Positions 1 to 64,000 are shown, numbered from the stretch's first letter. The stretch is 64,000 bases of DNA from Myxococcota bacterium (GCA_965223415.1 OZ245002.1:3968001-4032000); one strand, 5' to 3'. Notes: generated by a model from the letters alone, not told the origin. Program-made: numbers and translations.

Positions 1-449
1 AGCCGGTCATCTCGGCGATCGCCCGCTGGTACGTCCACCACGCCGTGGACGAGCTCGATCTCGACATCCAGCAGTTCACCGAGACGTCCCCGCTCTCGAT
101 CCTCGAGTCGCTGCCCTTCCTGCTCCGGGAGGAGCGGGCGAAGGAGGCGGACGTCGTCTTCGAGCTGCGGCTCACCGGCGAAGGGGGCGGCGTGTGGGCC
201 ATCCACATCCACGACGGCCAGTGCCGCGTCGAGCCCGGCTTCGCCAGTGGCGCCGATGTCCGGTACACGGCCGACGCCCGCGTCTGGTGCGCGGTCGCCC
301 TCGGGCTCCTCGACGCCCGGGACGCCGCGAAGCGCGGCCTCCTCGAGAAAGAGGGAGGCCGCGAAGCCATGGACCCCTACTTCCACCAGCTTGCCCGTCC
401 CCTGGCTCCGAGCACGTTGCCGGAGACCGGGGAGGGAACCCAGGAGTGA
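1..449 (+). CDS. SCP2 sterol-binding-domain protein, 5'-truncated by the window edge (possibly an HxlR-type regulator fused to SCP2)
   Basis: Frame is open from position 3 (PVISAIARWYVHH..., resembling the end of an HxlR HTH). VVFELRLTGEGGGVWAIHIHDGQCRVEPG...ADVRYTADARVW is a typical SCP2 pattern. Confidence 0.65.
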   Translation, partial: PVISAIARWYVHHAVDELDLDIQQFTETSPLSILESLPFLLREERAKEADVVFELRLTGEGGGVWAIHIHDGQCRVEPGFASGADVRYTADARVWCAVALGLLDARDAAKRGLLEKEGGREAMDPYFHQLARPLAPSTLPETGEGTQE

Positions 450-453
450 CCCC

Positions 454-1569
454 ATGATCTCGTTCGGACCTACCGAGGAGCAGGAAGTCGTCCGCGACGC
501 GATGCGCGAGTTCGCGGAGCAGGTGCTGCGTCCCGCCGCCCGCGACGCCGACGAAGCCAGTGCGCTGCCCGACGGCGTGCTGGACCAGGTGTGGGAGCTG
601 GGCCTGACCAACACCCAGCTCCCCGAGGAGTACGGGGGCGGCGGCGAGGTGCGCTCGCCGATCACCAACGCCCTGATCCTGGAGGAGCTGGCCTTCGGTG
701 ATCCGGCCCTGGCGATCGCTTCGACCCATCCCTCGGCCTTCGCCTTCGCCGTGAACGACTTCGGCACCGAGGAGCAGAAGGCGGCCCACCTGCCGCGCTT
801 CTGCGAGGCGCGCGTCGCGCCGGCCAGCCTGGCGCTGATCGAGCCCTCGCCCACCTTCGACGCGGTGGCGCTGCAGACGACGGCCGAGGCGAAGGAGGGC
901 GGCTTCGTGCTCTCCGGCCGCAAGCGCTTCGTCGTCCTGGGCGACCGGGCCGAGAACTTTCTCGTGCTGGCCCGCAACGCCCAGAGCGCCGACGCCGGCG
1001 CCCGGTCCCTGGACGCCTTCATCGTGCCCCGGGATGCGGCCGGCCTCAGCGTCTCCGATCGGGAGCTGAACCTCGGCATGAAGGCGCTTCCGACCGTGAG
1101 CCTGGAGCTCGAGAAGGTGGAGGTGCCGGCGGAGGCCCGGCTCGGCGGCGACGCCGGCATCGATGCGGCGCGGTTCCTGGCCGGGACGCGCACCGCGAAC
1201 GCGGCGCTGCTCGTGGGCCTGGCGCGGGCGGTGCGCGAGTACGCCATCCCCTACGCCAAGGATCGTCACGCCTTTGGCGAGGCGATCGCCCAGAAGCAAG
1301 CCGTGGCCTTCATGCTCTCGAACATGAAGATCGAGACCCACGCCATGCGTTGGCTCACCTGGAAGGCCGCCGCCACCCTCGAGAGCCGGGAGGACGCGAC
1401 CCGCGCCTCCATCCACGCGCACACCTACACCGCGGAGCAGGGCATGAAGCTGGCCGACGACGGCCTGCAGGTGCTCGGCGGCCACGGTTTCATCCGCGAG
1501 CACCCGGTCGAGATGTGGTACCGCGCCGCGCGCACGCTGAGCGTGCTCGAAGGCGTCGCCGCGGTCTGA
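454..1569 (+). CDS. Acyl-CoA dehydrogenase (FadE24-like subunit)
   Basis: ATG at 454 after AGGAG. Motifs ALIEP, LSGRKRFV, RHAFGEAIAQKQAV and QVLGGHGFIREHPVEMWYR. Confidence 0.9.
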   Translation: MISFGPTEEQEVVRDAMREFAEQVLRPAARDADEASALPDGVLDQVWELGLTNTQLPEEYGGGGEVRSPITNALILEELAFGDPALAIASTHPSAFAFAVNDFGTEEQKAAHLPRFCEARVAPASLALIEPSPTFDAVALQTTAEAKEGGFVLSGRKRFVVLGDRAENFLVLARNAQSADAGARSLDAFIVPRDAAGLSVSDRELNLGMKALPTVSLELEKVEVPAEARLGGDAGIDAARFLAGTRTANAALLVGLARAVREYAIPYAKDRHAFGEAIAQKQAVAFMLSNMKIETHAMRWLTWKAAATLESREDATRASIHAHTYTAEQGMKLADDGLQVLGGHGFIREHPVEMWYRAARTLSVLEGVAAV

Positions 1570-1600
1570 CCCTCTGCATCTCGACTCCCTGGAGAACCCG

Positions 1601-2782
1601 ATGATCGACTTCAACCTGACCGATACCGACCAGAAGATCTTGGACTACGTGCGCAGCGAGGCCCTGGTGGCCCGCAAGTACGCGCGCCACTACGACGAGA
1701 ACGAGGCCGAGTTCCCGCCCGAAGAGCTCGACGAGGCGAAGGACTACCCCGGCGTGTGGTCCCTGATGGGCGAGCGCACCGAGGAGGACACCAGCCAGAC
1801 GGTGATCGGCATGCTCGTCACCATGGCGGAGACCTGGGGCGACTACTCCGTGCGCATGCGCAAGGGCCGCGGCGTCGGCCTGGGCAACGCCGCCCTCGGC
1901 GCCGCCGGCACGCCCGAGCAGAAGGAGAAGTGGGGCGGCCTGCTCTTGTCGATGGCCATCACCGAGCCGGGCTGCGGCTCCGATCCCTCCCTGGTGCAGA
2001 CCACCGCGGTCCTCGACGAGGAGACCAACGAGTGGATCATCAACGGCGAGAAGATCTTCGTGACCACCGGCTGCCGCGCCGACGGCGTGGTGCTGTGGGC
2101 GACGTTGGATCGCAGCGCCGGCCGCGCGGGCATCAAGAGCTTCCTGGTCGAGAAGGGCACCCCGGGCTTCGAGGTCTCCCACAAGGAGAAGAAGCTCGGC
2201 ATCCGCGCCGACGACACCGCCACCTACGTGTTCACCGATTGCCGTATTCCCCGCGACAACCTGCTCGGCGGCAACGAGGAGATCCCGAAGGCCGGCTCCG
2301 GCGGCTTCCGCGGCGTGATGAAGACCTTCAACATCACCCGCCCGATGACCGCCGCCTTCGGCCTCGGCATGTCGAAGGCCGCCCTCGACTTCACCCGCGA
2401 GCAGCTCGAAGGGGCGGGTGTCGACCTCTCCTACGGGGCCGGCACCCACGGCCAGTCGGCGGCGGCCGCGAAGTTCCAGCGCCTGGAGGCGATCCAGGAG
2501 GCGGCGGAGCTGACGGTCTGCCATGCGGCCTGGCTCTCGGACCAGGGCCAGCCGAACAACATGGAGTCGTCGATCAGCAAGGCGAAGGGCGGCTCGGCAG
2601 TCCGGGAGATCACCCAGGGCTGCATCGAGCTGCTCGGCCCGATGGGCATCAGCCGCGAGCACCTGCTCGAGAAGTGGTTCCGCGACGTCCGTATCACCGA
2701 CATCTACGAGGGCACCGGCCAGATCCAGAACCTGATCATCGCCCGCGAGATCCTGGAGTACGACCGGACCCAGCTCAAGTAG
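1601..2782 (+). CDS. Acyl-CoA dehydrogenase (FadE23-like subunit)
   Basis: Motifs MAITEPGCGSD, INGEKIFVT, KLGIRADDTA and DIYEGTGQIQ (catalytic Glu region). GGAGA RBS. Confidence 0.92.
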   Translation: MIDFNLTDTDQKILDYVRSEALVARKYARHYDENEAEFPPEELDEAKDYPGVWSLMGERTEEDTSQTVIGMLVTMAETWGDYSVRMRKGRGVGLGNAALGAAGTPEQKEKWGGLLLSMAITEPGCGSDPSLVQTTAVLDEETNEWIINGEKIFVTTGCRADGVVLWATLDRSAGRAGIKSFLVEKGTPGFEVSHKEKKLGIRADDTATYVFTDCRIPRDNLLGGNEEIPKAGSGGFRGVMKTFNITRPMTAAFGLGMSKAALDFTREQLEGAGVDLSYGAGTHGQSAAAAKFQRLEAIQEAAELTVCHAAWLSDQGQPNNMESSISKAKGGSAVREITQGCIELLGPMGISREHLLEKWFRDVRITDIYEGTGQIQNLIIAREILEYDRTQLK

Positions 2783-2912
2783 CGGCCGGAAGCCCGGTCG
2801 GGATCGGGGACGGGCCTCCAGGCCATCTGCGCCAGGGAACCCGTCCCGACCCTCCCGGGCGCCGGTGTGGCTCTTCGTGCCGCCGTCGCGACCTCACGCA
2901 GGGATCTCGAAT

Positions 2913-4259
2913 CTACCTCGCGGAGGAGCGCCCAGGCCGCGCTGATCCGCGTTGTCGTGGAGAGCTCGCCGTCCTGCCGGCGGCAGACCGCCCGAGGCCG
3001 AACAACCCGAGGCCAAGCAACATCGCTGCACCCGGCTCGGGAACGGCGCTGACGTAGGTGCGGAAGTGAAAGTCGCGGGTCGCGCTGCAGGCGAAAGGGC
3101 CTCCGTTCGACCCGCAGCTGTCTCCGAGCGCGTAGAGGGGGTCCCCCGCCGAGTCGAAGCCGGCGGCCCATGCGTACTGGTAGACCGGCCCGGTCGTCGG
3201 CACCGACAGAACCAGCGCCAGGAGATCGCCCGGTGCGACGGCGATTCCGTAGACACTGACGTCCAAGCTGACCCAGGAGAAAGTGGTCGGGACACCCGAG
3301 ACCACGATGCTCGCCAACGCTGGACCCGTCGGGACCCCGCCGGCCGCCGAGAAGATCTCGACTGTGAGGTTGGAGACGCTGTTCCTGGAGACTTCGAACT
3401 CGATCCTGTCGAGAGTTCCGGAGGCCCCCACCTCGAAGACCTGCGCAAGATGGGTCGCCGTGACCCCGAGGGCAGCATTCCCCGAGCCGAGGTCGTAGCT
3501 CTGGTCGAGAATGGGGACGGCACGCGCACCTCCGCTCGCCATGAGTGAGAGCGCCAGGACCGCGGACGCGCGGCTGGCCGGCGAGCGCAGGACGCCAGAG
3601 GCCGCACCGAGAGGACGCACCTCTCGCTTCCTCCGTCCTCCAGCGAACAGCAGGACGCCGCCGGCAACCAGCATCAAGAGACTCGTGCCAGGCTCCGGGA
3701 CGACCTCAGCGAACGTGTGACTGATCGTGCCGGCGACGAATATCGGCGAAGTCGAATTCCCGGTGTGGTACCAGAACGTGTGGTTGGTCGACCCATCGAC
3801 CAGGAAGCGAGCGATCATGTCGGCGGGGCCGCTGACAGCGCCCATCTGCGGCCCGAGGTAGACGCCGTAGATCTCCACCAGCCTCGGCGCACCGTTGGTG
3901 TACCAGAACTGGGCGCTCGCGTTGGAGGGCGTGTAGGCCAGTCCACCAAGCGTCAGCGTGATCGAGTCGATCGTTGCCGAGAGCTTCTCCGTCCCGATTC
4001 CCGTGATCGCCGAGTCATCGAAGGTGATCGTCGCGGAGCCGATCGCTGGATCGGTGGGAGCTGTACACCCGCCCGAACAGGTGAACCCGGACGCCGAGAA
4101 GCTCCCCGAGTAGGTGGTTGCATGAGACACCGCGGCCGAGAGAACACCCGCTGCCGCGACCGTGACGAGCGAAACCCGGAAAGCTGCCCGTCCCAAGAGA
4201 CCCGCCGCCGCCACGAACGCAACTCGACACGACGTGCCATCCCACGTGAAGACACTCAT
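2913..4259 (-). CDS. Secreted protein with two PEP-CTERM sorting signals (tandem fusion)
   Basis: Signal peptide ending VSHA; internal VPEPGTSLLMLVAGGVLLFAGGRRKR; second signal-like segment ending GARA; terminal VPEPGAAMLLGLGLFGLGR. AGGAG RBS upstream of ATG 4259. Confidence 0.8.
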   Translation of the reverse strand: MSVFTWDGTSCRVAFVAAAGLLGRAAFRVSLVTVAAAGVLSAAVSHATTYSGSFSASGFTCSGGCTAPTDPAIGSATITFDDSAITGIGTEKLSATIDSITLTLGGLAYTPSNASAQFWYTNGAPRLVEIYGVYLGPQMGAVSGPADMIARFLVDGSTNHTFWYHTGNSTSPIFVAGTISHTFAEVVPEPGTSLLMLVAGGVLLFAGGRRKREVRPLGAASGVLRSPASRASAVLALSLMASGGARAVPILDQSYDLGSGNAALGVTATHLAQVFEVGASGTLDRIEFEVSRNSVSNLTVEIFSAAGGVPTGPALASIVVSGVPTTFSWVSLDVSVYGIAVAPGDLLALVLSVPTTGPVYQYAWAAGFDSAGDPLYALGDSCGSNGGPFACSATRDFHFRTYVSAVPEPGAAMLLGLGLFGLGRSAAGRTASSPRQRGSARPGRSSAR

Positions 4260-4422
4260 CCACATCTCCTTCCCAAGAGCTGCTGCCAAGGCGGCAGCAC
4301 GAGCACCCTATCCCCGAGTAGGCCCCGGCCGCATGACCCATTCGTACCAGCAGGTCGGATCTCGGCGCTCCATGGCCCAATCGGGCCATGGAGCGCCGGG
4401 CCGGTCTGATACCCTGGGACCC

Positions 4423-5559
4423 ATGGCGCCTCCCGAGATCGGAGCCCAGGACCTCACCCGCGCCCACGCCCTTCTCGATCCGCTCTACCGCTCCGCGACC
4501 GAGCCCGAGGCCCTGGAAGAGTTCCTGGTCGGGCTGGGAGAGCTCACGGGTTCGGTCATGCCCGGCATCGCGACGGGCGGGCCCTCCCCACGCGTGCTGG
4601 CGATCGACACGCAGGAGAGATGGAGGCGGGACTTCGAGCAGCAGTACGCGTCGGGGCTGGAGGCCTGGGCTCGGGCGAACCGGGTCTGGGGCGTCTTCTG
4701 CTACTCCGATGTCGGTGGTCCGGTCGTGGAAGGGCTCCTCCACGAGTGGGCGAGACCCATCGGCGTGCGCGACTGCCTCTCGGCCCACGTCTCCGTGGCC
4801 GGTTCGCTCGCCGGGCTCGGCGTCTATCGGGAGCTCGGGCGCCCGACCTTCAGCGAGCGGGACCGGGAAGTCATGAGGATCCTGTCGCCTCACGTCGGGA
4901 GTGCGCTGCTCCTCTCGCAGCGCCTCGGGGCCGGGCCCTCGCACCAGGCGTTCGCGCCTGCGGTCCTCGACCGCTGTTCGAGCGCCGTCGTCGTGCTCGA
5001 CGCGCTCGGGCGGGTCGGCGACATGAACGACGCGGCGCGCGCGATCCTGGAGGCCGGGGACGGCCTGGCGGTCCGTGACGCCATGATCGCGGTCTCCGAC
5101 CGGGAGGCTTCGCGGCGGTTGCGTGACCACCTCCGAGAGGCCATTGCGACAGCGATGCACGGTGGGATCCAGGCGGGCGGCGCGCTGAGGTGTCCTCGTG
5201 CCTCCGGCCGCCGGCCGTACGAGCTGTGGGTGGTCCCCCTGGCCGTCAGTGACCCGGGCCGCCTCGGGGATCGCATTCCGAGCGCGGCGCTCTTCATCGC
5301 CGATCCCGACACCGAGATCGCCTCCTTCCCCGAGCGCCTCGCTTGCCTGTACGGGCTCACGCCCGCGGAGAGTCGTCTGGCGGCGGGTCTTGCCGAGGGG
5401 TGGGGCCTGGCAGAGCTGGCCGAGGCGTTCGGCGTGACGAGGCAGACGCTCCGCAACCAGCTCAAGTCGGTGTTCGACAAGACCGGCTGCCGCCGCCAAG
5501 GGGAGCTGGTCTCGCTGCTGCTCCGCGGCGTCGCGAGTCGTTTCCGCGAACGGGGGTGA
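4423..5559 (+). CDS. LuxR-family HTH transcriptional regulator with GAF/PAS-like sensor region
   Basis: C-terminal YGLTPAESRLAAGLAEG...ELAEAFGVTRQTLRNQLKSVFDKTGCRRQGELV; PAS-like VVVLDALGRVGDMNDAA. Start codon uncertain. Confidence 0.85.
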   Translation: MAPPEIGAQDLTRAHALLDPLYRSATEPEALEEFLVGLGELTGSVMPGIATGGPSPRVLAIDTQERWRRDFEQQYASGLEAWARANRVWGVFCYSDVGGPVVEGLLHEWARPIGVRDCLSAHVSVAGSLAGLGVYRELGRPTFSERDREVMRILSPHVGSALLLSQRLGAGPSHQAFAPAVLDRCSSAVVVLDALGRVGDMNDAARAILEAGDGLAVRDAMIAVSDREASRRLRDHLREAIATAMHGGIQAGGALRCPRASGRRPYELWVVPLAVSDPGRLGDRIPSAALFIADPDTEIASFPERLACLYGLTPAESRLAAGLAEGWGLAELAEAFGVTRQTLRNQLKSVFDKTGCRRQGELVSLLLRGVASRFRERG

Positions 5560-5705
5560 CCTCAGCGCGCGAGGCCCGCCGGAGCGCGAGCCGGCCCGGT
5601 GGTTTCGGCGCCGTCGTCGCCCGGAGACGCTCGCCACCGAGGCGATGGCGGTCGTGGCGCTCCGGTCGCGCGCAACCCTGGCCGCGCGCGCTAGCTTTCG
5701 CGGCC

Positions 5706-6692
5706 ATGCGCGCCGTCGTCGTTGACAACCCGGGCCGTGACTCCACGCTCCGCGTCGCCGAGGTGCCGGCGCCGGAGATCGGCGCCGGCGATGTCCGAGT
5801 GAGCGTCCACGCCTTCGCGCTGAACCGCGGCGATCTCCTCCAGCGCCAGGGCCTCTACCCCCCGCCGCCCGGCGCGTCTGAGATCATGGGCCTCGAGTGC
5901 GCCGGCGAGGTGATCGAGGTCGGCGCCGAGGTGCAGGCCTGGAAGCCCGGCGACCGGGTGATGGCGCTCCTCGCCGGCGGGGGCTACGCGGAGGAGGCCG
6001 TCGCCCCGGCTCCTTGTCTCATGCCGGTGCCCGAGCGGCTCTCCCTCACCGAGGCCGCGGCGATTCCCGAGGTCTTCCTCACCGTCCACCAGAACGTGTT
6101 CCAGCACGCCCGCCTCGCCGAGGGCGAGTGGCTGCTCGCCCACGGCGGCGCCAGCGGCATCGGCACCGCCGCCATCCAGCTGGCCAAGGAGGCCGGGGCG
6201 AAGGTGATCGTCACCGCCGGTGGCGACGACAAGTGCGCCCGCTGCCGGGAGCTCGGCGCGGACGTGGCGGTGAACTACCGCGAGGCCTCCTTCGCCGAGG
6301 CCGTGAAGGAGGCCACCGGGGGCCGTGGCGTGGACGTGGTGCTCGACCACATCGGCGCCGACTACCTCGCCGACAACCTGGCGAGTCTCGCCCCGGACGG
6401 ACGCATGGTGCTGATCGGGCTGATGAGCGGCGCCAGGACCGAGATCAACCTCGGGCTCGTCGTGGGCAAGCGGCTCACGATCCAGGGCTCGACGCTGCGG
6501 GCCCGCAGCGTGCCCGACAAGGGAGCGCTGGTCGACGCCTTCCGCGAGCGCTTCGGCGCGGCCCTGGAGGAGGGCCGGATCGGCCCCGTGATCGACCGGG
6601 TGCTGCCCATGGCCGGGATCGAGCAGGCCCACGCCCACATGCGGGCCAGCGGGCACGTCGGCAAGATCGTGCTCGAGGTCTCGGGCGATTGA
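5706..6692 (+). CDS. NADPH:quinone oxidoreductase, PIG3/zeta-crystallin family
   Basis: Motifs LNRGDLLQRQGLYPPPPGASEIMGLECAG, HGGASGIGTAAIQLA and GHVGKIVL. Confidence 0.92.
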   Translation: MRAVVVDNPGRDSTLRVAEVPAPEIGAGDVRVSVHAFALNRGDLLQRQGLYPPPPGASEIMGLECAGEVIEVGAEVQAWKPGDRVMALLAGGGYAEEAVAPAPCLMPVPERLSLTEAAAIPEVFLTVHQNVFQHARLAEGEWLLAHGGASGIGTAAIQLAKEAGAKVIVTAGGDDKCARCRELGADVAVNYREASFAEAVKEATGGRGVDVVLDHIGADYLADNLASLAPDGRMVLIGLMSGARTEINLGLVVGKRLTIQGSTLRARSVPDKGALVDAFRERFGAALEEGRIGPVIDRVLPMAGIEQAHAHMRASGHVGKIVLEVSGD

Positions 6693-6712
6693 GGCTGAGC
6701 GCCCCGGAAGAC

Positions 6713-6748
6713 GGAACAAGCGTTCCCTTCCCGCGGAAGCGTCGTTCC
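6713..6748. promoter_or_regulatory. Tandem palindromic sites, candidate enhancer (UAS) for a sigma-54 activator
   Basis: GGAAC-AAGC-GTTCC (6713-6726) and GGAAG-CGTC-GTTCC (6735-6748), offset by 22 bp and starting about 100 and 80 bp upstream of the sigma-54 -24 element. Confidence 0.5.
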
Positions 6749-6813
6749 CTCGCGGCGCCGGCGGCCTCTCCAAGCCCGCTAGAAGATCAGCGACTTGCAG
6801 CCGCCGCGCGGGC

Positions 6814-6829
6814 TGGCACGCTGCTTGCA
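6814..6829 (+). promoter_or_regulatory. Sigma-54 (RpoN) -24/-12 promoter
   Basis: TGGCACG-CTGC-TTGCA matches the consensus TGGCACG-N4-TTGC exactly and lies upstream of the CHRD PEP-CTERM gene. Confidence 0.85.
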
Positions 6830-6866
6830 TTAGGTCTCGCCGCGGGGCGATCTCGGAGGTGTATCC

Positions 6867-7379
6867 ATGCGCGTGTCCGTCCTCGCAGCCTTCGTGCTCG
6901 GCTGCGCTCTGCTCGGCGCTCCGACCGCGGGCTCCGCGGCGATCATCCAGCTGGCGGCCACGATCGACGGTGCTCAGGCCAACGCGGGCGCGGGGACGGG
7001 CTCCCCGGGAACGGGCAGCGCCACGCTGACCTTCGATGACCAGACGAACCTGCTGAGCTGGTCCGGCAGCTTCACCGGACTGCTCGACGATTACACCCTG
7101 TCCCACTTCCACGGGCCGGCGCTTCCCAGCCAGAACGCCGGTGTGACCGTGGGGTTCAGCGTCGTGTTGAACCCCGACAATCGCTCCGGCACATTCAACG
7201 GCGGTGCCACGCTCAGTGCAGGCCAGGCCGCGGACCTTCTGAACGGGCTCTGGTACATCAACATCCACAGTCAATTCGCTCTCGGCGGCGAGATCCGCGG
7301 CCAGGTCCTCGTGCCCGAGCCCGGGCTTGGGGCCCTGCTGCTCTTCGGCCTGGCTTCGCTCCTGCGCCGCCGCGCCTGA
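6867..7379 (+). CDS. CHRD-domain PEP-CTERM surface protein
   Basis: Signal peptide; CHRD motifs HFHGPA and LLNGLWYINIHS..GGEIRGQ; C-terminal VPEP-TM-RRRA. GGAGG RBS. Confidence 0.9.
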   Translation: MRVSVLAAFVLGCALLGAPTAGSAAIIQLAATIDGAQANAGAGTGSPGTGSATLTFDDQTNLLSWSGSFTGLLDDYTLSHFHGPALPSQNAGVTVGFSVVLNPDNRSGTFNGGATLSAGQAADLLNGLWYINIHSQFALGGEIRGQVLVPEPGLGALLLFGLASLLRRRA

Positions 7380-7471
7380 CGCCGCGCGCCTCGCTCCTGC
7401 TGGAAGTTTGCCCGGGCGACGGCTAACGTCCCGCGCCTTCGCCCCCGCCAACGAAACGCCAGGAGGGCCCC

Positions 7472-7909
7472 GTGGCCGTCGAGCGAACCCTGTCCATCGT
7501 GAAGCCCGATGCGGTCGCCAAGGGCGCGACCGGCGAGATCCTGCGCCGCTTCGAGGAGGCCGGCCTTCAGCTCCTCGCGATCAAGAAGCTCCGACTCGAC
7601 GAGGAGCTGGCCCGCGGCTTCTACGTGGTGCACAAGGAGCGGCCCTTCTTCGGCGACCTGGTCAAGTTCATGACCTCGGGCCCGGTGGTGGTGAGCGTGC
7701 TCGAGGGCGAGGGCGCCATCGCGAAGAACCGGGAGCTGATGGGGCCCACGAACTCCACCGAGGCCGAGCCGGGCACGATCCGCGGCGACTTCGGCACCGA
7801 CATCGAGAAGAACGCCGTCCACGGCAGCGACGCGCCGGAGACCGCGAAGATCGAGATCTCCTACTTCTTCAACGCCAGCGAGATCGCAGGGCCGTGCGAG
7901 GCGCTCTGA
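7472..7909 (+). CDS. ndk: Nucleoside diphosphate kinase
   Basis: Motifs [26 protein letters not shown] and NAVHGSD (active-site His). Confidence 0.97.
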
Positions 7910-7911
7910 GC

Positions 7912-8124
7912 ATGGTCCTGGCGGCCGGGCTCGCCCTGGGCGCCGCCGGCTGTCGCGAGGAAGGCCCGGCCGAGAAGGCGGGCAAGAAGCTCGACGAGGT
8001 CGTCGACCGGGTGCGCCACGGCGACGAGGGCGCGCTGGAGAAGGCCGGACGCAAGCTCGACGAGGCGGTCGACGAGGTGGGCGAGGCCCTCGAGGATCTC
8101 GGCGAGGAGATCCAGGATCGCTGA
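7912..8124 (+). CDS. Small lipoprotein with repeated AEKAGKKLDE motifs
   Basis: Lipobox-like LGAAGC; EGPAEKAGKKLDE and EGALEKAGRKLDE repeats. Begins right after the ndk stop. Confidence 0.7.
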   Translation: MVLAAGLALGAAGCREEGPAEKAGKKLDEVVDRVRHGDEGALEKAGRKLDEAVDEVGEALEDLGEEIQDR

Positions 8125-8141
8125 GCCCGGTGCGCCTGGAA

Positions 8142-8228
8142 TCAGGCGTAGCCCCTCGCGATGAGCAGGATCAGGCCCACGTAGGCCACGGTGAGCCAGA
8201 GTCCGTGGCTCTTGATCGCTTGCTTCAC
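8142..8228 (-). CDS. Candidate 28-aa single-TM small protein
   Basis: G-rich RBS (GGGGGA), then GTG and KQAIKSHGLWLTVAYVGLILLIARGYA-stop. Fills an otherwise empty gap. Confidence 0.4.
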   Translation of the reverse strand: MKQAIKSHGLWLTVAYVGLILLIARGYA

Positions 8229-8335
8229 GACGTCCCCCCGGTGCGTCCGTTCCCCGCGCCGCCTTCCACTCGTTTCGAACGAACCGGCGCAGACTTGAGG
8301 AATAGCGAATGGGATTCGCCGTGGCGTGACGAAGC

Positions 8336-8761
8336 TCACGGCTCCGAGGGGGGCTCGCGCAATCCGTCCAGGCGCTTCTGCTGCACCGGCGTGAGATCCC
8401 GCTTGATCCGGGCCAGCAGCCGCAGGTGGGCGAGCTTGATCCGGGCTTCGTAACGGAAGACCTGCTCGGCGGTGGCGACCAGGGCCTCCTCGTCGGCCTG
8501 CCGGGCCGCTTCTTCCAACCCCTGCATGGCGTCCTGCACTTCCCACTGGATCTCGAGCACCTCGTCCTGGGTGGCACGGACCGCTTTGGTGATGGCCCGG
8601 CGCTGATCGGTGCTGAGCTGGATCTCCCGGGCGAAGCGCATCACCACGTCCGGCGGGTAGAGGTGGCGCATGAAGGCGGGCTCGGGCTCCTCGGCCGCGC
8701 CGGCTCGGGGGGCGAGCAGGCCGGTCAGCAGGAGCAGGATGAGGGTGGCGCTGCGGGTCAT
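8336..8761 (-). CDS. Periplasmic Spy/CpxP-like (heavy-metal-sensor-type) helical protein
   Basis: Signal peptide MTRSATLILLLL...AGA; IQLSTDQRRAI and LTPVQQKRL are LTxxQ-type motifs. Confidence 0.75.
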   Translation of the reverse strand: MTRSATLILLLLTGLLAPRAGAAEEPEPAFMRHLYPPDVVMRFAREIQLSTDQRRAITKAVRATQDEVLEIQWEVQDAMQGLEEAARQADEEALVATAEQVFRYEARIKLAHLRLLARIKRDLTPVQQKRLDGLREPPSEP

Positions 8762-9114
8762 CGGGGTTCTCCTTTCGGGGCGAGGTCGCCGATCAGGCCG
8801 GCAGTGGGGTCGACCATGGCGGGCTCCAGGAGCCAGGCGCCGGGGGTCTCGAGCAGGAAGTCGGTGGGGGCGTGCCAGGCGAGCTGGAGCGGGGGGGCGG
8901 GGTCCGGGCCGTCGGCCCAGAGGAGGAGGCCCGCCGCGGCGGCGGCCGCCGCTCCTGCGAGCCAGGGCCCCCATCGCAAGGGGGCGGGGGCCGTCCTCGC
9001 CTCCGGGGTCGGATGCGCCGGCAGGGCGCTCCGGTCCTCCCGCCGGAGCGTCTCGAAGGCACTCTCCAGCTCCCGTTCGAAGCCGTCGTCAGGTCGCTCG
9101 TCGTGCGTGCTCAA
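8758..9114 (-). CDS. Putative single-TM anti-sigma factor
   Basis: Lies directly downstream of the ECF sigma. Short cytoplasmic N-terminus, one TM (WLAGAAAAAAAGLLLW), C-terminal APTDFLLETPG. Confidence 0.6.
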   Translation of the reverse strand: MSTHDERPDDGFERELESAFETLRREDRSALPAHPTPEARTAPAPLRWGPWLAGAAAAAAAGLLLWADGPDPAPPLQLAWHAPTDFLLETPGAWLLEPAMVDPTAGLIGDLAPKGEPR

Positions 9115-9616
9115 GGCCGCGATCCTCCAGAAGGGTGCGCAGGCGGCGTTTGCCCCGGGCGTAGTGGACCCGGGCGGAGCCCAGGCCGATGCCCAGGGTG
9201 CGGGAGGCCTCCTCGATGCTCAGGCCGGTGTAGAAGACCAGGTGGAGCACCTCCCGCTGGCGCGGGGACAGCTCGCCCAGGGCCGCGATCAGGGCCCGGC
9301 TGGTCTCCCCGCGCACGATCTCGCCCTCCGCGCCCGGCACGCCCGGTGGCGTCTCCCGCTCGCGGACGAAGCGGCCGAACAGGAGCCGCCGGGCCCCGGC
9401 CCGCCGCCGGCGCTCCGCAGCGACGCGGCGGATCACCCCGAACCACCAGGTCCGCAGGCTCGACCTCCCCCCGAAGCGGGCCCGGCCGTCGAGCACCCGC
9501 AGGTACGCCTGCTGGAGCACCTCCTGGGCCTCGTCCCCGTCGAAGCGGCAGCAGGCCAGGGCCCAGCCCCAGGCGGCTTCGTGGTGACCGACGAGCTCCC
9601 GGGCGGGGGACGTCAC
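9089..9616 (-). CDS. ECF RNA polymerase sigma factor
   Basis: Region 2 DEAQEVLQQAYLRV...FGGRSSLRTWWFGVIRR; region 4 LSPRQREVLHLVFYTGLSIEEASRTLG...VHYARGK. The GTG start overlaps the upstream TGA. Confidence 0.9.
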   Translation of the reverse strand: MTSPARELVGHHEAAWGWALACCRFDGDEAQEVLQQAYLRVLDGRARFGGRSSLRTWWFGVIRRVAAERRRRAGARRLLFGRFVRERETPPGVPGAEGEIVRGETSRALIAALGELSPRQREVLHLVFYTGLSIEEASRTLGIGLGSARVHYARGKRRLRTLLEDRGLEHARRAT

Positions 9617-10798
9617 CCAACGGCACTCCGCCACCGCCGCGCCAGGCCGGCCAGGGCGAGGGCTCCGAGCCAGGCCGCCTGGGGCTCCGGAACCGGCAGC
9701 GCCGCCCCGGTCTGGCGGATGTGGAAGAGGCTCGGGAGGTCCGCCAGCACGAGCTGGTTCACCAGCAGCCCGCCTGCCGTGTTGCCCTCGTGGTAGTCGG
9801 CCTGGCCCCCGCCCACGTCGTTGTCGTAGCCGCCGTCCGGCAGGACGTGGGCGAGCACCACCGGGGCACCGCTGGCGTCCCGCACGAGGGTGCCCGCGGC
9901 CAGGTCGGCGAACTCGAACACCAGGGTGCCGTTCCGCTTCCGGGTCGGCGAGCCGGGGGAGGCGAGCAGGAAGGTCCGGCCTCCCTGCCGGGCGATGCTC
10001 GTCCCGTCGAAGTCCGTGTAGCCGAGCAGGCTCGCGTCCTGGCTGGAGAGCGCGGCCCCGACGAAGCGCCAGCTCCCGGCGTGGTCGTCGGAGGCGACCA
10101 TCACGATCTGGTCCGAGCCGCTCTGCACCAGCCCGGTGAGCGAGACGTAGAGGGTGCCGCCCTTCGCGATGGCGCCGGGCTCCGAGTAGAGGAGCAGGTG
10201 ACCGAGGCTCGCGTCGAGGCCGCTCACGTTCACCTGCGCCGAGCCGCTATCCGGAAGAGGGATCGCGCCCTGGAAGAGGGCGACCTCCGGCGACCAGCTC
10301 CCGGCCGGGTCACTGGCGGTGCGGTAACCGATCCAGCTCGCCGCCGGCACCTGCCTTGAGGTGCCGTTGGGCAGCAGCTCCCGGAAGATCCGGTGATAGA
10401 AGAGCTTCCAGGGCGCCGCCGCGTCGGTGGGATCGTGGACCAGGCTCGGGACCTCGTAGTTCCACTGGCCGTGGACGACCTTGCCGTCGGCCAGGGTGAC
10501 GGTGGTGGGTGGTGGGCGCCGACGAGGGGTTGATGGGCTGGACGAAGCTCCAGCTGGCTCCGCCGTCCTGGCTCTTCGCCAGGTGGGTCTGGACGTTCGG
10601 GCCGAAGGGGAGCTCCGGGCCGGACACCGCCGAGTAGGCGAGCCAGCCGGTGCCGCCGACCGAGGCGTACTCGACGCTGGGGTCGTAGATGCCGCCGTTC
10701 CCCTTCTCCCCCGCGACCGTGACGTCGGCGAGGGGCAGGGCGGCGGCCGCGGCGGCGAGGGCCAGGACGAGGGGCAGGAGCAGGGATGCGGGTCGCAC
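9613..10798 (-). pseudogene. Frameshifted secreted Asp-box (sialidase/BNR-like) PEP-CTERM protein
   Basis: GGAGG plus GTG at 10798, signal peptide, Asp-boxes SQDGGASW and SDDHAGSW, C-terminal VPEP-TM-RR. The frame is broken by a 7-bp duplication at 10503-10516; removing one copy gives a continuous 392-aa ORF. Confidence 0.8.
10503..10516. repeat. 7-bp tandem duplication TGGTGGG x2
   Basis: Read directly from the sequence (GG TGGTGGG TGGTGGG C); coincides with the frameshift. Confidence 0.9.
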
Positions 10799-10880
10799 GG
10801 TGTCCTCCGGACTCCCCTTCCTTCGGTCCATGAGTGACCTGGGGGCTCCGGACATAGGACGGGCCGGTGCGGAAGTCGTG

Positions 10881-11693
10881 CTAGGGCCCCTCGAAGCGCG
10901 GCGGCCGCTTCTCCCGCGCCGCCGCCAGGCCCTCGGCCAGGTCGGCGCCCTCGTAGCAGAGGCTCTGCTCGTGGGCCTCCGTGGCGAGCTGCTCGTCCAG
11001 GCGGGCGGTGGGGGTGGCTGCCAGGGAGCGCTTCGTGCCGCGGACGGCCAGGGGCGAGGCCTGGGCGATGGCCACGGCCACGGCCCGGGCCTCCGGCAGC
11101 ACCTGGTCCCGGGGGACGCTGCGGTTCACCATGCCGATGCGCGCAGCCTCGGGGCCGTCGACCAGCCGGCCCGTGAAGAGCAGCTCGGCGGCGTGGGCCG
11201 GGCCGACCAGGCGTGGGAGGGTCCAGGTGGCCGCCATTCCCGGGTGGATGCCCAGGCGGGTGAAATTGAGGCCGAGCTTCGCCTCGTCGGCCGCGATGCG
11301 CAGGTCGCAGGCCAGCCCGACGCAGCAGCCGGCGCCGATGGCGTGGCCGTTCACGGCGGCGATCGTCGGCTGGGGCAGGTCGCGCACCGAGAGGTAGAGC
11401 CCGTAGAAGCGCCGCATGAAGTCGCGGTTCGCTGCGCGGGTGGCGCCGCCCGGGTCGGCCCGGCCCGCGGCGCCCATGCGGTCGATCATGTCGAGATCGC
11501 CGCCGGCGGAGAAGGCGCGGCCGGCGCCGGTGAGGATCACCGCCCGCAGGTCGTCCTGCTTGGCGAGGCCCGCCATCTCTGCCGAGATCGCCTCGCCCAT
11601 CGCCTCGGTCATCGCGTTGAGCCGGTCCGGATCGTTGAACGTGACCGTCGCAACGCCGCCGTCGCGCTCCACCAACAGAAGGGGCTCCGTCAT
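10881..11693 (-). CDS. Enoyl-CoA hydratase/isomerase family protein
   Basis: Motifs VATVTFNDPDRLNAM, GAGRAFSAGGDL, PTIAAVNGHAIGAG and REKRPPRFEG. Confidence 0.93.
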   Translation of the reverse strand: MTEPLLLVERDGGVATVTFNDPDRLNAMTEAMGEAISAEMAGLAKQDDLRAVILTGAGRAFSAGGDLDMIDRMGAAGRADPGGATRAANRDFMRRFYGLYLSVRDLPQPTIAAVNGHAIGAGCCVGLACDLRIAADEAKLGLNFTRLGIHPGMAATWTLPRLVGPAHAAELLFTGRLVDGPEAARIGMVNRSVPRDQVLPEARAVAVAIAQASPLAVRGTKRSLAATPTARLDEQLATEAHEQSLCYEGADLAEGLAAAREKRPPRFEGP

Positions 11694-11739
11694 GCCCGTA
11701 GGCTGACGGAGCCCCTCGGTTCGGGCAATGGACGCCGAC

Positions 11740-13098
<1,359 letters not shown>

Positions 13099-13120
13099 CT
13101 TCACCCCCCTTGTGGGCGCC

Positions 13121-13149
13121 ATCCTAGCGGGAACTTTCCCGAGAGGAAA
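13121..13149 (-). promoter_or_regulatory. Candidate internal ftsZ promoter with a palindromic spacer
   Basis: Minus-strand TTTCCT-N17-TAGGAT; the spacer contains CGGGAA-NN-TTCCCG (13128-13141). Confidence 0.3.
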
Positions 13150-13185
13150 CGCCCATTTAGCTCAAAAGTTGCGAGTCCGTGGGCT

Positions 13186-14421
13186 CTACTCGAACTCCCC
13201 GTAGAACCAGTCCCGCATGCGCTGCTTCACGCGCCGGAAGATCGAGTCGTCCCGGATCCGGAAGCGGCTCGGATGGCGGCCGATACGGGCGTGGCCGAAC
13301 AGCACGAGGCCCACGCCGGTCGCGTACATCGGGCTGCGCACCACGTCCTGCAGGCCGCCCACGTGGGTGGGCTGGCCCTGGCGCACCGGCGATTCGAAGA
13401 TCTCCTCGGCCAGGTCGGTGGCGCCGGTGAGCGCCGACGCGCCGCCGGTCAGCACCACGCCGGACGGGATGCGGTCCTCGAGGCCGGCCCGCACCAGCTC
13501 CTGCCGCGCCAGCGACAGGATCTCGTCGATGCGCGGCTCGATGATCTCGCACAGGATCTTGCGCGAAACCTCCCGCGGCCGGCGCCCCCCGACGCTCGGC
13601 ACCGTGAGCACGTCGTCGGCGCCCAGGTAGCGCGCCGACGCCACGCCGAAGCGCTTCTTGATGCGCTCGGCCTCGTCGAAGGGCGTGCGCAGCCCCACCG
13701 CGATGTCGTTGGTGATGTGGTAGCCGCCGAGGGACAGCACCGAGGTGTGTTTGATCGAGCCCTCGGAGAACACCGCGATGTCGGTGGTGCCGCCTCCGAT
13801 GTCGATCAGGCACACGCCCAGGTCCCGCTCGTCGCCGGCCAGCACGGCCTCCGCCGAGGCCAGGGGCTCGAGCACGATGTCCACCACGTTCAGGCCGGCC
13901 TTGTTGGCGCACTTCACGATGTTCTGGGCGCTGGTCACAGCCGCCGTCACGATGTGGATCTTCGCCTCGAGCCGCACGCCGCTCATGCCGAGCGGCTCCC
14001 GGATGCCGTCCTGGTCGTCGATGATGAACTCCTGGGGGATCACGTGGATCACCTCCCGGTCCATCGGGATGGCCACGGCCTTGGCGGCGTCGATCACCCG
14101 ACGCACGTCGTTGTCGGAGACCTCCCGGTCCTTCACCGCCACGACGCCGTGGGAGTTGAGCCCGTCGATGTGGCCGCCGGCGATTCCGGCGTAGACCGAC
14201 GAGATCTCGCAGTCGGCCATCAGCTCCGCCTCTTCGACGGCGTGCTTGATCGACTCCACGGTGGCGTCGATGTCGACCACCACCCCCTTGCGCAGGCCCT
14301 TGGACGGGTGGGTTCCGATACCCACCACGTCCACTCCGGTCTCGGTTCGTTCTGCGACGATCGCGCAGATCTTGGTGGTCCCGATGTCGAGACCGACGAT
14401 CAGGTCGTCCTTGCGTGCCAT
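13186..14421 (-). CDS. ftsA: Cell division protein FtsA
   Basis: Motifs VGLDIGTTKI, DIGGGTTDIAV and GVVLTGG; C-terminal amphipathic helix IFRRVKQRMRDWF. Confidence 0.98.
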   Translation of the reverse strand: MARKDDLIVGLDIGTTKICAIVAERTETGVDVVGIGTHPSKGLRKGVVVDIDATVESIKHAVEEAELMADCEISSVYAGIAGGHIDGLNSHGVVAVKDREVSDNDVRRVIDAAKAVAIPMDREVIHVIPQEFIIDDQDGIREPLGMSGVRLEAKIHIVTAAVTSAQNIVKCANKAGLNVVDIVLEPLASAEAVLAGDERDLGVCLIDIGGGTTDIAVFSEGSIKHTSVLSLGGYHITNDIAVGLRTPFDEAERIKKRFGVASARYLGADDVLTVPSVGGRRPREVSRKILCEIIEPRIDEILSLARQELVRAGLEDRIPSGVVLTGGASALTGATDLAEEIFESPVRQGQPTHVGGLQDVVRSPMYATGVGLVLFGHARIGRHPSRFRIRDDSIFRRVKQRMRDWFYGEFE

Positions 14422-14436
14422 GTCCGTGCTCCCCCC

Positions 14437-15258
14437 TTAGGCTCCCGAGCCCAGCGGCCGGTCGCGTTCTTCGGCCGTGTCCGCCACGGCCTCCTCTTCC
14501 TGCGGGCGCAGAATCACGCGCCCGCCGAAACGCAGGTCCAGTCGCGCGGCCTCCCGCGCCTGACGCAGGTCGGCCTGCATCAGGCGCGCGAGCCGCGCCA
14601 GCTTCGGTTCCAGGCGGCCTGGGCCGAGCACCACCCGCTGCAGGCCGCCGCCGCGCCGCCAGGTGAAGGCCGGTCGCGTGCCCTCGTCGTCGGCGCCCAG
14701 CTCCACGTGCAGGGGCGCCGGCAGGCCCTCTCGCGCCAGGGCGTCGAGGATCTGGATGCCCAGCACCAGGTCCGGATCCGGCGCATCCGGCCGCCCAGCG
14801 CGGGCGCCGCGCAGCTCCGGGATGCCGCCGGCCGCCGGCGCCGGGGCGAAGGCCACGCCGCTGCCGTCGACGAAGGTCATGCCCTCCGCCGTGCGCAGCA
14901 GGGCCCGGGGCGTTCGCTCCTCCACGCCCACGAGCAGGCGTCGCGGCGGGAGCGCCGTGACTCGCGCGCTGGCGATCCACGGATGGCTCGCGATGCGCCG
15001 GCGCACCCCCTCCAGGTCGACCCTGCCCAGCGGTGTGCCAGGCACGATGCCGGCCAGGGCCGCCAGCTCGCCCGGCGCCACGCGCAGGTTGCCCGAGAGC
15101 TCGAGTGTGGCCACGGCGCTGCGTTCCGGTGCCACGCGGCTCACGAGCTGGTGCCAGCCGAACACGCCCACCGCTACGCCCGTGAGGGCCGCCGCCAGCC
15201 AGGTGAGCCAACGCCCGGCCCGCCGGGCCCGGCTGCTGAAGCGTCGTCGGGACTTCAT
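14437..15258 (-). CDS. ftsQ: Cell division protein FtsQ
   Basis: N-terminal TM, POTRA domain (HPWIASARV...VEERTP), LDLRF motif; lies just before ftsA. Confidence 0.9.
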   Translation of the reverse strand: MKSRRRFSSRARRAGRWLTWLAAALTGVAVGVFGWHQLVSRVAPERSAVATLELSGNLRVAPGELAALAGIVPGTPLGRVDLEGVRRRIASHPWIASARVTALPPRRLLVGVEERTPRALLRTAEGMTFVDGSGVAFAPAPAAGGIPELRGARAGRPDAPDPDLVLGIQILDALAREGLPAPLHVELGADDEGTRPAFTWRRGGGLQRVVLGPGRLEPKLARLARLMQADLRQAREAARLDLRFGGRVILRPQEEEAVADTAEERDRPLGSGA

Positions 15259-15348
15259 CGGGATGTCCTCCCCCGGGTTCGTCGGCTGGACTTCATGCGT
15301 GTGTCCTCCCCAGGACCGGTCGTCGGGACTTCATGAAGGTGTCCTTCC
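15244..15348 (-). repeat. Three 38-bp-period imperfect repeats of the murB-stop/ftsQ-start junction
   Basis: GG(A/G)AGGACA-N5-ATGAAGTCC recurs with ATGs at 15334, 15296 and 15258. Confidence 0.85.
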
Positions 15349-16251
15349 GAGGATCTGGACCTCGGCTTCCAGCTCGATGCCGGTGCTGCGCTTCACCTCC
15401 GCGCGGGCGCGCTCGATCAGCGCCAGCACGTCGGCCGCGCGGGCGTCGCCGGTGTTGACGATGAAGTTCGCGTGGACTGGCGAGATCACGGCGCCGCCGA
15501 CCCGGGCTCCCTTCAGGCCCGCCCCCTCGATCAGCTGGCCGGCGAAGCCGCCGGGCGGGTTCTTGAACACGGAGCCGCAGGAGGGCACGTCGAGGGGCTG
15601 GGTAGCCGCGCGATGGGCCAGCAGCCGATCCACCTCCGCGCCCACTTCCTCCGCCGTCGCCGGCTTCACGGCGAGGAGTGCCGAGACCACGACCGTCCCG
15701 GGCGCGAGACCGCGCAGGGCCCGGTAGGCGAAGTCCAGCTCGACCCGCGGTACGCTCCGCGGCGCGCCGCCGGCCGGGCCGATCACCTCGACCTCGTCCA
15801 CGACGTCCTTCGCCTCCCGGGTCCCGATGCCCGCGTTCATCGCCACCCAGCCGCCCAGGCTGCCTGGGATGCCGGCGCCGAACTCGAGCCCCGAGAGGCC
15901 GCGCTCGCGGCAGAAACGCGTCAGGCTCGCGTGGCTGACCCCGGCCTCGGCGAAGACCCGCGGGCCCGGGCGCTCCTCCAGCCGGCGGAAGCGGGAGAGC
16001 TGGATCAGCACGCCGTCGAAGCCGTCGTCTTGCACGAGCACGTTGAAGCCACGCCCGATCACTCGCTGGCGAAGGCCATGGGCGTGGCAGACGGTGAGCA
16101 GGCGGCCCAGGGCTTCGCGGTCGTCGGGGACGGCGAGGGCATCCGCCGGGCCGCCCACGCGCAGGGAGGTGAGGCGGCTCGTGTCCGCGTCGAAGCGCAC
16201 GGCGTCGCCCAGGGCTTCGCGGAGGGCCTCGCGGGCCGCGGCGCCGATCAC
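15331..16251 (-). CDS. murB: UDP-N-acetylenolpyruvoylglucosamine reductase
   Basis: Motifs TSLRVGGPAD, GIPGSLGGWVAMNAG, PSCGSVFKNP and HANFIVN. Confidence 0.96.
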   Translation of the reverse strand: MIGAAAREALREALGDAVRFDADTSRLTSLRVGGPADALAVPDDREALGRLLTVCHAHGLRQRVIGRGFNVLVQDDGFDGVLIQLSRFRRLEERPGPRVFAEAGVSHASLTRFCRERGLSGLEFGAGIPGSLGGWVAMNAGIGTREAKDVVDEVEVIGPAGGAPRSVPRVELDFAYRALRGLAPGTVVVSALLAVKPATAEEVGAEVDRLLAHRAATQPLDVPSCGSVFKNPPGGFAGQLIEGAGLKGARVGGAVISPVHANFIVNTGDARAADVLALIERARAEVKRSTGIELEAEVQILGRTPS

Positions 16252-17648
16252 GAACGCGCCCCCAGTGCGGCCAGGAGCCGCGGGCCCAGCTGGGTGATGT
16301 CGCCGGCGCCCAGGGTCAGCACCCAGTCTCCAGCGCGCAGCTCCGCGGCCATGGCCTCGGGCAGCGTCGTCAGGTCGGGCGCGAACCGGACGTCCCGATG
16401 GCCCCGGGCGCGCACGGCATCGGCCAGGGCCACGCCCTCGACGCCGGGGAGCTTGGCCTCCCCGGCGGCGTAGATCTCCGTGATCCACAGCAGGTCCGCC
16501 TCGTGGAAGGCGGCGGCGAAGTCTTCGAACAGGTCGCGGGTGCGCGAGTAGCGGTGGGGCTGGAAGACGACGACGAGGCGTCCCCCGTGCACCGCGCGGG
16601 CGGCGCCCAGGGTGGCGCGGATCTCCGTCGGGTGGTGGCCGTAGTCGTCGATCACGCGCACGCCCGCCGCCTCGCCCTTCGTCTCGAAGCGGCGCTCGAC
16701 GCCGGGGAAGCGGGCCAGGGCTTCACGGATGCGGGCGAAGGGCACGCCCGCCTCGTCGGCCACCGCGATGGCGGCCAGGGCGTTCAGCACGTTGTGCCGG
16801 CCGGTGAGCGGGAGCGCGACCTCGCCCAGGGCCCGCTCTCCCCGCCGCACGCCGAAGCGCGCGCCCGAGGCCTCGAGCAGCGGCTCGGCGGCGCCCCACT
16901 CGGCCTGGGGGGAGAAGCCGTAGGTCGCGCGGCGACGGGTGAGGCGGGGCAGCAGCTCCTGGATGCCCGGGTGGTCGAGGCACACCACGCACAGGCCGAA
17001 GAAGGGCACACCATTCGCGAACCGAACGAAGGCGTCCTGCAGGGCCTCCTCGCTGCCGTAGTGGTCGAGGTGCTCGGGCTCCACGTTCGTGATCACGGCG
17101 ATCACCGGCGCGAGGCGCAGGAAGGAGCCGTCGCTCTCGTCGGCTTCGGCCACGAGGAAGGTGCCGCGGCCGAGCCGGGCGCCGGTCCGCTCGCCCGAGG
17201 GCGCCCCGGTGGCGATGCGTCCGCCCACCACCGCCGTGGGGTCGAGGCCCGCGTCCTCGAGCACGTGGGCGACGAGCGAGGTGGTCGTGGTCTTGCCATG
17301 GGTGCCGGCCACGGCGATGCCGTCCTGCAGCCGCATCAGCTCCGCCAGCATCTCCGCGCGGGGGATGACCGGGATGCCGCGGCGCTCGGCTTCGCGCACC
17401 TCCGGGTTGCCGGCCCGGATCGCCGAGGAGACCACCACCACGTCGGCCGCCCCCACGTGGGCCTCGTCGTGTCCCACGACCACGGACACGTCGAGCTGGC
17501 GGAGCCGCGCGACGGTCGCTCCCTCGGAGAGATCCGAGCCGGTGATCGTGTAGCCGAGCCCGTGCAGCAGCTCGGCGATGCCGCACATGCCGATGCCGCC
17601 GATGCCCACGAAGTGGATCCGGTCGATGCCGCGGAAGCGTCGGGTCAT
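16248..17648 (-). CDS. murC: UDP-N-acetylmuramate--L-alanine ligase
   Basis: Motifs IHFVGIGGIGM, AGTHGKTTT, EADESDGSF, DDYGHHPTE and FQPHRYSR. Confidence 0.97.
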   Translation of the reverse strand: MTRRFRGIDRIHFVGIGGIGMCGIAELLHGLGYTITGSDLSEGATVARLRQLDVSVVVGHDEAHVGAADVVVVSSAIRAGNPEVREAERRGIPVIPRAEMLAELMRLQDGIAVAGTHGKTTTTSLVAHVLEDAGLDPTAVVGGRIATGAPSGERTGARLGRGTFLVAEADESDGSFLRLAPVIAVITNVEPEHLDHYGSEEALQDAFVRFANGVPFFGLCVVCLDHPGIQELLPRLTRRRATYGFSPQAEWGAAEPLLEASGARFGVRRGERALGEVALPLTGRHNVLNALAAIAVADEAGVPFARIREALARFPGVERRFETKGEAAGVRVIDDYGHHPTEIRATLGAARAVHGGRLVVVFQPHRYSRTRDLFEDFAAAFHEADLLWITEIYAAGEAKLPGVEGVALADAVRARGHRDVRFAPDLTTLPEAMAAELRAGDWVLTLGAGDITQLGPRLLAALGARS

Positions 17649-18742
17649 GCGGCGTCTCCGGCGATCTCGCGACAGGCGTCGACGACGGCGCGAGCGGCGT
17701 CCGGCCGTGCCAGCCTGGCCGCACGTCGTCCCATCTCCCGGAGCGCCGCCGGATCGTCGAGCAGCTCGAGGAGCACGTGCTGGAAGCCAGCGTCGTCGAG
17801 GTCCCGGCTGTCGAGCACCCGGGCCGCGCCCGCCTCCTCGAGCGGGCGGGTGTTGGCGAACTGCTCGCCGCCTCCGACGTGGGCCAGCGGCACCAGCAGC
17901 GCGGCCCGGCCCGCGAGGGCCAGCTCGGCGATCGTGATGGCGCCGGCGCGGCACACCACCAGCTCGGCATCGCGGTAGCGTCGCGGCATGTCGCGCTCGA
18001 AGGCGACCACCTGGGCGTCGATGCCCGCCGCCGTGTAGGCGTTGGTGACACGCTCGCGATCCGTCTCGCCGGTCTGGTGCACGACCCGCAGCTCGCGCTT
18101 GGCCAGCTCCGGCAGCGCCGCGAGCATGGCGTCGTTGATCTGGCGCGCGCCCTGGGAGCCGCCGAACACGAAGAGCTGGCGCGTCGCCGCGGGCGTCGGC
18201 GCCGCGGCCGACGGCTCCGTGAACGCTTCCACCAGGGCCCGGCGCAGCGGCACGCCGACCACCTGCACCCGGTCGGCGAGCCTGCCGAAGGCGGGCTCGC
18301 TGCCGGCCACGCCGGCGAAGATGCGCCGCGCGAACCGGGCCGAGACGCGATTCGCGGCGCCGGGCCGCGCGTCGGTGTTCACCAGCACCATCGGCGTCCG
18401 TTGCCACACGGCGGCGAGGGCCGCCGGCGCCGAGGCGTAGCCGCCTACCGAGATCACGAGGTCCGCGCCGAAGCGGGCCAGCACGCCCCGGGCGCGCCAG
18501 GTCGCGGCGAGCAGCGCGAGGATCGCCCGCGCCCGCTCGCCGAACGAACGACCCACCAGGGGCCGGGAGTCCAGGGCGACCAGCTCGAAGCCCGCCTCCG
18601 GCACCATCCGCTTCTCAAGGCCCCGCTCGGTGCCGACGAACAGCACCGGATCGCCGTCGTCCCGCAGTACCTCGCCCAGGGCCAGGGCCGGCGTGACGTG
18701 TCCGCCGGTTCCACCGCCCGCGATTACCCAGCGCAGGGTCAT
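17645..18742 (-). CDS. murG: Undecaprenyl-PP-MurNAc-pentapeptide GlcNAc transferase
   Basis: Motifs GGGTGGHVTPA, GGYAS, FGGSQGA and CRAGAITIAE. Confidence 0.96.
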   Translation of the reverse strand: MTLRWVIAGGGTGGHVTPALALGEVLRDDGDPVLFVGTERGLEKRMVPEAGFELVALDSRPLVGRSFGERARAILALLAATWRARGVLARFGADLVISVGGYASAPAALAAVWQRTPMVLVNTDARPGAANRVSARFARRIFAGVAGSEPAFGRLADRVQVVGVPLRRALVEAFTEPSAAAPTPAATRQLFVFGGSQGARQINDAMLAALPELAKRELRVVHQTGETDRERVTNAYTAAGIDAQVVAFERDMPRRYRDAELVVCRAGAITIAELALAGRAALLVPLAHVGGGEQFANTRPLEEAGAARVLDSRDLDDAGFQHVLLELLDDPAALREMGRRAARLARPDAARAVVDACREIAGDAA

Positions 18743-19881
18743 CGGCGGCGCCTCCGCCCCGAGGGCGGCGCGTGCTCGCGGGCCACCGCGAGGAGGATTC
18801 CGATCGCCACGCAGGAGACCAGCAGCGAGGTGCGACCGTAGGAGAGGAAGGGCAGGGTGAGTCCCTTGGTCGGCAGCAGGCCCATCACCACGGCCGCGTT
18901 CATCGCCGCCGGAACCGCGATGAGCGACGTCATGCCGAAGGCCAGCAGCATCGGGAAGCGCCGCTTCGCGCGCAGGGCGATGCGAAGGCCCGCCACCCAC
19001 AGGGCGGCGAAGCCGCCCAAGGCGATGAGCACGCCGACCAGGCCGAGCTCCTCGGCCACCACCGAGAGGACGAAGTCCGTGTGGGCCTCTGGCAGGTAGA
19101 AGAGCTTCTGCCGCCCGTCGCCGAGGCCGACCCCCAGCCAGCCACCGCGGCCGAAGGCGACGAAGGACTGCACGAGTTGGAAGCCCTCGCCGCTGGCCTT
19201 GCCCCAGGGATCGAGGAAGCCCACCCACCTCCGCAGGGCGTGGGGCTGGAGGACGCTGTACAGGGCGATGCCCGCCGCGCCGGCCAGGGCGGGGCCGACC
19301 AGGATGCGCAGGGGGGCACCGCCGACGAAGAGCAGGAGGCCGGTCAGGGCGACGAGGAGCACCGCGTTGCCCAGGTCCGGCTGGGCGACGCACAGGGCTG
19401 CCGGAACCAACGCCAGCCCGAGGGCGCCCAGCACGCCGTGGCGGGTGAGGGCGGCCTTGCCGTCCTGCCCCGAGAGCCAGGCCGCCGCCGCGAGGAGCGT
19501 CGCGAGCTTGGCGAACTCGGCGGGCTGGAAGGCGACGGCGGTGCCGGGCACGACGAGCCAGCGGCTGGCGCCGTTGGCTTCGTGGCCGAAGAGCGCGGTC
19601 AGCACGAGGAGCACGACGGCGCCGAGCCACAGCAGCGGCGCGAAGCGGTACCAGATCTGGAGCGGCACCCGCGACGCCAGCCAGCCGAGTCCGGCGCCGA
19701 TCGCCAGGGCGCCGGCGTGGCGCAGGAAGTGGGGCGGCAGCGTCGCTTCCAGATCGAGGGGCGCGGTGGCGCTGAAGACGGCAACGGCGCCGAGGGCCGC
19801 GAGCACGGCGACGGCCATGCCCACCGCCGCCACGGTGTCCGCGCCCGCGGGGGCCGGCTCGGTGCCTGCGCGGCCCCTCAC
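18739..19881 (-). CDS. ftsW: SEDS peptidoglycan polymerase FtsW
   Basis: Motifs NGASRW, FQPAEFAK, QPDLG, LPEAHTDF and GLTLPFLSYG. Confidence 0.95.
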   Translation of the reverse strand: MRGRAGTEPAPAGADTVAAVGMAVAVLAALGAVAVFSATAPLDLEATLPPHFLRHAGALAIGAGLGWLASRVPLQIWYRFAPLLWLGAVVLLVLTALFGHEANGASRWLVVPGTAVAFQPAEFAKLATLLAAAAWLSGQDGKAALTRHGVLGALGLALVPAALCVAQPDLGNAVLLVALTGLLLFVGGAPLRILVGPALAGAAGIALYSVLQPHALRRWVGFLDPWGKASGEGFQLVQSFVAFGRGGWLGVGLGDGRQKLFYLPEAHTDFVLSVVAEELGLVGVLIALGGFAALWVAGLRIALRAKRRFPMLLAFGMTSLIAVPAAMNAAVVMGLLPTKGLTLPFLSYGRTSLLVSCVAIGILLAVAREHAPPSGRRRRR

Positions 19882-21188
19882 GCGCCCGCCTCCCCGCCGA
19901 TCTCTCGGGCGAGCTCGGCGAACCGTTCCCCCCGCGCCTCGAAGCTCGAGAACTGATCGAAGCTCGCGCAGGCCGGTGCCAGCAGCACCGCGTCGCCCGG
20001 GCGGGCCAGCTCGGCGGCCCGCGCTACGGCGGCTTCGAGGGTCCCCACCTCTTCGCTCTCCACCCCATCGCCCAGGGCTGCGGCGAGGCTGCCCGCCGCC
20101 TCGCCGATCAGGAGCGCGAGGCGTACGTGGCCGCGGGCCGCGCCGCGCAGCGCGTCGAAGGGAAGCCCTTTGTCGCGCCCGCCCGCGATCCAGAGCGTGG
20201 GGCGCTCCATGCCTTCGAGGGCGCGGGCGGCGGCGCCCGGATTGGTCGCCTTGGAGTCGTCGATCCAGGTGACGCCGCCGGCCTCGGCGACGGTCTGCAG
20301 GCGGTGGGGAAGGGGAGTGAAGTCGCCCAGGGCGCCCAAGGCCAGCACCGGATCCGCGCCCACCAGCAGGCTCGCGAGCCAGGCGGCGAGGGCGTTGCTG
20401 CGCAGCGGCTCCTGCAGAGGCTGGCCGCCGGGCAGCGGGACCCGTGAGCCTTCCTGGTGCACGAAGCAGCTGCCGTCGCAGCTGGCGCCGCGCTCCACCG
20501 GTGCGGACCCGTCGAACCAGTCGACCGGGGCCTTGAGCGTCGCCGCCAGCTCCCGCAGATGCAGATCGGCCTGGTTCAGCACCGCGTGATCGCTCTCGTC
20601 CTGACGGGCGAAGAGCCGTGCCTTCGCCGCCAGGTAACCCTCGACGCTGCCGTGGCGGTCCAGGTGGTCCGGGCTCAGGTTCAGCAGCACGCCGACCTTC
20701 GGCCGGAAGGCGTCCACTGCCTCGAGCTGGAACGAGGAGACCTCGAGCACCGCCACGTCGAGGGCGCGCCCGACCAGCTCGAGGGCGGGCTCGCCCACGT
20801 TCCCGGCGGCCGCCGCACGCAAGCCGCTGGCCTGCAGCATGGCCTCGGCCAGCCGCACCGTCGTCGACTTGCCGTTGGTGCCGGTCACGGCGATGACGGG
20901 CACCGCGAGGGCGCGGTAGGCCAGCTCGATGTCGCCCCACGCCCGGCGCGCCCCCGCATAGCGTTCGCGGGGGATGCCCGGGCTCGGAACGACCAGGTCG
21001 AAGTCGCCCATGTCCGGGAACCCGCCGGTGCGGACGTCGATGCCCGGCGGCACGCCGGAGCCGTCGGCCCCGGCGCGCTCGTCGGCCACCACCACGGTGG
21101 CGCCGCGCTCGCTGCAGAAGCGGGCCGCACTCGTCCCGGTCATGCCCAGGCCGAGCACCAGCACCGTCTGTCCGGCGAGGTCGAGCAT
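19878..21188 (-). CDS. murD: UDP-N-acetylmuramoyl-L-alanine--D-glutamate ligase
   Basis: Motifs TGTNGKSTT, EVSSFQLE, DHLDRH, DDSKATN and APACASFDQF. Confidence 0.96.
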   Translation of the reverse strand: MLDLAGQTVLVLGLGMTGTSAARFCSERGATVVVADERAGADGSGVPPGIDVRTGGFPDMGDFDLVVPSPGIPRERYAGARRAWGDIELAYRALAVPVIAVTGTNGKSTTVRLAEAMLQASGLRAAAAGNVGEPALELVGRALDVAVLEVSSFQLEAVDAFRPKVGVLLNLSPDHLDRHGSVEGYLAAKARLFARQDESDHAVLNQADLHLRELAATLKAPVDWFDGSAPVERGASCDGSCFVHQEGSRVPLPGGQPLQEPLRSNALAAWLASLLVGADPVLALGALGDFTPLPHRLQTVAEAGGVTWIDDSKATNPGAAARALEGMERPTLWIAGGRDKGLPFDALRGAARGHVRLALLIGEAAGSLAAALGDGVESEEVGTLEAAVARAAELARPGDAVLLAPACASFDQFSSFEARGERFAELAREIGGEAGA

Positions 21189-22261
21189 CAGCGGAGCTTC
21201 AGTGACGAGAGCGCCACCAGCGCGAGGATGATCGAGACGATCCAGAAGCGGACGACGATCTGTTGCTCGGGCCATCCGAGCTGCTCGAAGTGGTGGTGGA
21301 TCGGCGCCATCCGGAAGACGCGCCGGCCGGTCATCTTGAAGGAGGCGACCTGGATCATCACCGAGAGGGTCTCGACGACGAAGATCCCACCGACCACGGC
21401 CAGGAGGATCTCCTGGCGGATCACGACGGCGATGGCCCCCAGGGCACCGCCCAGCGCCAGGGCGCCGACGTCGCCCATGAAGAGCTGGGCCGGGTAGGTG
21501 TTGAACCACAGGAAGCCGAGCCCGCCGCCGACGAGGGCGCCGCAGAAGATCGCGAGCTGGCCGCTCCCCGGAACGGACTTGATGGCGAGGTAGTCGGCGA
21601 TCTGGGCGTGGCCGGCGGCGTAGGCGAGGAGCAGGAAGGTGCCCGCGGCGATCATGACCGGGCCGATCGCGAGCCCGTCCAGGCCGTCGGTGAGGTTCAC
21701 GCCGTTGCTGGCGGCGACGATCACGAAAGCGGCGAGGGGCACGTAGATCCAGCCCAGGTGCGGCGTGAAGTCCTTGAAGAAGGGCACCGCGAGCTCGCCG
21801 TCGAAGGCCGGGTCCGCGTAGATCAGGAGCGCCACGCCGATCGCCAGCAGCCACTGCCAGAAGAGCTTGGCCCGCGCCGAGATGCCCGCCGAGTGGCGAT
21901 CGCGCACCTTGCGGTAGTCGTCGACGAAGCCCAGCAAGCCGTAGCCCAGGGTGAGACCGAGCACGATCCAGATCGCGCGGTTGGTGAGATCCGCCCACAG
22001 CAGGACCGAGACCGCGAGGGAGAGGAGGATCAGGAGCCCGCCCATCGTGGGCGTGCCCTCCTTCTCCTGGTGGTCGGGGCCGATCTCGCGGATCGGCTGA
22101 CCGACTCGCAGCCGGCCCAGCGCTCGGATGATCGGCGGGCCGAGCAGGAAGCAAAGGAAGAGGGCGGTGAGCGTCGCGCCGGCGGTGCGGAAGGTGATGT
22201 AGCGGAAGACGTTGAAGGCGGAGACCTGGTCCGCGAAGGGAACGAGCAGGTGGAACAGCAT
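21188..22261 (-). CDS. mraY: Phospho-N-acetylmuramoyl-pentapeptide transferase
   Basis: Motifs GTPTMGG, NLTDGLDGLA, FMGDVG and MAPIHHHFE. Confidence 0.98.
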   Translation of the reverse strand: MLFHLLVPFADQVSAFNVFRYITFRTAGATLTALFLCFLLGPPIIRALGRLRVGQPIREIGPDHQEKEGTPTMGGLLILLSLAVSVLLWADLTNRAIWIVLGLTLGYGLLGFVDDYRKVRDRHSAGISARAKLFWQWLLAIGVALLIYADPAFDGELAVPFFKDFTPHLGWIYVPLAAFVIVAASNGVNLTDGLDGLAIGPVMIAAGTFLLLAYAAGHAQIADYLAIKSVPGSGQLAIFCGALVGGGLGFLWFNTYPAQLFMGDVGALALGGALGAIAVVIRQEILLAVVGGIFVVETLSVMIQVASFKMTGRRVFRMAPIHHHFEQLGWPEQQIVVRFWIVSIILALVALSSLKLR

Positions 22262-23650
22262 TCAGGCCCTTTCCTTCGCGTCCGAGAGGCGCGCCACCAC
22301 CTCTTCCATGCCCATCGCCCGGGAGCCCTTGACCAGCACCCAGTCGCCCCGGCGCAGCCGTCCGCGCAAGGAGGCGGCGAGCTCTTCGTGGCTCTTGCCG
22401 ACGAGCGACTCGAGCCCCGCCTCGGCGGCGCCGGCCGCGAGCGCCTCCGCGTGGTCGCCGAAGGCCAGGAGCGCCGTGACACCCAGCTCGCCCGCCAGCC
22501 TGCCGACCCGTCGGTGGGCCTCGGCGGCGGTCGCTCCCAGCTCGCCCATGCTGCCGAGCACCGCGAAGGCCCGCCCGCCGTGAGCGCGGCGGGTAAGGCT
22601 GCGCACGGCGGCCTCCATCGACTGGGGATTCGCGTTGTAGGTGTCGTCGATCAGGGTCACGCCGCCGGTCAGGGCGACGCGGGCCATCCGCCCGGCGACG
22701 CCGGCGTAGGCGGCCAGGCCCGCGACGACGTCGTCCGGCGTCGCGCCGGCGGCGCCCGCGGCGGCGGCGGCGGCCAGGGCGTTGATCACGGTGGGCTCGC
22801 CCAGCCCGGCGACTTGCACGGCCCGGCGCTCGGCGTTCCCGACGAGATCGAAGGCGTAGCCCTCGTCGCCGGCGACGACGTTCTCGGCCCGGACGTCCGC
22901 ATCCACGCCCAGCCCGAAGGTCACCACCCGGGCGGCGGTGCGCTCGGCCTGGCGCAGCACGCGCGGGTCGTCGGCGTTCAGCACGGCCACCGCGTCCGCG
23001 GCCAGCGCCGCGACCAGGTCGCCCTTCTCGAGGGCGATCTCTTCCTGGCTGCCCAGGTGCTCGATGTGGGCCGTGCCGACGTTGGTGACCACGCCGATCG
23101 TCGGTCGGGCGATCGCGGCGAGCGGCGCGATCTCGCCGCGGTGGTTCATGCCGAGCTCGACCACCAAGGCCTCGTGCTCCGGCTCCCGTTCGAGAAGCGT
23201 GAGCGGCAGGCCGTAGGCGTTGTTCAGGTTGCCGCGGTTCTTGAGGCACGGGCCGCGCTCGGCGAGGATCGCCGCGCACATCTCCTTCGTGGTCGTCTTG
23301 CCGTTGCTGCCGGTGATCGCGACCACCGGCCCGGCGAAGCCGCGCCGGTGGCCCGCCGCCAGGGCGCCGAGGCCTGCCGTGGTGTCGGGCACCGCGACGA
23401 CCGGGACGCCCGCTCCGGAGGGCACGGCGGCGGCGCGCTCCACGAGCAGCGCGGCGGCACCGGCCGCGAGCGCGGCCTCGAGATGATCGTGGGCGTCGTG
23501 CCGAGGACCGCGTATCGCCACGAACAGCGCGCCCGGAGCGAGCGTGCGGGTGTCCGTCGACACGGCGCGGAGCTGTAGCTGCGGGTCCCCGGAGACGAGC
23601 TGGCCGCCGGTCCAGGCCAGCGCGTCGCCCACCGCGAAGGGAGCGCTCAC
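22262..23650 (-). CDS. murF: UDP-MurNAc-tripeptide--D-Ala-D-Ala ligase
   Basis: Motifs ITGSNGKTTTKE, ELGMNHRGEI, DDTYNANP and LVKGSR. Confidence 0.96.
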   Translation of the reverse strand: MSAPFAVGDALAWTGGQLVSGDPQLQLRAVSTDTRTLAPGALFVAIRGPRHDAHDHLEAALAAGAAALLVERAAAVPSGAGVPVVAVPDTTAGLGALAAGHRRGFAGPVVAITGSNGKTTTKEMCAAILAERGPCLKNRGNLNNAYGLPLTLLEREPEHEALVVELGMNHRGEIAPLAAIARPTIGVVTNVGTAHIEHLGSQEEIALEKGDLVAALAADAVAVLNADDPRVLRQAERTAARVVTFGLGVDADVRAENVVAGDEGYAFDLVGNAERRAVQVAGLGEPTVINALAAAAAAGAAGATPDDVVAGLAAYAGVAGRMARVALTGGVTLIDDTYNANPQSMEAAVRSLTRRAHGGRAFAVLGSMGELGATAAEAHRRVGRLAGELGVTALLAFGDHAEALAAGAAEAGLESLVGKSHEELAASLRGRLRRGDWVLVKGSRAMGMEEVVARLSDAKERA

Positions 23651-25170
23651 GAGGCCCTCCGCGCCAGGGCCCGCGCCGCCTCTTCGCGGTCGTCGAAGGG
23701 CAGCATCTCGGTGCCGATGATCTGGTAGTCCTCGTGGCCCTTGCCGGCGAGCACCACCGTGTCCTCCGGGCGCGCCAACGCGATGGCGCAGCCGATCGCG
23801 TCGCGACGGTCCACGAGCATCGCGTAGCCCTTGTCGGTGGCGTCGAGCTTGGCCGCCTCGCAGCGCTCGAGGCCACCGAGCCCCGCTTCGACGTCGCGCA
23901 GGATCGCCTCCGGGTCCTCGGTGCGCGGGTTGTCGCTGGTCGCGACGGCCCGGTCGCTGAAGCGCGCGACGGCCTCGGCCATGAGCGGTCGCTTGGCCCG
24001 GTCGCGGTCGCCGCCGCAGCCGAACACCGTGACGAGCCGTCCCGGGGTGAGGGGCTTCAGCGTGCGCAGCAGCTTGTCGACGGCGTCCGGGGTGTGGGCG
24101 TAGTCGACGAAGACCGTCGGCGCGCCCTCGCCGCCGCGGACGCGCTCGACGCGCCCGGGAACCTGGCGGCAGCGGGCGATCCCGCGCGCGATGGTCTCCG
24201 AGGGAATGCCGTAGGCCGTGGCGACGCCCGCCGCGACGACCAGGTTCTCCAGGTTGAAATCGCCGACCAGCGGGAGCTCGACGTCGACGGGGCCGCCCGG
24301 GAGCGCGAGGCGAGCGCGGGTGCCGTCCACGCGCACGTCGGCCGCGAGCACCCGCAGCTCCGCCTCCGCGTCCGGGCGCCGGGACACGCGCAGGATCTGG
24401 GCACCCACCTCCGCCGAGGCTTGGAGGAAGCGGGCCGCGGAGGGATCGTCCACGTTCACGACCGCCCAGCCCCCCGGCGCCAGGTGCTCCCGGAAGAGGC
24501 TCGCCTTCGCTTCCGTGTAGGCATCCATGCTCTCGTGGAAGTCGAGGTGGTCCTGGGTGACGTTGGTGAGCGCACACACGCGGAAGCGGCAGCCCGCCAC
24601 CCGCCGGAGCGCGAGGCCGTGGGACGACACCTCCATGGCCACGGCCCGCACGCCGCGGGTCGCCATGGCGCGGAGTGTGCGCTGCAGGTCGAGGCTCTCG
24701 GGCGTGGTGTTCACGGCCCGCTCGCGCTCGTCCGCGTAGCGCACCTCGACGGTTCCGATCAGTCCGGTCGGGACGCCGGCCTCCTGCAGGATCGCCTCGA
24801 GCAGGAAGGTGGTGCTGGTCTTGCCGTTCGTGCCGGTGACGCCAAGGAGCGCGAGCTCGCGGGCGGGCTCGCCGAAGAAGTGCGCGGCGATCGGGGCCAG
24901 GGCGAGGCGGCTGTCCGGCACCACCGCCCAGGGCAGTTCCTGCGCGGCCGGGACCGGCTCCTCCACCAGCACCGCCACGGCCCCCAGATCGCGGGCCTGC
25001 TCCAGGTAGCGATGGCCGTCGGCGCGCTCTCCCTTGAGCGCCACGAACAGGTCGCCGGCGGCGACGGCCCGCGAGTCGTAGTGGATGCCGCGCACGACCG
25101 GGTCGTCCCCCTCGACCCGCGACGCGGCGAGCTCGGGCGGCAGGGCGGCGAGGAGCTCGTGGAACCGCAC
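23647..25170 (-). CDS. murE: UDP-MurNAc-dipeptide--meso-DAP ligase
   Basis: Motifs VTGTNGKT, TTPES, EVSSH, DYAHTPD, DNPR (DAP-type) and AGKGHE. Confidence 0.97.
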   Translation of the reverse strand: MRFHELLAALPPELAASRVEGDDPVVRGIHYDSRAVAAGDLFVALKGERADGHRYLEQARDLGAVAVLVEEPVPAAQELPWAVVPDSRLALAPIAAHFFGEPARELALLGVTGTNGKTSTTFLLEAILQEAGVPTGLIGTVEVRYADERERAVNTTPESLDLQRTLRAMATRGVRAVAMEVSSHGLALRRVAGCRFRVCALTNVTQDHLDFHESMDAYTEAKASLFREHLAPGGWAVVNVDDPSAARFLQASAEVGAQILRVSRRPDAEAELRVLAADVRVDGTRARLALPGGPVDVELPLVGDFNLENLVVAAGVATAYGIPSETIARGIARCRQVPGRVERVRGGEGAPTVFVDYAHTPDAVDKLLRTLKPLTPGRLVTVFGCGGDRDRAKRPLMAEAVARFSDRAVATSDNPRTEDPEAILRDVEAGLGGLERCEAAKLDATDKGYAMLVDRRDAIGCAIALARPEDTVVLAGKGHEDYQIIGTEMLPFDDREEAARALARRAS

Positions 25171-27230
25171 TAGATGTCGCCCTCGAAGCGAACGCGCACC
25201 GCGGCCGTGCCGGCGACGATGGTTCCCGGAGCCGGGTCCTGGGCGACCGCCTGTCCGCGGCCCTCGAGCCGCACCCGCAGTGAGACGCCCGCCGTCATGT
25301 TCTGGACCTGGCCGCGGGAGAGGCCCCGGAAGTCCGGCAGCAGCACCCGATCGCCGAGCTTCGCGAGGGGAGCCGGCGGCGTGGGACGCGGCGCCGCCGT
25401 CGTCGCGGGCCCGGGCGGAGCCGGGGCGCGCTGCGCCAGGCGGGCGGCGGGCCTCTTCGGGGCCGGCGCCTTCTTCTTCGTCTTTGCGCCGGGCTCCTCC
25501 GGCAGGTCGACCCGCGCCAGGTCCGGCAGGCCGAGCGTCGGAGCGGCCACCACGCCGCGCTGCGCCAGTGCCGCCGAGGCGACCCGGGCGAACAGGGGCG
25601 CGGCCACCGAGCCGCCCCCGTGCACCTTGCCCCGCGGCTCGTCGAGCATGACGGCCATGGCGAACATCGGCTCCTTGGCCGGGGCGGCGCCGATGAACCA
25701 GGCCCGGTAGTCGTCGTGGGAGTAGCGGCCGGCGACCAGGTCGAGCTTCTGGGCCGTTCCGGTCTTGCCGACGACGGCAACGCCGTCGAGGGCCGCGCGG
25801 CGCCCGGTACCGCCCTCGGCAGCGACGACGCCCTCGAGCATCGACATCACCTCGTCCGCCACGTCGGCCCGCAGCACGCGATGGCCCTCGGCCGCCGCCA
25901 CCGGCTGCCAGCTCCCGCCGGGCCGCCGGCGCGCGGCCACCAGCCGCGGCGGGTAGCGCACGCCGCCGGAGGCGACGGTGGCCATGGCGCTCGCCATCTG
26001 CACGACGGTCGTGTTCAGCCCCTGGCCGAAGGAGACGTTGGCGTGATCGACCGGCCGCCAGCGCCGCCAGCCACGCAGCAGGCCCGCGGACTCGTCCGGG
26101 AAGCCGCTGCCGGTCGGCTGGCCGAAGCCCAGCGCGCGCAGCATGTCGTAGTGCGCACGGGCGCCGAGCTGGAAGCCGATCTTGGCGGCGCCGATGTTGC
26201 TCGACACCCGGAGGATGCCCGCCGGGTCGAGGAGGCCGTGGCCCTTCACGTCGTGGATCAGCTTGCCCGGCACCTTCCAGCGGCCCTGCTCACAGTCGAA
26301 GAGCTCGTTCCGGCGCACGGCACCGCGCTGCAGTGCGGCCGCGACGACGAAGGGCTTCAGGGTCGAGCCGGGCTCCGGCGCGTCGAGGAAGGCGCGGGAG
26401 GCGGTGCGCGGGTAGGGCGTGGAGCGGAAGGCCGTGGGGTCGAAGCCGGGGGCTTCGGCGAGGGCGAGGACGTCGCCGCTCCTCGGATCGAGCACGACGA
26501 CGAAGCCCGCCCGGGAGCCGGTCTGCCGGACGAACTCGGCGAGGGCCGTCTCGGCCTCGGCCTGGAGCGCTGCGTCGAGGGTGAGGGCGACGTCGCCGCC
26601 CACGCTCTCCCGGAGGTCGACGCCGGCCTGGGGCAGGAGCCGCTGGCGCGCATCCCGCTCGACGACGACGGTCTGGCCGCGACCCGCGACCCAGCCATCC
26701 TCCATCTGCTCGATTCCGCGGGCGCCGCGGCCGTCGATGTTGGCGAAGCCGACCAGCCGCCCGGCGAGGGCCTTGTGCGGGTAGGCCCGGCGAGGCTCGT
26801 CCACCAATCCGACGCCCGGAATCGCCAGCGCCTCGACTGCCGCCGCCTGGGAGGCGGTCAGCCAGCGGGCGACGTAGACGAAGGGCGAGCGCTTGCCGAG
26901 GCGCTCGCGGATCGCCGCCGGGCTCCGCCCCAACGCCTTCGCGAGCTGGCGCGCTGCCGCCTCCCGGTCCTCGAGCTGGGCGGGAATGGCGTAGACCGAT
27001 GGGGCCTGCACGGTGATGGCGAGCTCGGCGCCGTGGCGATCCGTCACGGCGCCGCGGGCCGGCGCGACCCGCAGCACGGTGGCGATCTGCATGTCGCCGC
27101 GAGCCACGCCCCGGTCGTCGACGACGGTGAGATGGGCGGCCCGCACCGCCAGGACGCCGAAGGCCAGCAGCAGGCCCACGCCCACGCCGAAGGTTCGTCG
27201 CCCGGAGCGGCGCAGGTCCGCGGATCTCAT
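25170..27230 (-). CDS. ftsI: Penicillin-binding protein 3 (class B) with C-terminal PASTA domain
   Basis: SxxK (GSTLK), SxN (SSN) and KTG motifs; N-terminal TM; PASTA-like LPDFRGLS...QDPAPG. Confidence 0.95.
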   Translation of the reverse strand: MRSADLRRSGRRTFGVGVGLLLAFGVLAVRAAHLTVVDDRGVARGDMQIATVLRVAPARGAVTDRHGAELAITVQAPSVYAIPAQLEDREAAARQLAKALGRSPAAIRERLGKRSPFVYVARWLTASQAAAVEALAIPGVGLVDEPRRAYPHKALAGRLVGFANIDGRGARGIEQMEDGWVAGRGQTVVVERDARQRLLPQAGVDLRESVGGDVALTLDAALQAEAETALAEFVRQTGSRAGFVVVLDPRSGDVLALAEAPGFDPTAFRSTPYPRTASRAFLDAPEPGSTLKPFVVAAALQRGAVRRNELFDCEQGRWKVPGKLIHDVKGHGLLDPAGILRVSSNIGAAKIGFQLGARAHYDMLRALGFGQPTGSGFPDESAGLLRGWRRWRPVDHANVSFGQGLNTTVVQMASAMATVASGGVRYPPRLVAARRRPGGSWQPVAAAEGHRVLRADVADEVMSMLEGVVAAEGGTGRRAALDGVAVVGKTGTAQKLDLVAGRYSHDDYRAWFIGAAPAKEPMFAMAVMLDEPRGKVHGGGSVAAPLFARVASAALAQRGVVAAPTLGLPDLARVDLPEEPGAKTKKKAPAPKRPAARLAQRAPAPPGPATTAAPRPTPPAPLAKLGDRVLLPDFRGLSRGQVQNMTAGVSLRVRLEGRGQAVAQDPAPGTIVAGTAAVRVRFEGDI

Positions 27231-27613
27231 GGACGCGTCGCCCCGGTGCCCAGGTCGATGACCTTCTCGGGCCGCACGAAGTCGCGCTCCTCGGCCAGTC
27301 CCTTGAGGCGGGTCGGGTCGCGCAGCTCCCGCAGGCGGACGGTGGCTTCGGCCTGCCGCTCCATCAGGGCGGTCTCCCGCTGGCGAGCGGCCTCCAGGTC
27401 GTAGCGGAGACGCAGGATCGAATTGCGCAGGGCGACGAGGAAGAGGGCTGCGGCCACCGCGCCCACGAACAGCGGCAGCCAGGCGATGCGGCGGCTGCGG
27501 CCGCGCCCCTGGGTGCGCTTCAGGTCGCGACCGACCAGCACGCTGCTCCGGCCCTCGCCCTCGCTCGCCCCGTCGAACAGGCGCGCGCGCTTCTGGCTCC
27601 AGGCCCGACTCAT
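27227..27613 (-). CDS. ftsL: Cell division protein FtsL
   Basis: Single TM followed by a coiled coil and LRDPTRL..LA; lies between rsmH and ftsI with ATGA coupling. Confidence 0.8.
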   Translation of the reverse strand: MSRAWSQKRARLFDGASEGEGRSSVLVGRDLKRTQGRGRSRRIAWLPLFVGAVAAALFLVALRNSILRLRYDLEAARQRETALMERQAEATVRLRELRDPTRLKGLAEERDFVRPEKVIDLGTGATRP

Positions 27614-28599
27614 GCGGCCAGCCTCTCGGCGGCCCGCAGCCGCGCCGAGCGCGCGCGCGGGTTGCGCTCGATCTCGTCCGGGCCGGGGCGCGCCGGGCGG
27701 CGGGTCAGTCGTCGCAAGGTCGGCGTCCGTCCGCAACGGCAGACCGGGTCCTTCGGCGGGCAGACGCAGCCGCGCTCGGCGTCGCGCAGGTGGTGCTTCA
27801 CCAGGCGGTCCTCCAGCGAGTGGTAGGCGATCACGCACAGGCGCCCGCCGGGTGCGAGCATGTCCACGGCGGCGGCGAGGCCTTCCTCCAGGGCTCCGAG
27901 CTCGTCGTTGACGGCGATGCGCAGGGCCTGGAAGACGAGGGTGGCGGGGTGATGGCGCCGTCCCGCGCCGACCCGGGCCTCCCGGGTCACGCGGATGAGA
28001 TCGGCGGCAGTGCGCAGCGGCGTTTCGCCTCGCGCCCGCACGATAGCCCGTGCCAGGCGTGCGGCACCCGGCACCTCGCCGTAGCGTCGGAACCAATCCC
28101 CCAACGTCTCCTCGGAGGCGCGAGCGAGGAGCTCCGCCGCCGTCTCGCCGCGGGTCGGGTCCATGCGCATGTCGAGGGGCGCCTCGTCCGCCGTGGCCTC
28201 GGCGAAGCGGAAGCCGCGCTCCGCCCGGTCGATCTGCACGGAGGACACGCCCAGGTCGAGCAGCACCCCGTCCACCCGCTCGATGCCGCGGGCCTTCAGC
28301 ACGTCGCGGAGCTCGCGGAAGGAGGCGTGGAGGAGGACCGCACGGTCGCCGAAGCCGGCCAGCCGCTCCGCGGCCGCGGCCAGGGCCTCGGGATCCCGGT
28401 CGAGCCCCACCAGCCGGCCGTCGGGGGCCGACTCGCGGAGCAGGGCCTCCGCGTGTCCTCCGAAGCCGACGGTGCCGTCCACGTAGGTCCGACCGGGCCC
28501 CGCGCCCAGGAGCGAGAGGCACTCGGCGACGAGTACCGGTTCGTGGAGAGTGTCGCGGCTCAACTCGGCCCTGGGCCCGGCATCTCGCTCGAGGCCCAC
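27610..28599 (-). CDS. rsmH: 16S rRNA m4C1402 methyltransferase
   Basis: Motifs HEPVL, DGTVGFGGHA, DLGVSS, LDMRMD, FQALRIAVN, HSLEDR and NPRARSARLR. Start codon uncertain. Confidence 0.96.
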   Translation of the reverse strand: MGLERDAGPRAELSRDTLHEPVLVAECLSLLGAGPGRTYVDGTVGFGGHAEALLRESAPDGRLVGLDRDPEALAAAAERLAGFGDRAVLLHASFRELRDVLKARGIERVDGVLLDLGVSSVQIDRAERGFRFAEATADEAPLDMRMDPTRGETAAELLARASEETLGDWFRRYGEVPGAARLARAIVRARGETPLRTAADLIRVTREARVGAGRRHHPATLVFQALRIAVNDELGALEEGLAAAVDMLAPGGRLCVIAYHSLEDRLVKHHLRDAERGCVCPPKDPVCRCGRTPTLRRLTRRPARPGPDEIERNPRARSARLRAAERLAA

Positions 28600-28605
28600 C
28601 TTGGT

Positions 28606-28880
28606 GGGGATCGCCGTGCCGCGATCCCCCGTTGCCTTGTTCGCCCGGACAGCATCCGCTGCCCGGGCCCTGCATCGAGTGGAGAGCTGGTGGTTCGGAA
28701 CCGCTCAGCTGCGGTGCGGTTCCGGGGGCCAGGGCCCCGGGAGGGAGGAGAGACTGGGGTGCTCCGGAGCGCTTTTCCGAGCCGCGGGGGCACGCCCCCC
28801 AACGATTCCCGCGCGTCTCAGGTCGGCACTCCGGAGACACCCCATCTCTGTTGCCCGGGGGCTTGCGCCGCCCGGGACCC
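28606..28880. other. Highly structured non-coding mraZ-rsmH spacer (candidate cis-regulatory RNA or ncRNA)
   Basis: Nested complementary arms 28735-41/28854-60, 28749-69/28829-49 and 28783-88/28808-13; separate hairpins at 28606-28629 and 28697-28723. Confidence 0.45.
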
Positions 28881-28896
28881 CCCCAATCACTTCCCC

Positions 28897-29343
28897 CTAC
28901 AAGCCCAGCTCCGCTGCGACGTCGGAGACCTCGTGACCCTTCTGGCGGATCGAGCCGAGCTCCTCGTCGAAGCGGGTCTTGTCCCAGATCTCGATCCGCG
29001 GGCCGACGCCCGCGATCGTGACCTCCCGATCCAGATGCGCGTGCTCGCGCATGTGGGGCGGGATGAGAATGCGCCCGGATCGATCGATCGGGGCCTCGAC
29101 GGCGCCGGAAATGATCATGCGCCGGAGGGATGCGATCTCGGGCTTCATTTGCGAAACGTTGGAGAGGCGATCCTCGATCGCCAGCCAGTCGTCGTGGGCG
29201 TAGAGGCCGATGGCCGGGCTGTCGACGAGGGTCGTCAGGAAGGGCGGGGCGTCCGTCTTGGCTTGGAGTTCGGTTCTCAGCACGGCGGGGATACTCACTC
29301 GCCCTTTTTCATCGAGGGAATGGAAGAAACGACCGCGTGCCAC
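28897..29343 (-). CDS. mraZ: Transcriptional regulator MraZ
   Basis: Motifs GRFFHSLDEKGRVSIP, IDRSGRILIP and GVGPRIEIWD (two DxxxR AbrB-like repeats). Confidence 0.96.
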   Translation of the reverse strand: MARGRFFHSLDEKGRVSIPAVLRTELQAKTDAPPFLTTLVDSPAIGLYAHDDWLAIEDRLSNVSQMKPEIASLRRMIISGAVEAPIDRSGRILIPPHMREHAHLDREVTIAGVGPRIEIWDKTRFDEELGSIRQKGHEVSDVAAELGL

Positions 29344-29360
29344 CGCTCGATACCGCCCTT

Positions 29361-29384
29361 CCACTCCATGCCACTTGATGCCAC
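29361..29384 (-). promoter_or_regulatory. MraZ-binding boxes (three GTGG repeats at 10-bp period)
   Basis: Minus strand reads GTGGCATCAA GTGGCATGGA GTGG; on the plus strand CCAC lies at 29361, 29371 and 29381, between the promoter and the mraZ start. Confidence 0.75.
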
Positions 29385-29393
29385 GACATCCCC

Positions 29394-29422
29394 CTTATAG
29401 AGACCCACCCGCAGCTTGCCAA
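29394..29422 (-). promoter_or_regulatory. Sigma-70-type promoter of the dcw cluster
   Basis: Minus-strand TTGGCA-N17-TATAAG immediately upstream of the MraZ boxes. Confidence 0.65.
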
Positions 29423-29458
29423 CCAATATCTTCGTCTTCATTGAACTTTTTGAATTCA

Positions 29459-29506
29459 CCCCAAGATCTTGGGGTGCCCCACCCCCGCAAACACGAGATG
29501 TGGGTG
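29459..29506. promoter_or_regulatory. Tandem NrdR-box-like palindromes
   Basis: CCCCAAGATCTTGGGG (29459-29474, within a perfect 20-bp palindrome) and ACACGAGATGTGGGTG (29491-29506). Centres are 32 bp apart and both resemble acaCwAtATaTwGtgt. Confidence 0.55.
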
Positions 29507-29598
29507 AGACAAAGGGACGTTCCTGACTGTCTCACCTGAGCAGGTTGCTCGAGCAATCCTGGCGGAGTGAGACAGTCAGGAACGTCCCTTTGTCTCAC
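29504..29598. repeat. REP doublet / REPIN-like inverted-repeat element
   Basis: Two perfect 32-bp inverted copies (GTGAGACAAAGGGACGTTCCTGACTGTCTCAC at 29504-29535 and its reverse complement at 29567-29598). Each has 8-bp self-complementary ends; the 31-bp spacer is itself partly palindromic. Confidence 0.8.
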
Positions 29599-29600
29599 TC

Positions 29601-30653
29601 CTAGGCTGCGCCGAGCCCCGGGATGGCGCGGCCGTGGGCGTCGACCACGCGGTCGACGACCTGGCGCAGGACCGTCCCCTCCGGTGCGTCCACGGCGGGG
29701 GCCAGGGGCGGGGCCGGGTGGAGCGCCGTGGCGAGGACGGCCTGGATGCCCTCACGCAGGCCCGAGAGCGCGTAGCCGCCCTCCAGGACGAAGGCGAGGC
29801 GGCCGCCGCACAGCTCCTCGGCCAGGGCGCGCAGGACGGCGGCCATGGCGACGTAGCCGCCGGCGCCGACGTTCATGGCGGCCAGGGGGTCGTGCTCGTG
29901 GGCGTCGAAGCCGGCGGAGACCAGGATCAGATCCGGGCGGAAGGCCCGGGCGGCCGGGGCCACGAGCCGCTGGACGGCGCCCACGTACTCCGCGTCGCCG
30001 CAGCCGGCCGGCAGGGGAACATTGAGGGTGGCGCCCTCGCCCCGCCCCAGCCCCACCTCGCCGAAGCTGCCGGTTCCCGGGTAGTACGGGAACTGGTGGG
30101 TCGAGACGTAGAGGACGTCCGGGTCCGTCTCGAAGCTGTGCTGGGTGCCGTTGCCGTGGTGCACGTCCCAGTCGAAGATCAGTACCCGCTCGGCGCCCTC
30201 GGCCTGGGCCGCCCGGGCCGCGATGGCGACATTGTTGAACAGGCAGAAGCCCATGGCCCGATCGCCCTCAGCGTGGTGGCCCGGGGGCCGGACCGCCGCG
30301 AGTCCGCCGTCGAGCTCGCCGCGGGCGACGGCGCAGGTCAGATCGACGCACGCGCCCGCCGCGAGGCGTGCGACCTCGAAGCTGGCGGGGGAGACGTAGG
30401 TGTCCGGGTCGAGCTGGGTGGGCGCCCGCACCGCCGCTGCTTCGACCCCTCGCAGGTGGGCCTCGTCGTGAATGGCGAGGATCTCGCCGGGCTCGGCGAG
30501 CCGGGCGGGCAGGGGCACGAGCTGTTCGCGCACCCCGTCGATAGCGTCGGAGACCGCGCCCAGGCGCTCGGCGCGCTCGGGATGGCCGTCAGGCTCCCGG
30601 TGCTCCCGGTAGCGCCTGTCCTCGACGATGCCGATGCGGCGCGGGGAGGCCAT
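29601..30653 (-). CDS. Histone deacetylase-family (class II HDAH-like) amidohydrolase
   Basis: Motifs HPERAERL, RPPGHHA, GFCLFNN, DWDVHHGNGTQ, SAGFDAH and LEGGY. Confidence 0.95.
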   Translation of the reverse strand: MASPRRIGIVEDRRYREHREPDGHPERAERLGAVSDAIDGVREQLVPLPARLAEPGEILAIHDEAHLRGVEAAAVRAPTQLDPDTYVSPASFEVARLAAGACVDLTCAVARGELDGGLAAVRPPGHHAEGDRAMGFCLFNNVAIAARAAQAEGAERVLIFDWDVHHGNGTQHSFETDPDVLYVSTHQFPYYPGTGSFGEVGLGRGEGATLNVPLPAGCGDAEYVGAVQRLVAPAARAFRPDLILVSAGFDAHEHDPLAAMNVGAGGYVAMAAVLRALAEELCGGRLAFVLEGGYALSGLREGIQAVLATALHPAPPLAPAVDAPEGTVLRQVVDRVVDAHGRAIPGLGAA

Positions 30654-30729
30654 GGGCGGAGAATAACATCCACGGGTGGCGAAAATCGTTCGCGAGCCAG
30701 CGTTCGGTGGGGCACCATCCGCGGGGCGG

Positions 30730-31929
30730 ATGTGGGCACGAACGCGCTTCGACATCGGTTGGTCCGACGTACTGAGCGCTCTGGGCTACGTGCTCTTCGA
30801 GCGCGATGCGAACGAGCGAAAGGGCCGGATCGAGCGCTACTGGGCGCCCCAGGGCGACGGAGTGGCGTGCCTCTCCGTGCGCAGTGCCTTCGACCTGCTG
30901 CTCCGTGCGCTCGAGCTGCCGGCTGGGAGCGAGGTGCTGTTCTCCGCCCTCAACATCAAAGGCATGGTGACCGTGGCGCGCCGCCACGGCCTCTTGCCCG
31001 TGCCGGTCGATCTCGATCCGGAGACCCTGCTTCCGCGCGTCGAGCAGCTGGAGCGCGTCGTCACCCCGCGCAGCCGGATGTTCGTCGTCGCGCCGCTCTT
31101 CGGCGCCCGACCGGAGCTCGGCGAGCTGGCCGCGTTCTGCCGCCGGCACCGCCTGATGCTGGTGGAGGACTGTGCTCAGGGCTTCCTCGGCCCCCGCGAC
31201 CGGGGTGGGCCGAGCGACGTCAGCCTGTTCAGCTTCGGGCCGCTCAAGACCTCGACAGCGCTGGGCGGCGCCCTGGCGCGGGTGGACGACCCGGATCTGT
31301 GCGCGCGAATGCGGACACTCCAGGAGGGCGACTCGCAGCAACGCCCTCGCGCCTTCCTCGTGCGTCTGCTTCGCTTCGCCGGGCTCAAGCTCGCTACCTA
31401 CCGGATCCCCTACGCCATGCTGAGTCGCCTGCTGGGCCGCGGCGGCGATGCCGAGGCGAGGCTCGGCCAGGCGGTGCGCTCCATCGCCCGTCAGAAGACG
31501 TCGAAGTCGCTTCGCTTGCGCCCCTGCGCCGCGCAGCTTGCGCTGCTCGAGCGGAGGCTGCGCCACTTCCGGGAGGATCGCATGGCATTGCGGATCTCCC
31601 TCGCCCGCGGGCAGGAGCGTTCGCTTCGCGGCCGTGTCGCCTGCCCCGGGACCCGGCACGTCCGCCACGGCTTCTGGGCTTTTCCGGTGCTCGTCAAACA
31701 GCCGGCCCTGGCGATCCTGGCTCTGCGCGCGGCGGGCTTCGACGCGGCTCCCGTCACCAGCCTCCGCGAGGTTCCCGCGCCGGACGAGCGGCCGGAGCTG
31801 CGCCCGGTGGCTGCGGAGCAGATCCTTCGCCAGCTCGTCTTCCTACCCTGCGATCCAGTGCTGGGTGCAGCTGAGCTATCACGGCAGGCCGCCATCCTGA
31901 CGCTGGCCCTCGGGGAGAGCGGAGCATGA
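30730..31929 (+). CDS. DegT/DnrJ/EryC1/StrS-family PLP-dependent aminotransferase-like protein
   Basis: VEDCAQ (PLP-binding Asp) and FSFGPLKT (PLP-binding Lys); VPVDLDPETL. Confidence 0.85.
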   Translation: MWARTRFDIGWSDVLSALGYVLFERDANERKGRIERYWAPQGDGVACLSVRSAFDLLLRALELPAGSEVLFSALNIKGMVTVARRHGLLPVPVDLDPETLLPRVEQLERVVTPRSRMFVVAPLFGARPELGELAAFCRRHRLMLVEDCAQGFLGPRDRGGPSDVSLFSFGPLKTSTALGGALARVDDPDLCARMRTLQEGDSQQRPRAFLVRLLRFAGLKLATYRIPYAMLSRLLGRGGDAEARLGQAVRSIARQKTSKSLRLRPCAAQLALLERRLRHFREDRMALRISLARGQERSLRGRVACPGTRHVRHGFWAFPVLVKQPALAILALRAAGFDAAPVTSLREVPAPDERPELRPVAAEQILRQLVFLPCDPVLGAAELSRQAAILTLALGESGA

Positions 31930-32783
31930 GTCTCACTGGAGAGGTCCGGCGCCGCCGCCGGCGTATCGTCAAAAAACTCGGCAAGCGGCTCGTGCGACGG
32001 GCCAGCGACTTCCTGGGCGCCCAATCGGTCGTCGGCACCGAGCCCGTGCTTCTCGCATCGGACTTCCCCGAGCTTGCCGCGCTGCAGGCGGATTGGAAGC
32101 GCGTCCGCGAGGAGCTGGATGGCGTGCTGGCCGACCGCGATCGCCTGCCGCCCCTCCGCGAGCTCTCGCCGGACCAGGCGCGTATCGCGACGGACGATCG
32201 CTGGCGCTCGTTCCCGCTTCACGGCTTCGGCTACCGCGTCGCCCGCAGCTGCGAGCGTTGCCCGGAGACCGCTCGCCTCGTCGAGGCGATTCCTGGCATG
32301 CAGAGCGCCTGGTTCTCGGTAGTCGGCGCTGGCTGCCACGTGCCCTCCCATCGCGGAATCACGCGCGGCATGCTCACCGTTCACCTGGCGCTCCGCGTGC
32401 CCGAGCCTCGGGAGCGATGTCGTATCCGGATCGCCGATCGCGATCACCACTGGCGCGAAGGAGAGCTTCTGATCTTCGACGACACGGTTCCCCACGCGGT
32501 GTGGAACGACACAGACGGCGATCGGGTCGTCCTGCTGATCGACGTGGATCGCCCGATGCGCTGGCCGGGCGGCGTGTTCCACCGGCTGTTCATGGCCGGA
32601 TTCCGCCAGACCGGCTACGTGAAGGACGCCCGGGCGAACTTCGCAGCGTGGGAGCGGAGCTTCTATTCCGAGGCCGGCCCGGAATCCGTCACTGCAAGTA
32701 CCTCACGCTATGCGCCGTCGTCGAGCAGCAGCCGAGCCTCGACTGCGTCCGGAGTGTCGAGTCCCTCCGACAGACGCTCGTAG
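31926..32783 (+). CDS. Aspartyl/asparaginyl beta-hydroxylase-family 2OG-Fe(II) dioxygenase (LpxO/OlsC-like)
   Basis: Motifs CPETARL, HVPSHRG, HLAL.VP, WREGELLIFDDTVPHAVWN and RVVLLID. The 3' end overlaps the convergent gene. Confidence 0.88.
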   Translation: MSLTGEVRRRRRRIVKKLGKRLVRRASDFLGAQSVVGTEPVLLASDFPELAALQADWKRVREELDGVLADRDRLPPLRELSPDQARIATDDRWRSFPLHGFGYRVARSCERCPETARLVEAIPGMQSAWFSVVGAGCHVPSHRGITRGMLTVHLALRVPEPRERCRIRIADRDHHWREGELLIFDDTVPHAVWNDTDGDRVVLLIDVDRPMRWPGGVFHRLFMAGFRQTGYVKDARANFAAWERSFYSEAGPESVTASTSRYAPSSSSSRASTASGVSSPSDRRS

Positions 32784-35700
32784 CGCGGGCGCAGCAGCTC
32801 TTGCCCTTCGCCGCGCGCGCCGCGACGCTGCAGCACGCGGGCCAGGCTCGAGGCCGAACGAAGCGCCAGCGCCGGCGCGTCCTGGGCCTCCGCCAGCTGG
32901 AGCGCCTCGCGCAGCAGGCGCTCGGCCAGGGCGACGTCGGTCGTCTCGCGCAGCTCGGCCTCGATGCGCCGGAGCTCCGGATCCCAGTAGTGCTGCCCCC
33001 TGCGCCGGCCGAGCTGGAGGCCCTGATCCACGGCCTCGAGGGCCGCGTCGACCCTTCCCGCCAGCTCTCTCACCTCGGCGATCATCGCCCACACCATCGG
33101 GCCACCGACGAGCAGACCGGTGGTCCCCAGCAGGGCGGCACCCTGGTCGACCTCGGCGAGGCCTTCTTCGACGCGGCCGCTCGCGGCCGCGGCCCAACCA
33201 CGAGCCACCCGCGTCACCCACTCGATCAGAGGGAAGCGCTGGGTCTGCGCTAGGTCGATAGCCTCGTCGGCCAGGGTCATGCAGGCCGCCGGCTCACGCC
33301 GCAGGAGGTGCACCGTGGCCCCGAAGCCGAGGGCGTAGCCCAGGCTGTAGGGATGGCCGTCGGCGCGACCGAGCTCGAGCGCCCGCTCGCTCCAGCGCTT
33401 GGCCTGATCGGCCTCTCCGAGACACCAGGCGGCGCGCGCACCGAAGACCCGGGTGGCCACCCCCGGGTCCAGCCCGAAGTCGACCGTCAGGTGCGCATGG
33501 CGCTCCGGGTCGTGCAGGGCGACGGCAGAGCCGAATGCCTCCCTGGCGGTGCGCCACGCGCCCATCCAGTAGAACGCCATGCCCCGGGCGAGCAGAGCCT
33601 GAATCATCTGGCCGTCATCGCTGCGCTCGGTGGCGGCCGAGACGAGGTGGCCGCTCAGCTCGAGGGCCGTGTCCAGCTCGCCGCGGCTCTCGAAGAATGC
33701 GCTCGTTCCGCAGAGTGCGCGGAAGACCTGGGGCGCGTCGCCGACCGTTCCGCAGAGCTCACGGGCGCGGGCGTACACCTCGCCGACCTCCGGGCTTGCA
33801 TAGCCCTTGACCGCCACGAGCGGGACGCCCAGATCGACCAGGAGGACCAGCTCCCGGGCGTCACGTTCCGGCGAGGGCGGCAGGCCACGCGTGAGGTCGA
33901 TACCCCGCCGCAGGTGTCCGATGGCCTCCAGGTTCGCCGACCGTGCCACGGCACTGCGCCCGGCCTCCTCGTAGCGGCCGATCGCGGGCTCCGGCAGGCC
34001 TGCTTCCTCGTAGTGGCGGGCGATCACCTCCGGCTCCCCTTGCGCTTGCTCCGGGAACTCCTCCTCGAGGAGACGCGCGATCCGCGCGTGATAGGCCCGG
34101 CGGGTGGAGCGGAGCAGGGACTGGTAGGCGGCGTTCTGGATCAGCGCGTGGCGGAAGCCGTAGCGTCTCGTCCCGGCCCCCCCTTCTTCCTCGATGAGAT
34201 CGGCCTCGATCAGCTGTCCCAACGACGAATCGAGGTCGAGCTCCTCTCGGCGGGTGACCGCGCGCAGCAGCTCTTCCGAGAAGCCGCGGCCGATGACCGC
34301 CGCCACCTGCGCGAGGGTCTTCGCCGGCCCGAGGCGGTCGAGACGCGCGAGGAGCGAGGCATGCAGGGTCGAGGGAATGACGAACTCCCTCGCCGACCCA
34401 CCGCGCCCGTCGGTCCCGGGCACGGCCATGGTCTTCGTCAGCTCCTCGACGAAGAGCGGAACGCCGTCGGTGGTCTCGACCACCCTCTCCTCGACGGCGG
34501 CCGGAAGCGGATGGGCCGCGGCAATGTGCCGGATCATCGACAGGCTCTGCTGCCGAGTGAGGGGAAGGAGGGACAGCCGAGCGATGCTCGAGGAGTCGCC
34601 CAGGGTCAGCGTGCGGCTGGGGCGCGACGTCAGCGCGAGGAGGATCGGATGCTTCGCGATGCGCTCCAGGGCCAGCCCGAGGAGCTCCAGGGTCGAGGGA
34701 TCGGCCCAGTGCAGATCCTCGACGGCCAGCACCAGGGGCTGGCCCTGCGCGCGGGTCAGCAGCCAGGTGATCAGCGCCTCGAGGGTGCGGGCGCGCTCTG
34801 CGTCGGGGCTGAGCGCCGGCGGCTCGGGCTCCCGCTTCTCGGGGAGCGAGAGCAGTCGAGCGAAGAGGGGCAGGGCGTCCGGGTCGATGTCCGCCTCGTC
34901 CAGCTCCCAGCGGAGGCGATCGACGGGTGTCGCGCCGCGACCGCCGGCGTCCTCGCCGATGGCGTCCTGCAGGAGCTCGATGATCGGGTGGAAGGAGGTG
35001 CCGGAGTGGTAGGCGGAGCAGTGGGCCTCCAGCCAGGCGAAGCCACGCCCCAGCGCATGCTCGCGCAGCACCCGTAGCAGGCGGGACTTCCCCATGCCCG
35101 CCTCCGCGGCGATCAGAATCGCCCGCCCGCGCCCGGACAGCACCTGGTCGCAGCGATCGAGCAGGAGATCCACCTCCTGGGTGCGCCCGACGAACGGCGT
35201 GAGATCGCGCTGACCCCCGAGCTTGCGCCGTCCTGGACGCCCGAGCGCCGTTCGGACGCAGAAGGCGGTGACGGGCTCCGCGAGCCCCTTCAGTCGGTGT
35301 TCGCCTCGCTCCTCGATCAGGAAGGCGTCCGCCAGGAGCGCGCGGGTCGTGCCGCTGATCAGGATCTCGCCGGGATGGGCGAGGGTCTCGAGGCGCGCAG
35401 CGACGATCACCGCGTCGCCCATGGCGAGGTTCTCCAGCCGTTCGCCGGCTCCCATTTCGCCCACTACCACGGAGCCAGTGCTGATGGCGACCCGCACCTC
35501 GAGGGGGTGGAGGCCCAGGGCCGGAAGGCGTTCACTCAGGCTGGCGTTCACCGTCGGCAGGATGGCCATCATCCCCAGCGCTGCATCGACCGCACGGATC
35601 GGGTCGTCCTCGTGAGCGACCGGGTAGCCGAAGTAGACGAGGAGGCCATCGCCCAGGTACTGGGCTACGCGTCCGCCGAAGCGCTCGACGACGGGGGCGC

Positions 35701-36007
35701 AGGCGGCTTGGTAGGCGCGCACAGCGGATCGCAGATCCTCCGGGTCCAGCCTCTGGGAGAGCTCGGTCGAGTCCACCAGATCGCAGAACATGGCGGTGAT
35801 GGGCCTCCGCTCGGCGTTGTCCTCGTGGAGGGAGGCCGGGGTCGGCTCTGCGGCCCCGCTGTGAGGCCGGCCGCAGTGAGCGCAGAAGCGGGCACCCCGG
35901 GGAACCGCGGTGCCGCAATGGGTGCACTCGGCGTTCACCGGCGTTCCGCAATGGATGCAGAAGCGCGAGGAGGTCGGAGTGTCGTTGCCGCAATCGGTGC
36001 AGCGCAT
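32708..36007 (-). CDS. Class III adenylate/guanylate cyclase with double zinc ribbon, AAA ATPase and TPR-like domains
   Basis: Four CxxC pairs at the N-terminus; FCDLVDST and YLGDG cyclase motifs; Walker A AEAGMGKS; EDLHWAD; helical C-terminus. Confidence 0.92.
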   Translation of the reverse strand: MRCTDCGNDTPTSSRFCIHCGTPVNAECTHCGTAVPRGARFCAHCGRPHSGAAEPTPASLHEDNAERRPITAMFCDLVDSTELSQRLDPEDLRSAVRAYQAACAPVVERFGGRVAQYLGDGLLVYFGYPVAHEDDPIRAVDAALGMMAILPTVNASLSERLPALGLHPLEVRVAISTGSVVVGEMGAGERLENLAMGDAVIVAARLETLAHPGEILISGTTRALLADAFLIEERGEHRLKGLAEPVTAFCVRTALGRPGRRKLGGQRDLTPFVGRTQEVDLLLDRCDQVLSGRGRAILIAAEAGMGKSRLLRVLREHALGRGFAWLEAHCSAYHSGTSFHPIIELLQDAIGEDAGGRGATPVDRLRWELDEADIDPDALPLFARLLSLPEKREPEPPALSPDAERARTLEALITWLLTRAQGQPLVLAVEDLHWADPSTLELLGLALERIAKHPILLALTSRPSRTLTLGDSSSIARLSLLPLTRQQSLSMIRHIAAAHPLPAAVEERVVETTDGVPLFVEELTKTMAVPGTDGRGGSAREFVIPSTLHASLLARLDRLGPAKTLAQVAAVIGRGFSEELLRAVTRREELDLDSSLGQLIEADLIEEEGGAGTRRYGFRHALIQNAAYQSLLRSTRRAYHARIARLLEEEFPEQAQGEPEVIARHYEEAGLPEPAIGRYEEAGRSAVARSANLEAIGHLRRGIDLTRGLPPSPERDARELVLLVDLGVPLVAVKGYASPEVGEVYARARELCGTVGDAPQVFRALCGTSAFFESRGELDTALELSGHLVSAATERSDDGQMIQALLARGMAFYWMGAWRTAREAFGSAVALHDPERHAHLTVDFGLDPGVATRVFGARAAWCLGEADQAKRWSERALELGRADGHPYSLGYALGFGATVHLLRREPAACMTLADEAIDLAQTQRFPLIEWVTRVARGWAAAASGRVEEGLAEVDQGAALLGTTGLLVGGPMVWAMIAEVRELAGRVDAALEAVDQGLQLGRRRGQHYWDPELRRIEAELRETTDVALAERLLREALQLAEAQDAPALALRSASSLARVLQRRGARGEGQELLRPRYERLSEGLDTPDAVEARLLLDDGA

Positions 36008-36131
36008 GGCGCTTCGGGCTCCCCAGGGAGGATGGGGCAGCGAGGCCGGTCGCGCATCCACTCCATTCGGGGCGGTCCTCTCCCGACGGCGCGGGATATG
36101 CTCTTCGGCCCTGGACGACGGGAGGGGTCTC

Positions 36132-36974
36132 TTGAGCCGTGAGCTCTTCGACCTGTGGAAGCGGCTGCCGCCGGGCCCCAAGCGCTGGCTCCGGCGCAGG
36201 TGGTACGAGGCGATCTCGGCTCTCGATACGGGCCAGCATCTGCTGTTCATGAACCACGGCTTCGCGCCTGCAGATGCAGCGGATTCGCTGGCGCTGTCGG
36301 CCGCTGACGAGCCGCATCGCTTCGCGATCCAGCTCTACGATCGTGTCGCCGATCTCGCTGAGTGGGCGGGGCGCGACGCCCTCGAGGTCGGCTGCGGGCG
36401 CGGCGGTGGAGCGGCGTTCCTGATGCGCACGCGCCGGCCGCGCTCGCTCGTCGCGGTGGATCTCACGGATCGCGCGATCCGCTTCTGCCGCCGCCGTCAC
36501 CGGCTGCCCGGCCTGCGCTTCGAGCGCGCCGATGCCCAGGCGCTGCCGTTCCCCGATGAGCAGTTCGACCTCGTGCTCAACGTCGAGTCGTCCGTCCTCT
36601 ACGAAGATCCGGCCCGCTTCTTCCGTGAGGTGCACCGCGTCCTGCGCCCTGGCGGCCGCTTCCTGTTCGCCGATTCCCGCCGCGCGAGGAAGCTGGCGAC
36701 GCTCCGCACCCAGCTGGCGGCCTCGGGGCTCGCGCCCCTGGAGGAGCACGACATCTCCAAGCAGGTCGTCCACGGGTTGGAGCTCTCGAGCGGGCCGCGC
36801 CGCGAGCTTCTCACCCGGGTCGTGCCGCGACCCCTGCGCGGGCTGTTCCGCCGATTCGCGCACCTGGAAGAAGACGAGCGCGAACGGCGTCTGTTCGAGG
36901 AGGGGCGCAAGATCTATCTCGTCGCCGCGCTGGCCAAGCCCCTGGCCGGCGCGCGGAAAGGAGAGCCCTCATGA
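36132..36974 (+). CDS. Class I SAM-dependent methyltransferase (phthiotriol-methyltransferase-like)
   Basis: GGAGG plus TTG at 36132. Motifs LFMNHGF, LEVGCGRGGG, FDLVLNVESS and LRPGGRF. Confidence 0.85.
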   Translation: MSRELFDLWKRLPPGPKRWLRRRWYEAISALDTGQHLLFMNHGFAPADAADSLALSAADEPHRFAIQLYDRVADLAEWAGRDALEVGCGRGGGAAFLMRTRRPRSLVAVDLTDRAIRFCRRRHRLPGLRFERADAQALPFPDEQFDLVLNVESSVLYEDPARFFREVHRVLRPGGRFLFADSRRARKLATLRTQLAASGLAPLEEHDISKQVVHGLELSSGPRRELLTRVVPRPLRGLFRRFAHLEEDERERRLFEEGRKIYLVAALAKPLAGARKGEPS

Positions 36975-39304
36975 GCCTTCGACGCCCCGGTCTCCCGCAA
37001 GTCCTCCTCCTTGTGGCGGCCGTCGGCTCGACCGGCTGCTCGATGCTGGTGGCAAACCTCCGGCAGGACAGCATCGACGGGAGGATCGGCGAGCGGGTCG
37101 AGAAGCCCGTTCCCGCGCTGCCCGCCTTCGAGGCCGGCGCGGCACGCGTCGACCTGACGCCCATCCCGGGCATTCCCCTGGGCGGCTACTCCGTCGAGGG
37201 CAAGATCAGCCGCGGCTTCTGGGGGCGCCTGTGGGCGCGAGCAATCTACCTGGAGGACGAGGACGAGTTCCCGCTCGTGCTCGTCTCGACCAACCTGATG
37301 ATCATGCCCTACGGCCTCTCGAACCGGGTGACCGAGCTGGTCCAGGAGCACCTCCCCCACGTGGGCCGTGAGAACGTCGTGCTTGCCGCCACCGAAACCC
37401 ATCAGAGCCCGGGCAACTTCTTCAGCGATCCCATGCACAACGCCGTGGGCTCCGCAGAGAGCGGCTTCGACGAGGCCCTGTTCGACTTCCTCGCGATTCG
37501 CATCACCAAGGCCATCGTCGATGCCCACGAGGCGCGACGGCCCGCGCGGGTGCGACTCGGGAATCCCGCCAGCCTGCAGGGCCTCGTTCGGAACCGGAGT
37601 CTGGAGGCATTCATGGTGAATCCGGGAGCCGCGAATCTGATGCAGGGCAGGCCGACCTGCCCAGCCGACCAGTACTTCGACAGCCCGGACGAGTGCCGGG
37701 CCGTCGAGCCGCGTATCGACGTTCTCGAGCTGGTCGAGCGCGACGATCCAACCCAACGGATTGCCCTCGCGGTCTTCCTCGCCACCCACACGACGATTCT
37801 CGACAAGGAGACCGAGGTCTTCGCCGGCGATTTCTTCGAGGCCACTGCGACGTTGCTGGAGACCGACGCCATGCAGGGCGTGGGGCCGTGCCCCGCCCAG
37901 GAGGATGCCTTCCCCGTCGTGGCCCTCTTCAACGGGGCCCAGGGAGACGTGTCCCCGAACTATCACCGCTCTCCGCGCGACCGGGCGCGCGTGCTCCAGC
38001 TCGGCCGGGACGTCGCGGAGCGGGTGTGCACGACCCTCGGGGCGCCGGACCTCACCAACACCGAGATCCGCTTCCGCTACCAGTTCCAAAGCCTGGACCA
38101 CGACCGTTTCCTGGACGAGGCGTTCCCCACGGACGCCCTGATCCCCTACGTCCTGACCGACCCGGATTGCCACTACAACTTCGAGCTTGCGCAGCCGCCG
38201 CCGTCCCGGCCCTGGCGACGCCGCACTGCGCGGGATCCCAAGCCCGGCTTCCCGCAGATGGGCGGCGCCGAGGACGGCTACTCGTTCTTCCACGAGATCG
38301 GCCTGCTCGAAGGCGATCGGGCGTCGAAGCGCCAGCGAAACGAGGCCGGGCACGGCATCAAGAAGTCACGTCTGGACCTCGGTTGGCTCTCGATTCCCAT
38401 CGGCCGGGTGGCGTTGGACTTCCTCAGTCCAGCGGAAGAGGCGCCAGTCGGCGTCTACCGCATCGGTGACCACGCCCTCGTCGGTCTGCCCGGCGAGTTC
38501 ACGACGTCGCTCGGAGGACGTGTTCGCCATCTGGTGAGCCTGGAGGCGGGTCTTCCGCCCGGCGGCCGGGTCATCCTGATCGGCATGGCGAACGGCCATA
38601 CTTCCTACGTGACCACGCCGGAGGAGTACGACGCCCAGCACTACGAAGGTGCGTCGTCGCTCTACGGGCCGGGCATCGGTCACATCTTCGCTCAACGCCT
38701 GGCGTGTCTGGCGAAGAAGACCCTGGAGATCCCGAGGCAGCGCGAGTTCGCCCTCACGTACGACCACGATGTAGGGGAGCCGCGCCGGTTCTCGGTTCCC
38801 AATGTCGGCGGGCCCCCCTACTTCGTCGACGATGGTCTGGCAGCGATCGCGATGGACCCGGCAACCGGCCACGTCCGGCGCGACTACCCGACCTTCTGCT
38901 GGATCGACGACGTTCCGGGGTTGGGAATGGGTGGTCCGGCCTGCGCCCGTACGCTACCGCGCGTCGTCGTGAAGGACGGAGACGTGCCGGTCGCCTCCAA
39001 CGAGGAGCTCGGAATCGTCACCGTGGTCACGGACGTTGGGCTCGACGCGGCCAAGAAGCTCCAGGCCGAGTGGTGCGCGATCTGGCTCGCGGACGATGCG
39101 GATCCTGCGAAGACCTACACCTTCCACGTCGAGCCGGTCGGCGCCGGCCGGACCGTTCCGCCCCATCCGATGAGCCCCACGGGCCTGAGCCAGCGCGCTC
39201 TTGCGCGGCCCCTCTCGCAGCCGCCCGAAGGCGGCCTGCTCTGTGACTGGTTCGGCCATGGCTGCCCGGCCACATGCAGTGCGCCCACGCCAGCGCTGCC
39301 ATGA
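36971..39304 (+). CDS. Neutral/alkaline ceramidase-family lipoprotein
   Basis: Lipobox-like STGC; motifs RLWARAI, ATETHQSPG, GAQGDVSPN, LPGEFTT and YVTTPEEYDAQHYEGASSLYG. Confidence 0.85.
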   Translation: MSLRRPGLPQVLLLVAAVGSTGCSMLVANLRQDSIDGRIGERVEKPVPALPAFEAGAARVDLTPIPGIPLGGYSVEGKISRGFWGRLWARAIYLEDEDEFPLVLVSTNLMIMPYGLSNRVTELVQEHLPHVGRENVVLAATETHQSPGNFFSDPMHNAVGSAESGFDEALFDFLAIRITKAIVDAHEARRPARVRLGNPASLQGLVRNRSLEAFMVNPGAANLMQGRPTCPADQYFDSPDECRAVEPRIDVLELVERDDPTQRIALAVFLATHTTILDKETEVFAGDFFEATATLLETDAMQGVGPCPAQEDAFPVVALFNGAQGDVSPNYHRSPRDRARVLQLGRDVAERVCTTLGAPDLTNTEIRFRYQFQSLDHDRFLDEAFPTDALIPYVLTDPDCHYNFELAQPPPSRPWRRRTARDPKPGFPQMGGAEDGYSFFHEIGLLEGDRASKRQRNEAGHGIKKSRLDLGWLSIPIGRVALDFLSPAEEAPVGVYRIGDHALVGLPGEFTTSLGGRVRHLVSLEAGLPPGGRVILIGMANGHTSYVTTPEEYDAQHYEGASSLYGPGIGHIFAQRLACLAKKTLEIPRQREFALTYDHDVGEPRRFSVPNVGGPPYFVDDGLAAIAMDPATGHVRRDYPTFCWIDDVPGLGMGGPACARTLPRVVVKDGDVPVASNEELGIVTVVTDVGLDAAKKLQAEWCAIWLADDADPAKTYTFHVEPVGAGRTVPPHPMSPTGLSQRALARPLSQPPEGGLLCDWFGHGCPATCSAPTPALP

Positions 39305-40623
39305 CTGCCACAGTGACCGTCGGGCCGGTGGTCGGTGCCCTCACCGACCGCACCGCGCGCGTTCTGGCCGAGGTGGATGACGACGTCTCGGTTTCCGTGA
39401 CGCTGACCGACGCGAACGGCCAGGTGACCGGTTCCGGGCCGCTTCCTCTCGAGGCCCACCGTCCCCAGGTGTTCGCATTCGACGGCCTCGCTCCGGGCAC
39501 CGCCTACACCGTCGGCTTCGTCGGCGCCGCCTCGCCCCAGCCCGGCAGCTTCCGCACGCTCGATTCGCAGCCCACGGTGCTGCGGATCGGGGCGGTCAGC
39601 TGCAACAAGCACGGCGCCGCGGCCGCCTGGCAGGCCGTGCGCGCCGAGGTGGAGACGCTCGATCTGCTGGTTCACGCCGGCGACCAGATCTATCCGTCGC
39701 AAGACCTGTTCGACGAGTCGGTGGCGGACTGGGAAACCATGGGATCCGCGGCCGCGCCGGTGATCCGGGAGCGCTACCGGGAGGTCTACCGAAGCAGCTG
39801 GACGCGGCCGGCCACCCGCGACGTGCTCGCCCACGTACCGAACCTGATGATCTGGGACGACCACGAGGTGCGGAACAACTGGGGCACCCGGGAAGAGGAT
39901 CGCGATTCGGCGACCCCCGGCCACCAGGTCGGCCTCCAGGCCCGGGAGGTCTACCGCGCCTACCAGGGGGCGCTCGCCGGGCCGGTGGGCGCGAACGGCG
40001 AGCACGAGGGGCATCTTCACGTGCAGGGCGAGATGGCCGTGCTCTTCCTGGACCTCCACGGCGCTCGGGCCTTCGCGCCGGACCCCGGGTTTCCTATGCT
40101 GGGCGCCGCGCAGCGCGCGGCGGTGGAGGCCGCCTTCGCTGCTGGCGGCGCGCTCGAGCAGGCTCGCGCGCTCGTGGTCGTGAGCAGCCTGCCGCCCGTC
40201 CTGCTCTCCCCCTGGCTGCTGACGGGTCTCGGCCCGCTGGTGGAGAGCATGAAGGGCCAATGGGCCCACGCCCGCCACCGTCCCGAGCAGCGGTGGCTCC
40301 TCGATCTGCTGCGGAGCTGGCAGGCCGACGGCGACCGGGCGGTCCTCCTGCTTTGCGGGGACCTGCACATCGGCGTGCAGCGCACGGAGATCCGCCACGG
40401 TGGCGAGGTCTTCGAGCAGATGATCTCGAGCCCCATCAGCCACGGCTCGGACCTCTTGGAATACCTGCTGGTGACCGCCGCCCTCCGCGCGCATCGATTC
40501 GAGGGGCAGGGCTTGCGGGTTCGCCATAGCGGCTTCCTGCGCGGGACCCACTACGGCATCGCGACGCTCACCGCACAGCCCGGGGCCCCGGCAGCCGTCT
40601 CGGGCGAGCTGGTCCCCACCTAG
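39301..40623 (+). CDS. PhoD-like metallophosphatase without signal peptide
   Basis: Motifs GAVSCN, HAGDQIY, IWDDHEV and LCGDLH; ATGA-coupled to the ceramidase. Confidence 0.85.
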   Translation: MTATVTVGPVVGALTDRTARVLAEVDDDVSVSVTLTDANGQVTGSGPLPLEAHRPQVFAFDGLAPGTAYTVGFVGAASPQPGSFRTLDSQPTVLRIGAVSCNKHGAAAAWQAVRAEVETLDLLVHAGDQIYPSQDLFDESVADWETMGSAAAPVIRERYREVYRSSWTRPATRDVLAHVPNLMIWDDHEVRNNWGTREEDRDSATPGHQVGLQAREVYRAYQGALAGPVGANGEHEGHLHVQGEMAVLFLDLHGARAFAPDPGFPMLGAAQRAAVEAAFAAGGALEQARALVVVSSLPPVLLSPWLLTGLGPLVESMKGQWAHARHRPEQRWLLDLLRSWQADGDRAVLLLCGDLHIGVQRTEIRHGGEVFEQMISSPISHGSDLLEYLLVTAALRAHRFEGQGLRVRHSGFLRGTHYGIATLTAQPGAPAAVSGELVPT

Positions 40624-41162
40624 GACCGGGTCGGGTCTTCCGGGTCGCCGGTGCTGTTGCGGCGCTCGATCGCTTCGATCACGCGATCGAGCCGCTCGTT
40701 CATCGCGTCGATGTCGGCGCGCGTCGGCACGTCGAGGAGCTTGACGACCCGCTCCATCGTCCGCTGCACCAGCGCCTCGAAGTCCGGCGGGGAGAAGGGC
40801 CTGCGAGCGCTCTCCTCCTCTTCCTCCTCCTGGCCGAGCATCCGGCGCATGTTGCGCTGGAACTCCTCGACGTTCTCCCGGGCGTCGTCGGCGCCCTTGC
40901 GGAGGGCGTCGTAGAGCGCGTCGCCGCCCTTCTGGAACAGCTCCGAGAGCAGGTTGCCCGGCACCGCACGGCCGCCGCGCTCGGTGTCGACGAGGATCTG
41001 CGAGAGCGTGACCGAGGTGATGTCCTCGCCGGTCTCGTTGTCGATCACCTTGACTTCCTGGTCGTTCTCCAGGAGCTCGGCGATACCCTTCAACGTGATG
41101 TAGCGGCTGGTCTCGGTGTTGTAGAGCTTGCGATTGGCGTACCGCTTGATGAGGACGGCCAT
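40620..41162 (-). CDS. PhaR-like polyhydroxyalkanoate synthesis regulator (DNA-binding domain)
   Basis: IKRYANRKLYNTETSRYITL and VIDNETGEDITSVTLSQI; C-terminal VPTRADIDAMNERLDR resembles a phasin-type tail. Confidence 0.85.
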   Translation of the reverse strand: MAVLIKRYANRKLYNTETSRYITLKGIAELLENDQEVKVIDNETGEDITSVTLSQILVDTERGGRAVPGNLLSELFQKGGDALYDALRKGADDARENVEEFQRNMRRMLGQEEEEEESARRPFSPPDFEALVQRTMERVVKLLDVPTRADIDAMNERLDRVIEAIERRNSTGDPEDPTRS

Positions 41163-41261
41163 GGGCTGCTCTGCTCGGCGACGGGGTTCGGACATGGTCC
41201 CCCGGGGTCGGAAGGGGCCGGACGTTAGCAGACGGCCCTGGCCTGTCACCTGCGCCGCGGC

Positions 41262-41753
41262 TCAGCCCTCCACAGCGATCCGCTGCACCTGCGGCGGTGC
41301 CTCCTTCGGCGGCTCGGCCTCCCCGGCGGCGGGGGAGGGTGCTTCCTCCCCCTCCGAGGTGCGCACACCGAGCTCCCACAGCAGCTCCCGGACCCCGAGG
41401 AAGGCACGCAGCACCGAACGGGCCTCGGGCTCCTGCCGGCTGCGCGCCTCCCATCGGCCGATCTCGGCGTCGAGGGCCTCTGCCACGGTTCGCAGCAGGG
41501 CGGCTCCGTCCTTGACGGCGTCCGGCTCGACCCAGCGGCGGAGCGCCGTGAGGCCCTCGCCCAGGCCGGCCGCCGGTGTCTCGGCGGCGACCTGGCCGGT
41601 GGCGGCGAGGGTGGCCGCGTCCAGCAGGGCCGCGAGGGCGGCAGCGCTCTCGGCGGCCGCACGCTGGGCGTGGCTGCGGGCGCGGCGGAGGGCCTCCTGG
41701 GCGTCGGCCGGCGGCTCTTCCGGCGGGATTCCCGCGGCTTCGTCGTCGCTCAT
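41262..41753 (-). CDS. Hypothetical helical protein
   Basis: ATGA-coupled to the upstream ArsA-like gene; ends VQRIAVEG. Confidence 0.6.
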   Translation of the reverse strand: MSDDEAAGIPPEEPPADAQEALRRARSHAQRAAAESAAALAALLDAATLAATGQVAAETPAAGLGEGLTALRRWVEPDAVKDGAALLRTVAEALDAEIGRWEARSRQEPEARSVLRAFLGVRELLWELGVRTSEGEEAPSPAAGEAEPPKEAPPQVQRIAVEG

Positions 41754-42934
41754 GGCAGGGAGCTCTCCGTTCCGGGTTCGAACAGGGCCGACTCGATGCG
41801 GCCCAGGGTGTCGAGATCGTGAACGTCGCGGGGCAGCTGCGGCACGCGTCGCACGAAGGCGTCCGCCTTGGCTGCCCAGCGCAGGAGCGGTGCCGTGGCT
41901 TCCGCATCCCTGTGCACGCGACGAGCGTAGCTGCCGACACAGTGCCGCGCCGTCCGCGCCGCCGCGCCGACCTGCGCCGGATCGAGACCACGCTCGGCGA
42001 GCGCGCGCCCCAGCGCCTCCCAGGCCGCGGGCGCCGCGGGCTCGAACGCCTCGAGCTCCGGGTCGAGGTGCAGGCGGTTCAGGATCACGCCCCGCGTCGC
42101 CGCGCCGAGCCCGTCGAGGCGCTGGGCCAGAGCGACGGCCTGGTCGACCTGTCCCCGTCCCGCGCCTGCCGCGAGCACGAAGGCGGTGGTGCCGCCAAAG
42201 AGCAGCTCGCGCACGTGATCGGCCCGGGCGCGGAAGCCCTCGGACAGCTCTTCGAACAGCAGCAGGAACTCCGACAGGTCCTCGAGGAAGGCCATGCCCG
42301 ACACCCGCTCGAGCAGGCGGAAGAGCGGCTCGGTGCCCTTCTGGAAGAGGCGCAGCCCGAAGCGGCCGGCACTCATCGCCGGGTGCACCAGGTGGCGGGC
42401 GATGCGGCTGTCGACCAGGCCGACCAGGCGCTCCGGCGCCTCCAGGAAATCGAGCGCGTGCTGGGACGGCGGCGTGTCGAGCACCACGACGTCGAAGCCG
42501 CCGGCGGCCACCAGCTCGTCGACCTTCTCCATGGCCGAGTACTCGCTGCTGCCCGCCAGGGCGTCGGAGACGTGCTGATAGATGGGGTTGGAGAAGATGC
42601 GATCGCGGGTGGCGTCGTCCCGTGCGAAGCGGTGCACGAGATCGTCGAAGGTGCGTTTCGTGTCGAGCATCATGGCGGAGAGCGAGCCCGGCGCGAGATC
42701 CAGCCGGGCGAGGATCTCCGCCGGCAGGGCCTCCGGCTCCGGTCCGAGGCGCGGGAGGCCCATGGCGTCGGCCAGGCGCTTGGCGGGATCGATGGTCAGC
42801 ACGAGGGCGCGGGCGCCGCGCCGGGCCGCGCCCAGGGCGAGGGCGGCGGAGAGGGTCGTCTTGCCGACACCCCCGGAGCCGACGCAGGCGACGATCGGGT
42901 GCTCCTCGAGCAGGCGGGCGGGGGTGGCGCTCAC
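41750..42934 (-). CDS. ArsA/Get3-like ATPase (Rv3680-like subunit)
   Basis: Motifs CVGSGGVGKTT, TIDPAKRLADAMG, MLDTKRTFD and VLDTPPS. Confidence 0.9.
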   Translation of the reverse strand: MSATPARLLEEHPIVACVGSGGVGKTTLSAALALGAARRGARALVLTIDPAKRLADAMGLPRLGPEPEALPAEILARLDLAPGSLSAMMLDTKRTFDDLVHRFARDDATRDRIFSNPIYQHVSDALAGSSEYSAMEKVDELVAAGGFDVVVLDTPPSQHALDFLEAPERLVGLVDSRIARHLVHPAMSAGRFGLRLFQKGTEPLFRLLERVSGMAFLEDLSEFLLLFEELSEGFRARADHVRELLFGGTTAFVLAAGAGRGQVDQAVALAQRLDGLGAATRGVILNRLHLDPELEAFEPAAPAAWEALGRALAERGLDPAQVGAAARTARHCVGSYARRVHRDAEATAPLLRWAAKADAFVRRVPQLPRDVHDLDTLGRIESALFEPGTESSLP

Positions 42935-43896
42935 GCTCCTGGCTCCGCGGGGCCCAGCAGCTCCTCCGCCAGTTCGGCCAGCGCCGCCGTGCCGGCTCCG
43001 GCCATGTCCCGGTAGGGGAGCAGGACGATCGGGAGGTCCGCGTCTTTGCGGAGATCCGCCACCGCCTCCCGGTGCATCGCGGCTCGCTCGCGCAGGTGGG
43101 CGACGCAGCGCGCCAGGCTGGCCGGGGAGGGCAGGCCCTCCGGCGCTGCGGGAAGCGCGGCCAGACGCTCCGGGAGATCGGCGAGCGCGGCGGGCAGCGG
43201 GTTCGCCTCGGCGGCGTTCACCACGATGCGGTCCATCGCGATGCCCACCTCCGCTCGCGCTCGGGCCACGAGCTCGAGGGTCTCGTTGACCGGAAGCTCC
43301 TCGGGCAAGGTGACCGGCAGCAGCAGCGTCCGCTCCGGGTCGCGGACCATCTCCTCCACCCAGCCGGCGTGGCGCCGCAGCGGGCCAGCGCGCACGGCGG
43401 AGACCACGACCCGCGGCACGTCCAGGAACGTGAGGCCGTGGCCGGTCGCCGGGGCGTCGACGATCAGGAGGTCGATGCGATCCGGGGCTTCGGGCGGCGG
43501 CTGCAGCAGGTGCCACACCTTGCCGAGCGTGATCAGCTCCCGCCAACCCGGCGCGGCGTCGAGCAGCGCGTGGAACCCGGGCTGGTCCAGCAGCCGGGTC
43601 ACCAGGCCGGGGATCCGCAGCTGGAGGTGGAGGTACTCGGCGAGTGCGGCGTAGGGCTCCATCCTCCGGACGACCGGGCCGCAGGCCAGGCGCCGGCCCG
43701 TGTAGCCCACCGGCGGCAGCGGGTCGCCCAGCAGGCGCGGCAGCTCTTCGTCCCGCCCGGTCTCGATGGCGCACACCCGCAGGCCCCGGGCCGCCGCACC
43801 CAGGGCGAGGGCGCCAGTGACGGTGGTCTTGCCCGTGCCGCCCTTGCCGGTCACCACGATCAGGCGTCGTTCGAGCAGGGGGCGGAGCTGCGCCAA
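42931..43896 (-). CDS. ArsA/Get3-like ATPase (Rv3679-like subunit)
   Basis: Motifs VTGKGGTGKTT, VDAPATGH and LPEELPVNET. Start codon (TTG) uncertain. Confidence 0.88.
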   Translation of the reverse strand: MAQLRPLLERRLIVVTGKGGTGKTTVTGALALGAAARGLRVCAIETGRDEELPRLLGDPLPPVGYTGRRLACGPVVRRMEPYAALAEYLHLQLRIPGLVTRLLDQPGFHALLDAAPGWRELITLGKVWHLLQPPPEAPDRIDLLIVDAPATGHGLTFLDVPRVVVSAVRAGPLRRHAGWVEEMVRDPERTLLLPVTLPEELPVNETLELVARARAEVGIAMDRIVVNAAEANPLPAALADLPERLAALPAAPEGLPSPASLARCVAHLRERAAMHREAVADLRKDADLPIVLLPYRDMAGAGTAALAELAEELLGPAEPGA

Positions 43897-44128
43897 GCGG
43901 GGCCTCGTGAGAGTGCGGCCGTCGCGCCTCCTCCCCCCGAAACCTGCCCCCCTCGGGGCCAGCCGGGGGGGCTCAAGCACCCCTTCGGCGGAGCCGAAAC
44001 GAAGCGCGGAGACCTGGAGCGACGGATGGCTGGCGAGGAGGGCGGCCCGCGGTGGATGGGAGCGCACGGACCTGCGCCGTTGAGGCGCGCACACTAGCAG
44101 CAATCCGGGCCGGAGGGCGCCCGCCGCG

Positions 44129-45406
44129 ATGATCCTCGCCTGCCAGCAGTGCCAGACCCGCTTCCGGCTCGACGAGGCGCGCATTCCCTCCGAAGGCGCG
44201 CGGGTGCGCTGCTCCAAATGCAACCACGCCTTCACCGTGCGCCCGCCGGAGGTCGACCCGGAGGTGACCTTCGACGGTGTGGTGGCCGAGGCGGTGGAGG
44301 AGGCGATCCCGGCACCGGAGCCCGGCGCCGGCGCGGCTGGCCCCGAGCACACGGACCCGGGCCTCAGCGAGGCCCTGGAGCCGGTCGGCGAGGTCCCGCC
44401 GGACCAGTGGACCTTCAGCGACGAGGCGCCGGTCGATGCGGCCGACACCTCCCCGGCGTCCGGCCTGTTCGGCACCTCGGACGACCTGGTCGGCGATTCG
44501 GCCGGGGCCCGCGCCGCGGAGCCCCTCCCGGGCACGAACCCGGACGATCCGCTGGAGGCCCTGGCCCGCGAGGTGGCCGCCGAGAAGGGCGCCGCCCCGC
44601 CGCAGGCCGAGCCGAAGCCCGCGCCCGCCCCGCCGCAGGCCAAGCCGAAGCCCACGCCCGCCCCGCCGCAGGCCAAGCCCGCGGCGGCCCCGTCGCCCGC
44701 GCCGGCCGAGGCCTCCACGGCCGGCGCGAACACCCTGGACGGCCTCGGCGACCCGGCGGAGTGGGACTTCCTGGCGGATTCGGTCCCCGAAACCCCGGTC
44801 GAGGCCCGGGTCGAGCCCCCGCCCGTGGCGGCAGGGGCCGTGGAGGCGGCGCCGGCCCGCCCGGGCTGGGTTCTGCCACCCGCGCTCGCGTCCCTACTCT
44901 CCCGGCTGGGAGGCGCCGCGGGCTGGGCGGGCGCGGTGGGCTTGATCCTGGTCGGGCTGGCGCAGGTCCTGTGGCCGGCCCCGGTGGCCACCACGTCGCC
45001 GGCCCCCCTTCAGCTGGTGCGAGGCGATCCCGAGGTGCGCGGGCTCAGCTCCCGCCACCTCGAGAACCTCCACGGAGGGGCCATGCTCGTCGTGGGCGGA
45101 GAGGTTGCGGCCCGCAGCGCTGGCCCCGACGGCCTGCGGGTGCAGCTCCTCGACGCCGCCGGTCGCCCGCTCGAGGGGGGACGGGCCTGGGCGGGCCCCC
45201 CGCTGGGCGAGCGGGTCCTTCGCGAGCTGGACCCGGATCGCATCCGCGCGCGGCTGCAGGACGAGAGCCCGGCGCTGCGGCCCGGCGGCCTGTTCCACGC
45301 GGTGTTCCCGTCGCCTCCGGTCGGCGCAAGGGGCGTGGCGGTCATGGCCGCGGCGCTGCCTAGGGAGCCTCGTCTCCCTCCGTCACCTTCTCCGGCTCCG
45401 GAGTGA
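44129..45406 (+). CDS. MJ0042-type zinc-ribbon membrane protein (DUF3426-like)
   Basis: [32 protein letters not shown], followed by an acidic Pro/Ala linker, one TM and a C-terminal domain. Confidence 0.8.
44594..44680 (+). repeat. 33-bp coding tandem repeat (about 2.6 copies)
   Basis: GCCCCGCCGCAGGCC begins at 44594, 44627 and 44660; the unit encodes APPQA(E/K)PKP(A/T)P. Confidence 0.85.
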
Positions 45407-45557
45407 CGTCGATCTCGTCGTCTCCCGAGACGCCGCTGCGGAAGCCCTTGATCGCCTTGCCGATGCCGCTGCCGATCTCCGGGAGCCGCCGTGCGCCGAA
45501 CAGCAGCACCACGATCACCAGGATCACCAGGAGCTCCGGGAAGCCGAGACCGAACAT
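45360..45557 (-). CDS. tatA: Sec-independent translocase subunit TatA
   Basis: [40 protein letters not shown]. Confidence 0.93.
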
Positions 45558-45650
45558 TCTCCCGAAGAAGGTGCCTGTCGGGTAGGGACCGGTCAAGGCG
45601 GGGACCGCTGCGCACGAGATGCGCGCTGTTGGAGTGTCTAGAATCACGCG

Positions 45651-46985
45651 ATGCCGAAGATCTTCAAGGCCTATGACGTGCGCGGGATCGTGCCCGACGA
45701 GCTCGACGCGGACGACGCCCATGCCATCGGTCGTGCGACCGCCCACTTCCTCGGCTCCGACACCCTGGTGATCGGCCACGACGCCCGGGCCAGCTCACCG
45801 GAGCTGCTCGAGGCGCTGCTTCGCGGCGTGTGCGACGAGGGCACCTCTGTCGTGAACATCGGGCTCGTCGCCACGCCGATGCTCTACTACGCCGTGGACC
45901 TCCTGGGCGCCGGCGGCGGCATCATGCTCACCGCCTCCCACAATCCCGCCCAGTACAACGGCTTCAAGATCTGCCGGGAGCAGGCCATCCCGATCGGTGA
46001 GGCGAGCGGTCTGAAGGAGATCGAGCGCCTCGCCCGCGAGCGCCCGCAAGCGCCGGTGGCGGCCACGCGCGGCAGCGTCCACGAGCGCGACGTCCTGGCC
46101 GGCTACGCGGAGCACGTGCTGGCGGTCGGCGTGGAGCGCCCCGCACTCCACGTGGCCATCGACTGTGGCAACGGCATGGCCGGCGTGCCCCTGGAGCCGG
46201 TGCTCCAGGCCCTGCCGCTGCGCACCGAGCGGCTCTACTTCGAGCCGGACGGCACCTTCCCGAACCACCCGGCGGATCCCCTCGAGGTCGAGAACCTGGC
46301 CGAGGTGGCGGAGCTCGTGAAGCGCACCGGTGCGGACTTCGGAGTGGCCTTCGACGGCGATGCCGACCGGGCCATCTTCGTCGACGACCGCGGCGAGCCC
46401 GTGTCGTCGGACCTGATGACCGGCCTGCTGGCGCGCACCCAGCTGCGCCTCCATCCCGGCGGCCTCGTCCTCTACGACCTGCGCTCCAGCTGGGCGACGG
46501 CCGAGGAGATCGAGGCCGCCGGCGGGCGCGCCGGCATATGCCGCGTCGGCCACTCGTTCGTGAAGGCGAGCATGCGCGAAGAGGGCGCCGTCTTCGCCGG
46601 CGAGCTCTCCGGCCACTTCTACTTCCGCTTCTCGCCCACCCTCGTGGCCGACGACGGCATCGCCGCCTTTGTCGCGTTGGTCGACCTGCTCGGGCGGGAA
46701 CGCAAGCCGCTCTCCGAGCTCATCGCCCCGCTGCGCCGCTACCACGCGAGCGGCGAGATCAGCCGCCGCGTCGGCGACCCGGCCGCCATCCTCGACGCGG
46801 TGGAGAGCCGCCACCGCGAGGCGCCGGAGGTCTCGCGCCTCGACGGCCTGCTCGTCCGCTACGACGACTGGTGGTTCAACCTGCGTCCGTCGAACACCGA
46901 GCCGCTCCTGCGCCTCAACGTGGAGGCGCGCACGCGGGATCGCATGGAGAGCGAGCGGGACCGCCTGCTGGAGGTGATGGTCTAG
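45651..46985 (+). CDS. Phosphomannomutase/phosphoglucomutase
   Basis: Motifs [27 protein letters not shown] and RPSNTEP. Confidence 0.95.
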
Positions 46986-48046
46986 CCCGCCGGCGCCGCT
47001 TCCTTGGCCTGGGCCAGCTCCGCCTCGATGATCTTCACGAACTCGTCGACGGGCTGGGCGCCCTTCAGGCCGATGCCGTTGACGAAGAAGGCGGGCGTCC
47101 CGGTGACGCCCGCGCTGCGGCCGTCGGCCACGTCGGCCTCGACGGCGGCGCGGTGGCGCCGCTCGCTCACGCAGGCGCGGAAGGCCTCCAGGTCGAGCTC
47201 GGCCTGCTCGGCGGCGGCCTCGAGGCCCGCGACCTCGAGGTCCGCGTCCTCGCCGAACAGCAGCTCGTGGTAGGGCCAGAACTTGCCCTGGTCGCCGGCG
47301 CACAGGGCGGCTTCGGACGCCGCGCGCGCCCGCGGGTGGATGCTGTCGAGGGGGAAGTGGCGGTAGACGAAACGCACCTCGTTCGGGTAGCGCTTCAGGA
47401 GCTCTTCGATGATCGGCTCGGCGCGCCGGCAGAAGGGGCACTGGTAGTCGCTGAACTCGATGATCGTGACCGGTGCGTCGGCGCTCCCCAGGGAGGCCCC
47501 GGTGGCGGCGACCTCGATGCGCGGCGTCTCGATGAGCACCTCGACGACGGCGTCGTTGCGAAGCTCGGTCACGAAGGCCTGGGCCGCCTGCGGGCCCTTC
47601 TGGCGCTCCAGGTGGCTCCGGATGGTGGAGCCGGCGGTCTCGAAGTCGACGTCCCCCATCGAGCCCTTGTTGCGCTCCCAGAAGGCCAACACCTCCGCGT
47701 CGGTCACCGCCATCCGCGCGGTGGCCTCCTGCTGCATCATCTCCTCCGAGTCCATCCCGCGCACCTTGGCTTCGCGCTCGACCAGCCGCTCGTTGATGAT
47801 GTTCTCGACCGCCTGCTTGCGGAGCTCGTGGAGCTTGGCCGCGTCTCCGTCCTGGCTCGCCTGGCGGAAGAGCTCGTCCTTGATCCAGGAGTCGACTTCC
47901 GCGACGGTAATGTCGACGCCGTCGAGGCGCGCGGCGGCGGTCTTGTCGCCGGTCGTTTCGGAAGGGGTCGTTCGGGTACAGCCCACGGCCAGGACGCTCC
48001 CGAGCAGGAGGATGGCGGCGATCGCGAGCAGTCGGTGGAGTCGCAT
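46982..48046 (-). CDS. DsbA-family thioredoxin lipoprotein with SurA-N-like region
   Basis: Lipobox LAVGC; motifs EFSDYQCPFC, RHFPL and GTPAFFVNG. Confidence 0.9.
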   Translation of the reverse strand: MRLHRLLAIAAILLLGSVLAVGCTRTTPSETTGDKTAAARLDGVDITVAEVDSWIKDELFRQASQDGDAAKLHELRKQAVENIINERLVEREAKVRGMDSEEMMQQEATARMAVTDAEVLAFWERNKGSMGDVDFETAGSTIRSHLERQKGPQAAQAFVTELRNDAVVEVLIETPRIEVAATGASLGSADAPVTIIEFSDYQCPFCRRAEPIIEELLKRYPNEVRFVYRHFPLDSIHPRARAASEAALCAGDQGKFWPYHELLFGEDADLEVAGLEAAAEQAELDLEAFRACVSERRHRAAVEADVADGRSAGVTGTPAFFVNGIGLKGAQPVDEFVKIIEAELAQAKEAAPAG

Positions 48047-48147
48047 GGGGACCTCACGGGGGGGGGCGGGGTGGATGGGCTCCGGACGGCCGGAGCCATC
48101 TGCTGCGCGTCCGGGGGCCGGACGGCCGGAGCCAGGATGCGTAGCAA

Positions 48148-49011
48148 ATGGCGCCCCATCCCGTGAGCAGGGAACTGCCGGCCGCCGTGAGAGGGGACCC
48201 GCCGGGCGGGCTCGTCGCCTCTCTCCAGGCCGGCGCCGGCAGCGGAGCCCTCGTCCTGGAGGCGGCGAGGCTCCTCGGGGGCCGGCGAGAGCTCTGGGCG
48301 CCGGCCGTGCTGCCGGTCGCCCTCGCGGCCCTGGCCCTCGCCGGTGCCGCCGCCGGATTCGTGGCCTGGGCCGACGAGCTGCACTCCTTCCTGGCGGCGA
48401 CGCTCCCGGTGCTCAGGGCGGAGGCGTGGTGGGAGTGGCTGTGGGTCGGGCCCGGCCGCGCGCTCGTCTGGCTCCTGCCCAAGCTCGCGCTCGTGCTGGG
48501 CTTCGTGCTGGCCCTGGTCCTCGCGTTCGTACTGGCGAACCTGGCGGCGGCGCCCTTCCACGAGGTGCTGTCCCGGCGGGTCGAGCGCCTGGTCACCGGC
48601 GACGTACGGGAGGTGACCGGCGACTCGTTCTGGGGAGAGGTGCGCGCAGCGCTCCGCTCGGTGGCGGAGGAGGCGAAGCGCACCGGCTTTTTCTTGGCCG
48701 TGAGCGCGATGATCGTCGCCGCGGGCGTGGCGATTCCCGGCGCCCAGCTGCTCGTCCCGCCGGCGCTGCTCGCCCTCAGCCTGGCGTTCCTTCCCCTCGA
48801 CTACGCGAGCCACGCCCTCGACCGCCGGCGCCTGCCCTTCGCCGAACGCCGTGCCTGGCTCACCCGCCACCGTGGCGCCATGCTGGGCTTCGGCGCCGCG
48901 GCCTTCGGGCTGTGCGCGGTCCCGCTGCTGAACCTGCTGGCGATGCCGGTGCTGGTCGTCGCCGGCACGCTGCTCGTCCTGCGTCACCCGCCCGAGGCGG
49001 AAAGCGCCTAG
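48148..49011 (+). CDS. EI24/CysZ-family membrane protein
   Basis: Multiple TM segments; NLAAAPFHEVLSRRVE, PLDY and VPLLNLLAMPVLVVAGT. Confidence 0.8.
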   Translation: MAPHPVSRELPAAVRGDPPGGLVASLQAGAGSGALVLEAARLLGGRRELWAPAVLPVALAALALAGAAAGFVAWADELHSFLAATLPVLRAEAWWEWLWVGPGRALVWLLPKLALVLGFVLALVLAFVLANLAAAPFHEVLSRRVERLVTGDVREVTGDSFWGEVRAALRSVAEEAKRTGFFLAVSAMIVAAGVAIPGAQLLVPPALLALSLAFLPLDYASHALDRRRLPFAERRAWLTRHRGAMLGFGAAAFGLCAVPLLNLLAMPVLVVAGTLLVLRHPPEAESA

Positions 49012-49036
49012 GGACGACACGCTCGAGTGTCCGCGC

Positions 49037-49795
49037 CTAGACCGCGAGAGCCTCGCCCAGGAACTGCCACATGCGCTTGAGCGCGGCGCCGGGCAGCTCG
49101 CCGTGGGTGCAGTCGTACCACTCGACCTGCTTCGGCTCGCCGGCGGCGGCATGCAGGGCCGCGGCCCGGTCCTCCGGAATGCGCTCGTCCCGCCGGGCGT
49201 TCACGAACAGCACCGGACGCGGGGCGATCGCGCCGACGAAGGCCAGCGGGTCGTGCTTCGCCGGCGCCAGGCCCCCGCCCCCGAGGGCGAGGGCCGCCGC
49301 ACGTACCCGCCGGTCCGTGGCGCAGAAGGGGGTGCCCAGGATCGCGCCCAGGCTGAAGCCCGCGTAGCCCACCCGCCCCGCGTCGATCTCGGCCAGCGCA
49401 CAGAGCGCGTCGAGGCAGCGGCTCAGATCGCCCGCGGCCTGGCGCTGGAGATCCCCCCAGAGCGCCTCCAGGCCCGGCGTGCGCTCGCCCTCGGTGGCGA
49501 GCGCCGCCAGCACCCGCGCGCCCAGCTTCGGATCCGAGCGCTCGCCGTGCAGGGGGAAGTCGATGCGGGCGATGGCCGCGCCGCCCAGGACCCACGGCGA
49601 CGTGACCGTGTCCATCACCGGGTCGTCCTTGCTGCTGCCGGCCCCGTGCTGGACGAGGACGAGCGGGAAGGGACCCTCGCCTTCTGGCAGGAAGAGCCGG
49701 CCCGGTACCCAATCGGCCCCGTGGCTCACCTCGAAGCGCAGGCCACCTTCGAAGGGCTCGCTCCAGAAGCCGAGGGGTTCGTCGCGGGCGGGCAC
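49037..49795 (-). CDS. Alpha/beta hydrolase
   Basis: LVQHG, nucleophile elbow GFSLG, RDERIP (Asp) and CTH (His). Confidence 0.85.
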   Translation of the reverse strand: MPARDEPLGFWSEPFEGGLRFEVSHGADWVPGRLFLPEGEGPFPLVLVQHGAGSSKDDPVMDTVTSPWVLGGAAIARIDFPLHGERSDPKLGARVLAALATEGERTPGLEALWGDLQRQAAGDLSRCLDALCALAEIDAGRVGYAGFSLGAILGTPFCATDRRVRAAALALGGGGLAPAKHDPLAFVGAIAPRPVLFVNARRDERIPEDRAAALHAAAGEPKQVEWYDCTHGELPGAALKRMWQFLGEALAV

Positions 49796-49804
49796 CCGCG
49801 GAGT

Positions 49805-50401
49805 CTAGCGGGCCAGGAGCACCCGCCGGGCCCGGTAGAGGTGCGACTTCACCGAGTCCTCGCTCTTCGCGGTCATCCCGGCGATCTCCTGGATCGAGCG
49901 ATCCTCGAGGTGGTGCAGGCGGAAGAGCTTCCACTGCTCCGGCGACAGGTCCTGGCGGGCGGCCGCGGACAACCGGTCGAGACGCTCGAGGTACTCGTAG
50001 TCTTCGTGGGGGCTGGTCCCACTGTGGCCCGCGGGGCCGAGGTACTGATCGTCCTCGGGAAGCGGAACCGTGTCGTGGCGCTTGCGCTTGAACCGGGAGG
50101 CGATGGTGCGGCGGGTCAGGCCGAACACCCAGGCGGCAAAGGGCGCCTCGCCGCGGAAGGAGTGGAGGGAGGAGAAGAGGTTGAAGAAGACCTCCTGGAC
50201 GATCTCCTCGGTGTCGGCCCGGTTGCTCACGCGGCGATCGACGAAGCGATAGACGCGGGGGAAGTAGCGGGCGTACAACAGCTCGAAGGGGGCGCGGTCG
50301 CCCTCGGCGACTCGCGCGACGAGCTGCTCGTCGGTGGCCTGGGCCAATGCGTTCCCAGCGATCTTCGGCCCGGCCGCGGGCTCGGCGTTCGGCGCTGCCA
50401 T
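49805..50401 (-). CDS. ECF RNA polymerase sigma factor
   Basis: DEQLVARVAEGDRAPFELLY, EEIVQEVF, FRGEAPFAAWVF; region 4 SIQEIA...SVKSHLYRAR. Start codon uncertain. Confidence 0.9.
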   Translation of the reverse strand: MAAPNAEPAAGPKIAGNALAQATDEQLVARVAEGDRAPFELLYARYFPRVYRFVDRRVSNRADTEEIVQEVFFNLFSSLHSFRGEAPFAAWVFGLTRRTIASRFKRKRHDTVPLPEDDQYLGPAGHSGTSPHEDYEYLERLDRLSAAARQDLSPEQWKLFRLHHLEDRSIQEIAGMTAKSEDSVKSHLYRARRVLLAR

Positions 50402-50504
50402 GGTCTCCCTTCCCATTGTGCCAGGCTGTCCCAGAACAGCCTCCCCCGTCATGGGAAGTGACCGGCCCCACGCGTCGGGTGTCAAAGAATGTCACCCCAC
50501 AGCG

Positions 50505-50529
50505 AAAAAAAGTGCGGGGTTACCCCCGC
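50505..50529 (-). terminator. Intrinsic terminator ending the ParA-CBM operon
   Basis: Minus strand GCGGGG-GTAA-CCCCGC-AC-TTTTTTT: a GC stem with a GNRA loop followed by a U7 tract. Confidence 0.75.
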
Positions 50530-50564
50530 GGGGGAGGGGTTCAGGGGCCGGGGTGGGTGGCGGG

Positions 50565-51086
50565 CTAGAGATCGCCGTCTCGAAGGCGGCTGCGGAACCG
50601 GAAGGCGCCGGCCGGCCCCTGGCCGCGGGGCTCCTGGCGCGGCGGGTTCGGCTCCGGCGCCGCACGCCCCGGATCCTCGGCGACCAGGAGGGCGCCCGCC
50701 GGCGTCCGCACTAGCCTCCACAGCTCGATCCTCCCCGAGCCGCCGCCGGCCGCCAGCCGGGTGCGCTCCTCGAACCGCTCGGCGACCAGCAGGGCCCGCG
50801 GGCGCAGGGAAGGGTCCAGCCGGCGTTCGGGGGCGAGCTGGGCCCAGTCCGCGATCCGCGGCGCGAGCCAGGAGAGCTCGCCCACCAGGGCGGCCCAGGT
50901 CTCGAGATCGCGGCCCGGGGCTGCCGGCTGCACCAGTCCCACGCGGCCCTCGGGATCCCGCACGACGTAGGCGATGCGGCCGGCGCCGCCGAGCAGGTTC
51001 CGGGCCACCACCTCGAGGGGCGTGGGCAGCGCAAGCAGGGCCGGGCGCAGGTCGTCCGTCGGCGGGGCCAGGGGCACGGCGCTCAA
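50565..51086 (-). CDS. Hypothetical protein, possibly a degenerate NucS/PD-(D/E)XK fold
   Basis: TTG start overlaps the upstream stop. GRIAYVVRDPEGRVGLV...WL...RALLVAERF resembles the NucS-like pattern but lacks the catalytic D and ExK. Confidence 0.5.
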   Translation of the reverse strand: MSAVPLAPPTDDLRPALLALPTPLEVVARNLLGGAGRIAYVVRDPEGRVGLVQPAAPGRDLETWAALVGELSWLAPRIADWAQLAPERRLDPSLRPRALLVAERFEERTRLAAGGGSGRIELWRLVRTPAGALLVAEDPGRAAPEPNPPRQEPRGQGPAGAFRFRSRLRDGDL

Positions 51087-51853
51087 TGCAGGTCGTCGCG
51101 CAGGAGCAGGGCGACGTCGCGCAGGGCCCGCGCCGCCCGCGTGCAGCCGAAGCCCTCGCCGCGGGCGGGACCCTCGACCAGGGACCGGGCCAGCTCGAGC
51201 TCGTCGACCAGCAGGCCGTAGCTCGTGAGCGGGCGCTCGAAACGGGCGGCGAAGAGCTCCGCCAGCCCGTCGAACACGCCCCGGGCCTCGGCCAGGGTCT
51301 CGGCACCGCGCACCGTCACGCCTACCTGGGCGCGGGGAGCGGCGCTCAGCACTCGTTCGCAGAGCTCGAGGAACTCGCGCCGATCCGCGTCGGAGGCGCC
51401 GGCCACCAGCCAGCAGCGGGAGAAGAGCTGCGTGTGGGCGTCGTTCCAGGTGCGGTCCGACGGCACGTGGACCAGCACCACCGACCCGCTCTCCTGCGGG
51501 AGGGTGGCCGCCGCGTCGGCGGCGGCGCCGAGGAGCGGCCCGACGTCGCCGGCGGGGAGCGGCACCCAGGTCGGCGCAAAGGCCTCGCAGGCGAGGTCCA
51601 GCCACGCCGAGTGCTCGGGCTGCGGCTCGGGCGCCAGGAGGGTCGGCGCCCGTCCGAGGGCGCGCATCTCGGCCGCCAGGCTCCACAGGAGGGCGGTGCG
51701 GATCGGGTCCCGGGGATGGAGCGGCGCGGCCACGATCGGGCAGGGCTCCGCCTTCCCCGGTTCCTCTCTCCGGCCCGGGGGCTGGGAGGCGTCGTCCAGG
51801 AAGTAGTGGAGGACCTCGCCGAGCTCGCGGGCCACGGCTAGTCCCGATCCCAC
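51083..51853 (-). CDS. Degenerate MinD/FlhG-like protein (no Walker A)
   Basis: C-terminal FDGLAELFAARFERPLTSYGLLVDELELARSLVEG...AARALRDVA resembles FlhG/MinD; no GKT motif. Confidence 0.55.
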   Translation of the reverse strand: MGSGLAVARELGEVLHYFLDDASQPPGRREEPGKAEPCPIVAAPLHPRDPIRTALLWSLAAEMRALGRAPTLLAPEPQPEHSAWLDLACEAFAPTWVPLPAGDVGPLLGAAADAAATLPQESGSVVLVHVPSDRTWNDAHTQLFSRCWLVAGASDADRREFLELCERVLSAAPRAQVGVTVRGAETLAEARGVFDGLAELFAARFERPLTSYGLLVDELELARSLVEGPARGEGFGCTRAARALRDVALLLRDDLH

Positions 51854-51911
51854 ATCGAAGGGGAGCGCCGGCCCAGAGCCACGGCACGTCGAGAGCGATG
51901 CCGGATCACGG

Positions 51912-53000
51912 TCAGCTTACGACCAGGACGGAGTTTCGGCCTCCCACCGGGCCCGGCACGGCGTTGGGGTTGTCCGGATCCTCTCGCCACTCGCCGTCGA
52001 CCACGTAGCGGTAATGGTAGGTGCCGGGCGGCAGGTTCAGGATCTTCGTCCAGACCCGCTCGGCCCCCTCTGCCTGGACGAGGGAACGCACGTCCTTGTC
52101 CGGGACCCAGCCGTTGAAATCGCCGGCGATGCGCACGTCAGTGGCCCCCGGATCGCGGTAGCGCACGACCACCTCGCGGCCGCTGCCCGCCGCCTCCGGG
52201 CGAAGCTCCTCGCGCAGGGCGGGAGGCGGTTCGGCCAGGGACAGCTCCAGGGCGAGGGCCGCGTAGTCGCGGGTGCCGTTGGCCGTGCGCGCGAAGGACC
52301 CGATGGGCTGGCCGCGGCGGGCGGCCTCGCGCAGCTTGACGTTCGAGCGGATCACCGTGTCGAAGCAGAGGTCGCCGAACAACGAACGGATCTCCGCCAG
52401 CGTGTCCCGGGCGTAGCGGGTACGCCCGTCGTAGAGGGTGGGCAGGATGCGCACCGAGAGCTCGTGGCCGATGCGGTCGGAGAGCAGCGCGATCGTCTCC
52501 AGCAGCTTCTGCACGCCGTGGATGGCGAAGTCGCTGGTCTCCAGCGGGACGAGCACCTCCCCCGCGGCGCGCAACGCGTTGAAGGTGAGTACGCCCACGT
52601 TCGGCGGGCAGTCGATCAGCACGAAGTCGTAGTCGTCCCGGACGCTGGCCAGCGCGGCTTCCAGCCGCTCGGTGCGGCGCTCGGCCCGCTCGGCGGTGAG
52701 CTTCTGCTCGAGGGCCGAGAGCACGATGCCCGAGGGCGCCAGGTGGAGCGCGTCGCTCCAGGCCTGGATCACGTCCGCAAGGCGACCGGCGGCCGGCGAG
52801 CCCACGGGCTCCACCAGCACCTCGTACAGGTTCTCGTCCAGCGCCTCGGGGTCGTAGCCCAGGGCCAGAGTGGCGTGGGCCTGGGGGTCCATGTCGACCA
52901 CCAGCACCCGGGCGTCGGCGGCCAGCGCCCCCGCCAGGTTCACGGCAGTGGTGGTCTTCCCGCAACCGCCCTTCTGGTTGACGATGGCGACGATGCGCAT
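51912..53000 (-). CDS. ParA/Soj ATPase fused to a C-terminal AMPK-beta/CBM48-like carbohydrate-binding domain
   Basis: ParA motifs NQKGGCGKTT, DMDPQAHAT, IDCPP and IRSNVKLREA; then VRIAGDFNGW...LPPGTYHYRYVVDGEWREDPDNP...GGRNSVL. Confidence 0.92.
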   Translation of the reverse strand: MRIVAIVNQKGGCGKTTTAVNLAGALAADARVLVVDMDPQAHATLALGYDPEALDENLYEVLVEPVGSPAAGRLADVIQAWSDALHLAPSGIVLSALEQKLTAERAERRTERLEAALASVRDDYDFVLIDCPPNVGVLTFNALRAAGEVLVPLETSDFAIHGVQKLLETIALLSDRIGHELSVRILPTLYDGRTRYARDTLAEIRSLFGDLCFDTVIRSNVKLREAARRGQPIGSFARTANGTRDYAALALELSLAEPPPALREELRPEAAGSGREVVVRYRDPGATDVRIAGDFNGWVPDKDVRSLVQAEGAERVWTKILNLPPGTYHYRYVVDGEWREDPDNPNAVPGPVGGRNSVLVVS

Positions 53001-53075
53001 GAGCGGTCACCTCCTGACGAGGGCACTCGGAGGAAGGACCGGGGATGGGATCGGACCGGGGAGTCGCTGGGGCTG

Positions 53076-53104
53076 AAAGTAAACGCGACTGTGTAGGCCG
53101 TCAA
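53076..53104 (-). promoter_or_regulatory. Sigma-70-type promoter of the ParA-CBM operon
   Basis: Minus-strand TTGACG-N17-TACTTT in the divergent intergenic region. Confidence 0.6.
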
Positions 53105-53208
53105 CTCCGAAACCCCTGGAAGATCGCCGCCTTCGGGGGTTTTCTGCGAATGGGGTTGGAGCTTCGCCCGGGTTCGCCGCCTCTTGGGCCGTGCGGTAGC
53201 TTGGCTCG

Positions 53209-54357
53209 GTGGCGGACTCCAAGGCCAAGCCCCGAGATACCCGGACCTGGGTCGAAGATCCCCAGGGCCGGCGCCCCTTCATGCGGGGCATCATGATCCA
53301 CTCCCTGATGTCCCGGGGTGCCGACTTCGATGACGCCTACCGGGTGGCGTCGCAGATTCGCGACCAGCTGCGGGGCACCGAGCGGATCGGCCGGGACGAG
53401 CTGGCCGCCCTGATCGAGGATCACTTCCCCGGCAGTCTCGAGGAGCGGCCCCTGGCGATCGCGCCCGAGATCCAGGTCACCGGTGGGCGGGAGCCGACAC
53501 CGTTCTCCAAGGGCGTGCTCTCGGGCTCGCTCCTCGCCGCCGCCATCGAGCCCGAGCAGGCCCACGACGTGGGCCGGGAGATCGAGGCCGCGTTGGTGGC
53601 CCGCGGTGAGCCCTTCGTCGAGCGGGCCGAGATCCGCGCCCTGGCCGCCGAGACCCTCTCCAGGCGGCTCGGCGCGCGGGTCGCCGGGCGCTACCTGGCC
53701 TGGCGTTCGTTCCTGGATTCGGAGCGCCCCCTGATCCTGCTGCTGGCCGGGACCGCCGGCGTGGGCAAGAGCTCCCTGGCCCAGGCCGTCGCCCACCGGC
53801 TGGGCATCGCCGGCGTCACCTCGACGGACGCCATTCGCCAGGTGATGCGCATCATGCTCGGGCCCGAGCTCGTACCGGCGATCCACGCCTCCTCCTACGA
53901 CGCCCACAAGGTCGTCGTGCGCTCGGAGCAGGCCGACGATCCGGTGATCGACGCCTTCCGCGCCCAGGCCGCGACGGTCTCCGTCGGCGCCCGGGCGATG
54001 ATCGAGCGCGCCATCGAGGAGGGCACGAACCTGATCCTGGACGGCGTGGCCGTGCTCCCGGACCTCATCGACGTGTCCCAGTACGGCGATCGCGCCCATG
54101 TGGTCTTCCTCACCGTCGCCACGCTCGAAGAAAAGGCCTTCAGCAAGCGATTCGAGACGCGGGCGCGGGATGCCGCCGCGCGGCCGCCGCATCGCTACCT
54201 CGGCAACCTCGCGGCCATCCTGCGGATCCAGGACCACATCCTGGAGCTGGCGGAACAGCAGGACGTGCCGATCGTCGACAACGTCGACTTCGACGCCTCG
54301 GTGCGCTCGATCCTGCGTCACGTCACCGAGAGCCTCCGCAAGCAGGTGGGCTCGTGA
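53209..54357 (+). CDS. 2-phosphoglycerate kinase-like protein with tandem ATP-cone-like domains
   Basis: ATP-cone-like starts PFMRGIMIHSL and PFSKGVLSGSL; Walker A GTAGVGKS; STDAIRQVMR, IHASSY and ILRIQDHI. Confidence 0.8.
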   Translation: MADSKAKPRDTRTWVEDPQGRRPFMRGIMIHSLMSRGADFDDAYRVASQIRDQLRGTERIGRDELAALIEDHFPGSLEERPLAIAPEIQVTGGREPTPFSKGVLSGSLLAAAIEPEQAHDVGREIEAALVARGEPFVERAEIRALAAETLSRRLGARVAGRYLAWRSFLDSERPLILLLAGTAGVGKSSLAQAVAHRLGIAGVTSTDAIRQVMRIMLGPELVPAIHASSYDAHKVVVRSEQADDPVIDAFRAQAATVSVGARAMIERAIEEGTNLILDGVAVLPDLIDVSQYGDRAHVVFLTVATLEEKAFSKRFETRARDAAARPPHRYLGNLAAILRIQDHILELAEQQDVPIVDNVDFDASVRSILRHVTESLRKQVGS

Positions 54358-55184
54358 AGGACGGCCCGCTCCGCCGCCTGGCGGCGGCGGGTCTGGCGCT
54401 GCTTCTCACGGGCTGCGCCACCCTGACCGTGGAAGAGGAAGAGGCCCTCGGGCGGGAGCTCGAGCGCGAGGCCCGGCGCGAGCTGCGTCTGCTGCGCGAC
54501 CGGGTGGTGAACGACTACATCACCGATCTCGGCGAGCGCCTGCTGGCCGCCGCCGGTCCCCAGCCCTTCGAGTACCACTTCTACGTGGTCGAGGACGAGG
54601 AGATCAACGCCTTCGCCATGCCCGCGGGCGGCATCTACCTGAATACGGAGACGATCCTCGCCGCCGGAAACGTGAGCGAGCTGGCGGGAGTGATGGGTCA
54701 CGAGATCGGTCACGTCGTGAACCGCCACATCGCCGAGAACTACAACCGCGCTCGCGCCACCGGCTGGGCGCACCAGGCGGCGGTGATCGGCGCCGGCATC
54801 GCCGGGGGCAGCGCCGCCGCCGGTGCGGCCAACCTGCTGGGCGGGATGTCGGCCATGGCGTTCATCAACTCCTTCGGCCGCGACGCCGAGCGGGAGTCCG
54901 ACGCGTTCGCCGCCGAGATCCTGCCCCGGGCCGGCATCGATCCGGAGGGCACCTGGACCTTCTTCCAGACGATGAAGGCCGAAGGCGGTCCGAACGTCCC
55001 CCAGTTCCTCTCCAGCCACCCGGCCACCGACGAGCGCCTCGAGGCGGCCCGGGCACGGATCGAGGCGGCCGAGCTGCCGCCGGGGCTGCGCAAGGAGGAC
55101 GGCGGCCGGCTCGAGATCATCCAGCGTCGCATCGAGCTCCTGATGGGCTACGGCGCGCGGGATCGCGGCCGTCGGCCGCGCTGA
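54354..55184 (+). CDS. M48-family zinc metallopeptidase lipoprotein
   Basis: Lipobox LTGC; motifs INAFAMPAG, HEIGH, ERESD and LSSHP. Confidence 0.92.
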   Translation: MKDGPLRRLAAAGLALLLTGCATLTVEEEEALGRELEREARRELRLLRDRVVNDYITDLGERLLAAAGPQPFEYHFYVVEDEEINAFAMPAGGIYLNTETILAAGNVSELAGVMGHEIGHVVNRHIAENYNRARATGWAHQAAVIGAGIAGGSAAAGAANLLGGMSAMAFINSFGRDAERESDAFAAEILPRAGIDPEGTWTFFQTMKAEGGPNVPQFLSSHPATDERLEAARARIEAAELPPGLRKEDGGRLEIIQRRIELLMGYGARDRGRRPR

Positions 55185-55265
55185 GCGGTCCGCGTCGGGC
55201 GCCGGGACGCGGTGCGCGCCGGGCAGAGGCGGCAGGCGCTACGTTCGCGGGCGCACGGAGGAAGC

Positions 55266-56681
55266 ATGCAAGCCCCCTCGCTCCGGACCCTCGGTGAGCT
55301 GCGCCAGGCCGGCCACGCCCACCGCACGCTGCGCCAGGAGATCCACGCGAACCTGCTCGACAAGCTCGGCAAGGGGGATCCCCTCTTCCCGGGCATCGTC
55401 GGCTACGACGACACGGTGATCCCCGCGGTCGAGAACGCGCTGCTCTGCGGTCACGACCTCATCTTCCTGGGCGAGCGCGGGCAGGCCAAGTCGCGGATGA
55501 TCCGCCAGATGATCGGTCTCCTCGACGAGTGGATGCCGATCGTGGCCGGCAGCGAGATCCACGACGACCCCTTCGCGCCGGTCTCGGCCTTGGCGCGGCA
55601 GCAGGTGGCGGAGCACGGCGACGCCACTGAGATCGCCTGGGTGCACCGGGACGATCGCTACGTGGAGAAGCTCGCCACTCCGGACGTCTCGATCGCCGAC
55701 CTGATCGGCGACGTCGACCCGATCAAGGTCGCCCAGGGACGCACCCTCGGCGACGAGCTGACCATCCACTTCGGCCTCCTGCCGCGCACGAACCGCGGGA
55801 TCTTCTGCATCAACGAGCTGCCGGACCTGACGGAGAAGGTGCAGGTGGGTCTCTTCAACGTGATGCAGGAGCGCGACGTCCAGGTGAAGGGCTACAGCGT
55901 GCGCCTGCCCCTCGACGTGCTGGTCGTGGCCAGCGCCAACCCGGAGGACTACACGAGCCGCGGGCGCATCATCACGCCGCTGAAGGACCGCTATGCGGCC
56001 CAGGTGCGCACCCACTACCCGCAGAACCGCGAGCTCGAGCTGGGCGTGGTGCACCAGGAAGCGCGGGTGCCCCGGGTGGAAGGCCTCACCGTCGTCGTGC
56101 CCCCCTTCATGGAGGAGATCGTCGGCGAGCTCACCTTCCAGGCGCGCTCGAGCCCCGACGTGAACCAGACCTCCGGGGTCTCGGTGCGCATGTCCATCGC
56201 CAACTACGAGACCCTGGTGGCCAACGCCCTGCGCCGCGCGATCCGGTTGGGGGAGAAGGAGGCGGTTCCGCGCATCTGCGACCTCGAGGCGCTGGTCACC
56301 TCGACCGCCGGCAAGCTCGAGCTCGAGTACGCCGGAGAGGACCGCACCGAGACGCAGGTGGTCGAGGACCTGATGCGACGGGCGACCCGGCTCGTGTTCG
56401 ACGCCCGGGTGCCCCTCGAGGGCATGGCGCCGGTGATCGAGTCCTTCAACCAGGGATGGAACGTCGAGGTGTCCGCCGAGATGCCGGCGGGGGACTACCT
56501 GGAAGGTCTCGACGAGATCCAGGGCCTGCGGGAGGCCGCCTCCCAGCTCGCCGGCGGCGATTCCCCGGAGCGCCTGGCCAGCGCCATCGAGCTGCTGCTC
56601 GAGGGCCTCCACCTGCAGAACCGCCTCAATAAGTCGAGCACCGAAGGCGGGGCGCGCTACGGCGCCTCCGGGGGCCCATGA
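55266..56681 (+). CDS. AAA+ ATPase (Mg-chelatase/MoxR-related, Rv0958-like)
   Basis: Motifs GERGQAKSR, EKLATPD, INELPDL and ANPEDYTSRGRIITPLKDR. Confidence 0.88.
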   Translation: MQAPSLRTLGELRQAGHAHRTLRQEIHANLLDKLGKGDPLFPGIVGYDDTVIPAVENALLCGHDLIFLGERGQAKSRMIRQMIGLLDEWMPIVAGSEIHDDPFAPVSALARQQVAEHGDATEIAWVHRDDRYVEKLATPDVSIADLIGDVDPIKVAQGRTLGDELTIHFGLLPRTNRGIFCINELPDLTEKVQVGLFNVMQERDVQVKGYSVRLPLDVLVVASANPEDYTSRGRIITPLKDRYAAQVRTHYPQNRELELGVVHQEARVPRVEGLTVVVPPFMEEIVGELTFQARSSPDVNQTSGVSVRMSIANYETLVANALRRAIRLGEKEAVPRICDLEALVTSTAGKLELEYAGEDRTETQVVEDLMRRATRLVFDARVPLEGMAPVIESFNQGWNVEVSAEMPAGDYLEGLDEIQGLREAASQLAGGDSPERLASAIELLLEGLHLQNRLNKSSTEGGARYGASGGP

Positions 56682-58306
56682 GGATCCACCGCTACAGCCG
56701 GTGGGACGGGAGCCAGCAGCAGTTCACTCTCGACGCCCGGCAGGCGCTCGACGCCCTCTCGGAGCTGCTCATGGAGGGGCTCGACGTGGACGAGGCCCTC
56801 GAGTGGATGCGCCGGGGCGGCTTCGACCTGGCGGGCATGAATTTCCGCGTGATGGGCGTGGAGGAGATGATCCAGGAGCTCCGCGAGCAGGTGCAGGAGC
56901 TCTTCGACCAGTACCGGCTGGACGAGGCGACCCGGGAGCTGGCCCAGAAGCTCGACGACATCCTCGACCGGGAGGAGCGCGCCCAACGCGACGCCCACGG
57001 GATGGAGTCCCAGGCGATGAACGAGTTCCTCCAGCGTCGCCACGGGGAGCACGAGTCCCTCTCGGACGCCATCGAGGCCTTCCGCGACCACGCGTTCGAG
57101 GACGACGAGGCCGGCGAGGAGTACCGCGAGCTGCTCGAGGAGCTGGATCGCCTGCGCGAGCTCGAGGACTTCCAGCGCGAGCACGGCGAGAAGTTCCGGG
57201 GCGAGGAGGCCGCCGACTACGACACGGCCCAGGAGATCCGCGAGCGCATCCAGGCGCTCCAGCAGATGGCCCGCGACCTGGCCGAAGGCAACTTCCAGCA
57301 GGTCTCCATGGAGGAGCTGCGCGAGATGCTCTCGGAGGACGGCATGCAGTCCTTCGTGATGCTCCGGGACATGGAGCAGACGCTGCAGGACGAGGGCTTC
57401 CTGCGCCGGGCCGACGACGGCATGGAGCTCACGCCCCGGGCGATCCGCCGCATCGGCGCCCAGGCCCTGGCCTCCGTCTACAGCAAGCTGCGCAGCGGGC
57501 GCTCCGGAAGCCACGAGACGATGCACCGGGGCATCGCCACGCCGCGCCCGGACGAGACCCGGCCCTGGCAGTTCGGCGACGCTCTTGACGTGCACGTGGT
57601 GCGCACGGTGCTGAACGGCGTGAAGCGCGCCGTCGCCGAGGGGCGGCCGACCGCGCCGGTGCAGCTTGGCGTGGACGATCTCGAGGTGCGCGAGTGCGAC
57701 TTCAGCACGCAGACCACCACCGTGCTCCTCCTCGACATGAGCTGGTCCATGTCCTGGGCGGGGCGCTTCCCGGCGGCGAAGCGGGTCGCCCTGGCCCTCG
57801 ACCACCTGATCCGCACCCAGTATCCGCGCGACGACTTCTTCGTGGTGGGCTTCTCGACCCGGGCGAAGGAGCTTCCGATCAAGGAGCTGCCCCTCGCCCG
57901 CTGGGACATGGGCGATCCCTTCACGAACCTCCAGGAGGGGCTCCTGGTCGCGGAACGGTTGATCGGCCAGCACCCGAGCCCGAGCCCGAGCCCGCAGATC
58001 CTGGTGATCACCGACGGCCAGCCCACCGCCTACTTCGAGGGCCGCGAGCTGCGGGTGGAGTGGCCGATGGGCTTCGGCGGCGTCTCGCCCCACGCGGTGG
58101 CGGAGACCCTCAAGACCGTTCGCCGGGTGACCCGTCGGGGGATCACGATCAACACCTTCATGCTCGACGACGCGCCGGAGCTGGTGGGCTTCGTCGAACG
58201 CATGACCGAGATCAACAAGGGGCGCGCCTTCTTCACGATGCCGAACCAGCTGGGCAGCTTCCTCACCGTCGACTACCTGGCCCAGAAGCGGAGTCGGTTC
58301 CGCTGA
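56678..58306 (+). CDS. von Willebrand factor A-domain protein (Rv0959-like)
   Basis: RYSRWDGSQ N-terminus; MIDAS residues DMSWSM, TNLQEGL and ITDGQPTA; ATGA-coupled to the AAA gene. Confidence 0.88.
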   Translation: MRIHRYSRWDGSQQQFTLDARQALDALSELLMEGLDVDEALEWMRRGGFDLAGMNFRVMGVEEMIQELREQVQELFDQYRLDEATRELAQKLDDILDREERAQRDAHGMESQAMNEFLQRRHGEHESLSDAIEAFRDHAFEDDEAGEEYRELLEELDRLRELEDFQREHGEKFRGEEAADYDTAQEIRERIQALQQMARDLAEGNFQQVSMEELREMLSEDGMQSFVMLRDMEQTLQDEGFLRRADDGMELTPRAIRRIGAQALASVYSKLRSGRSGSHETMHRGIATPRPDETRPWQFGDALDVHVVRTVLNGVKRAVAEGRPTAPVQLGVDDLEVRECDFSTQTTTVLLLDMSWSMSWAGRFPAAKRVALALDHLIRTQYPRDDFFVVGFSTRAKELPIKELPLARWDMGDPFTNLQEGLLVAERLIGQHPSPSPSPQILVITDGQPTAYFEGRELRVEWPMGFGGVSPHAVAETLKTVRRVTRRGITINTFMLDDAPELVGFVERMTEINKGRAFFTMPNQLGSFLTVDYLAQKRSRFR

Positions 58307-58316
58307 GCAGCACCCC

Positions 58317-59900
58317 GTGAGTCTGGATCCCGGCGGCAGCCCCCGCCGGCTGTGGGCCAACCTGAGCCGGGCCGCGCGGCTCGGGGTGGCCGGCGGCGTC
58401 TTTGCCCGGGGCCCCGTGTGGCTCCGCCTGCGCCTCGCCTCGCCGGTCCCCGAGCTCGCCGCCCAGGCCTGGTTCGGCCAGCGGGAGTCGCACCTCTCGA
58501 TGCTCGACGTGGTGCGGGTGCTCCACGCGGCGAAGGACGACCCGGACGTCGCCGGGGTGGTGCTCCGGCTGCTCGGCGCGCCCGGCGGCGCGGCCCGGGT
58601 CGAGAGCCTGCGCCGGGCGATCGCGGCGGTGCGTGCCGCCGGCAAGCCCGTGGTCGTCTGGTCCGAGAGCCTCGGCACCCAGGAGACCTGGCTGGCCAGC
58701 GCCGCCAGCCGCGTGGCGATTCCGCCGTCGGGCAGCGTGCACCTGCTCGGCATCCGCTTCGAGGGCTTCTTCCTGCGCGATCTCCTCGCCCGCCTGGGTG
58801 TGCAGGCCGACGTGCTGCGGGTCGGCGACTTCAAGAGTGCGGGTGAGCTGCTCACCCGCTCCGGCTACTCGGAGGAAGCGCGCGCCCAGCTCGAGGCGCT
58901 GGCGGACGACCTGTTCGAAACACTGGTGCGGGACGTCGCGGCGGGGCGCAGCCTCACGGAGGCGCAGGTGCGCGAGCACGTGGACCGCGGCCTCCTCACC
59001 GCCCAGGGCGCCCGGGAGGCCGGGCTCATCGACGCCTGCCTCTATCCCGACGAGCTGGAGCAGCTGCTCGGCGAGCTCGCGCCCGCCGCCTGGCACCAGG
59101 ACAAGCCCCGGCTCCTCGACGCGGCGGCCTACCGGGCCCTGCGCGCCGCCGATGCCGGCTTCCAGCCGCTGCTCCGCCGGGCGCCACGGCTCGTGTACGT
59201 CGCCGCCCGCGGCGGCATCGGCCGCGGCCGCGGCCTGCGCGGCATCGCCGCCGATACCTACCGGCGCCTGCTCGAGCCCCTGGCCGAGCGGGAGGACGTG
59301 CTGGGCGTCGTGCTGCGGGTGGACAGCCCGGGCGGGGAGGGCGTCGCCTCGGACCTCCTGGGCCGGGCGGTGCGGCGCATCGCCGACGCCAAGCCGATCG
59401 TCGTGTCGATGGGGGACACGGCGGCCAGCGGCGGTTACTTCCTCGCCGCCGGGGCCACCGCCATCCTCGCCGAGGCCACGACCCTGACCGGCTCCATCGG
59501 CGTCGTCGGCGGGAAGCTCGACTTCTCCTCCCTCTACGAGCGGGCCGGCATCGGTCGCGACGCCGTCGAACGCGGCGCCCAGGCGGGCCTCCATTCGGAG
59601 GCCCGCACCTTCACGCCCTCCGAGCGGCGCGCCCTGCGCGACGAGCTGGGCGCCGTCTACGAGCTCTTCCTCCAGCGGGTGGCCGAGGGCCGCGCCCGCA
59701 GCCGGGACGAGATTCACGCCCTGGCCCAGGGCCGCGTCTGGAGCGGCGCCCGAGCGGCCGCCCAGGGCCTGGTCGACAGCCTGGGCGGCCCCCTCGAAGC
59801 CCTCACCGAGCTCCGCACCCGCGCCGGCCTGGGCGACGCCGAGCGCATCCTCCTCGAAGAGCACCCGCGCCTCCCCCGTCTCGCGACCCTCCTCCCCTGA
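58317..59900 (+). CDS. sppA: Signal peptide peptidase SppA (S49, long form)
   Basis: Motifs GDFKSAGE, LRVDSPGG, SMGDTAASGGY, TGSIGV and GRVWSG. Confidence 0.9.
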   Translation: MSLDPGGSPRRLWANLSRAARLGVAGGVFARGPVWLRLRLASPVPELAAQAWFGQRESHLSMLDVVRVLHAAKDDPDVAGVVLRLLGAPGGAARVESLRRAIAAVRAAGKPVVVWSESLGTQETWLASAASRVAIPPSGSVHLLGIRFEGFFLRDLLARLGVQADVLRVGDFKSAGELLTRSGYSEEARAQLEALADDLFETLVRDVAAGRSLTEAQVREHVDRGLLTAQGAREAGLIDACLYPDELEQLLGELAPAAWHQDKPRLLDAAAYRALRAADAGFQPLLRRAPRLVYVAARGGIGRGRGLRGIAADTYRRLLEPLAEREDVLGVVLRVDSPGGEGVASDLLGRAVRRIADAKPIVVSMGDTAASGGYFLAAGATAILAEATTLTGSIGVVGGKLDFSSLYERAGIGRDAVERGAQAGLHSEARTFTPSERRALRDELGAVYELFLQRVAEGRARSRDEIHALAQGRVWSGARAAAQGLVDSLGGPLEALTELRTRAGLGDAERILLEEHPRLPRLATLLP

Positions 59901-59936
59901 ACCCGGTGCCTTCCATGGGGTCGCTACCGTCCCGGC

Positions 59937-60577
59937 GTGGGACGCAAGCTCAAGCTCGACATCCCGGGCCCGGACCGGCGCCTCTCGGTGGAGGAGGTCC
60001 GCGAGAAGGGGTGGCCGGCGGTCTTCGCGCCGGACGTCGCGGATCCCCTGCCGCTGGTGGTGGAGCTCGGCTTCGGCCGCGGCGAGTTCCTCCGCCACCT
60101 CGCCGCCGAGGCGCCGGAGCAGGCCCACGTGGGCGTGGAGCTCTCCTTCAAGCGTGTCCTGAAGATGGCGCGCCGCATCGCCCGGGAGGACCCGGGCAAC
60201 GTCCGGCTGGTCTGCGCCCCCGCCGAGCAGGTGGTGCGTGAGGTGCTCGCGCCCGCCAGCGTGCGGACCCTCTGGGTCAACTTCCCAGACCCGTGGCCGA
60301 AGAAGCGCCACCACAAGCACCGGCTCCTCCAGCCTCCCCTTGTGGCCCAGCTCGCACGGCGCCTCGTTCCCGGCGGCGCCCTCGAGATCGCGACGGACCA
60401 CGCCGACTATGCCGAGGCGATCGACGCCGCGCTCCGCGGCGAGCGGGAGCTCCAGAACACGCTCGGCGTGCCCTTCCGCCGCGACGTCCCCGGCCGGCTC
60501 CACACCGCCTACGAGCTGGAGTGGCGCGCGGAGGGGCGGCCCCTCCACTTCTGGAGCTACCGGCGCAGGATGCCCGC

Positions 60578-60581
<4 letters not shown>
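59937..60581 (+). CDS. trmB: tRNA (guanine-N7)-methyltransferase
   Basis: Motifs ELGFGRGEFL, NFPDPWPKKRHHKHRL, ATD and TAYE. Confidence 0.92.
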
Positions 60582-61615
<1,034 letters not shown>

Positions 61616-61650
61616 GGCTCGCCCCCCGGGCGGCCGACGGGGCTCTCGGA

Positions 61651-62331
61651 ATGCTCTACGCGATCGGCGACATCCACGGCGAGCTGCGCCAGCTCGACGC
61701 GCTGCTGAAGCAGCTGCCCCTCGCGGAGGGCGATCGCCTGGTCTTCCTCGGCGACTACGTCGACCGCGGGCCGGACTCCGCCGGCGTCGTGAGCCGGCTC
61801 GTCGATCTCTCCCGCCGGGTCGACTGCGTCTTCCTGCTGGGGAACCACGAGTCGATGTTCCTCGACTTCCTGGGCTTCCGCGGCCCCGCCTGGTTCGGCG
61901 GCGACGCCTTCCTGATGAACGGCGGCGACCGCACCCTGGCGAGCTACGGCTACTTCAGCGCCCCGGACCCGAAGCCCGAGGTCTTCCAGCTCCCGCCGGC
62001 CCACGAGCGCTTCTACCTGGACCTCCAGCCCTACCACGCGGAGGGCGACTACCTCTTCGTCCACGCCGGCCTGGGTGAGCGCACCCTCCAGTCCGGCGAC
62101 GCCGCCTTTGCCCTGCGCCGGTCGCGCCCGGAGGACCTGCTCTGGAATCGCTCCAGCATGGAGATGCCCCACAACCTCGGCGTGACCGTCGTCTACGGCC
62201 ACACTCCGAGCCGCGACTTCGGCGTGCGCCGGAACGATCCCTTCAGCATCGGCATCGACACCGGCGCGGTCTACGGCGGGCCCCTCACGGCGATCCGGCT
62301 GCCGGACGAGACGATCTACCAGGCGCTGTAG
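61651..62331 (+). CDS. PPP-family Ser/Thr protein phosphatase (PrpA/PphA-like metallophosphoesterase)
   Basis: Motifs GDIHG, GDYVDRG, GNHE, HAG, GHTP and IDTG. Confidence 0.93.
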   Translation: MLYAIGDIHGELRQLDALLKQLPLAEGDRLVFLGDYVDRGPDSAGVVSRLVDLSRRVDCVFLLGNHESMFLDFLGFRGPAWFGGDAFLMNGGDRTLASYGYFSAPDPKPEVFQLPPAHERFYLDLQPYHAEGDYLFVHAGLGERTLQSGDAAFALRRSRPEDLLWNRSSMEMPHNLGVTVVYGHTPSRDFGVRRNDPFSIGIDTGAVYGGPLTAIRLPDETIYQAL

Positions 62332-62337
62332 GGCGGC

Positions 62338-64000
62338 CTACTTCGCCGGAATCGTGATGCGTTGTCCCGGCTGCAGACGGTGGGCGTTGCGGATGCCGTT
62401 CAGGGCGACGAGGGCACTGCGGGTCACGCCGAAGCGCCGCGCGATGCCGTCGAGGGTGTCGCCGCGCCGCACGGTGTAGACGCCAGCGCGGGCCAGCTCC
62501 GGGCGGGCGCTCACGGCGCCGCCGGGCAGCTCGAGGACCTGGCCGGCGCGGATGCGGTTGCGGTCGCGCAGGTGGTTCGTCGACAAGAGGTCGCGCTCGC
62601 TCACACCGAAGCGGCGGGCGATGGAGGAGACCGTGTCGCCCCGCTGCACCGTGTAGAGGCCGTCCTTCGGCAGCGCGGCGGGCGGCTGGCTGGGCACGAC
62701 GCGGCCAGCGCGCACCGGGAGCTTCAGGACCTGGCCGGCGCGGATCCGATGGCGGCTGCGCAGGCCGTTCAGCGCCACCAGCTCGGATTCGCGCACTCCG
62801 AAACGGCTCGCGATGCGGGAGAGCGAATCGCCCCGCCGCACCCGGTAGGTGCGGTCCGGGAGCTGCTTCGCGTGGCGCTGGTGGCCGCCGAGTCCGGCGA
62901 TCACCACCTTGCCCGAGGCCCGCATCGGATCCGGCGGCACCCGAAGGGGATAGCCCTTGGGCACGAGCTTCTGCCCCGTCCACACGGGGCTGCGCAGCGC
63001 CGGGTTGGCCCGGCGCAACTCGTCGGTGCTGACGCCGAAGGCCGCCGCCAGGTCCGACGCCTTTGCGTAGTGCGGGAGCGTCACGATCTCCGGCCGGTCC
63101 GGCGGCTCGATCTGGAGCTTCCCGAAGTGGCGCTCGGCCTCCTGCTGTACCTCGAGGGCCGCGAGGAACTCGCAGTAGAAGTTGCGGGAGGCGAAGCCGA
63201 AGGTGCGGCTCTTGTAGCGGTCGAGGATCTGCTCGATGTTTCGGGTGCCGAGCTTGCGCACGGCGCGCTCCATGCCACCCGGGCCGTGGTTGTAGGCGGT
63301 CAGGGCCAGCGGCCAGGTGCCGAGCCTCTCGTGGTTCGAGCGCAGCAGCCTCGCCGCGGCGACCGTCGCCAGGAACGGATCGTTGCGCTCGTCCACCACA
63401 TGGTCGACGCGCATGTACATGCGCCCGGTGCCGCGAGTGAACTGCCAGAGGCCCGAGGCGCCCACGTGGGAGCGGGCCCTCGGGTTGAACGACGACTCCA
63501 CGTGGGGCAGGGCGGTCAGGTTCGCCGGCAGCCCGCGATCCTGGAACACCCGCCGCATGTAGGATTCCCAGCGCCCCTGGCGGATCAGGCCGGCCCGGAA
63601 CTTGTCCGCCTGACCGCGCTGGAAGCGCACCTGGCGGCTCGCCTCCCGCAGCGTGGCGTTGCTGACGCCCTGGGGAAAGAGCGCCAGGATCCGCTTCTGC
63701 TCGGCGTTCAGCCCGCTCCGCTTGCCGCTGGCGAGGGTGCGCAGAACCTTCTTGATGGCCTCCCGCTCGGCCTTGATCGCCCGGTCGCGGGCGCGGCGCG
63801 AGAGGTTGCCCGACGCGGCCACCGTGCCGTACACGACCCGGAGGTCCCGGGAGTCGTGCATCAGCCCGTGATCGGTGTCGACCTCGGCGTAGATGCGCTT
63901 CCAGAAGGCGACCCGCGGCTCGAGCTTCGCGGGCTTCGGGAAGGCGGGTCCGGCGGCGGCCGGGCCGGCGAGCAGGACCCAGGCGATCGCGATCAGGAGC
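62338..64000 (-). CDS. MltD-like lytic transglycosylase with LysM repeats (5' end beyond the window)
   Basis: SLT motifs VESSFN, GLWQF and AYNHG; three clear LysM repeats (YxVxRGD). The frame is open to the window end and includes part of a signal peptide. Confidence 0.92.
   Translation of the reverse strand, partial: LLIAIAWVLLAGPAAAGPAFPKPAKLEPRVAFWKRIYAEVDTDHGLMHDSRDLRVVYGTVAASGNLSRRARDRAIKAEREAIKKVLRTLASGKRSGLNAEQKRILALFPQGVSNATLREASRQVRFQRGQADKFRAGLIRQGRWESYMRRVFQDRGLPANLTALPHVESSFNPRARSHVGASGLWQFTRGTGRMYMRVDHVVDERNDPFLATVAAARLLRSNHERLGTWPLALTAYNHGPGGMERAVRKLGTRNIEQILDRYKSRTFGFASRNFYCEFLAALEVQQEAERHFGKLQIEPPDRPEIVTLPHYAKASDLAAAFGVSTDELRRANPALRSPVWTGQKLVPKGYPLRVPPDPMRASGKVVIAGLGGHQRHAKQLPDRTYRVRRGDSLSRIASRFGVRESELVALNGLRSRHRIRAGQVLKLPVRAGRVVPSQPPAALPKDGLYTVQRGDTVSSIARRFGVSERDLLSTNHLRDRNRIRAGQVLELPGGAVSARPELARAGVYTVRRGDTLDGIARRFGVTRSALVALNGIRNAHRLQPGQRITIPAK

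Follow-up and report, generated by a model that had tools for sequence, protein, structure and literature searches.

ParA/MinD ATPases are a general bacterial means of placing large cargos, and in systems such as McdAB, whose cargo is the carboxysome, ParC/ParP, PomXYZ and MipZ an adaptor protein borne by the cargo recruits and stimulates the ParA. To our knowledge, each ParA/MinD case relies on a separate adaptor on the cargo, and in the canonical diffusion ratchet the activator of the ATPase is likewise located there. The partner proteins of these ATPases are usually designed with short terminal peptides on disordered linkers. Storage granules can also be held at the nucleoid, as illustrated by the PhaM/PhaF-type proteins, which tether PHB granules to it and are not ATPases. 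A search of the full-text literature turned up neither a dedicated system, ParA-based or otherwise, that positions a storage polysaccharide nor a description of a ParA-CBM or ParA-glycogen system, in keeping with an earlier sequence-only reading of this locus that had known of no characterized system of its kind.

The locus comprises three genes on the minus strand of the window, the 64-kb (64,000-nucleotide) stretch of Myxococcota DNA that was analyzed (GCA_965223415.1 OZ245002.1:3968001-4032000). The first, parA-CBM (51912-53000), encodes a 362-aa fusion of a ParA ATPase and an AMPK-beta-type CBM; g2 (51083-51853, with a likely true start at GTG 51835) encodes a pseudo-ATPase of the FlhG/MinD fold; and g3 (50565-51086), which begins with TTG and overlaps the g2 stop by 4 nt, encodes a small PD-(D/E)XK / NucS-C-like protein without an E-x-K motif. 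This gene set and its coordinates, as first proposed, are borne out by reading the sequence. The trio had also been credited with its own promoter and terminator. A terminator-like hairpin, GCGGGG-GTAA-CCCCGC followed by T7 (50504-50529, minus strand), combines six G-C pairs with a T-run; its stem-loop proper lies at 50529-50514, 36 nt past the g3 stop, and the scan found this one hairpin against 0.6 expected in shuffles. The candidate promoter TTGACG-N17-TACTTT (53076-53104, minus strand) can be read upstream of parA-CBM, but a sigma-70 consensus scan accepted no promoter, rejecting this one because its -10 hexamer has 3/6 matches, and the site with its surroundings recurs in the nearest relative, L001, only (2/78 upstream regions). 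An Rfam search of 50300-53400 returned no match, and the two intergenic stretches examined contain no inverted repeats and no repeated or palindromic candidate sites. The absence of parB from the window held up, as none of the ORFs there that were compared to Pfam gave a ParB domain, and g2 is what lies downstream of parA. The surroundings of the trio contain no flagellar or Min genes.

The ATPase domain of ParA-CBM (residues 1 to ~252; 52245-53000, minus strand) was identified by Pfam and PDB sequence matches and is most similar to the ParA of chromosomal ParABS systems. Pfam AAA_31 (4.7e-49) and CbiA (9.7e-21) both score above their cut-offs, and the best PDB sequence matches are 8RAY (1.4e-41), H. 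pylori Soj (HpSoj, 2.7e-38) and T. thermophilus Soj (TtSoj, 5.8e-37), with McdA also among the matches (3e-14). The 8RAY structure is the chromosomal ParA of M. xanthus (PMC12462528). The deviant Walker A motif, NQKGGCGKTT, has K10, G11, G12, C13, K15, T16 and T17 in 77/77 sequences and G14 in 73/77, while D36, D38, P39 and Q40 of Motif 2 (DxDPQ) and D130 of Walker B are kept in 77/77. Judged by these motifs, ParA-CBM is catalytically intact, and the intact ParA/Soj recognized earlier from KGGCGKTT is upheld. Motif 2 continues as DPQAHAT, compared to DPQANAT in HpSoj and APQGNA in M. xanthus ParA, the latter from a D60A crystal variant. HpSoj's basic DNA-binding patch is given as K199/K227/K230/K247 (PMC6393308), and the residues of ParA-CBM aligned with it are R198, S219, K222 and T239, so that two of the four are basic, R198 aligning with K199 and K222 with K230; neighboring basic residues R195, R218 and R224 are conserved in alignment A3. 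In M. xanthus ParA, the residue aligned with K222 is the PRNVRLSE Arg, probably R238 according to an inferred chain-to-residue offset; a ParA-R238E variant is used in PMC12462528, and we read it as a DNA-binding-deficient form. The ParA domain scores about equally against the M. xanthus, Mycobacterium, Helicobacter and Thermus proteins (146-131 bits), which suggests a paralogue rather than the chromosomal ParA of the lineage, and ParA-CBM falls below the cut-off of every NCBIfam equivalog. The trio also differs from ParABS in that the window ORFs compared to Pfam gave no ParB domain, the ParA carries a C-terminal CBM, and pseudo-enzymes, not a CTPase clamp, are its putative partners.

A Pro/Ala/Glu-rich linker (~residues 253-274; 52179-52244, minus strand), variable in length and unconserved in alignment A3, connects the ATPase to an AMPK-beta-type CBM of the CBM48 family (residues 275-362; 51915-52178, minus strand), again identified by Pfam and PDB sequence matches. 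Over residues 277-348, Pfam AMPK1_CBM (PF16561) matches at 2.4e-13, its 50.5 bits clearing the cut-off of 26.8, while CBM_48 (PF02922; 9e-4, 19.9 bits) is under its cut-off of 22.4. The CBM matches in the PDB by sequence are those of AMPK beta1/beta2 (2e-8), SEX4 (7e-5) and LSF1 (6e-4), and both the GDFNGW and YRYVVDGEW motifs are present, which sustains the earlier description of an AMPK-beta/CBM48-like fusion. ParA-CBM shares with AMPK beta, SEX4 and LSF1 the aligned, conserved tryptophans of FNxW and DGxW as well as the Asn, and the putative sugar-contacting residues W298, R331, W338 and N356 are kept in 72, 73, 72 and 66 of 77 sequences, respectively. These positions align with the AMPK beta1 sugar contacts W100, K126, W133 and N150, with K126 replaced by Arg in ParA-CBM. 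W99 of beta2 is named as a key residue in PMC4650587. On this basis we regard the C-terminal domain as a genuine AMPK-beta/SEX4-type CBM with predicted glucan binding, joined here to a ParA ATPase, unlike the kinase scaffold or phosphatase context of its relatives. At E<=1e-3 the CBM region matches at least 1028 protein clusters, and of the best 120 of these, 116 carry both ParA-type Pfam families together with PF16561. Median identity to the window is 72-74% for the CBM versus 33-35% for g2 and g3, and the fusion, as judged from database sequences, is abundant and strongly constrained. One of the four remaining entries, P0171, joins a response-regulator receiver to the C-terminal half of ParA-CBM (REC-CBM) on a 1.9-kb contig; at first it resembled a second protein pairing a dimerization switch with a CBM, but it was discarded as a probable chimera. 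The three further non-ParA entries represent pieces of the ParA-CBM fusion truncated at the N-terminus.

The g2 protein has no Pfam or NCBIfam match, and its identity is reflected in its predicted structure. The AlphaFold model (pLDDT 84.7), which ends in a helix at 239-255, retrieves FlhG (1.8e-8), FleN (3.4e-7) and MinD (1.4e-6) with Foldseek, along with Soj and ParF, for a total of 116 PDB matches at E<=1e-3, and the family profile matches the FlhG sequence at 4e-10, with homology detectable in the C-terminal half. While g2 thus shares its fold with MinD and FlhG/FleN, it differs from them in having no Walker A motif: GK[ST] occurs nowhere in any of the 80 family members, where the P-loop position reads P-I-G-[DE]-R-D-V-V-R-A-A, which rules out an ATP switch, and we do not file g2 as an ATPase. 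Positions ~51794-51832 encode an N-terminal peptide, ARELGEVLHYFL, and the GTG at 51835 is the more likely start, giving a protein of 250 aa, the length of its database form, with ARELGEVLHYFL at the extreme N-terminus. The corresponding family motif, [PA]-R-D-L-x-D-V-L-[HD]-Y-F-L-P, is strict in 63/80 members, closely varied in 15 more and degenerate in 2. In FlhG, too, the ATPase fold is preceded by a conserved peptide at the N-terminus. The earlier proposal of a MinD/FlhG-like protein with no Walker A and a short N-terminal peptide is therefore well matched by the Foldseek and profile results, the missing GK[ST] and the near-invariant motif.

The third protein is harder to place. The g3 model (pLDDT 87.2) contains a single globular domain, and its best Foldseek matches in the PDB, EndoMS/NucS (5GKE, 2VLD), are weak (E 2.2e-3, TM 0.35-0.41), with none at E<=1e-3; SfsA, PaqCI, SduA and Card1 follow. 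In an Atlas neighbor cluster of g3, NucS_C is found on 23% of members, while Pfam NucS_C (PF01939) matches 0/29 members of the g3 family even at E<=1. The protein itself has no Pfam match, a profile search against PDB sequences gave nothing credible, and all 120 homologues listed are "hypothetical" and without a Pfam domain. The family numbers 181 clusters at 50% identity (E<=1e-30). In a representative search, the best 150 matches listed were all close relatives. The catalytic residues were called by position, from alignment A2 and the strands of the model, as an inference from sequence pattern: beta2 carries I-D in the family (A in the window, which lacks the Asp of the otherwise 90% conserved D39 column), and beta3 has a V-L-V-G consensus with no E-x-K. 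The arrangement of a nuclease-fold domain followed by a disordered linker and a conserved C-terminal peptide is shared with NucS/EndoMS, while the absence of a PF01939 match and of E-x-K and the weak fold match set g3 apart, as does the lack of the N-terminal NucS domain, since there is one globular domain only. Of the NucS-like fold without catalytic residues that had been proposed, the missing E-x-K agrees with the sequence pattern, and the PD-(D/E)XK / NucS-like assignment is weakly suggested at the level of the modeled fold. The disordered tail ends in FRSRLRDGDL (50568-50597), which corresponds to the first 10 residues of a C-terminal motif, F-R-[TS]-G-L-x-D-x-D-L-G-L-T-x-E-E-R-x-E-F-E, found in 70/77 sequences; the window and L001 retain these first 10 residues only.

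Conservation was assessed across 80 related loci, mostly from Myxococcota MAGs, and as far as seen the family is confined to poorly studied, mostly uncultured Myxococcota. Among testable loci, parA lies upstream of g2 in 77/77, 74/77 have the CBM and g3 lies downstream in 72/76, with a g2-g3 overlap of 8 nt in 63/75 loci and a median parA-g2 gap of 16 nt. In L066, ParA-g2-g3 is kept between unrelated flanks, from which the usual neighboring genes are all absent. The three genes are thus conserved together. The description of a three-gene unit requires a qualification, as most relatives add a fourth gene: a MerR-type (MerR_1) HTH gene stands directly upstream of parA on the same strand in 70/77 relatives with upstream sequence. 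It is missing at that place in the window, L001, L066 and four others, and tblastn found no credible MerR-type homologue in the window (best E 0.098); the three-gene form of the window is a reduced state. PDB sequence matches of the MerR-type protein include the chromosome anchor RacA (5e-5), besides GlnR/TnrA and CarH. The CBM has been lost at least twice on the ParA tree, namely in L066 and L067+L070, all of which still have g2 and g3, so that the conserved core is ParA-g2-g3 and the CBM is dispensable for whatever this core does. Both g2 and g3 have a near-invariant terminal peptide on a disordered linker, and as the CBM-less loci possess these peptides too, they are independent of the CBM. 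The dead paralogues had been cast as modulators, a role that can be sharpened by analogy: the layout of these peptides fits that of ParA/MinD partner proteins, and g2 and g3 may act as such. No glg-type glycogen genes occur in the 64-kb window or in the flank gene families common to at least 3/80 loci, making the CBM the sole tie of the trio to glycogen.

Our leading explanation is that the trio forms an ATP-switch module of the ParA/MinD type, lineage-wide in uncultured Myxococcota, in which the ATPase has its own alpha-glucan (glycogen) binding domain and places granules, a tentative reading that we consider slightly more apt to fail than to hold. We infer glucan binding, DNA binding, contact between the peptides and ParA, and the cellular function of the trio from the features above. 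ATP-bound ParA-CBM would dimerize and bind the nucleoid nonspecifically, and the dimer would offer two CBMs on flexible linkers of ~20-35 residues. The paired CBMs could then grip glycogen particles with greater avidity than a monomer, such that granules would be tethered to the nucleoid, spread over it and inherited by both daughters. In this arrangement, the C-terminal CBM may parallel the membrane-targeting helix of MinD, as an appendage that binds a matrix and would gain avidity upon ATP-dependent dimerization. The nucleotide-dead g2 and g3, with its dead PD-(D/E)XK fold, would serve as ParA partner proteins, their terminal peptides docking on the ParA dimer and controlling ATP hydrolysis and release. 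In concept this resembles PhaM/PhaF, which hold storage granules on the nucleoid for even inheritance, although no homology is claimed. Like McdAB and the orphan ParA systems (ParC/ParP, PomXYZ, MipZ), the trio pairs a ParA-type ATPase, apparently with a non-DNA purpose, with small, fast-evolving partners; in contrast to them, its ParA is fused to the sole recognizable cargo-type binding domain, and its partners resemble ParA/MinD and nucleases in fold.

Positioning of glycogen granules, as first proposed, is a plausible reading, although several points count against it. Glycogen genes are missing from the window and the shared flank families, the core has outlived the CBM at least twice, and of the four HpSoj patch positions two only are basic in ParA-CBM. 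Nothing suggests that g2 or g3 binds glycogen, as a cargo-located activator would, and neither has a carbohydrate-binding domain by Pfam (for g2, also by NCBIfam). In addition, the CBM of AMPK binds the kinase domain, and AMPK-type CBMs can serve in protein docking as well (PMC4650587). In a serious rival, if an unlikely one, the CBM is a sensor: ParA-g2-g3 would have some other object to position or regulate, for example the division plane, a site on the chromosome or an assembly of g2 and g3, with glycogen or malto-oligosaccharide status setting the activity or localization of ParA, as for the AMPK beta CBM, where carbohydrate modulates the interaction with the kinase domain (PMC4650587). 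The survival of the core without a CBM in L066 and L067+L070, partner-type peptides and all, favors such a sensor, as does the lack of nearby glycogen genes in the window and the shared flank families. No alternative cargo candidate was identified, however, and a tether would be equally well served by a linker that is long and flexible and by a CBM that is so highly conserved.

A role in DNA partition or anchoring is also conceivable, with g3 and/or the upstream MerR-type protein marking a DNA site, ParA moving or anchoring it and the CBM-like domain acting as a protein-interaction module. The Soj-like ParA domain, the kinship of the g3 fold to DNA-binding PD-(D/E)XK proteins (NucS/EndoMS, SfsA, PaqCI) and the frequent MerR_1 gene with its RacA match all lend themselves to this idea, yet pure protein docking would not need putative sugar residues kept in 66-73/77 sequences, the MerR gene is absent at this place in the window and six other loci, and the two intergenic stretches offer no candidate site. 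The g3 fold match is weak and DNA binding by g3 is conjecture, and we consider this explanation improbable. It is scarcely credible that the adjacency of the trio reflects lineage-wide synteny only, with unrelated functions. Synteny does extend to the wider neighborhood, in which 73 of the 80 loci have a 2-phosphoglycerate-kinase-like gene, 69 an ECF sigma factor, 58 a hydrolase and 57 a DsbA-like gene, but L066 keeps ParA-g2-g3 without any of these usual neighbors, the genes are closely packed, with the 8-nt overlap and 16-nt gap noted above, and g2 is itself of the ParA/MinD-family fold.

If granule positioning were correct in full, the trio would be the first dedicated bacterial system that positions or partitions glycogen granules and would contain the first ParA with a built-in cargo-binding domain, where ATP-driven dimerization switches on bivalent glycogen and nucleoid binding together, and where the peptide-acting partners in ATPase control are two pseudo-enzymes, one of the FlhG/MinD kind and the other a NucS-like nuclease, both dead; this combined claim is doubtful. 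A ParA with a fused CBM would widen the positioning principle to a storage polysaccharide, and its wiring would be of another kind, in which cargo is bound in cis and pseudo-enzymes serve as partners. If the CBM is instead a sensor, the module would still link carbon-storage status to a spatial ATPase, a bacterial echo of glycogen sensing by AMPK. In either case, the trio may be how uncultured Myxococcota place or sense their glycogen stores.

The ParA-CBM module lies on the minus strand of the window (G+C 68-76%), where its three co-directional genes span 50565-53000. The first, parA-CBM (51912-53000, minus strand; 362 aa), encodes a ParA ATPase joined to a carbohydrate-binding module (CBM) and is preceded by a good Shine-Dalgarno sequence (GGAGGTG). 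Next on the same strand, 76 nt downstream, comes g2, whose GTG start at 51835 is placed by homology and whose database form is 250 aa, while g3 (50565-51086, minus strand) begins with a TTG at 51086, creating a 4-nt overlap with the g2 stop. A G+C-rich, terminator-like hairpin with a T7 run (50529-50504, minus strand) lies 36 nt past the end of g3, bearing out the terminator proposed in the sequence-only reading. The promoter proposed alongside it fares less well: the hexamers TTGACG-N17-TACTTT can be read at 53104-53076 (minus strand), but a sigma-70-type consensus scan did not report them because the -10 hexamer fits the consensus at just 3/6 positions, and among 78 upstream regions they recur only in L001, the closest relative of the window. 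The gene divergent from parA-CBM (53209-54357, plus strand) is 2-phosphoglycerate-kinase-like, has an ATP-cone, and scores 304.9 bits, below the NCBIfam cut-off of 343; beyond it come genes for an M48 peptidase, a MoxR/ChlI-like AAA+ protein, and a VWA protein, and an ECF sigma factor (49805-50485) is located downstream of the trio. As the earlier reading had it, parB is missing, with no ParB-type domain among the window ORFs scanned with Pfam.

Elsewhere on the minus strand, a complete-looking division/cell-wall cluster (mraZ, mraW, ftsI, mur ligases, mraY, ftsW, murG, murB, ftsQ, ftsA, and ftsZ; 11740-29364) is found about 22 kb from the module. Another minus-strand gene (32708-36250) encodes a large protein of 1180 aa that combines double zinc ribbons and an adenylate/guanylate cyclase domain with AAA_16 and a MalT-like TPR region. 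A gene for a PhaR-type PHB-accumulation regulator (40620-41249) has as neighbours an ORF of 163 aa and, within 41750-44994, two ArsA/Get3-like ATPase ORFs in tandem, making another SIMIBI-type ATPase pair next to a storage-granule regulator; 14 related loci carry the same ArsA-like family and 6 carry PhaR.

Scanning genomes with the g2 alignment gave 80 loci, almost all of them with labels of Myxococcota or Deltaproteobacteria MAGs. A Spirochaetales, Gammaproteobacteria, or Opitutales label occurs on some loci (L004, L021, L022, L024, L035, L044, L057, L065, L075, and L078), but these share the Myxococcota-type synteny in full and their ParA falls among Myxococcota rows of the tree, and the labels are probably wrong. 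ParA is encoded directly upstream of g2 in 77/77 loci with at least 1300 bp of upstream sequence (median gap 16 nt), the CBM is present in 74/77, and g3 lies downstream of g2 in 72 of the 76 loci that extend 700 bp or more past g2 (no match in L024, L034, L046, and L053), with an 8-nt g2-g3 overlap in 63/75. ParA and CBM have a median identity of 72% to the window, against 33% for g2 and 35% for g3. Gene order alone is weak evidence, because the wider neighbourhood is also syntenic (2-phosphoglycerate-kinase-like gene in 73/80, sigma factor in 69/80). In L066, however, ParA-g2-g3 is retained despite wholly different flanks (methionine synthase, carboxylesterase, and a Ser/Thr kinase), and the three genes do stay together. 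L066 is also one of three loci, with L067 and L070, where ParA lacks the CBM while g2, g3, and their peptides are kept; a quick maximum-likelihood tree built on the ATPase domain nests them within CBM-bearing clades, such that two changes are needed. L045, L079, and L080 have shorter ParA ORFs (302, 338, and 281 aa, respectively) with a CBM match just downstream; the cause is probably a frameshift or a MAG assembly error, and not a true loss of the CBM.

Most relatives carry a fourth gene. In 70/80 loci (L003:6329-6790, L004:6223-6705, L009:895-1389, and 67 further loci), a MerR_1-type HTH gene (about 160-180 aa) immediately precedes parA-CBM in the same orientation. Three of the 10 misses have no upstream sequence, and the gene is not at this place in the window, L001, L002, L046, L053, L063, L066, or L072. 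The three-gene unit described earlier is therefore true of the window, but as a reduced form of a four-gene cluster. The MerR-type protein has a conserved, beta-rich C-terminal part, matches GlnR/TnrA, Alr3614, RacA, and CarH among PDB sequences, and may be a regulator or DNA-binding component of the module.

Pfam assigns the ATPase domain to AAA_31 (4.7e-49) and CbiA (9.7e-21), while ParA-CBM falls below every cut-off of the NCBIfam equivalog models. Its best solved-structure match is 8RAY (1.4e-41), the chromosomal ParA of M. xanthus according to the accessible text of PMC12462528, followed by a mycobacterial ParA-like protein, H. pylori Soj (HpSoj), and T. thermophilus Soj. The bit scores across these four are nearly equal (146 to 131), which suggests that ParA-CBM is a paralogue and not the chromosomal ParA of the lineage itself. 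Among the residues of Walker A (KGGCGKTT), DxDPQ, and the Walker B Asp, only G14 (73/77; numbering of the window protein) varies across 77 sequences, taken from the window and 76 loci; the ParA is intact, as first described. The Walker A Cys (C13) is unusual and invariant (77/77), where aligned PDB ParA/Soj proteins have Val, and Walker B reads DCPP, with C131 in 77/77; C13 and C131 are a possible redox-sensitive pair near the nucleotide. The basic patch through which HpSoj binds DNA consists of four residues, as described in the available portion of PMC6393308, and their counterparts by alignment are R198, S219, K222, and T239. In M. xanthus ParA, the residue aligned with K222 is the Arg of PRNVRLSE, which we infer to be R238 using our own chain-to-residue offset; the ParA-R238E variant used for that protein (PMC12462528, accessible text) would, in our reading, be a DNA-binding-deficient form. 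These correspondences make DNA binding by ParA-CBM plausible, if not established.

A Pro/Ala-rich linker of variable length connects ParA to the CBM, which was earlier described as AMPK-beta/CBM48-like. Residues 277-348 match the Pfam family AMPK1_CBM above cut-off (2.4e-13), with a weaker match to CBM_48 on the same protein (9e-4), and residues 275-362 match the CBM of AMPK beta1/beta2 (2e-8), SEX4 (7e-5), and LSF1 (6e-4) among PDB sequences, in agreement with that description. In these alignments, W298 and W338 coincide with the Trp of FNxW and DGxW, R331 with a basic residue, and N356 with the C-terminal Asn; W99 of AMPK beta2 is named a key residue in PMC4650587, and we take the AMPK counterparts of R331, W338, and N356 to be sugar contacts. 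The putative contact positions are conserved among 77 sequences (W298 in 72, W338 in 72, R331 in 73, and N356 in 66), the misses being mainly sequences without a CBM, and on this conservation the CBM is very likely a genuine alpha-glucan binder. A search with just the CBM region as query found 1028 proteins at E<=1e-3 from 1444 candidates. Among the best 120 matches, 116 carry both ParA-type Pfam families and PF16561 in about 361-364 aa, and the other 4 comprise three truncated fragments and P0171, probably an assembly chimera. This 307-aa database protein, encoded on a 1.9-kb contig, fuses a response-regulator receiver domain with the C-terminal half of ParA-CBM and was set aside. Homologues are named in databases only as 'AAA family ATPase', 'chromosome partitioning protein', or 'glycogen-binding domain-containing protein', and the open full-text literature, as distinct from subscription-only articles, yielded nothing relevant on ParA with glycogen, CBM48, glycogen granules, or a glycogen-binding domain, in line with the earlier remark that no characterised system was known.

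Neither g2 nor g3 has a Pfam or NCBIfam match. The g2 structure model (pLDDT 84.7) resembles FlhG, FleN, MinD, Soj, and ParF in fold, and its PDB matches at E<=1e-3 number 116. For g2, 84 homologues were found, and the family profile matches the FlhG sequence across the C-terminal half (4e-10). GK[ST] occurs in 0/80 members, the P-loop position instead reading PIG(D/E)RDVVRAA, so the protein is MinD/FlhG-like and without Walker A, as had been noticed. At its extreme N-terminus is the motif [PA]-R-D-L-x-D-V-L-[HD]-Y-F-L-P, strict in 63/80, with close variants in 15 more and degenerate in L060 and L062, followed by a disordered linker of variable length.

The g3 model (pLDDT 87.2) has an alpha-beta-beta-beta-alpha-beta core, with EndoMS/NucS as the best PDB match, then SfsA, PaqCI, SduA, and Card1, all PD-(D/E)XK proteins. 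The catalytic residues that the earlier reading missed in g3 appear to be absent: by positional inference V-L-V-G occupies the expected E-x-K place in the third strand, and the second-strand Asp of >90% of members is Ala in the window. The NucS-like fold match itself is weak (E 2.2e-3, TM 0.35-0.41; zero PDB matches at E<=1e-3). In a protein-language-model atlas, g3 lies near a cluster with NucS_C on 23% of members. At E<=1e-3 the g3 family takes in 704 representative clusters, a sizeable number, and at E<=1e-30 still 181; the 120 matches listed are all unannotated. Past a disordered linker, the C-terminal motif F-R-[TS]-G-L-x-D-x-D-L-G-L-T-x-E-E-R-x-E-F-E is found in 70/77 sequences, 3 of the 7 misses being cut at the locus end. 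Most relatives have the full 21 residues (FRTGLSDADLGLTPEERxEFE), while g3 of the window (tail 50568-50597) and of L001 stops after the first 10; in these same two loci, the shortened tail and the missing MerR-type gene coincide.

The anatomy of the module is that of a ParA/MinD-type system, with an intact ATP switch and fast-evolving partners that bear invariant terminal peptides on flexible linkers. In the M. xanthus ParA system, a partner peptide folds into a short helix and binds the ParA dimer interface, as the accessible text of PMC12462528 describes it, and the peptides of g2 and g3 resemble it in general make-up. This likeness, and their retention where the CBM is lost, suggests that both peptides address the ATPase domain.

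What the CBM contributes can be read in more than one way. Glycogen-metabolism genes are found neither in the window nor among flank families common to at least three loci. This lack of linked genes, like the CBM losses in L066 and in L067 and L070, fits the main rival, in which the CBM would report glycogen status to a ParA-g2-g3 machine with some other target, a serious alternative that we consider only a little less likely than the tether proposed below. Less probable still, and in our view improbable, is a DNA-directed role in which g3 and/or the MerR-type protein would act. The most economical mechanism, which we put forward tentatively, is a nucleoid-glycogen tether, in which the C-terminal CBM would, by analogy, be the counterpart of the C-terminal membrane helix of MinD, and ATP-dependent dimerisation of ParA-CBM would switch the avidity of the tether.
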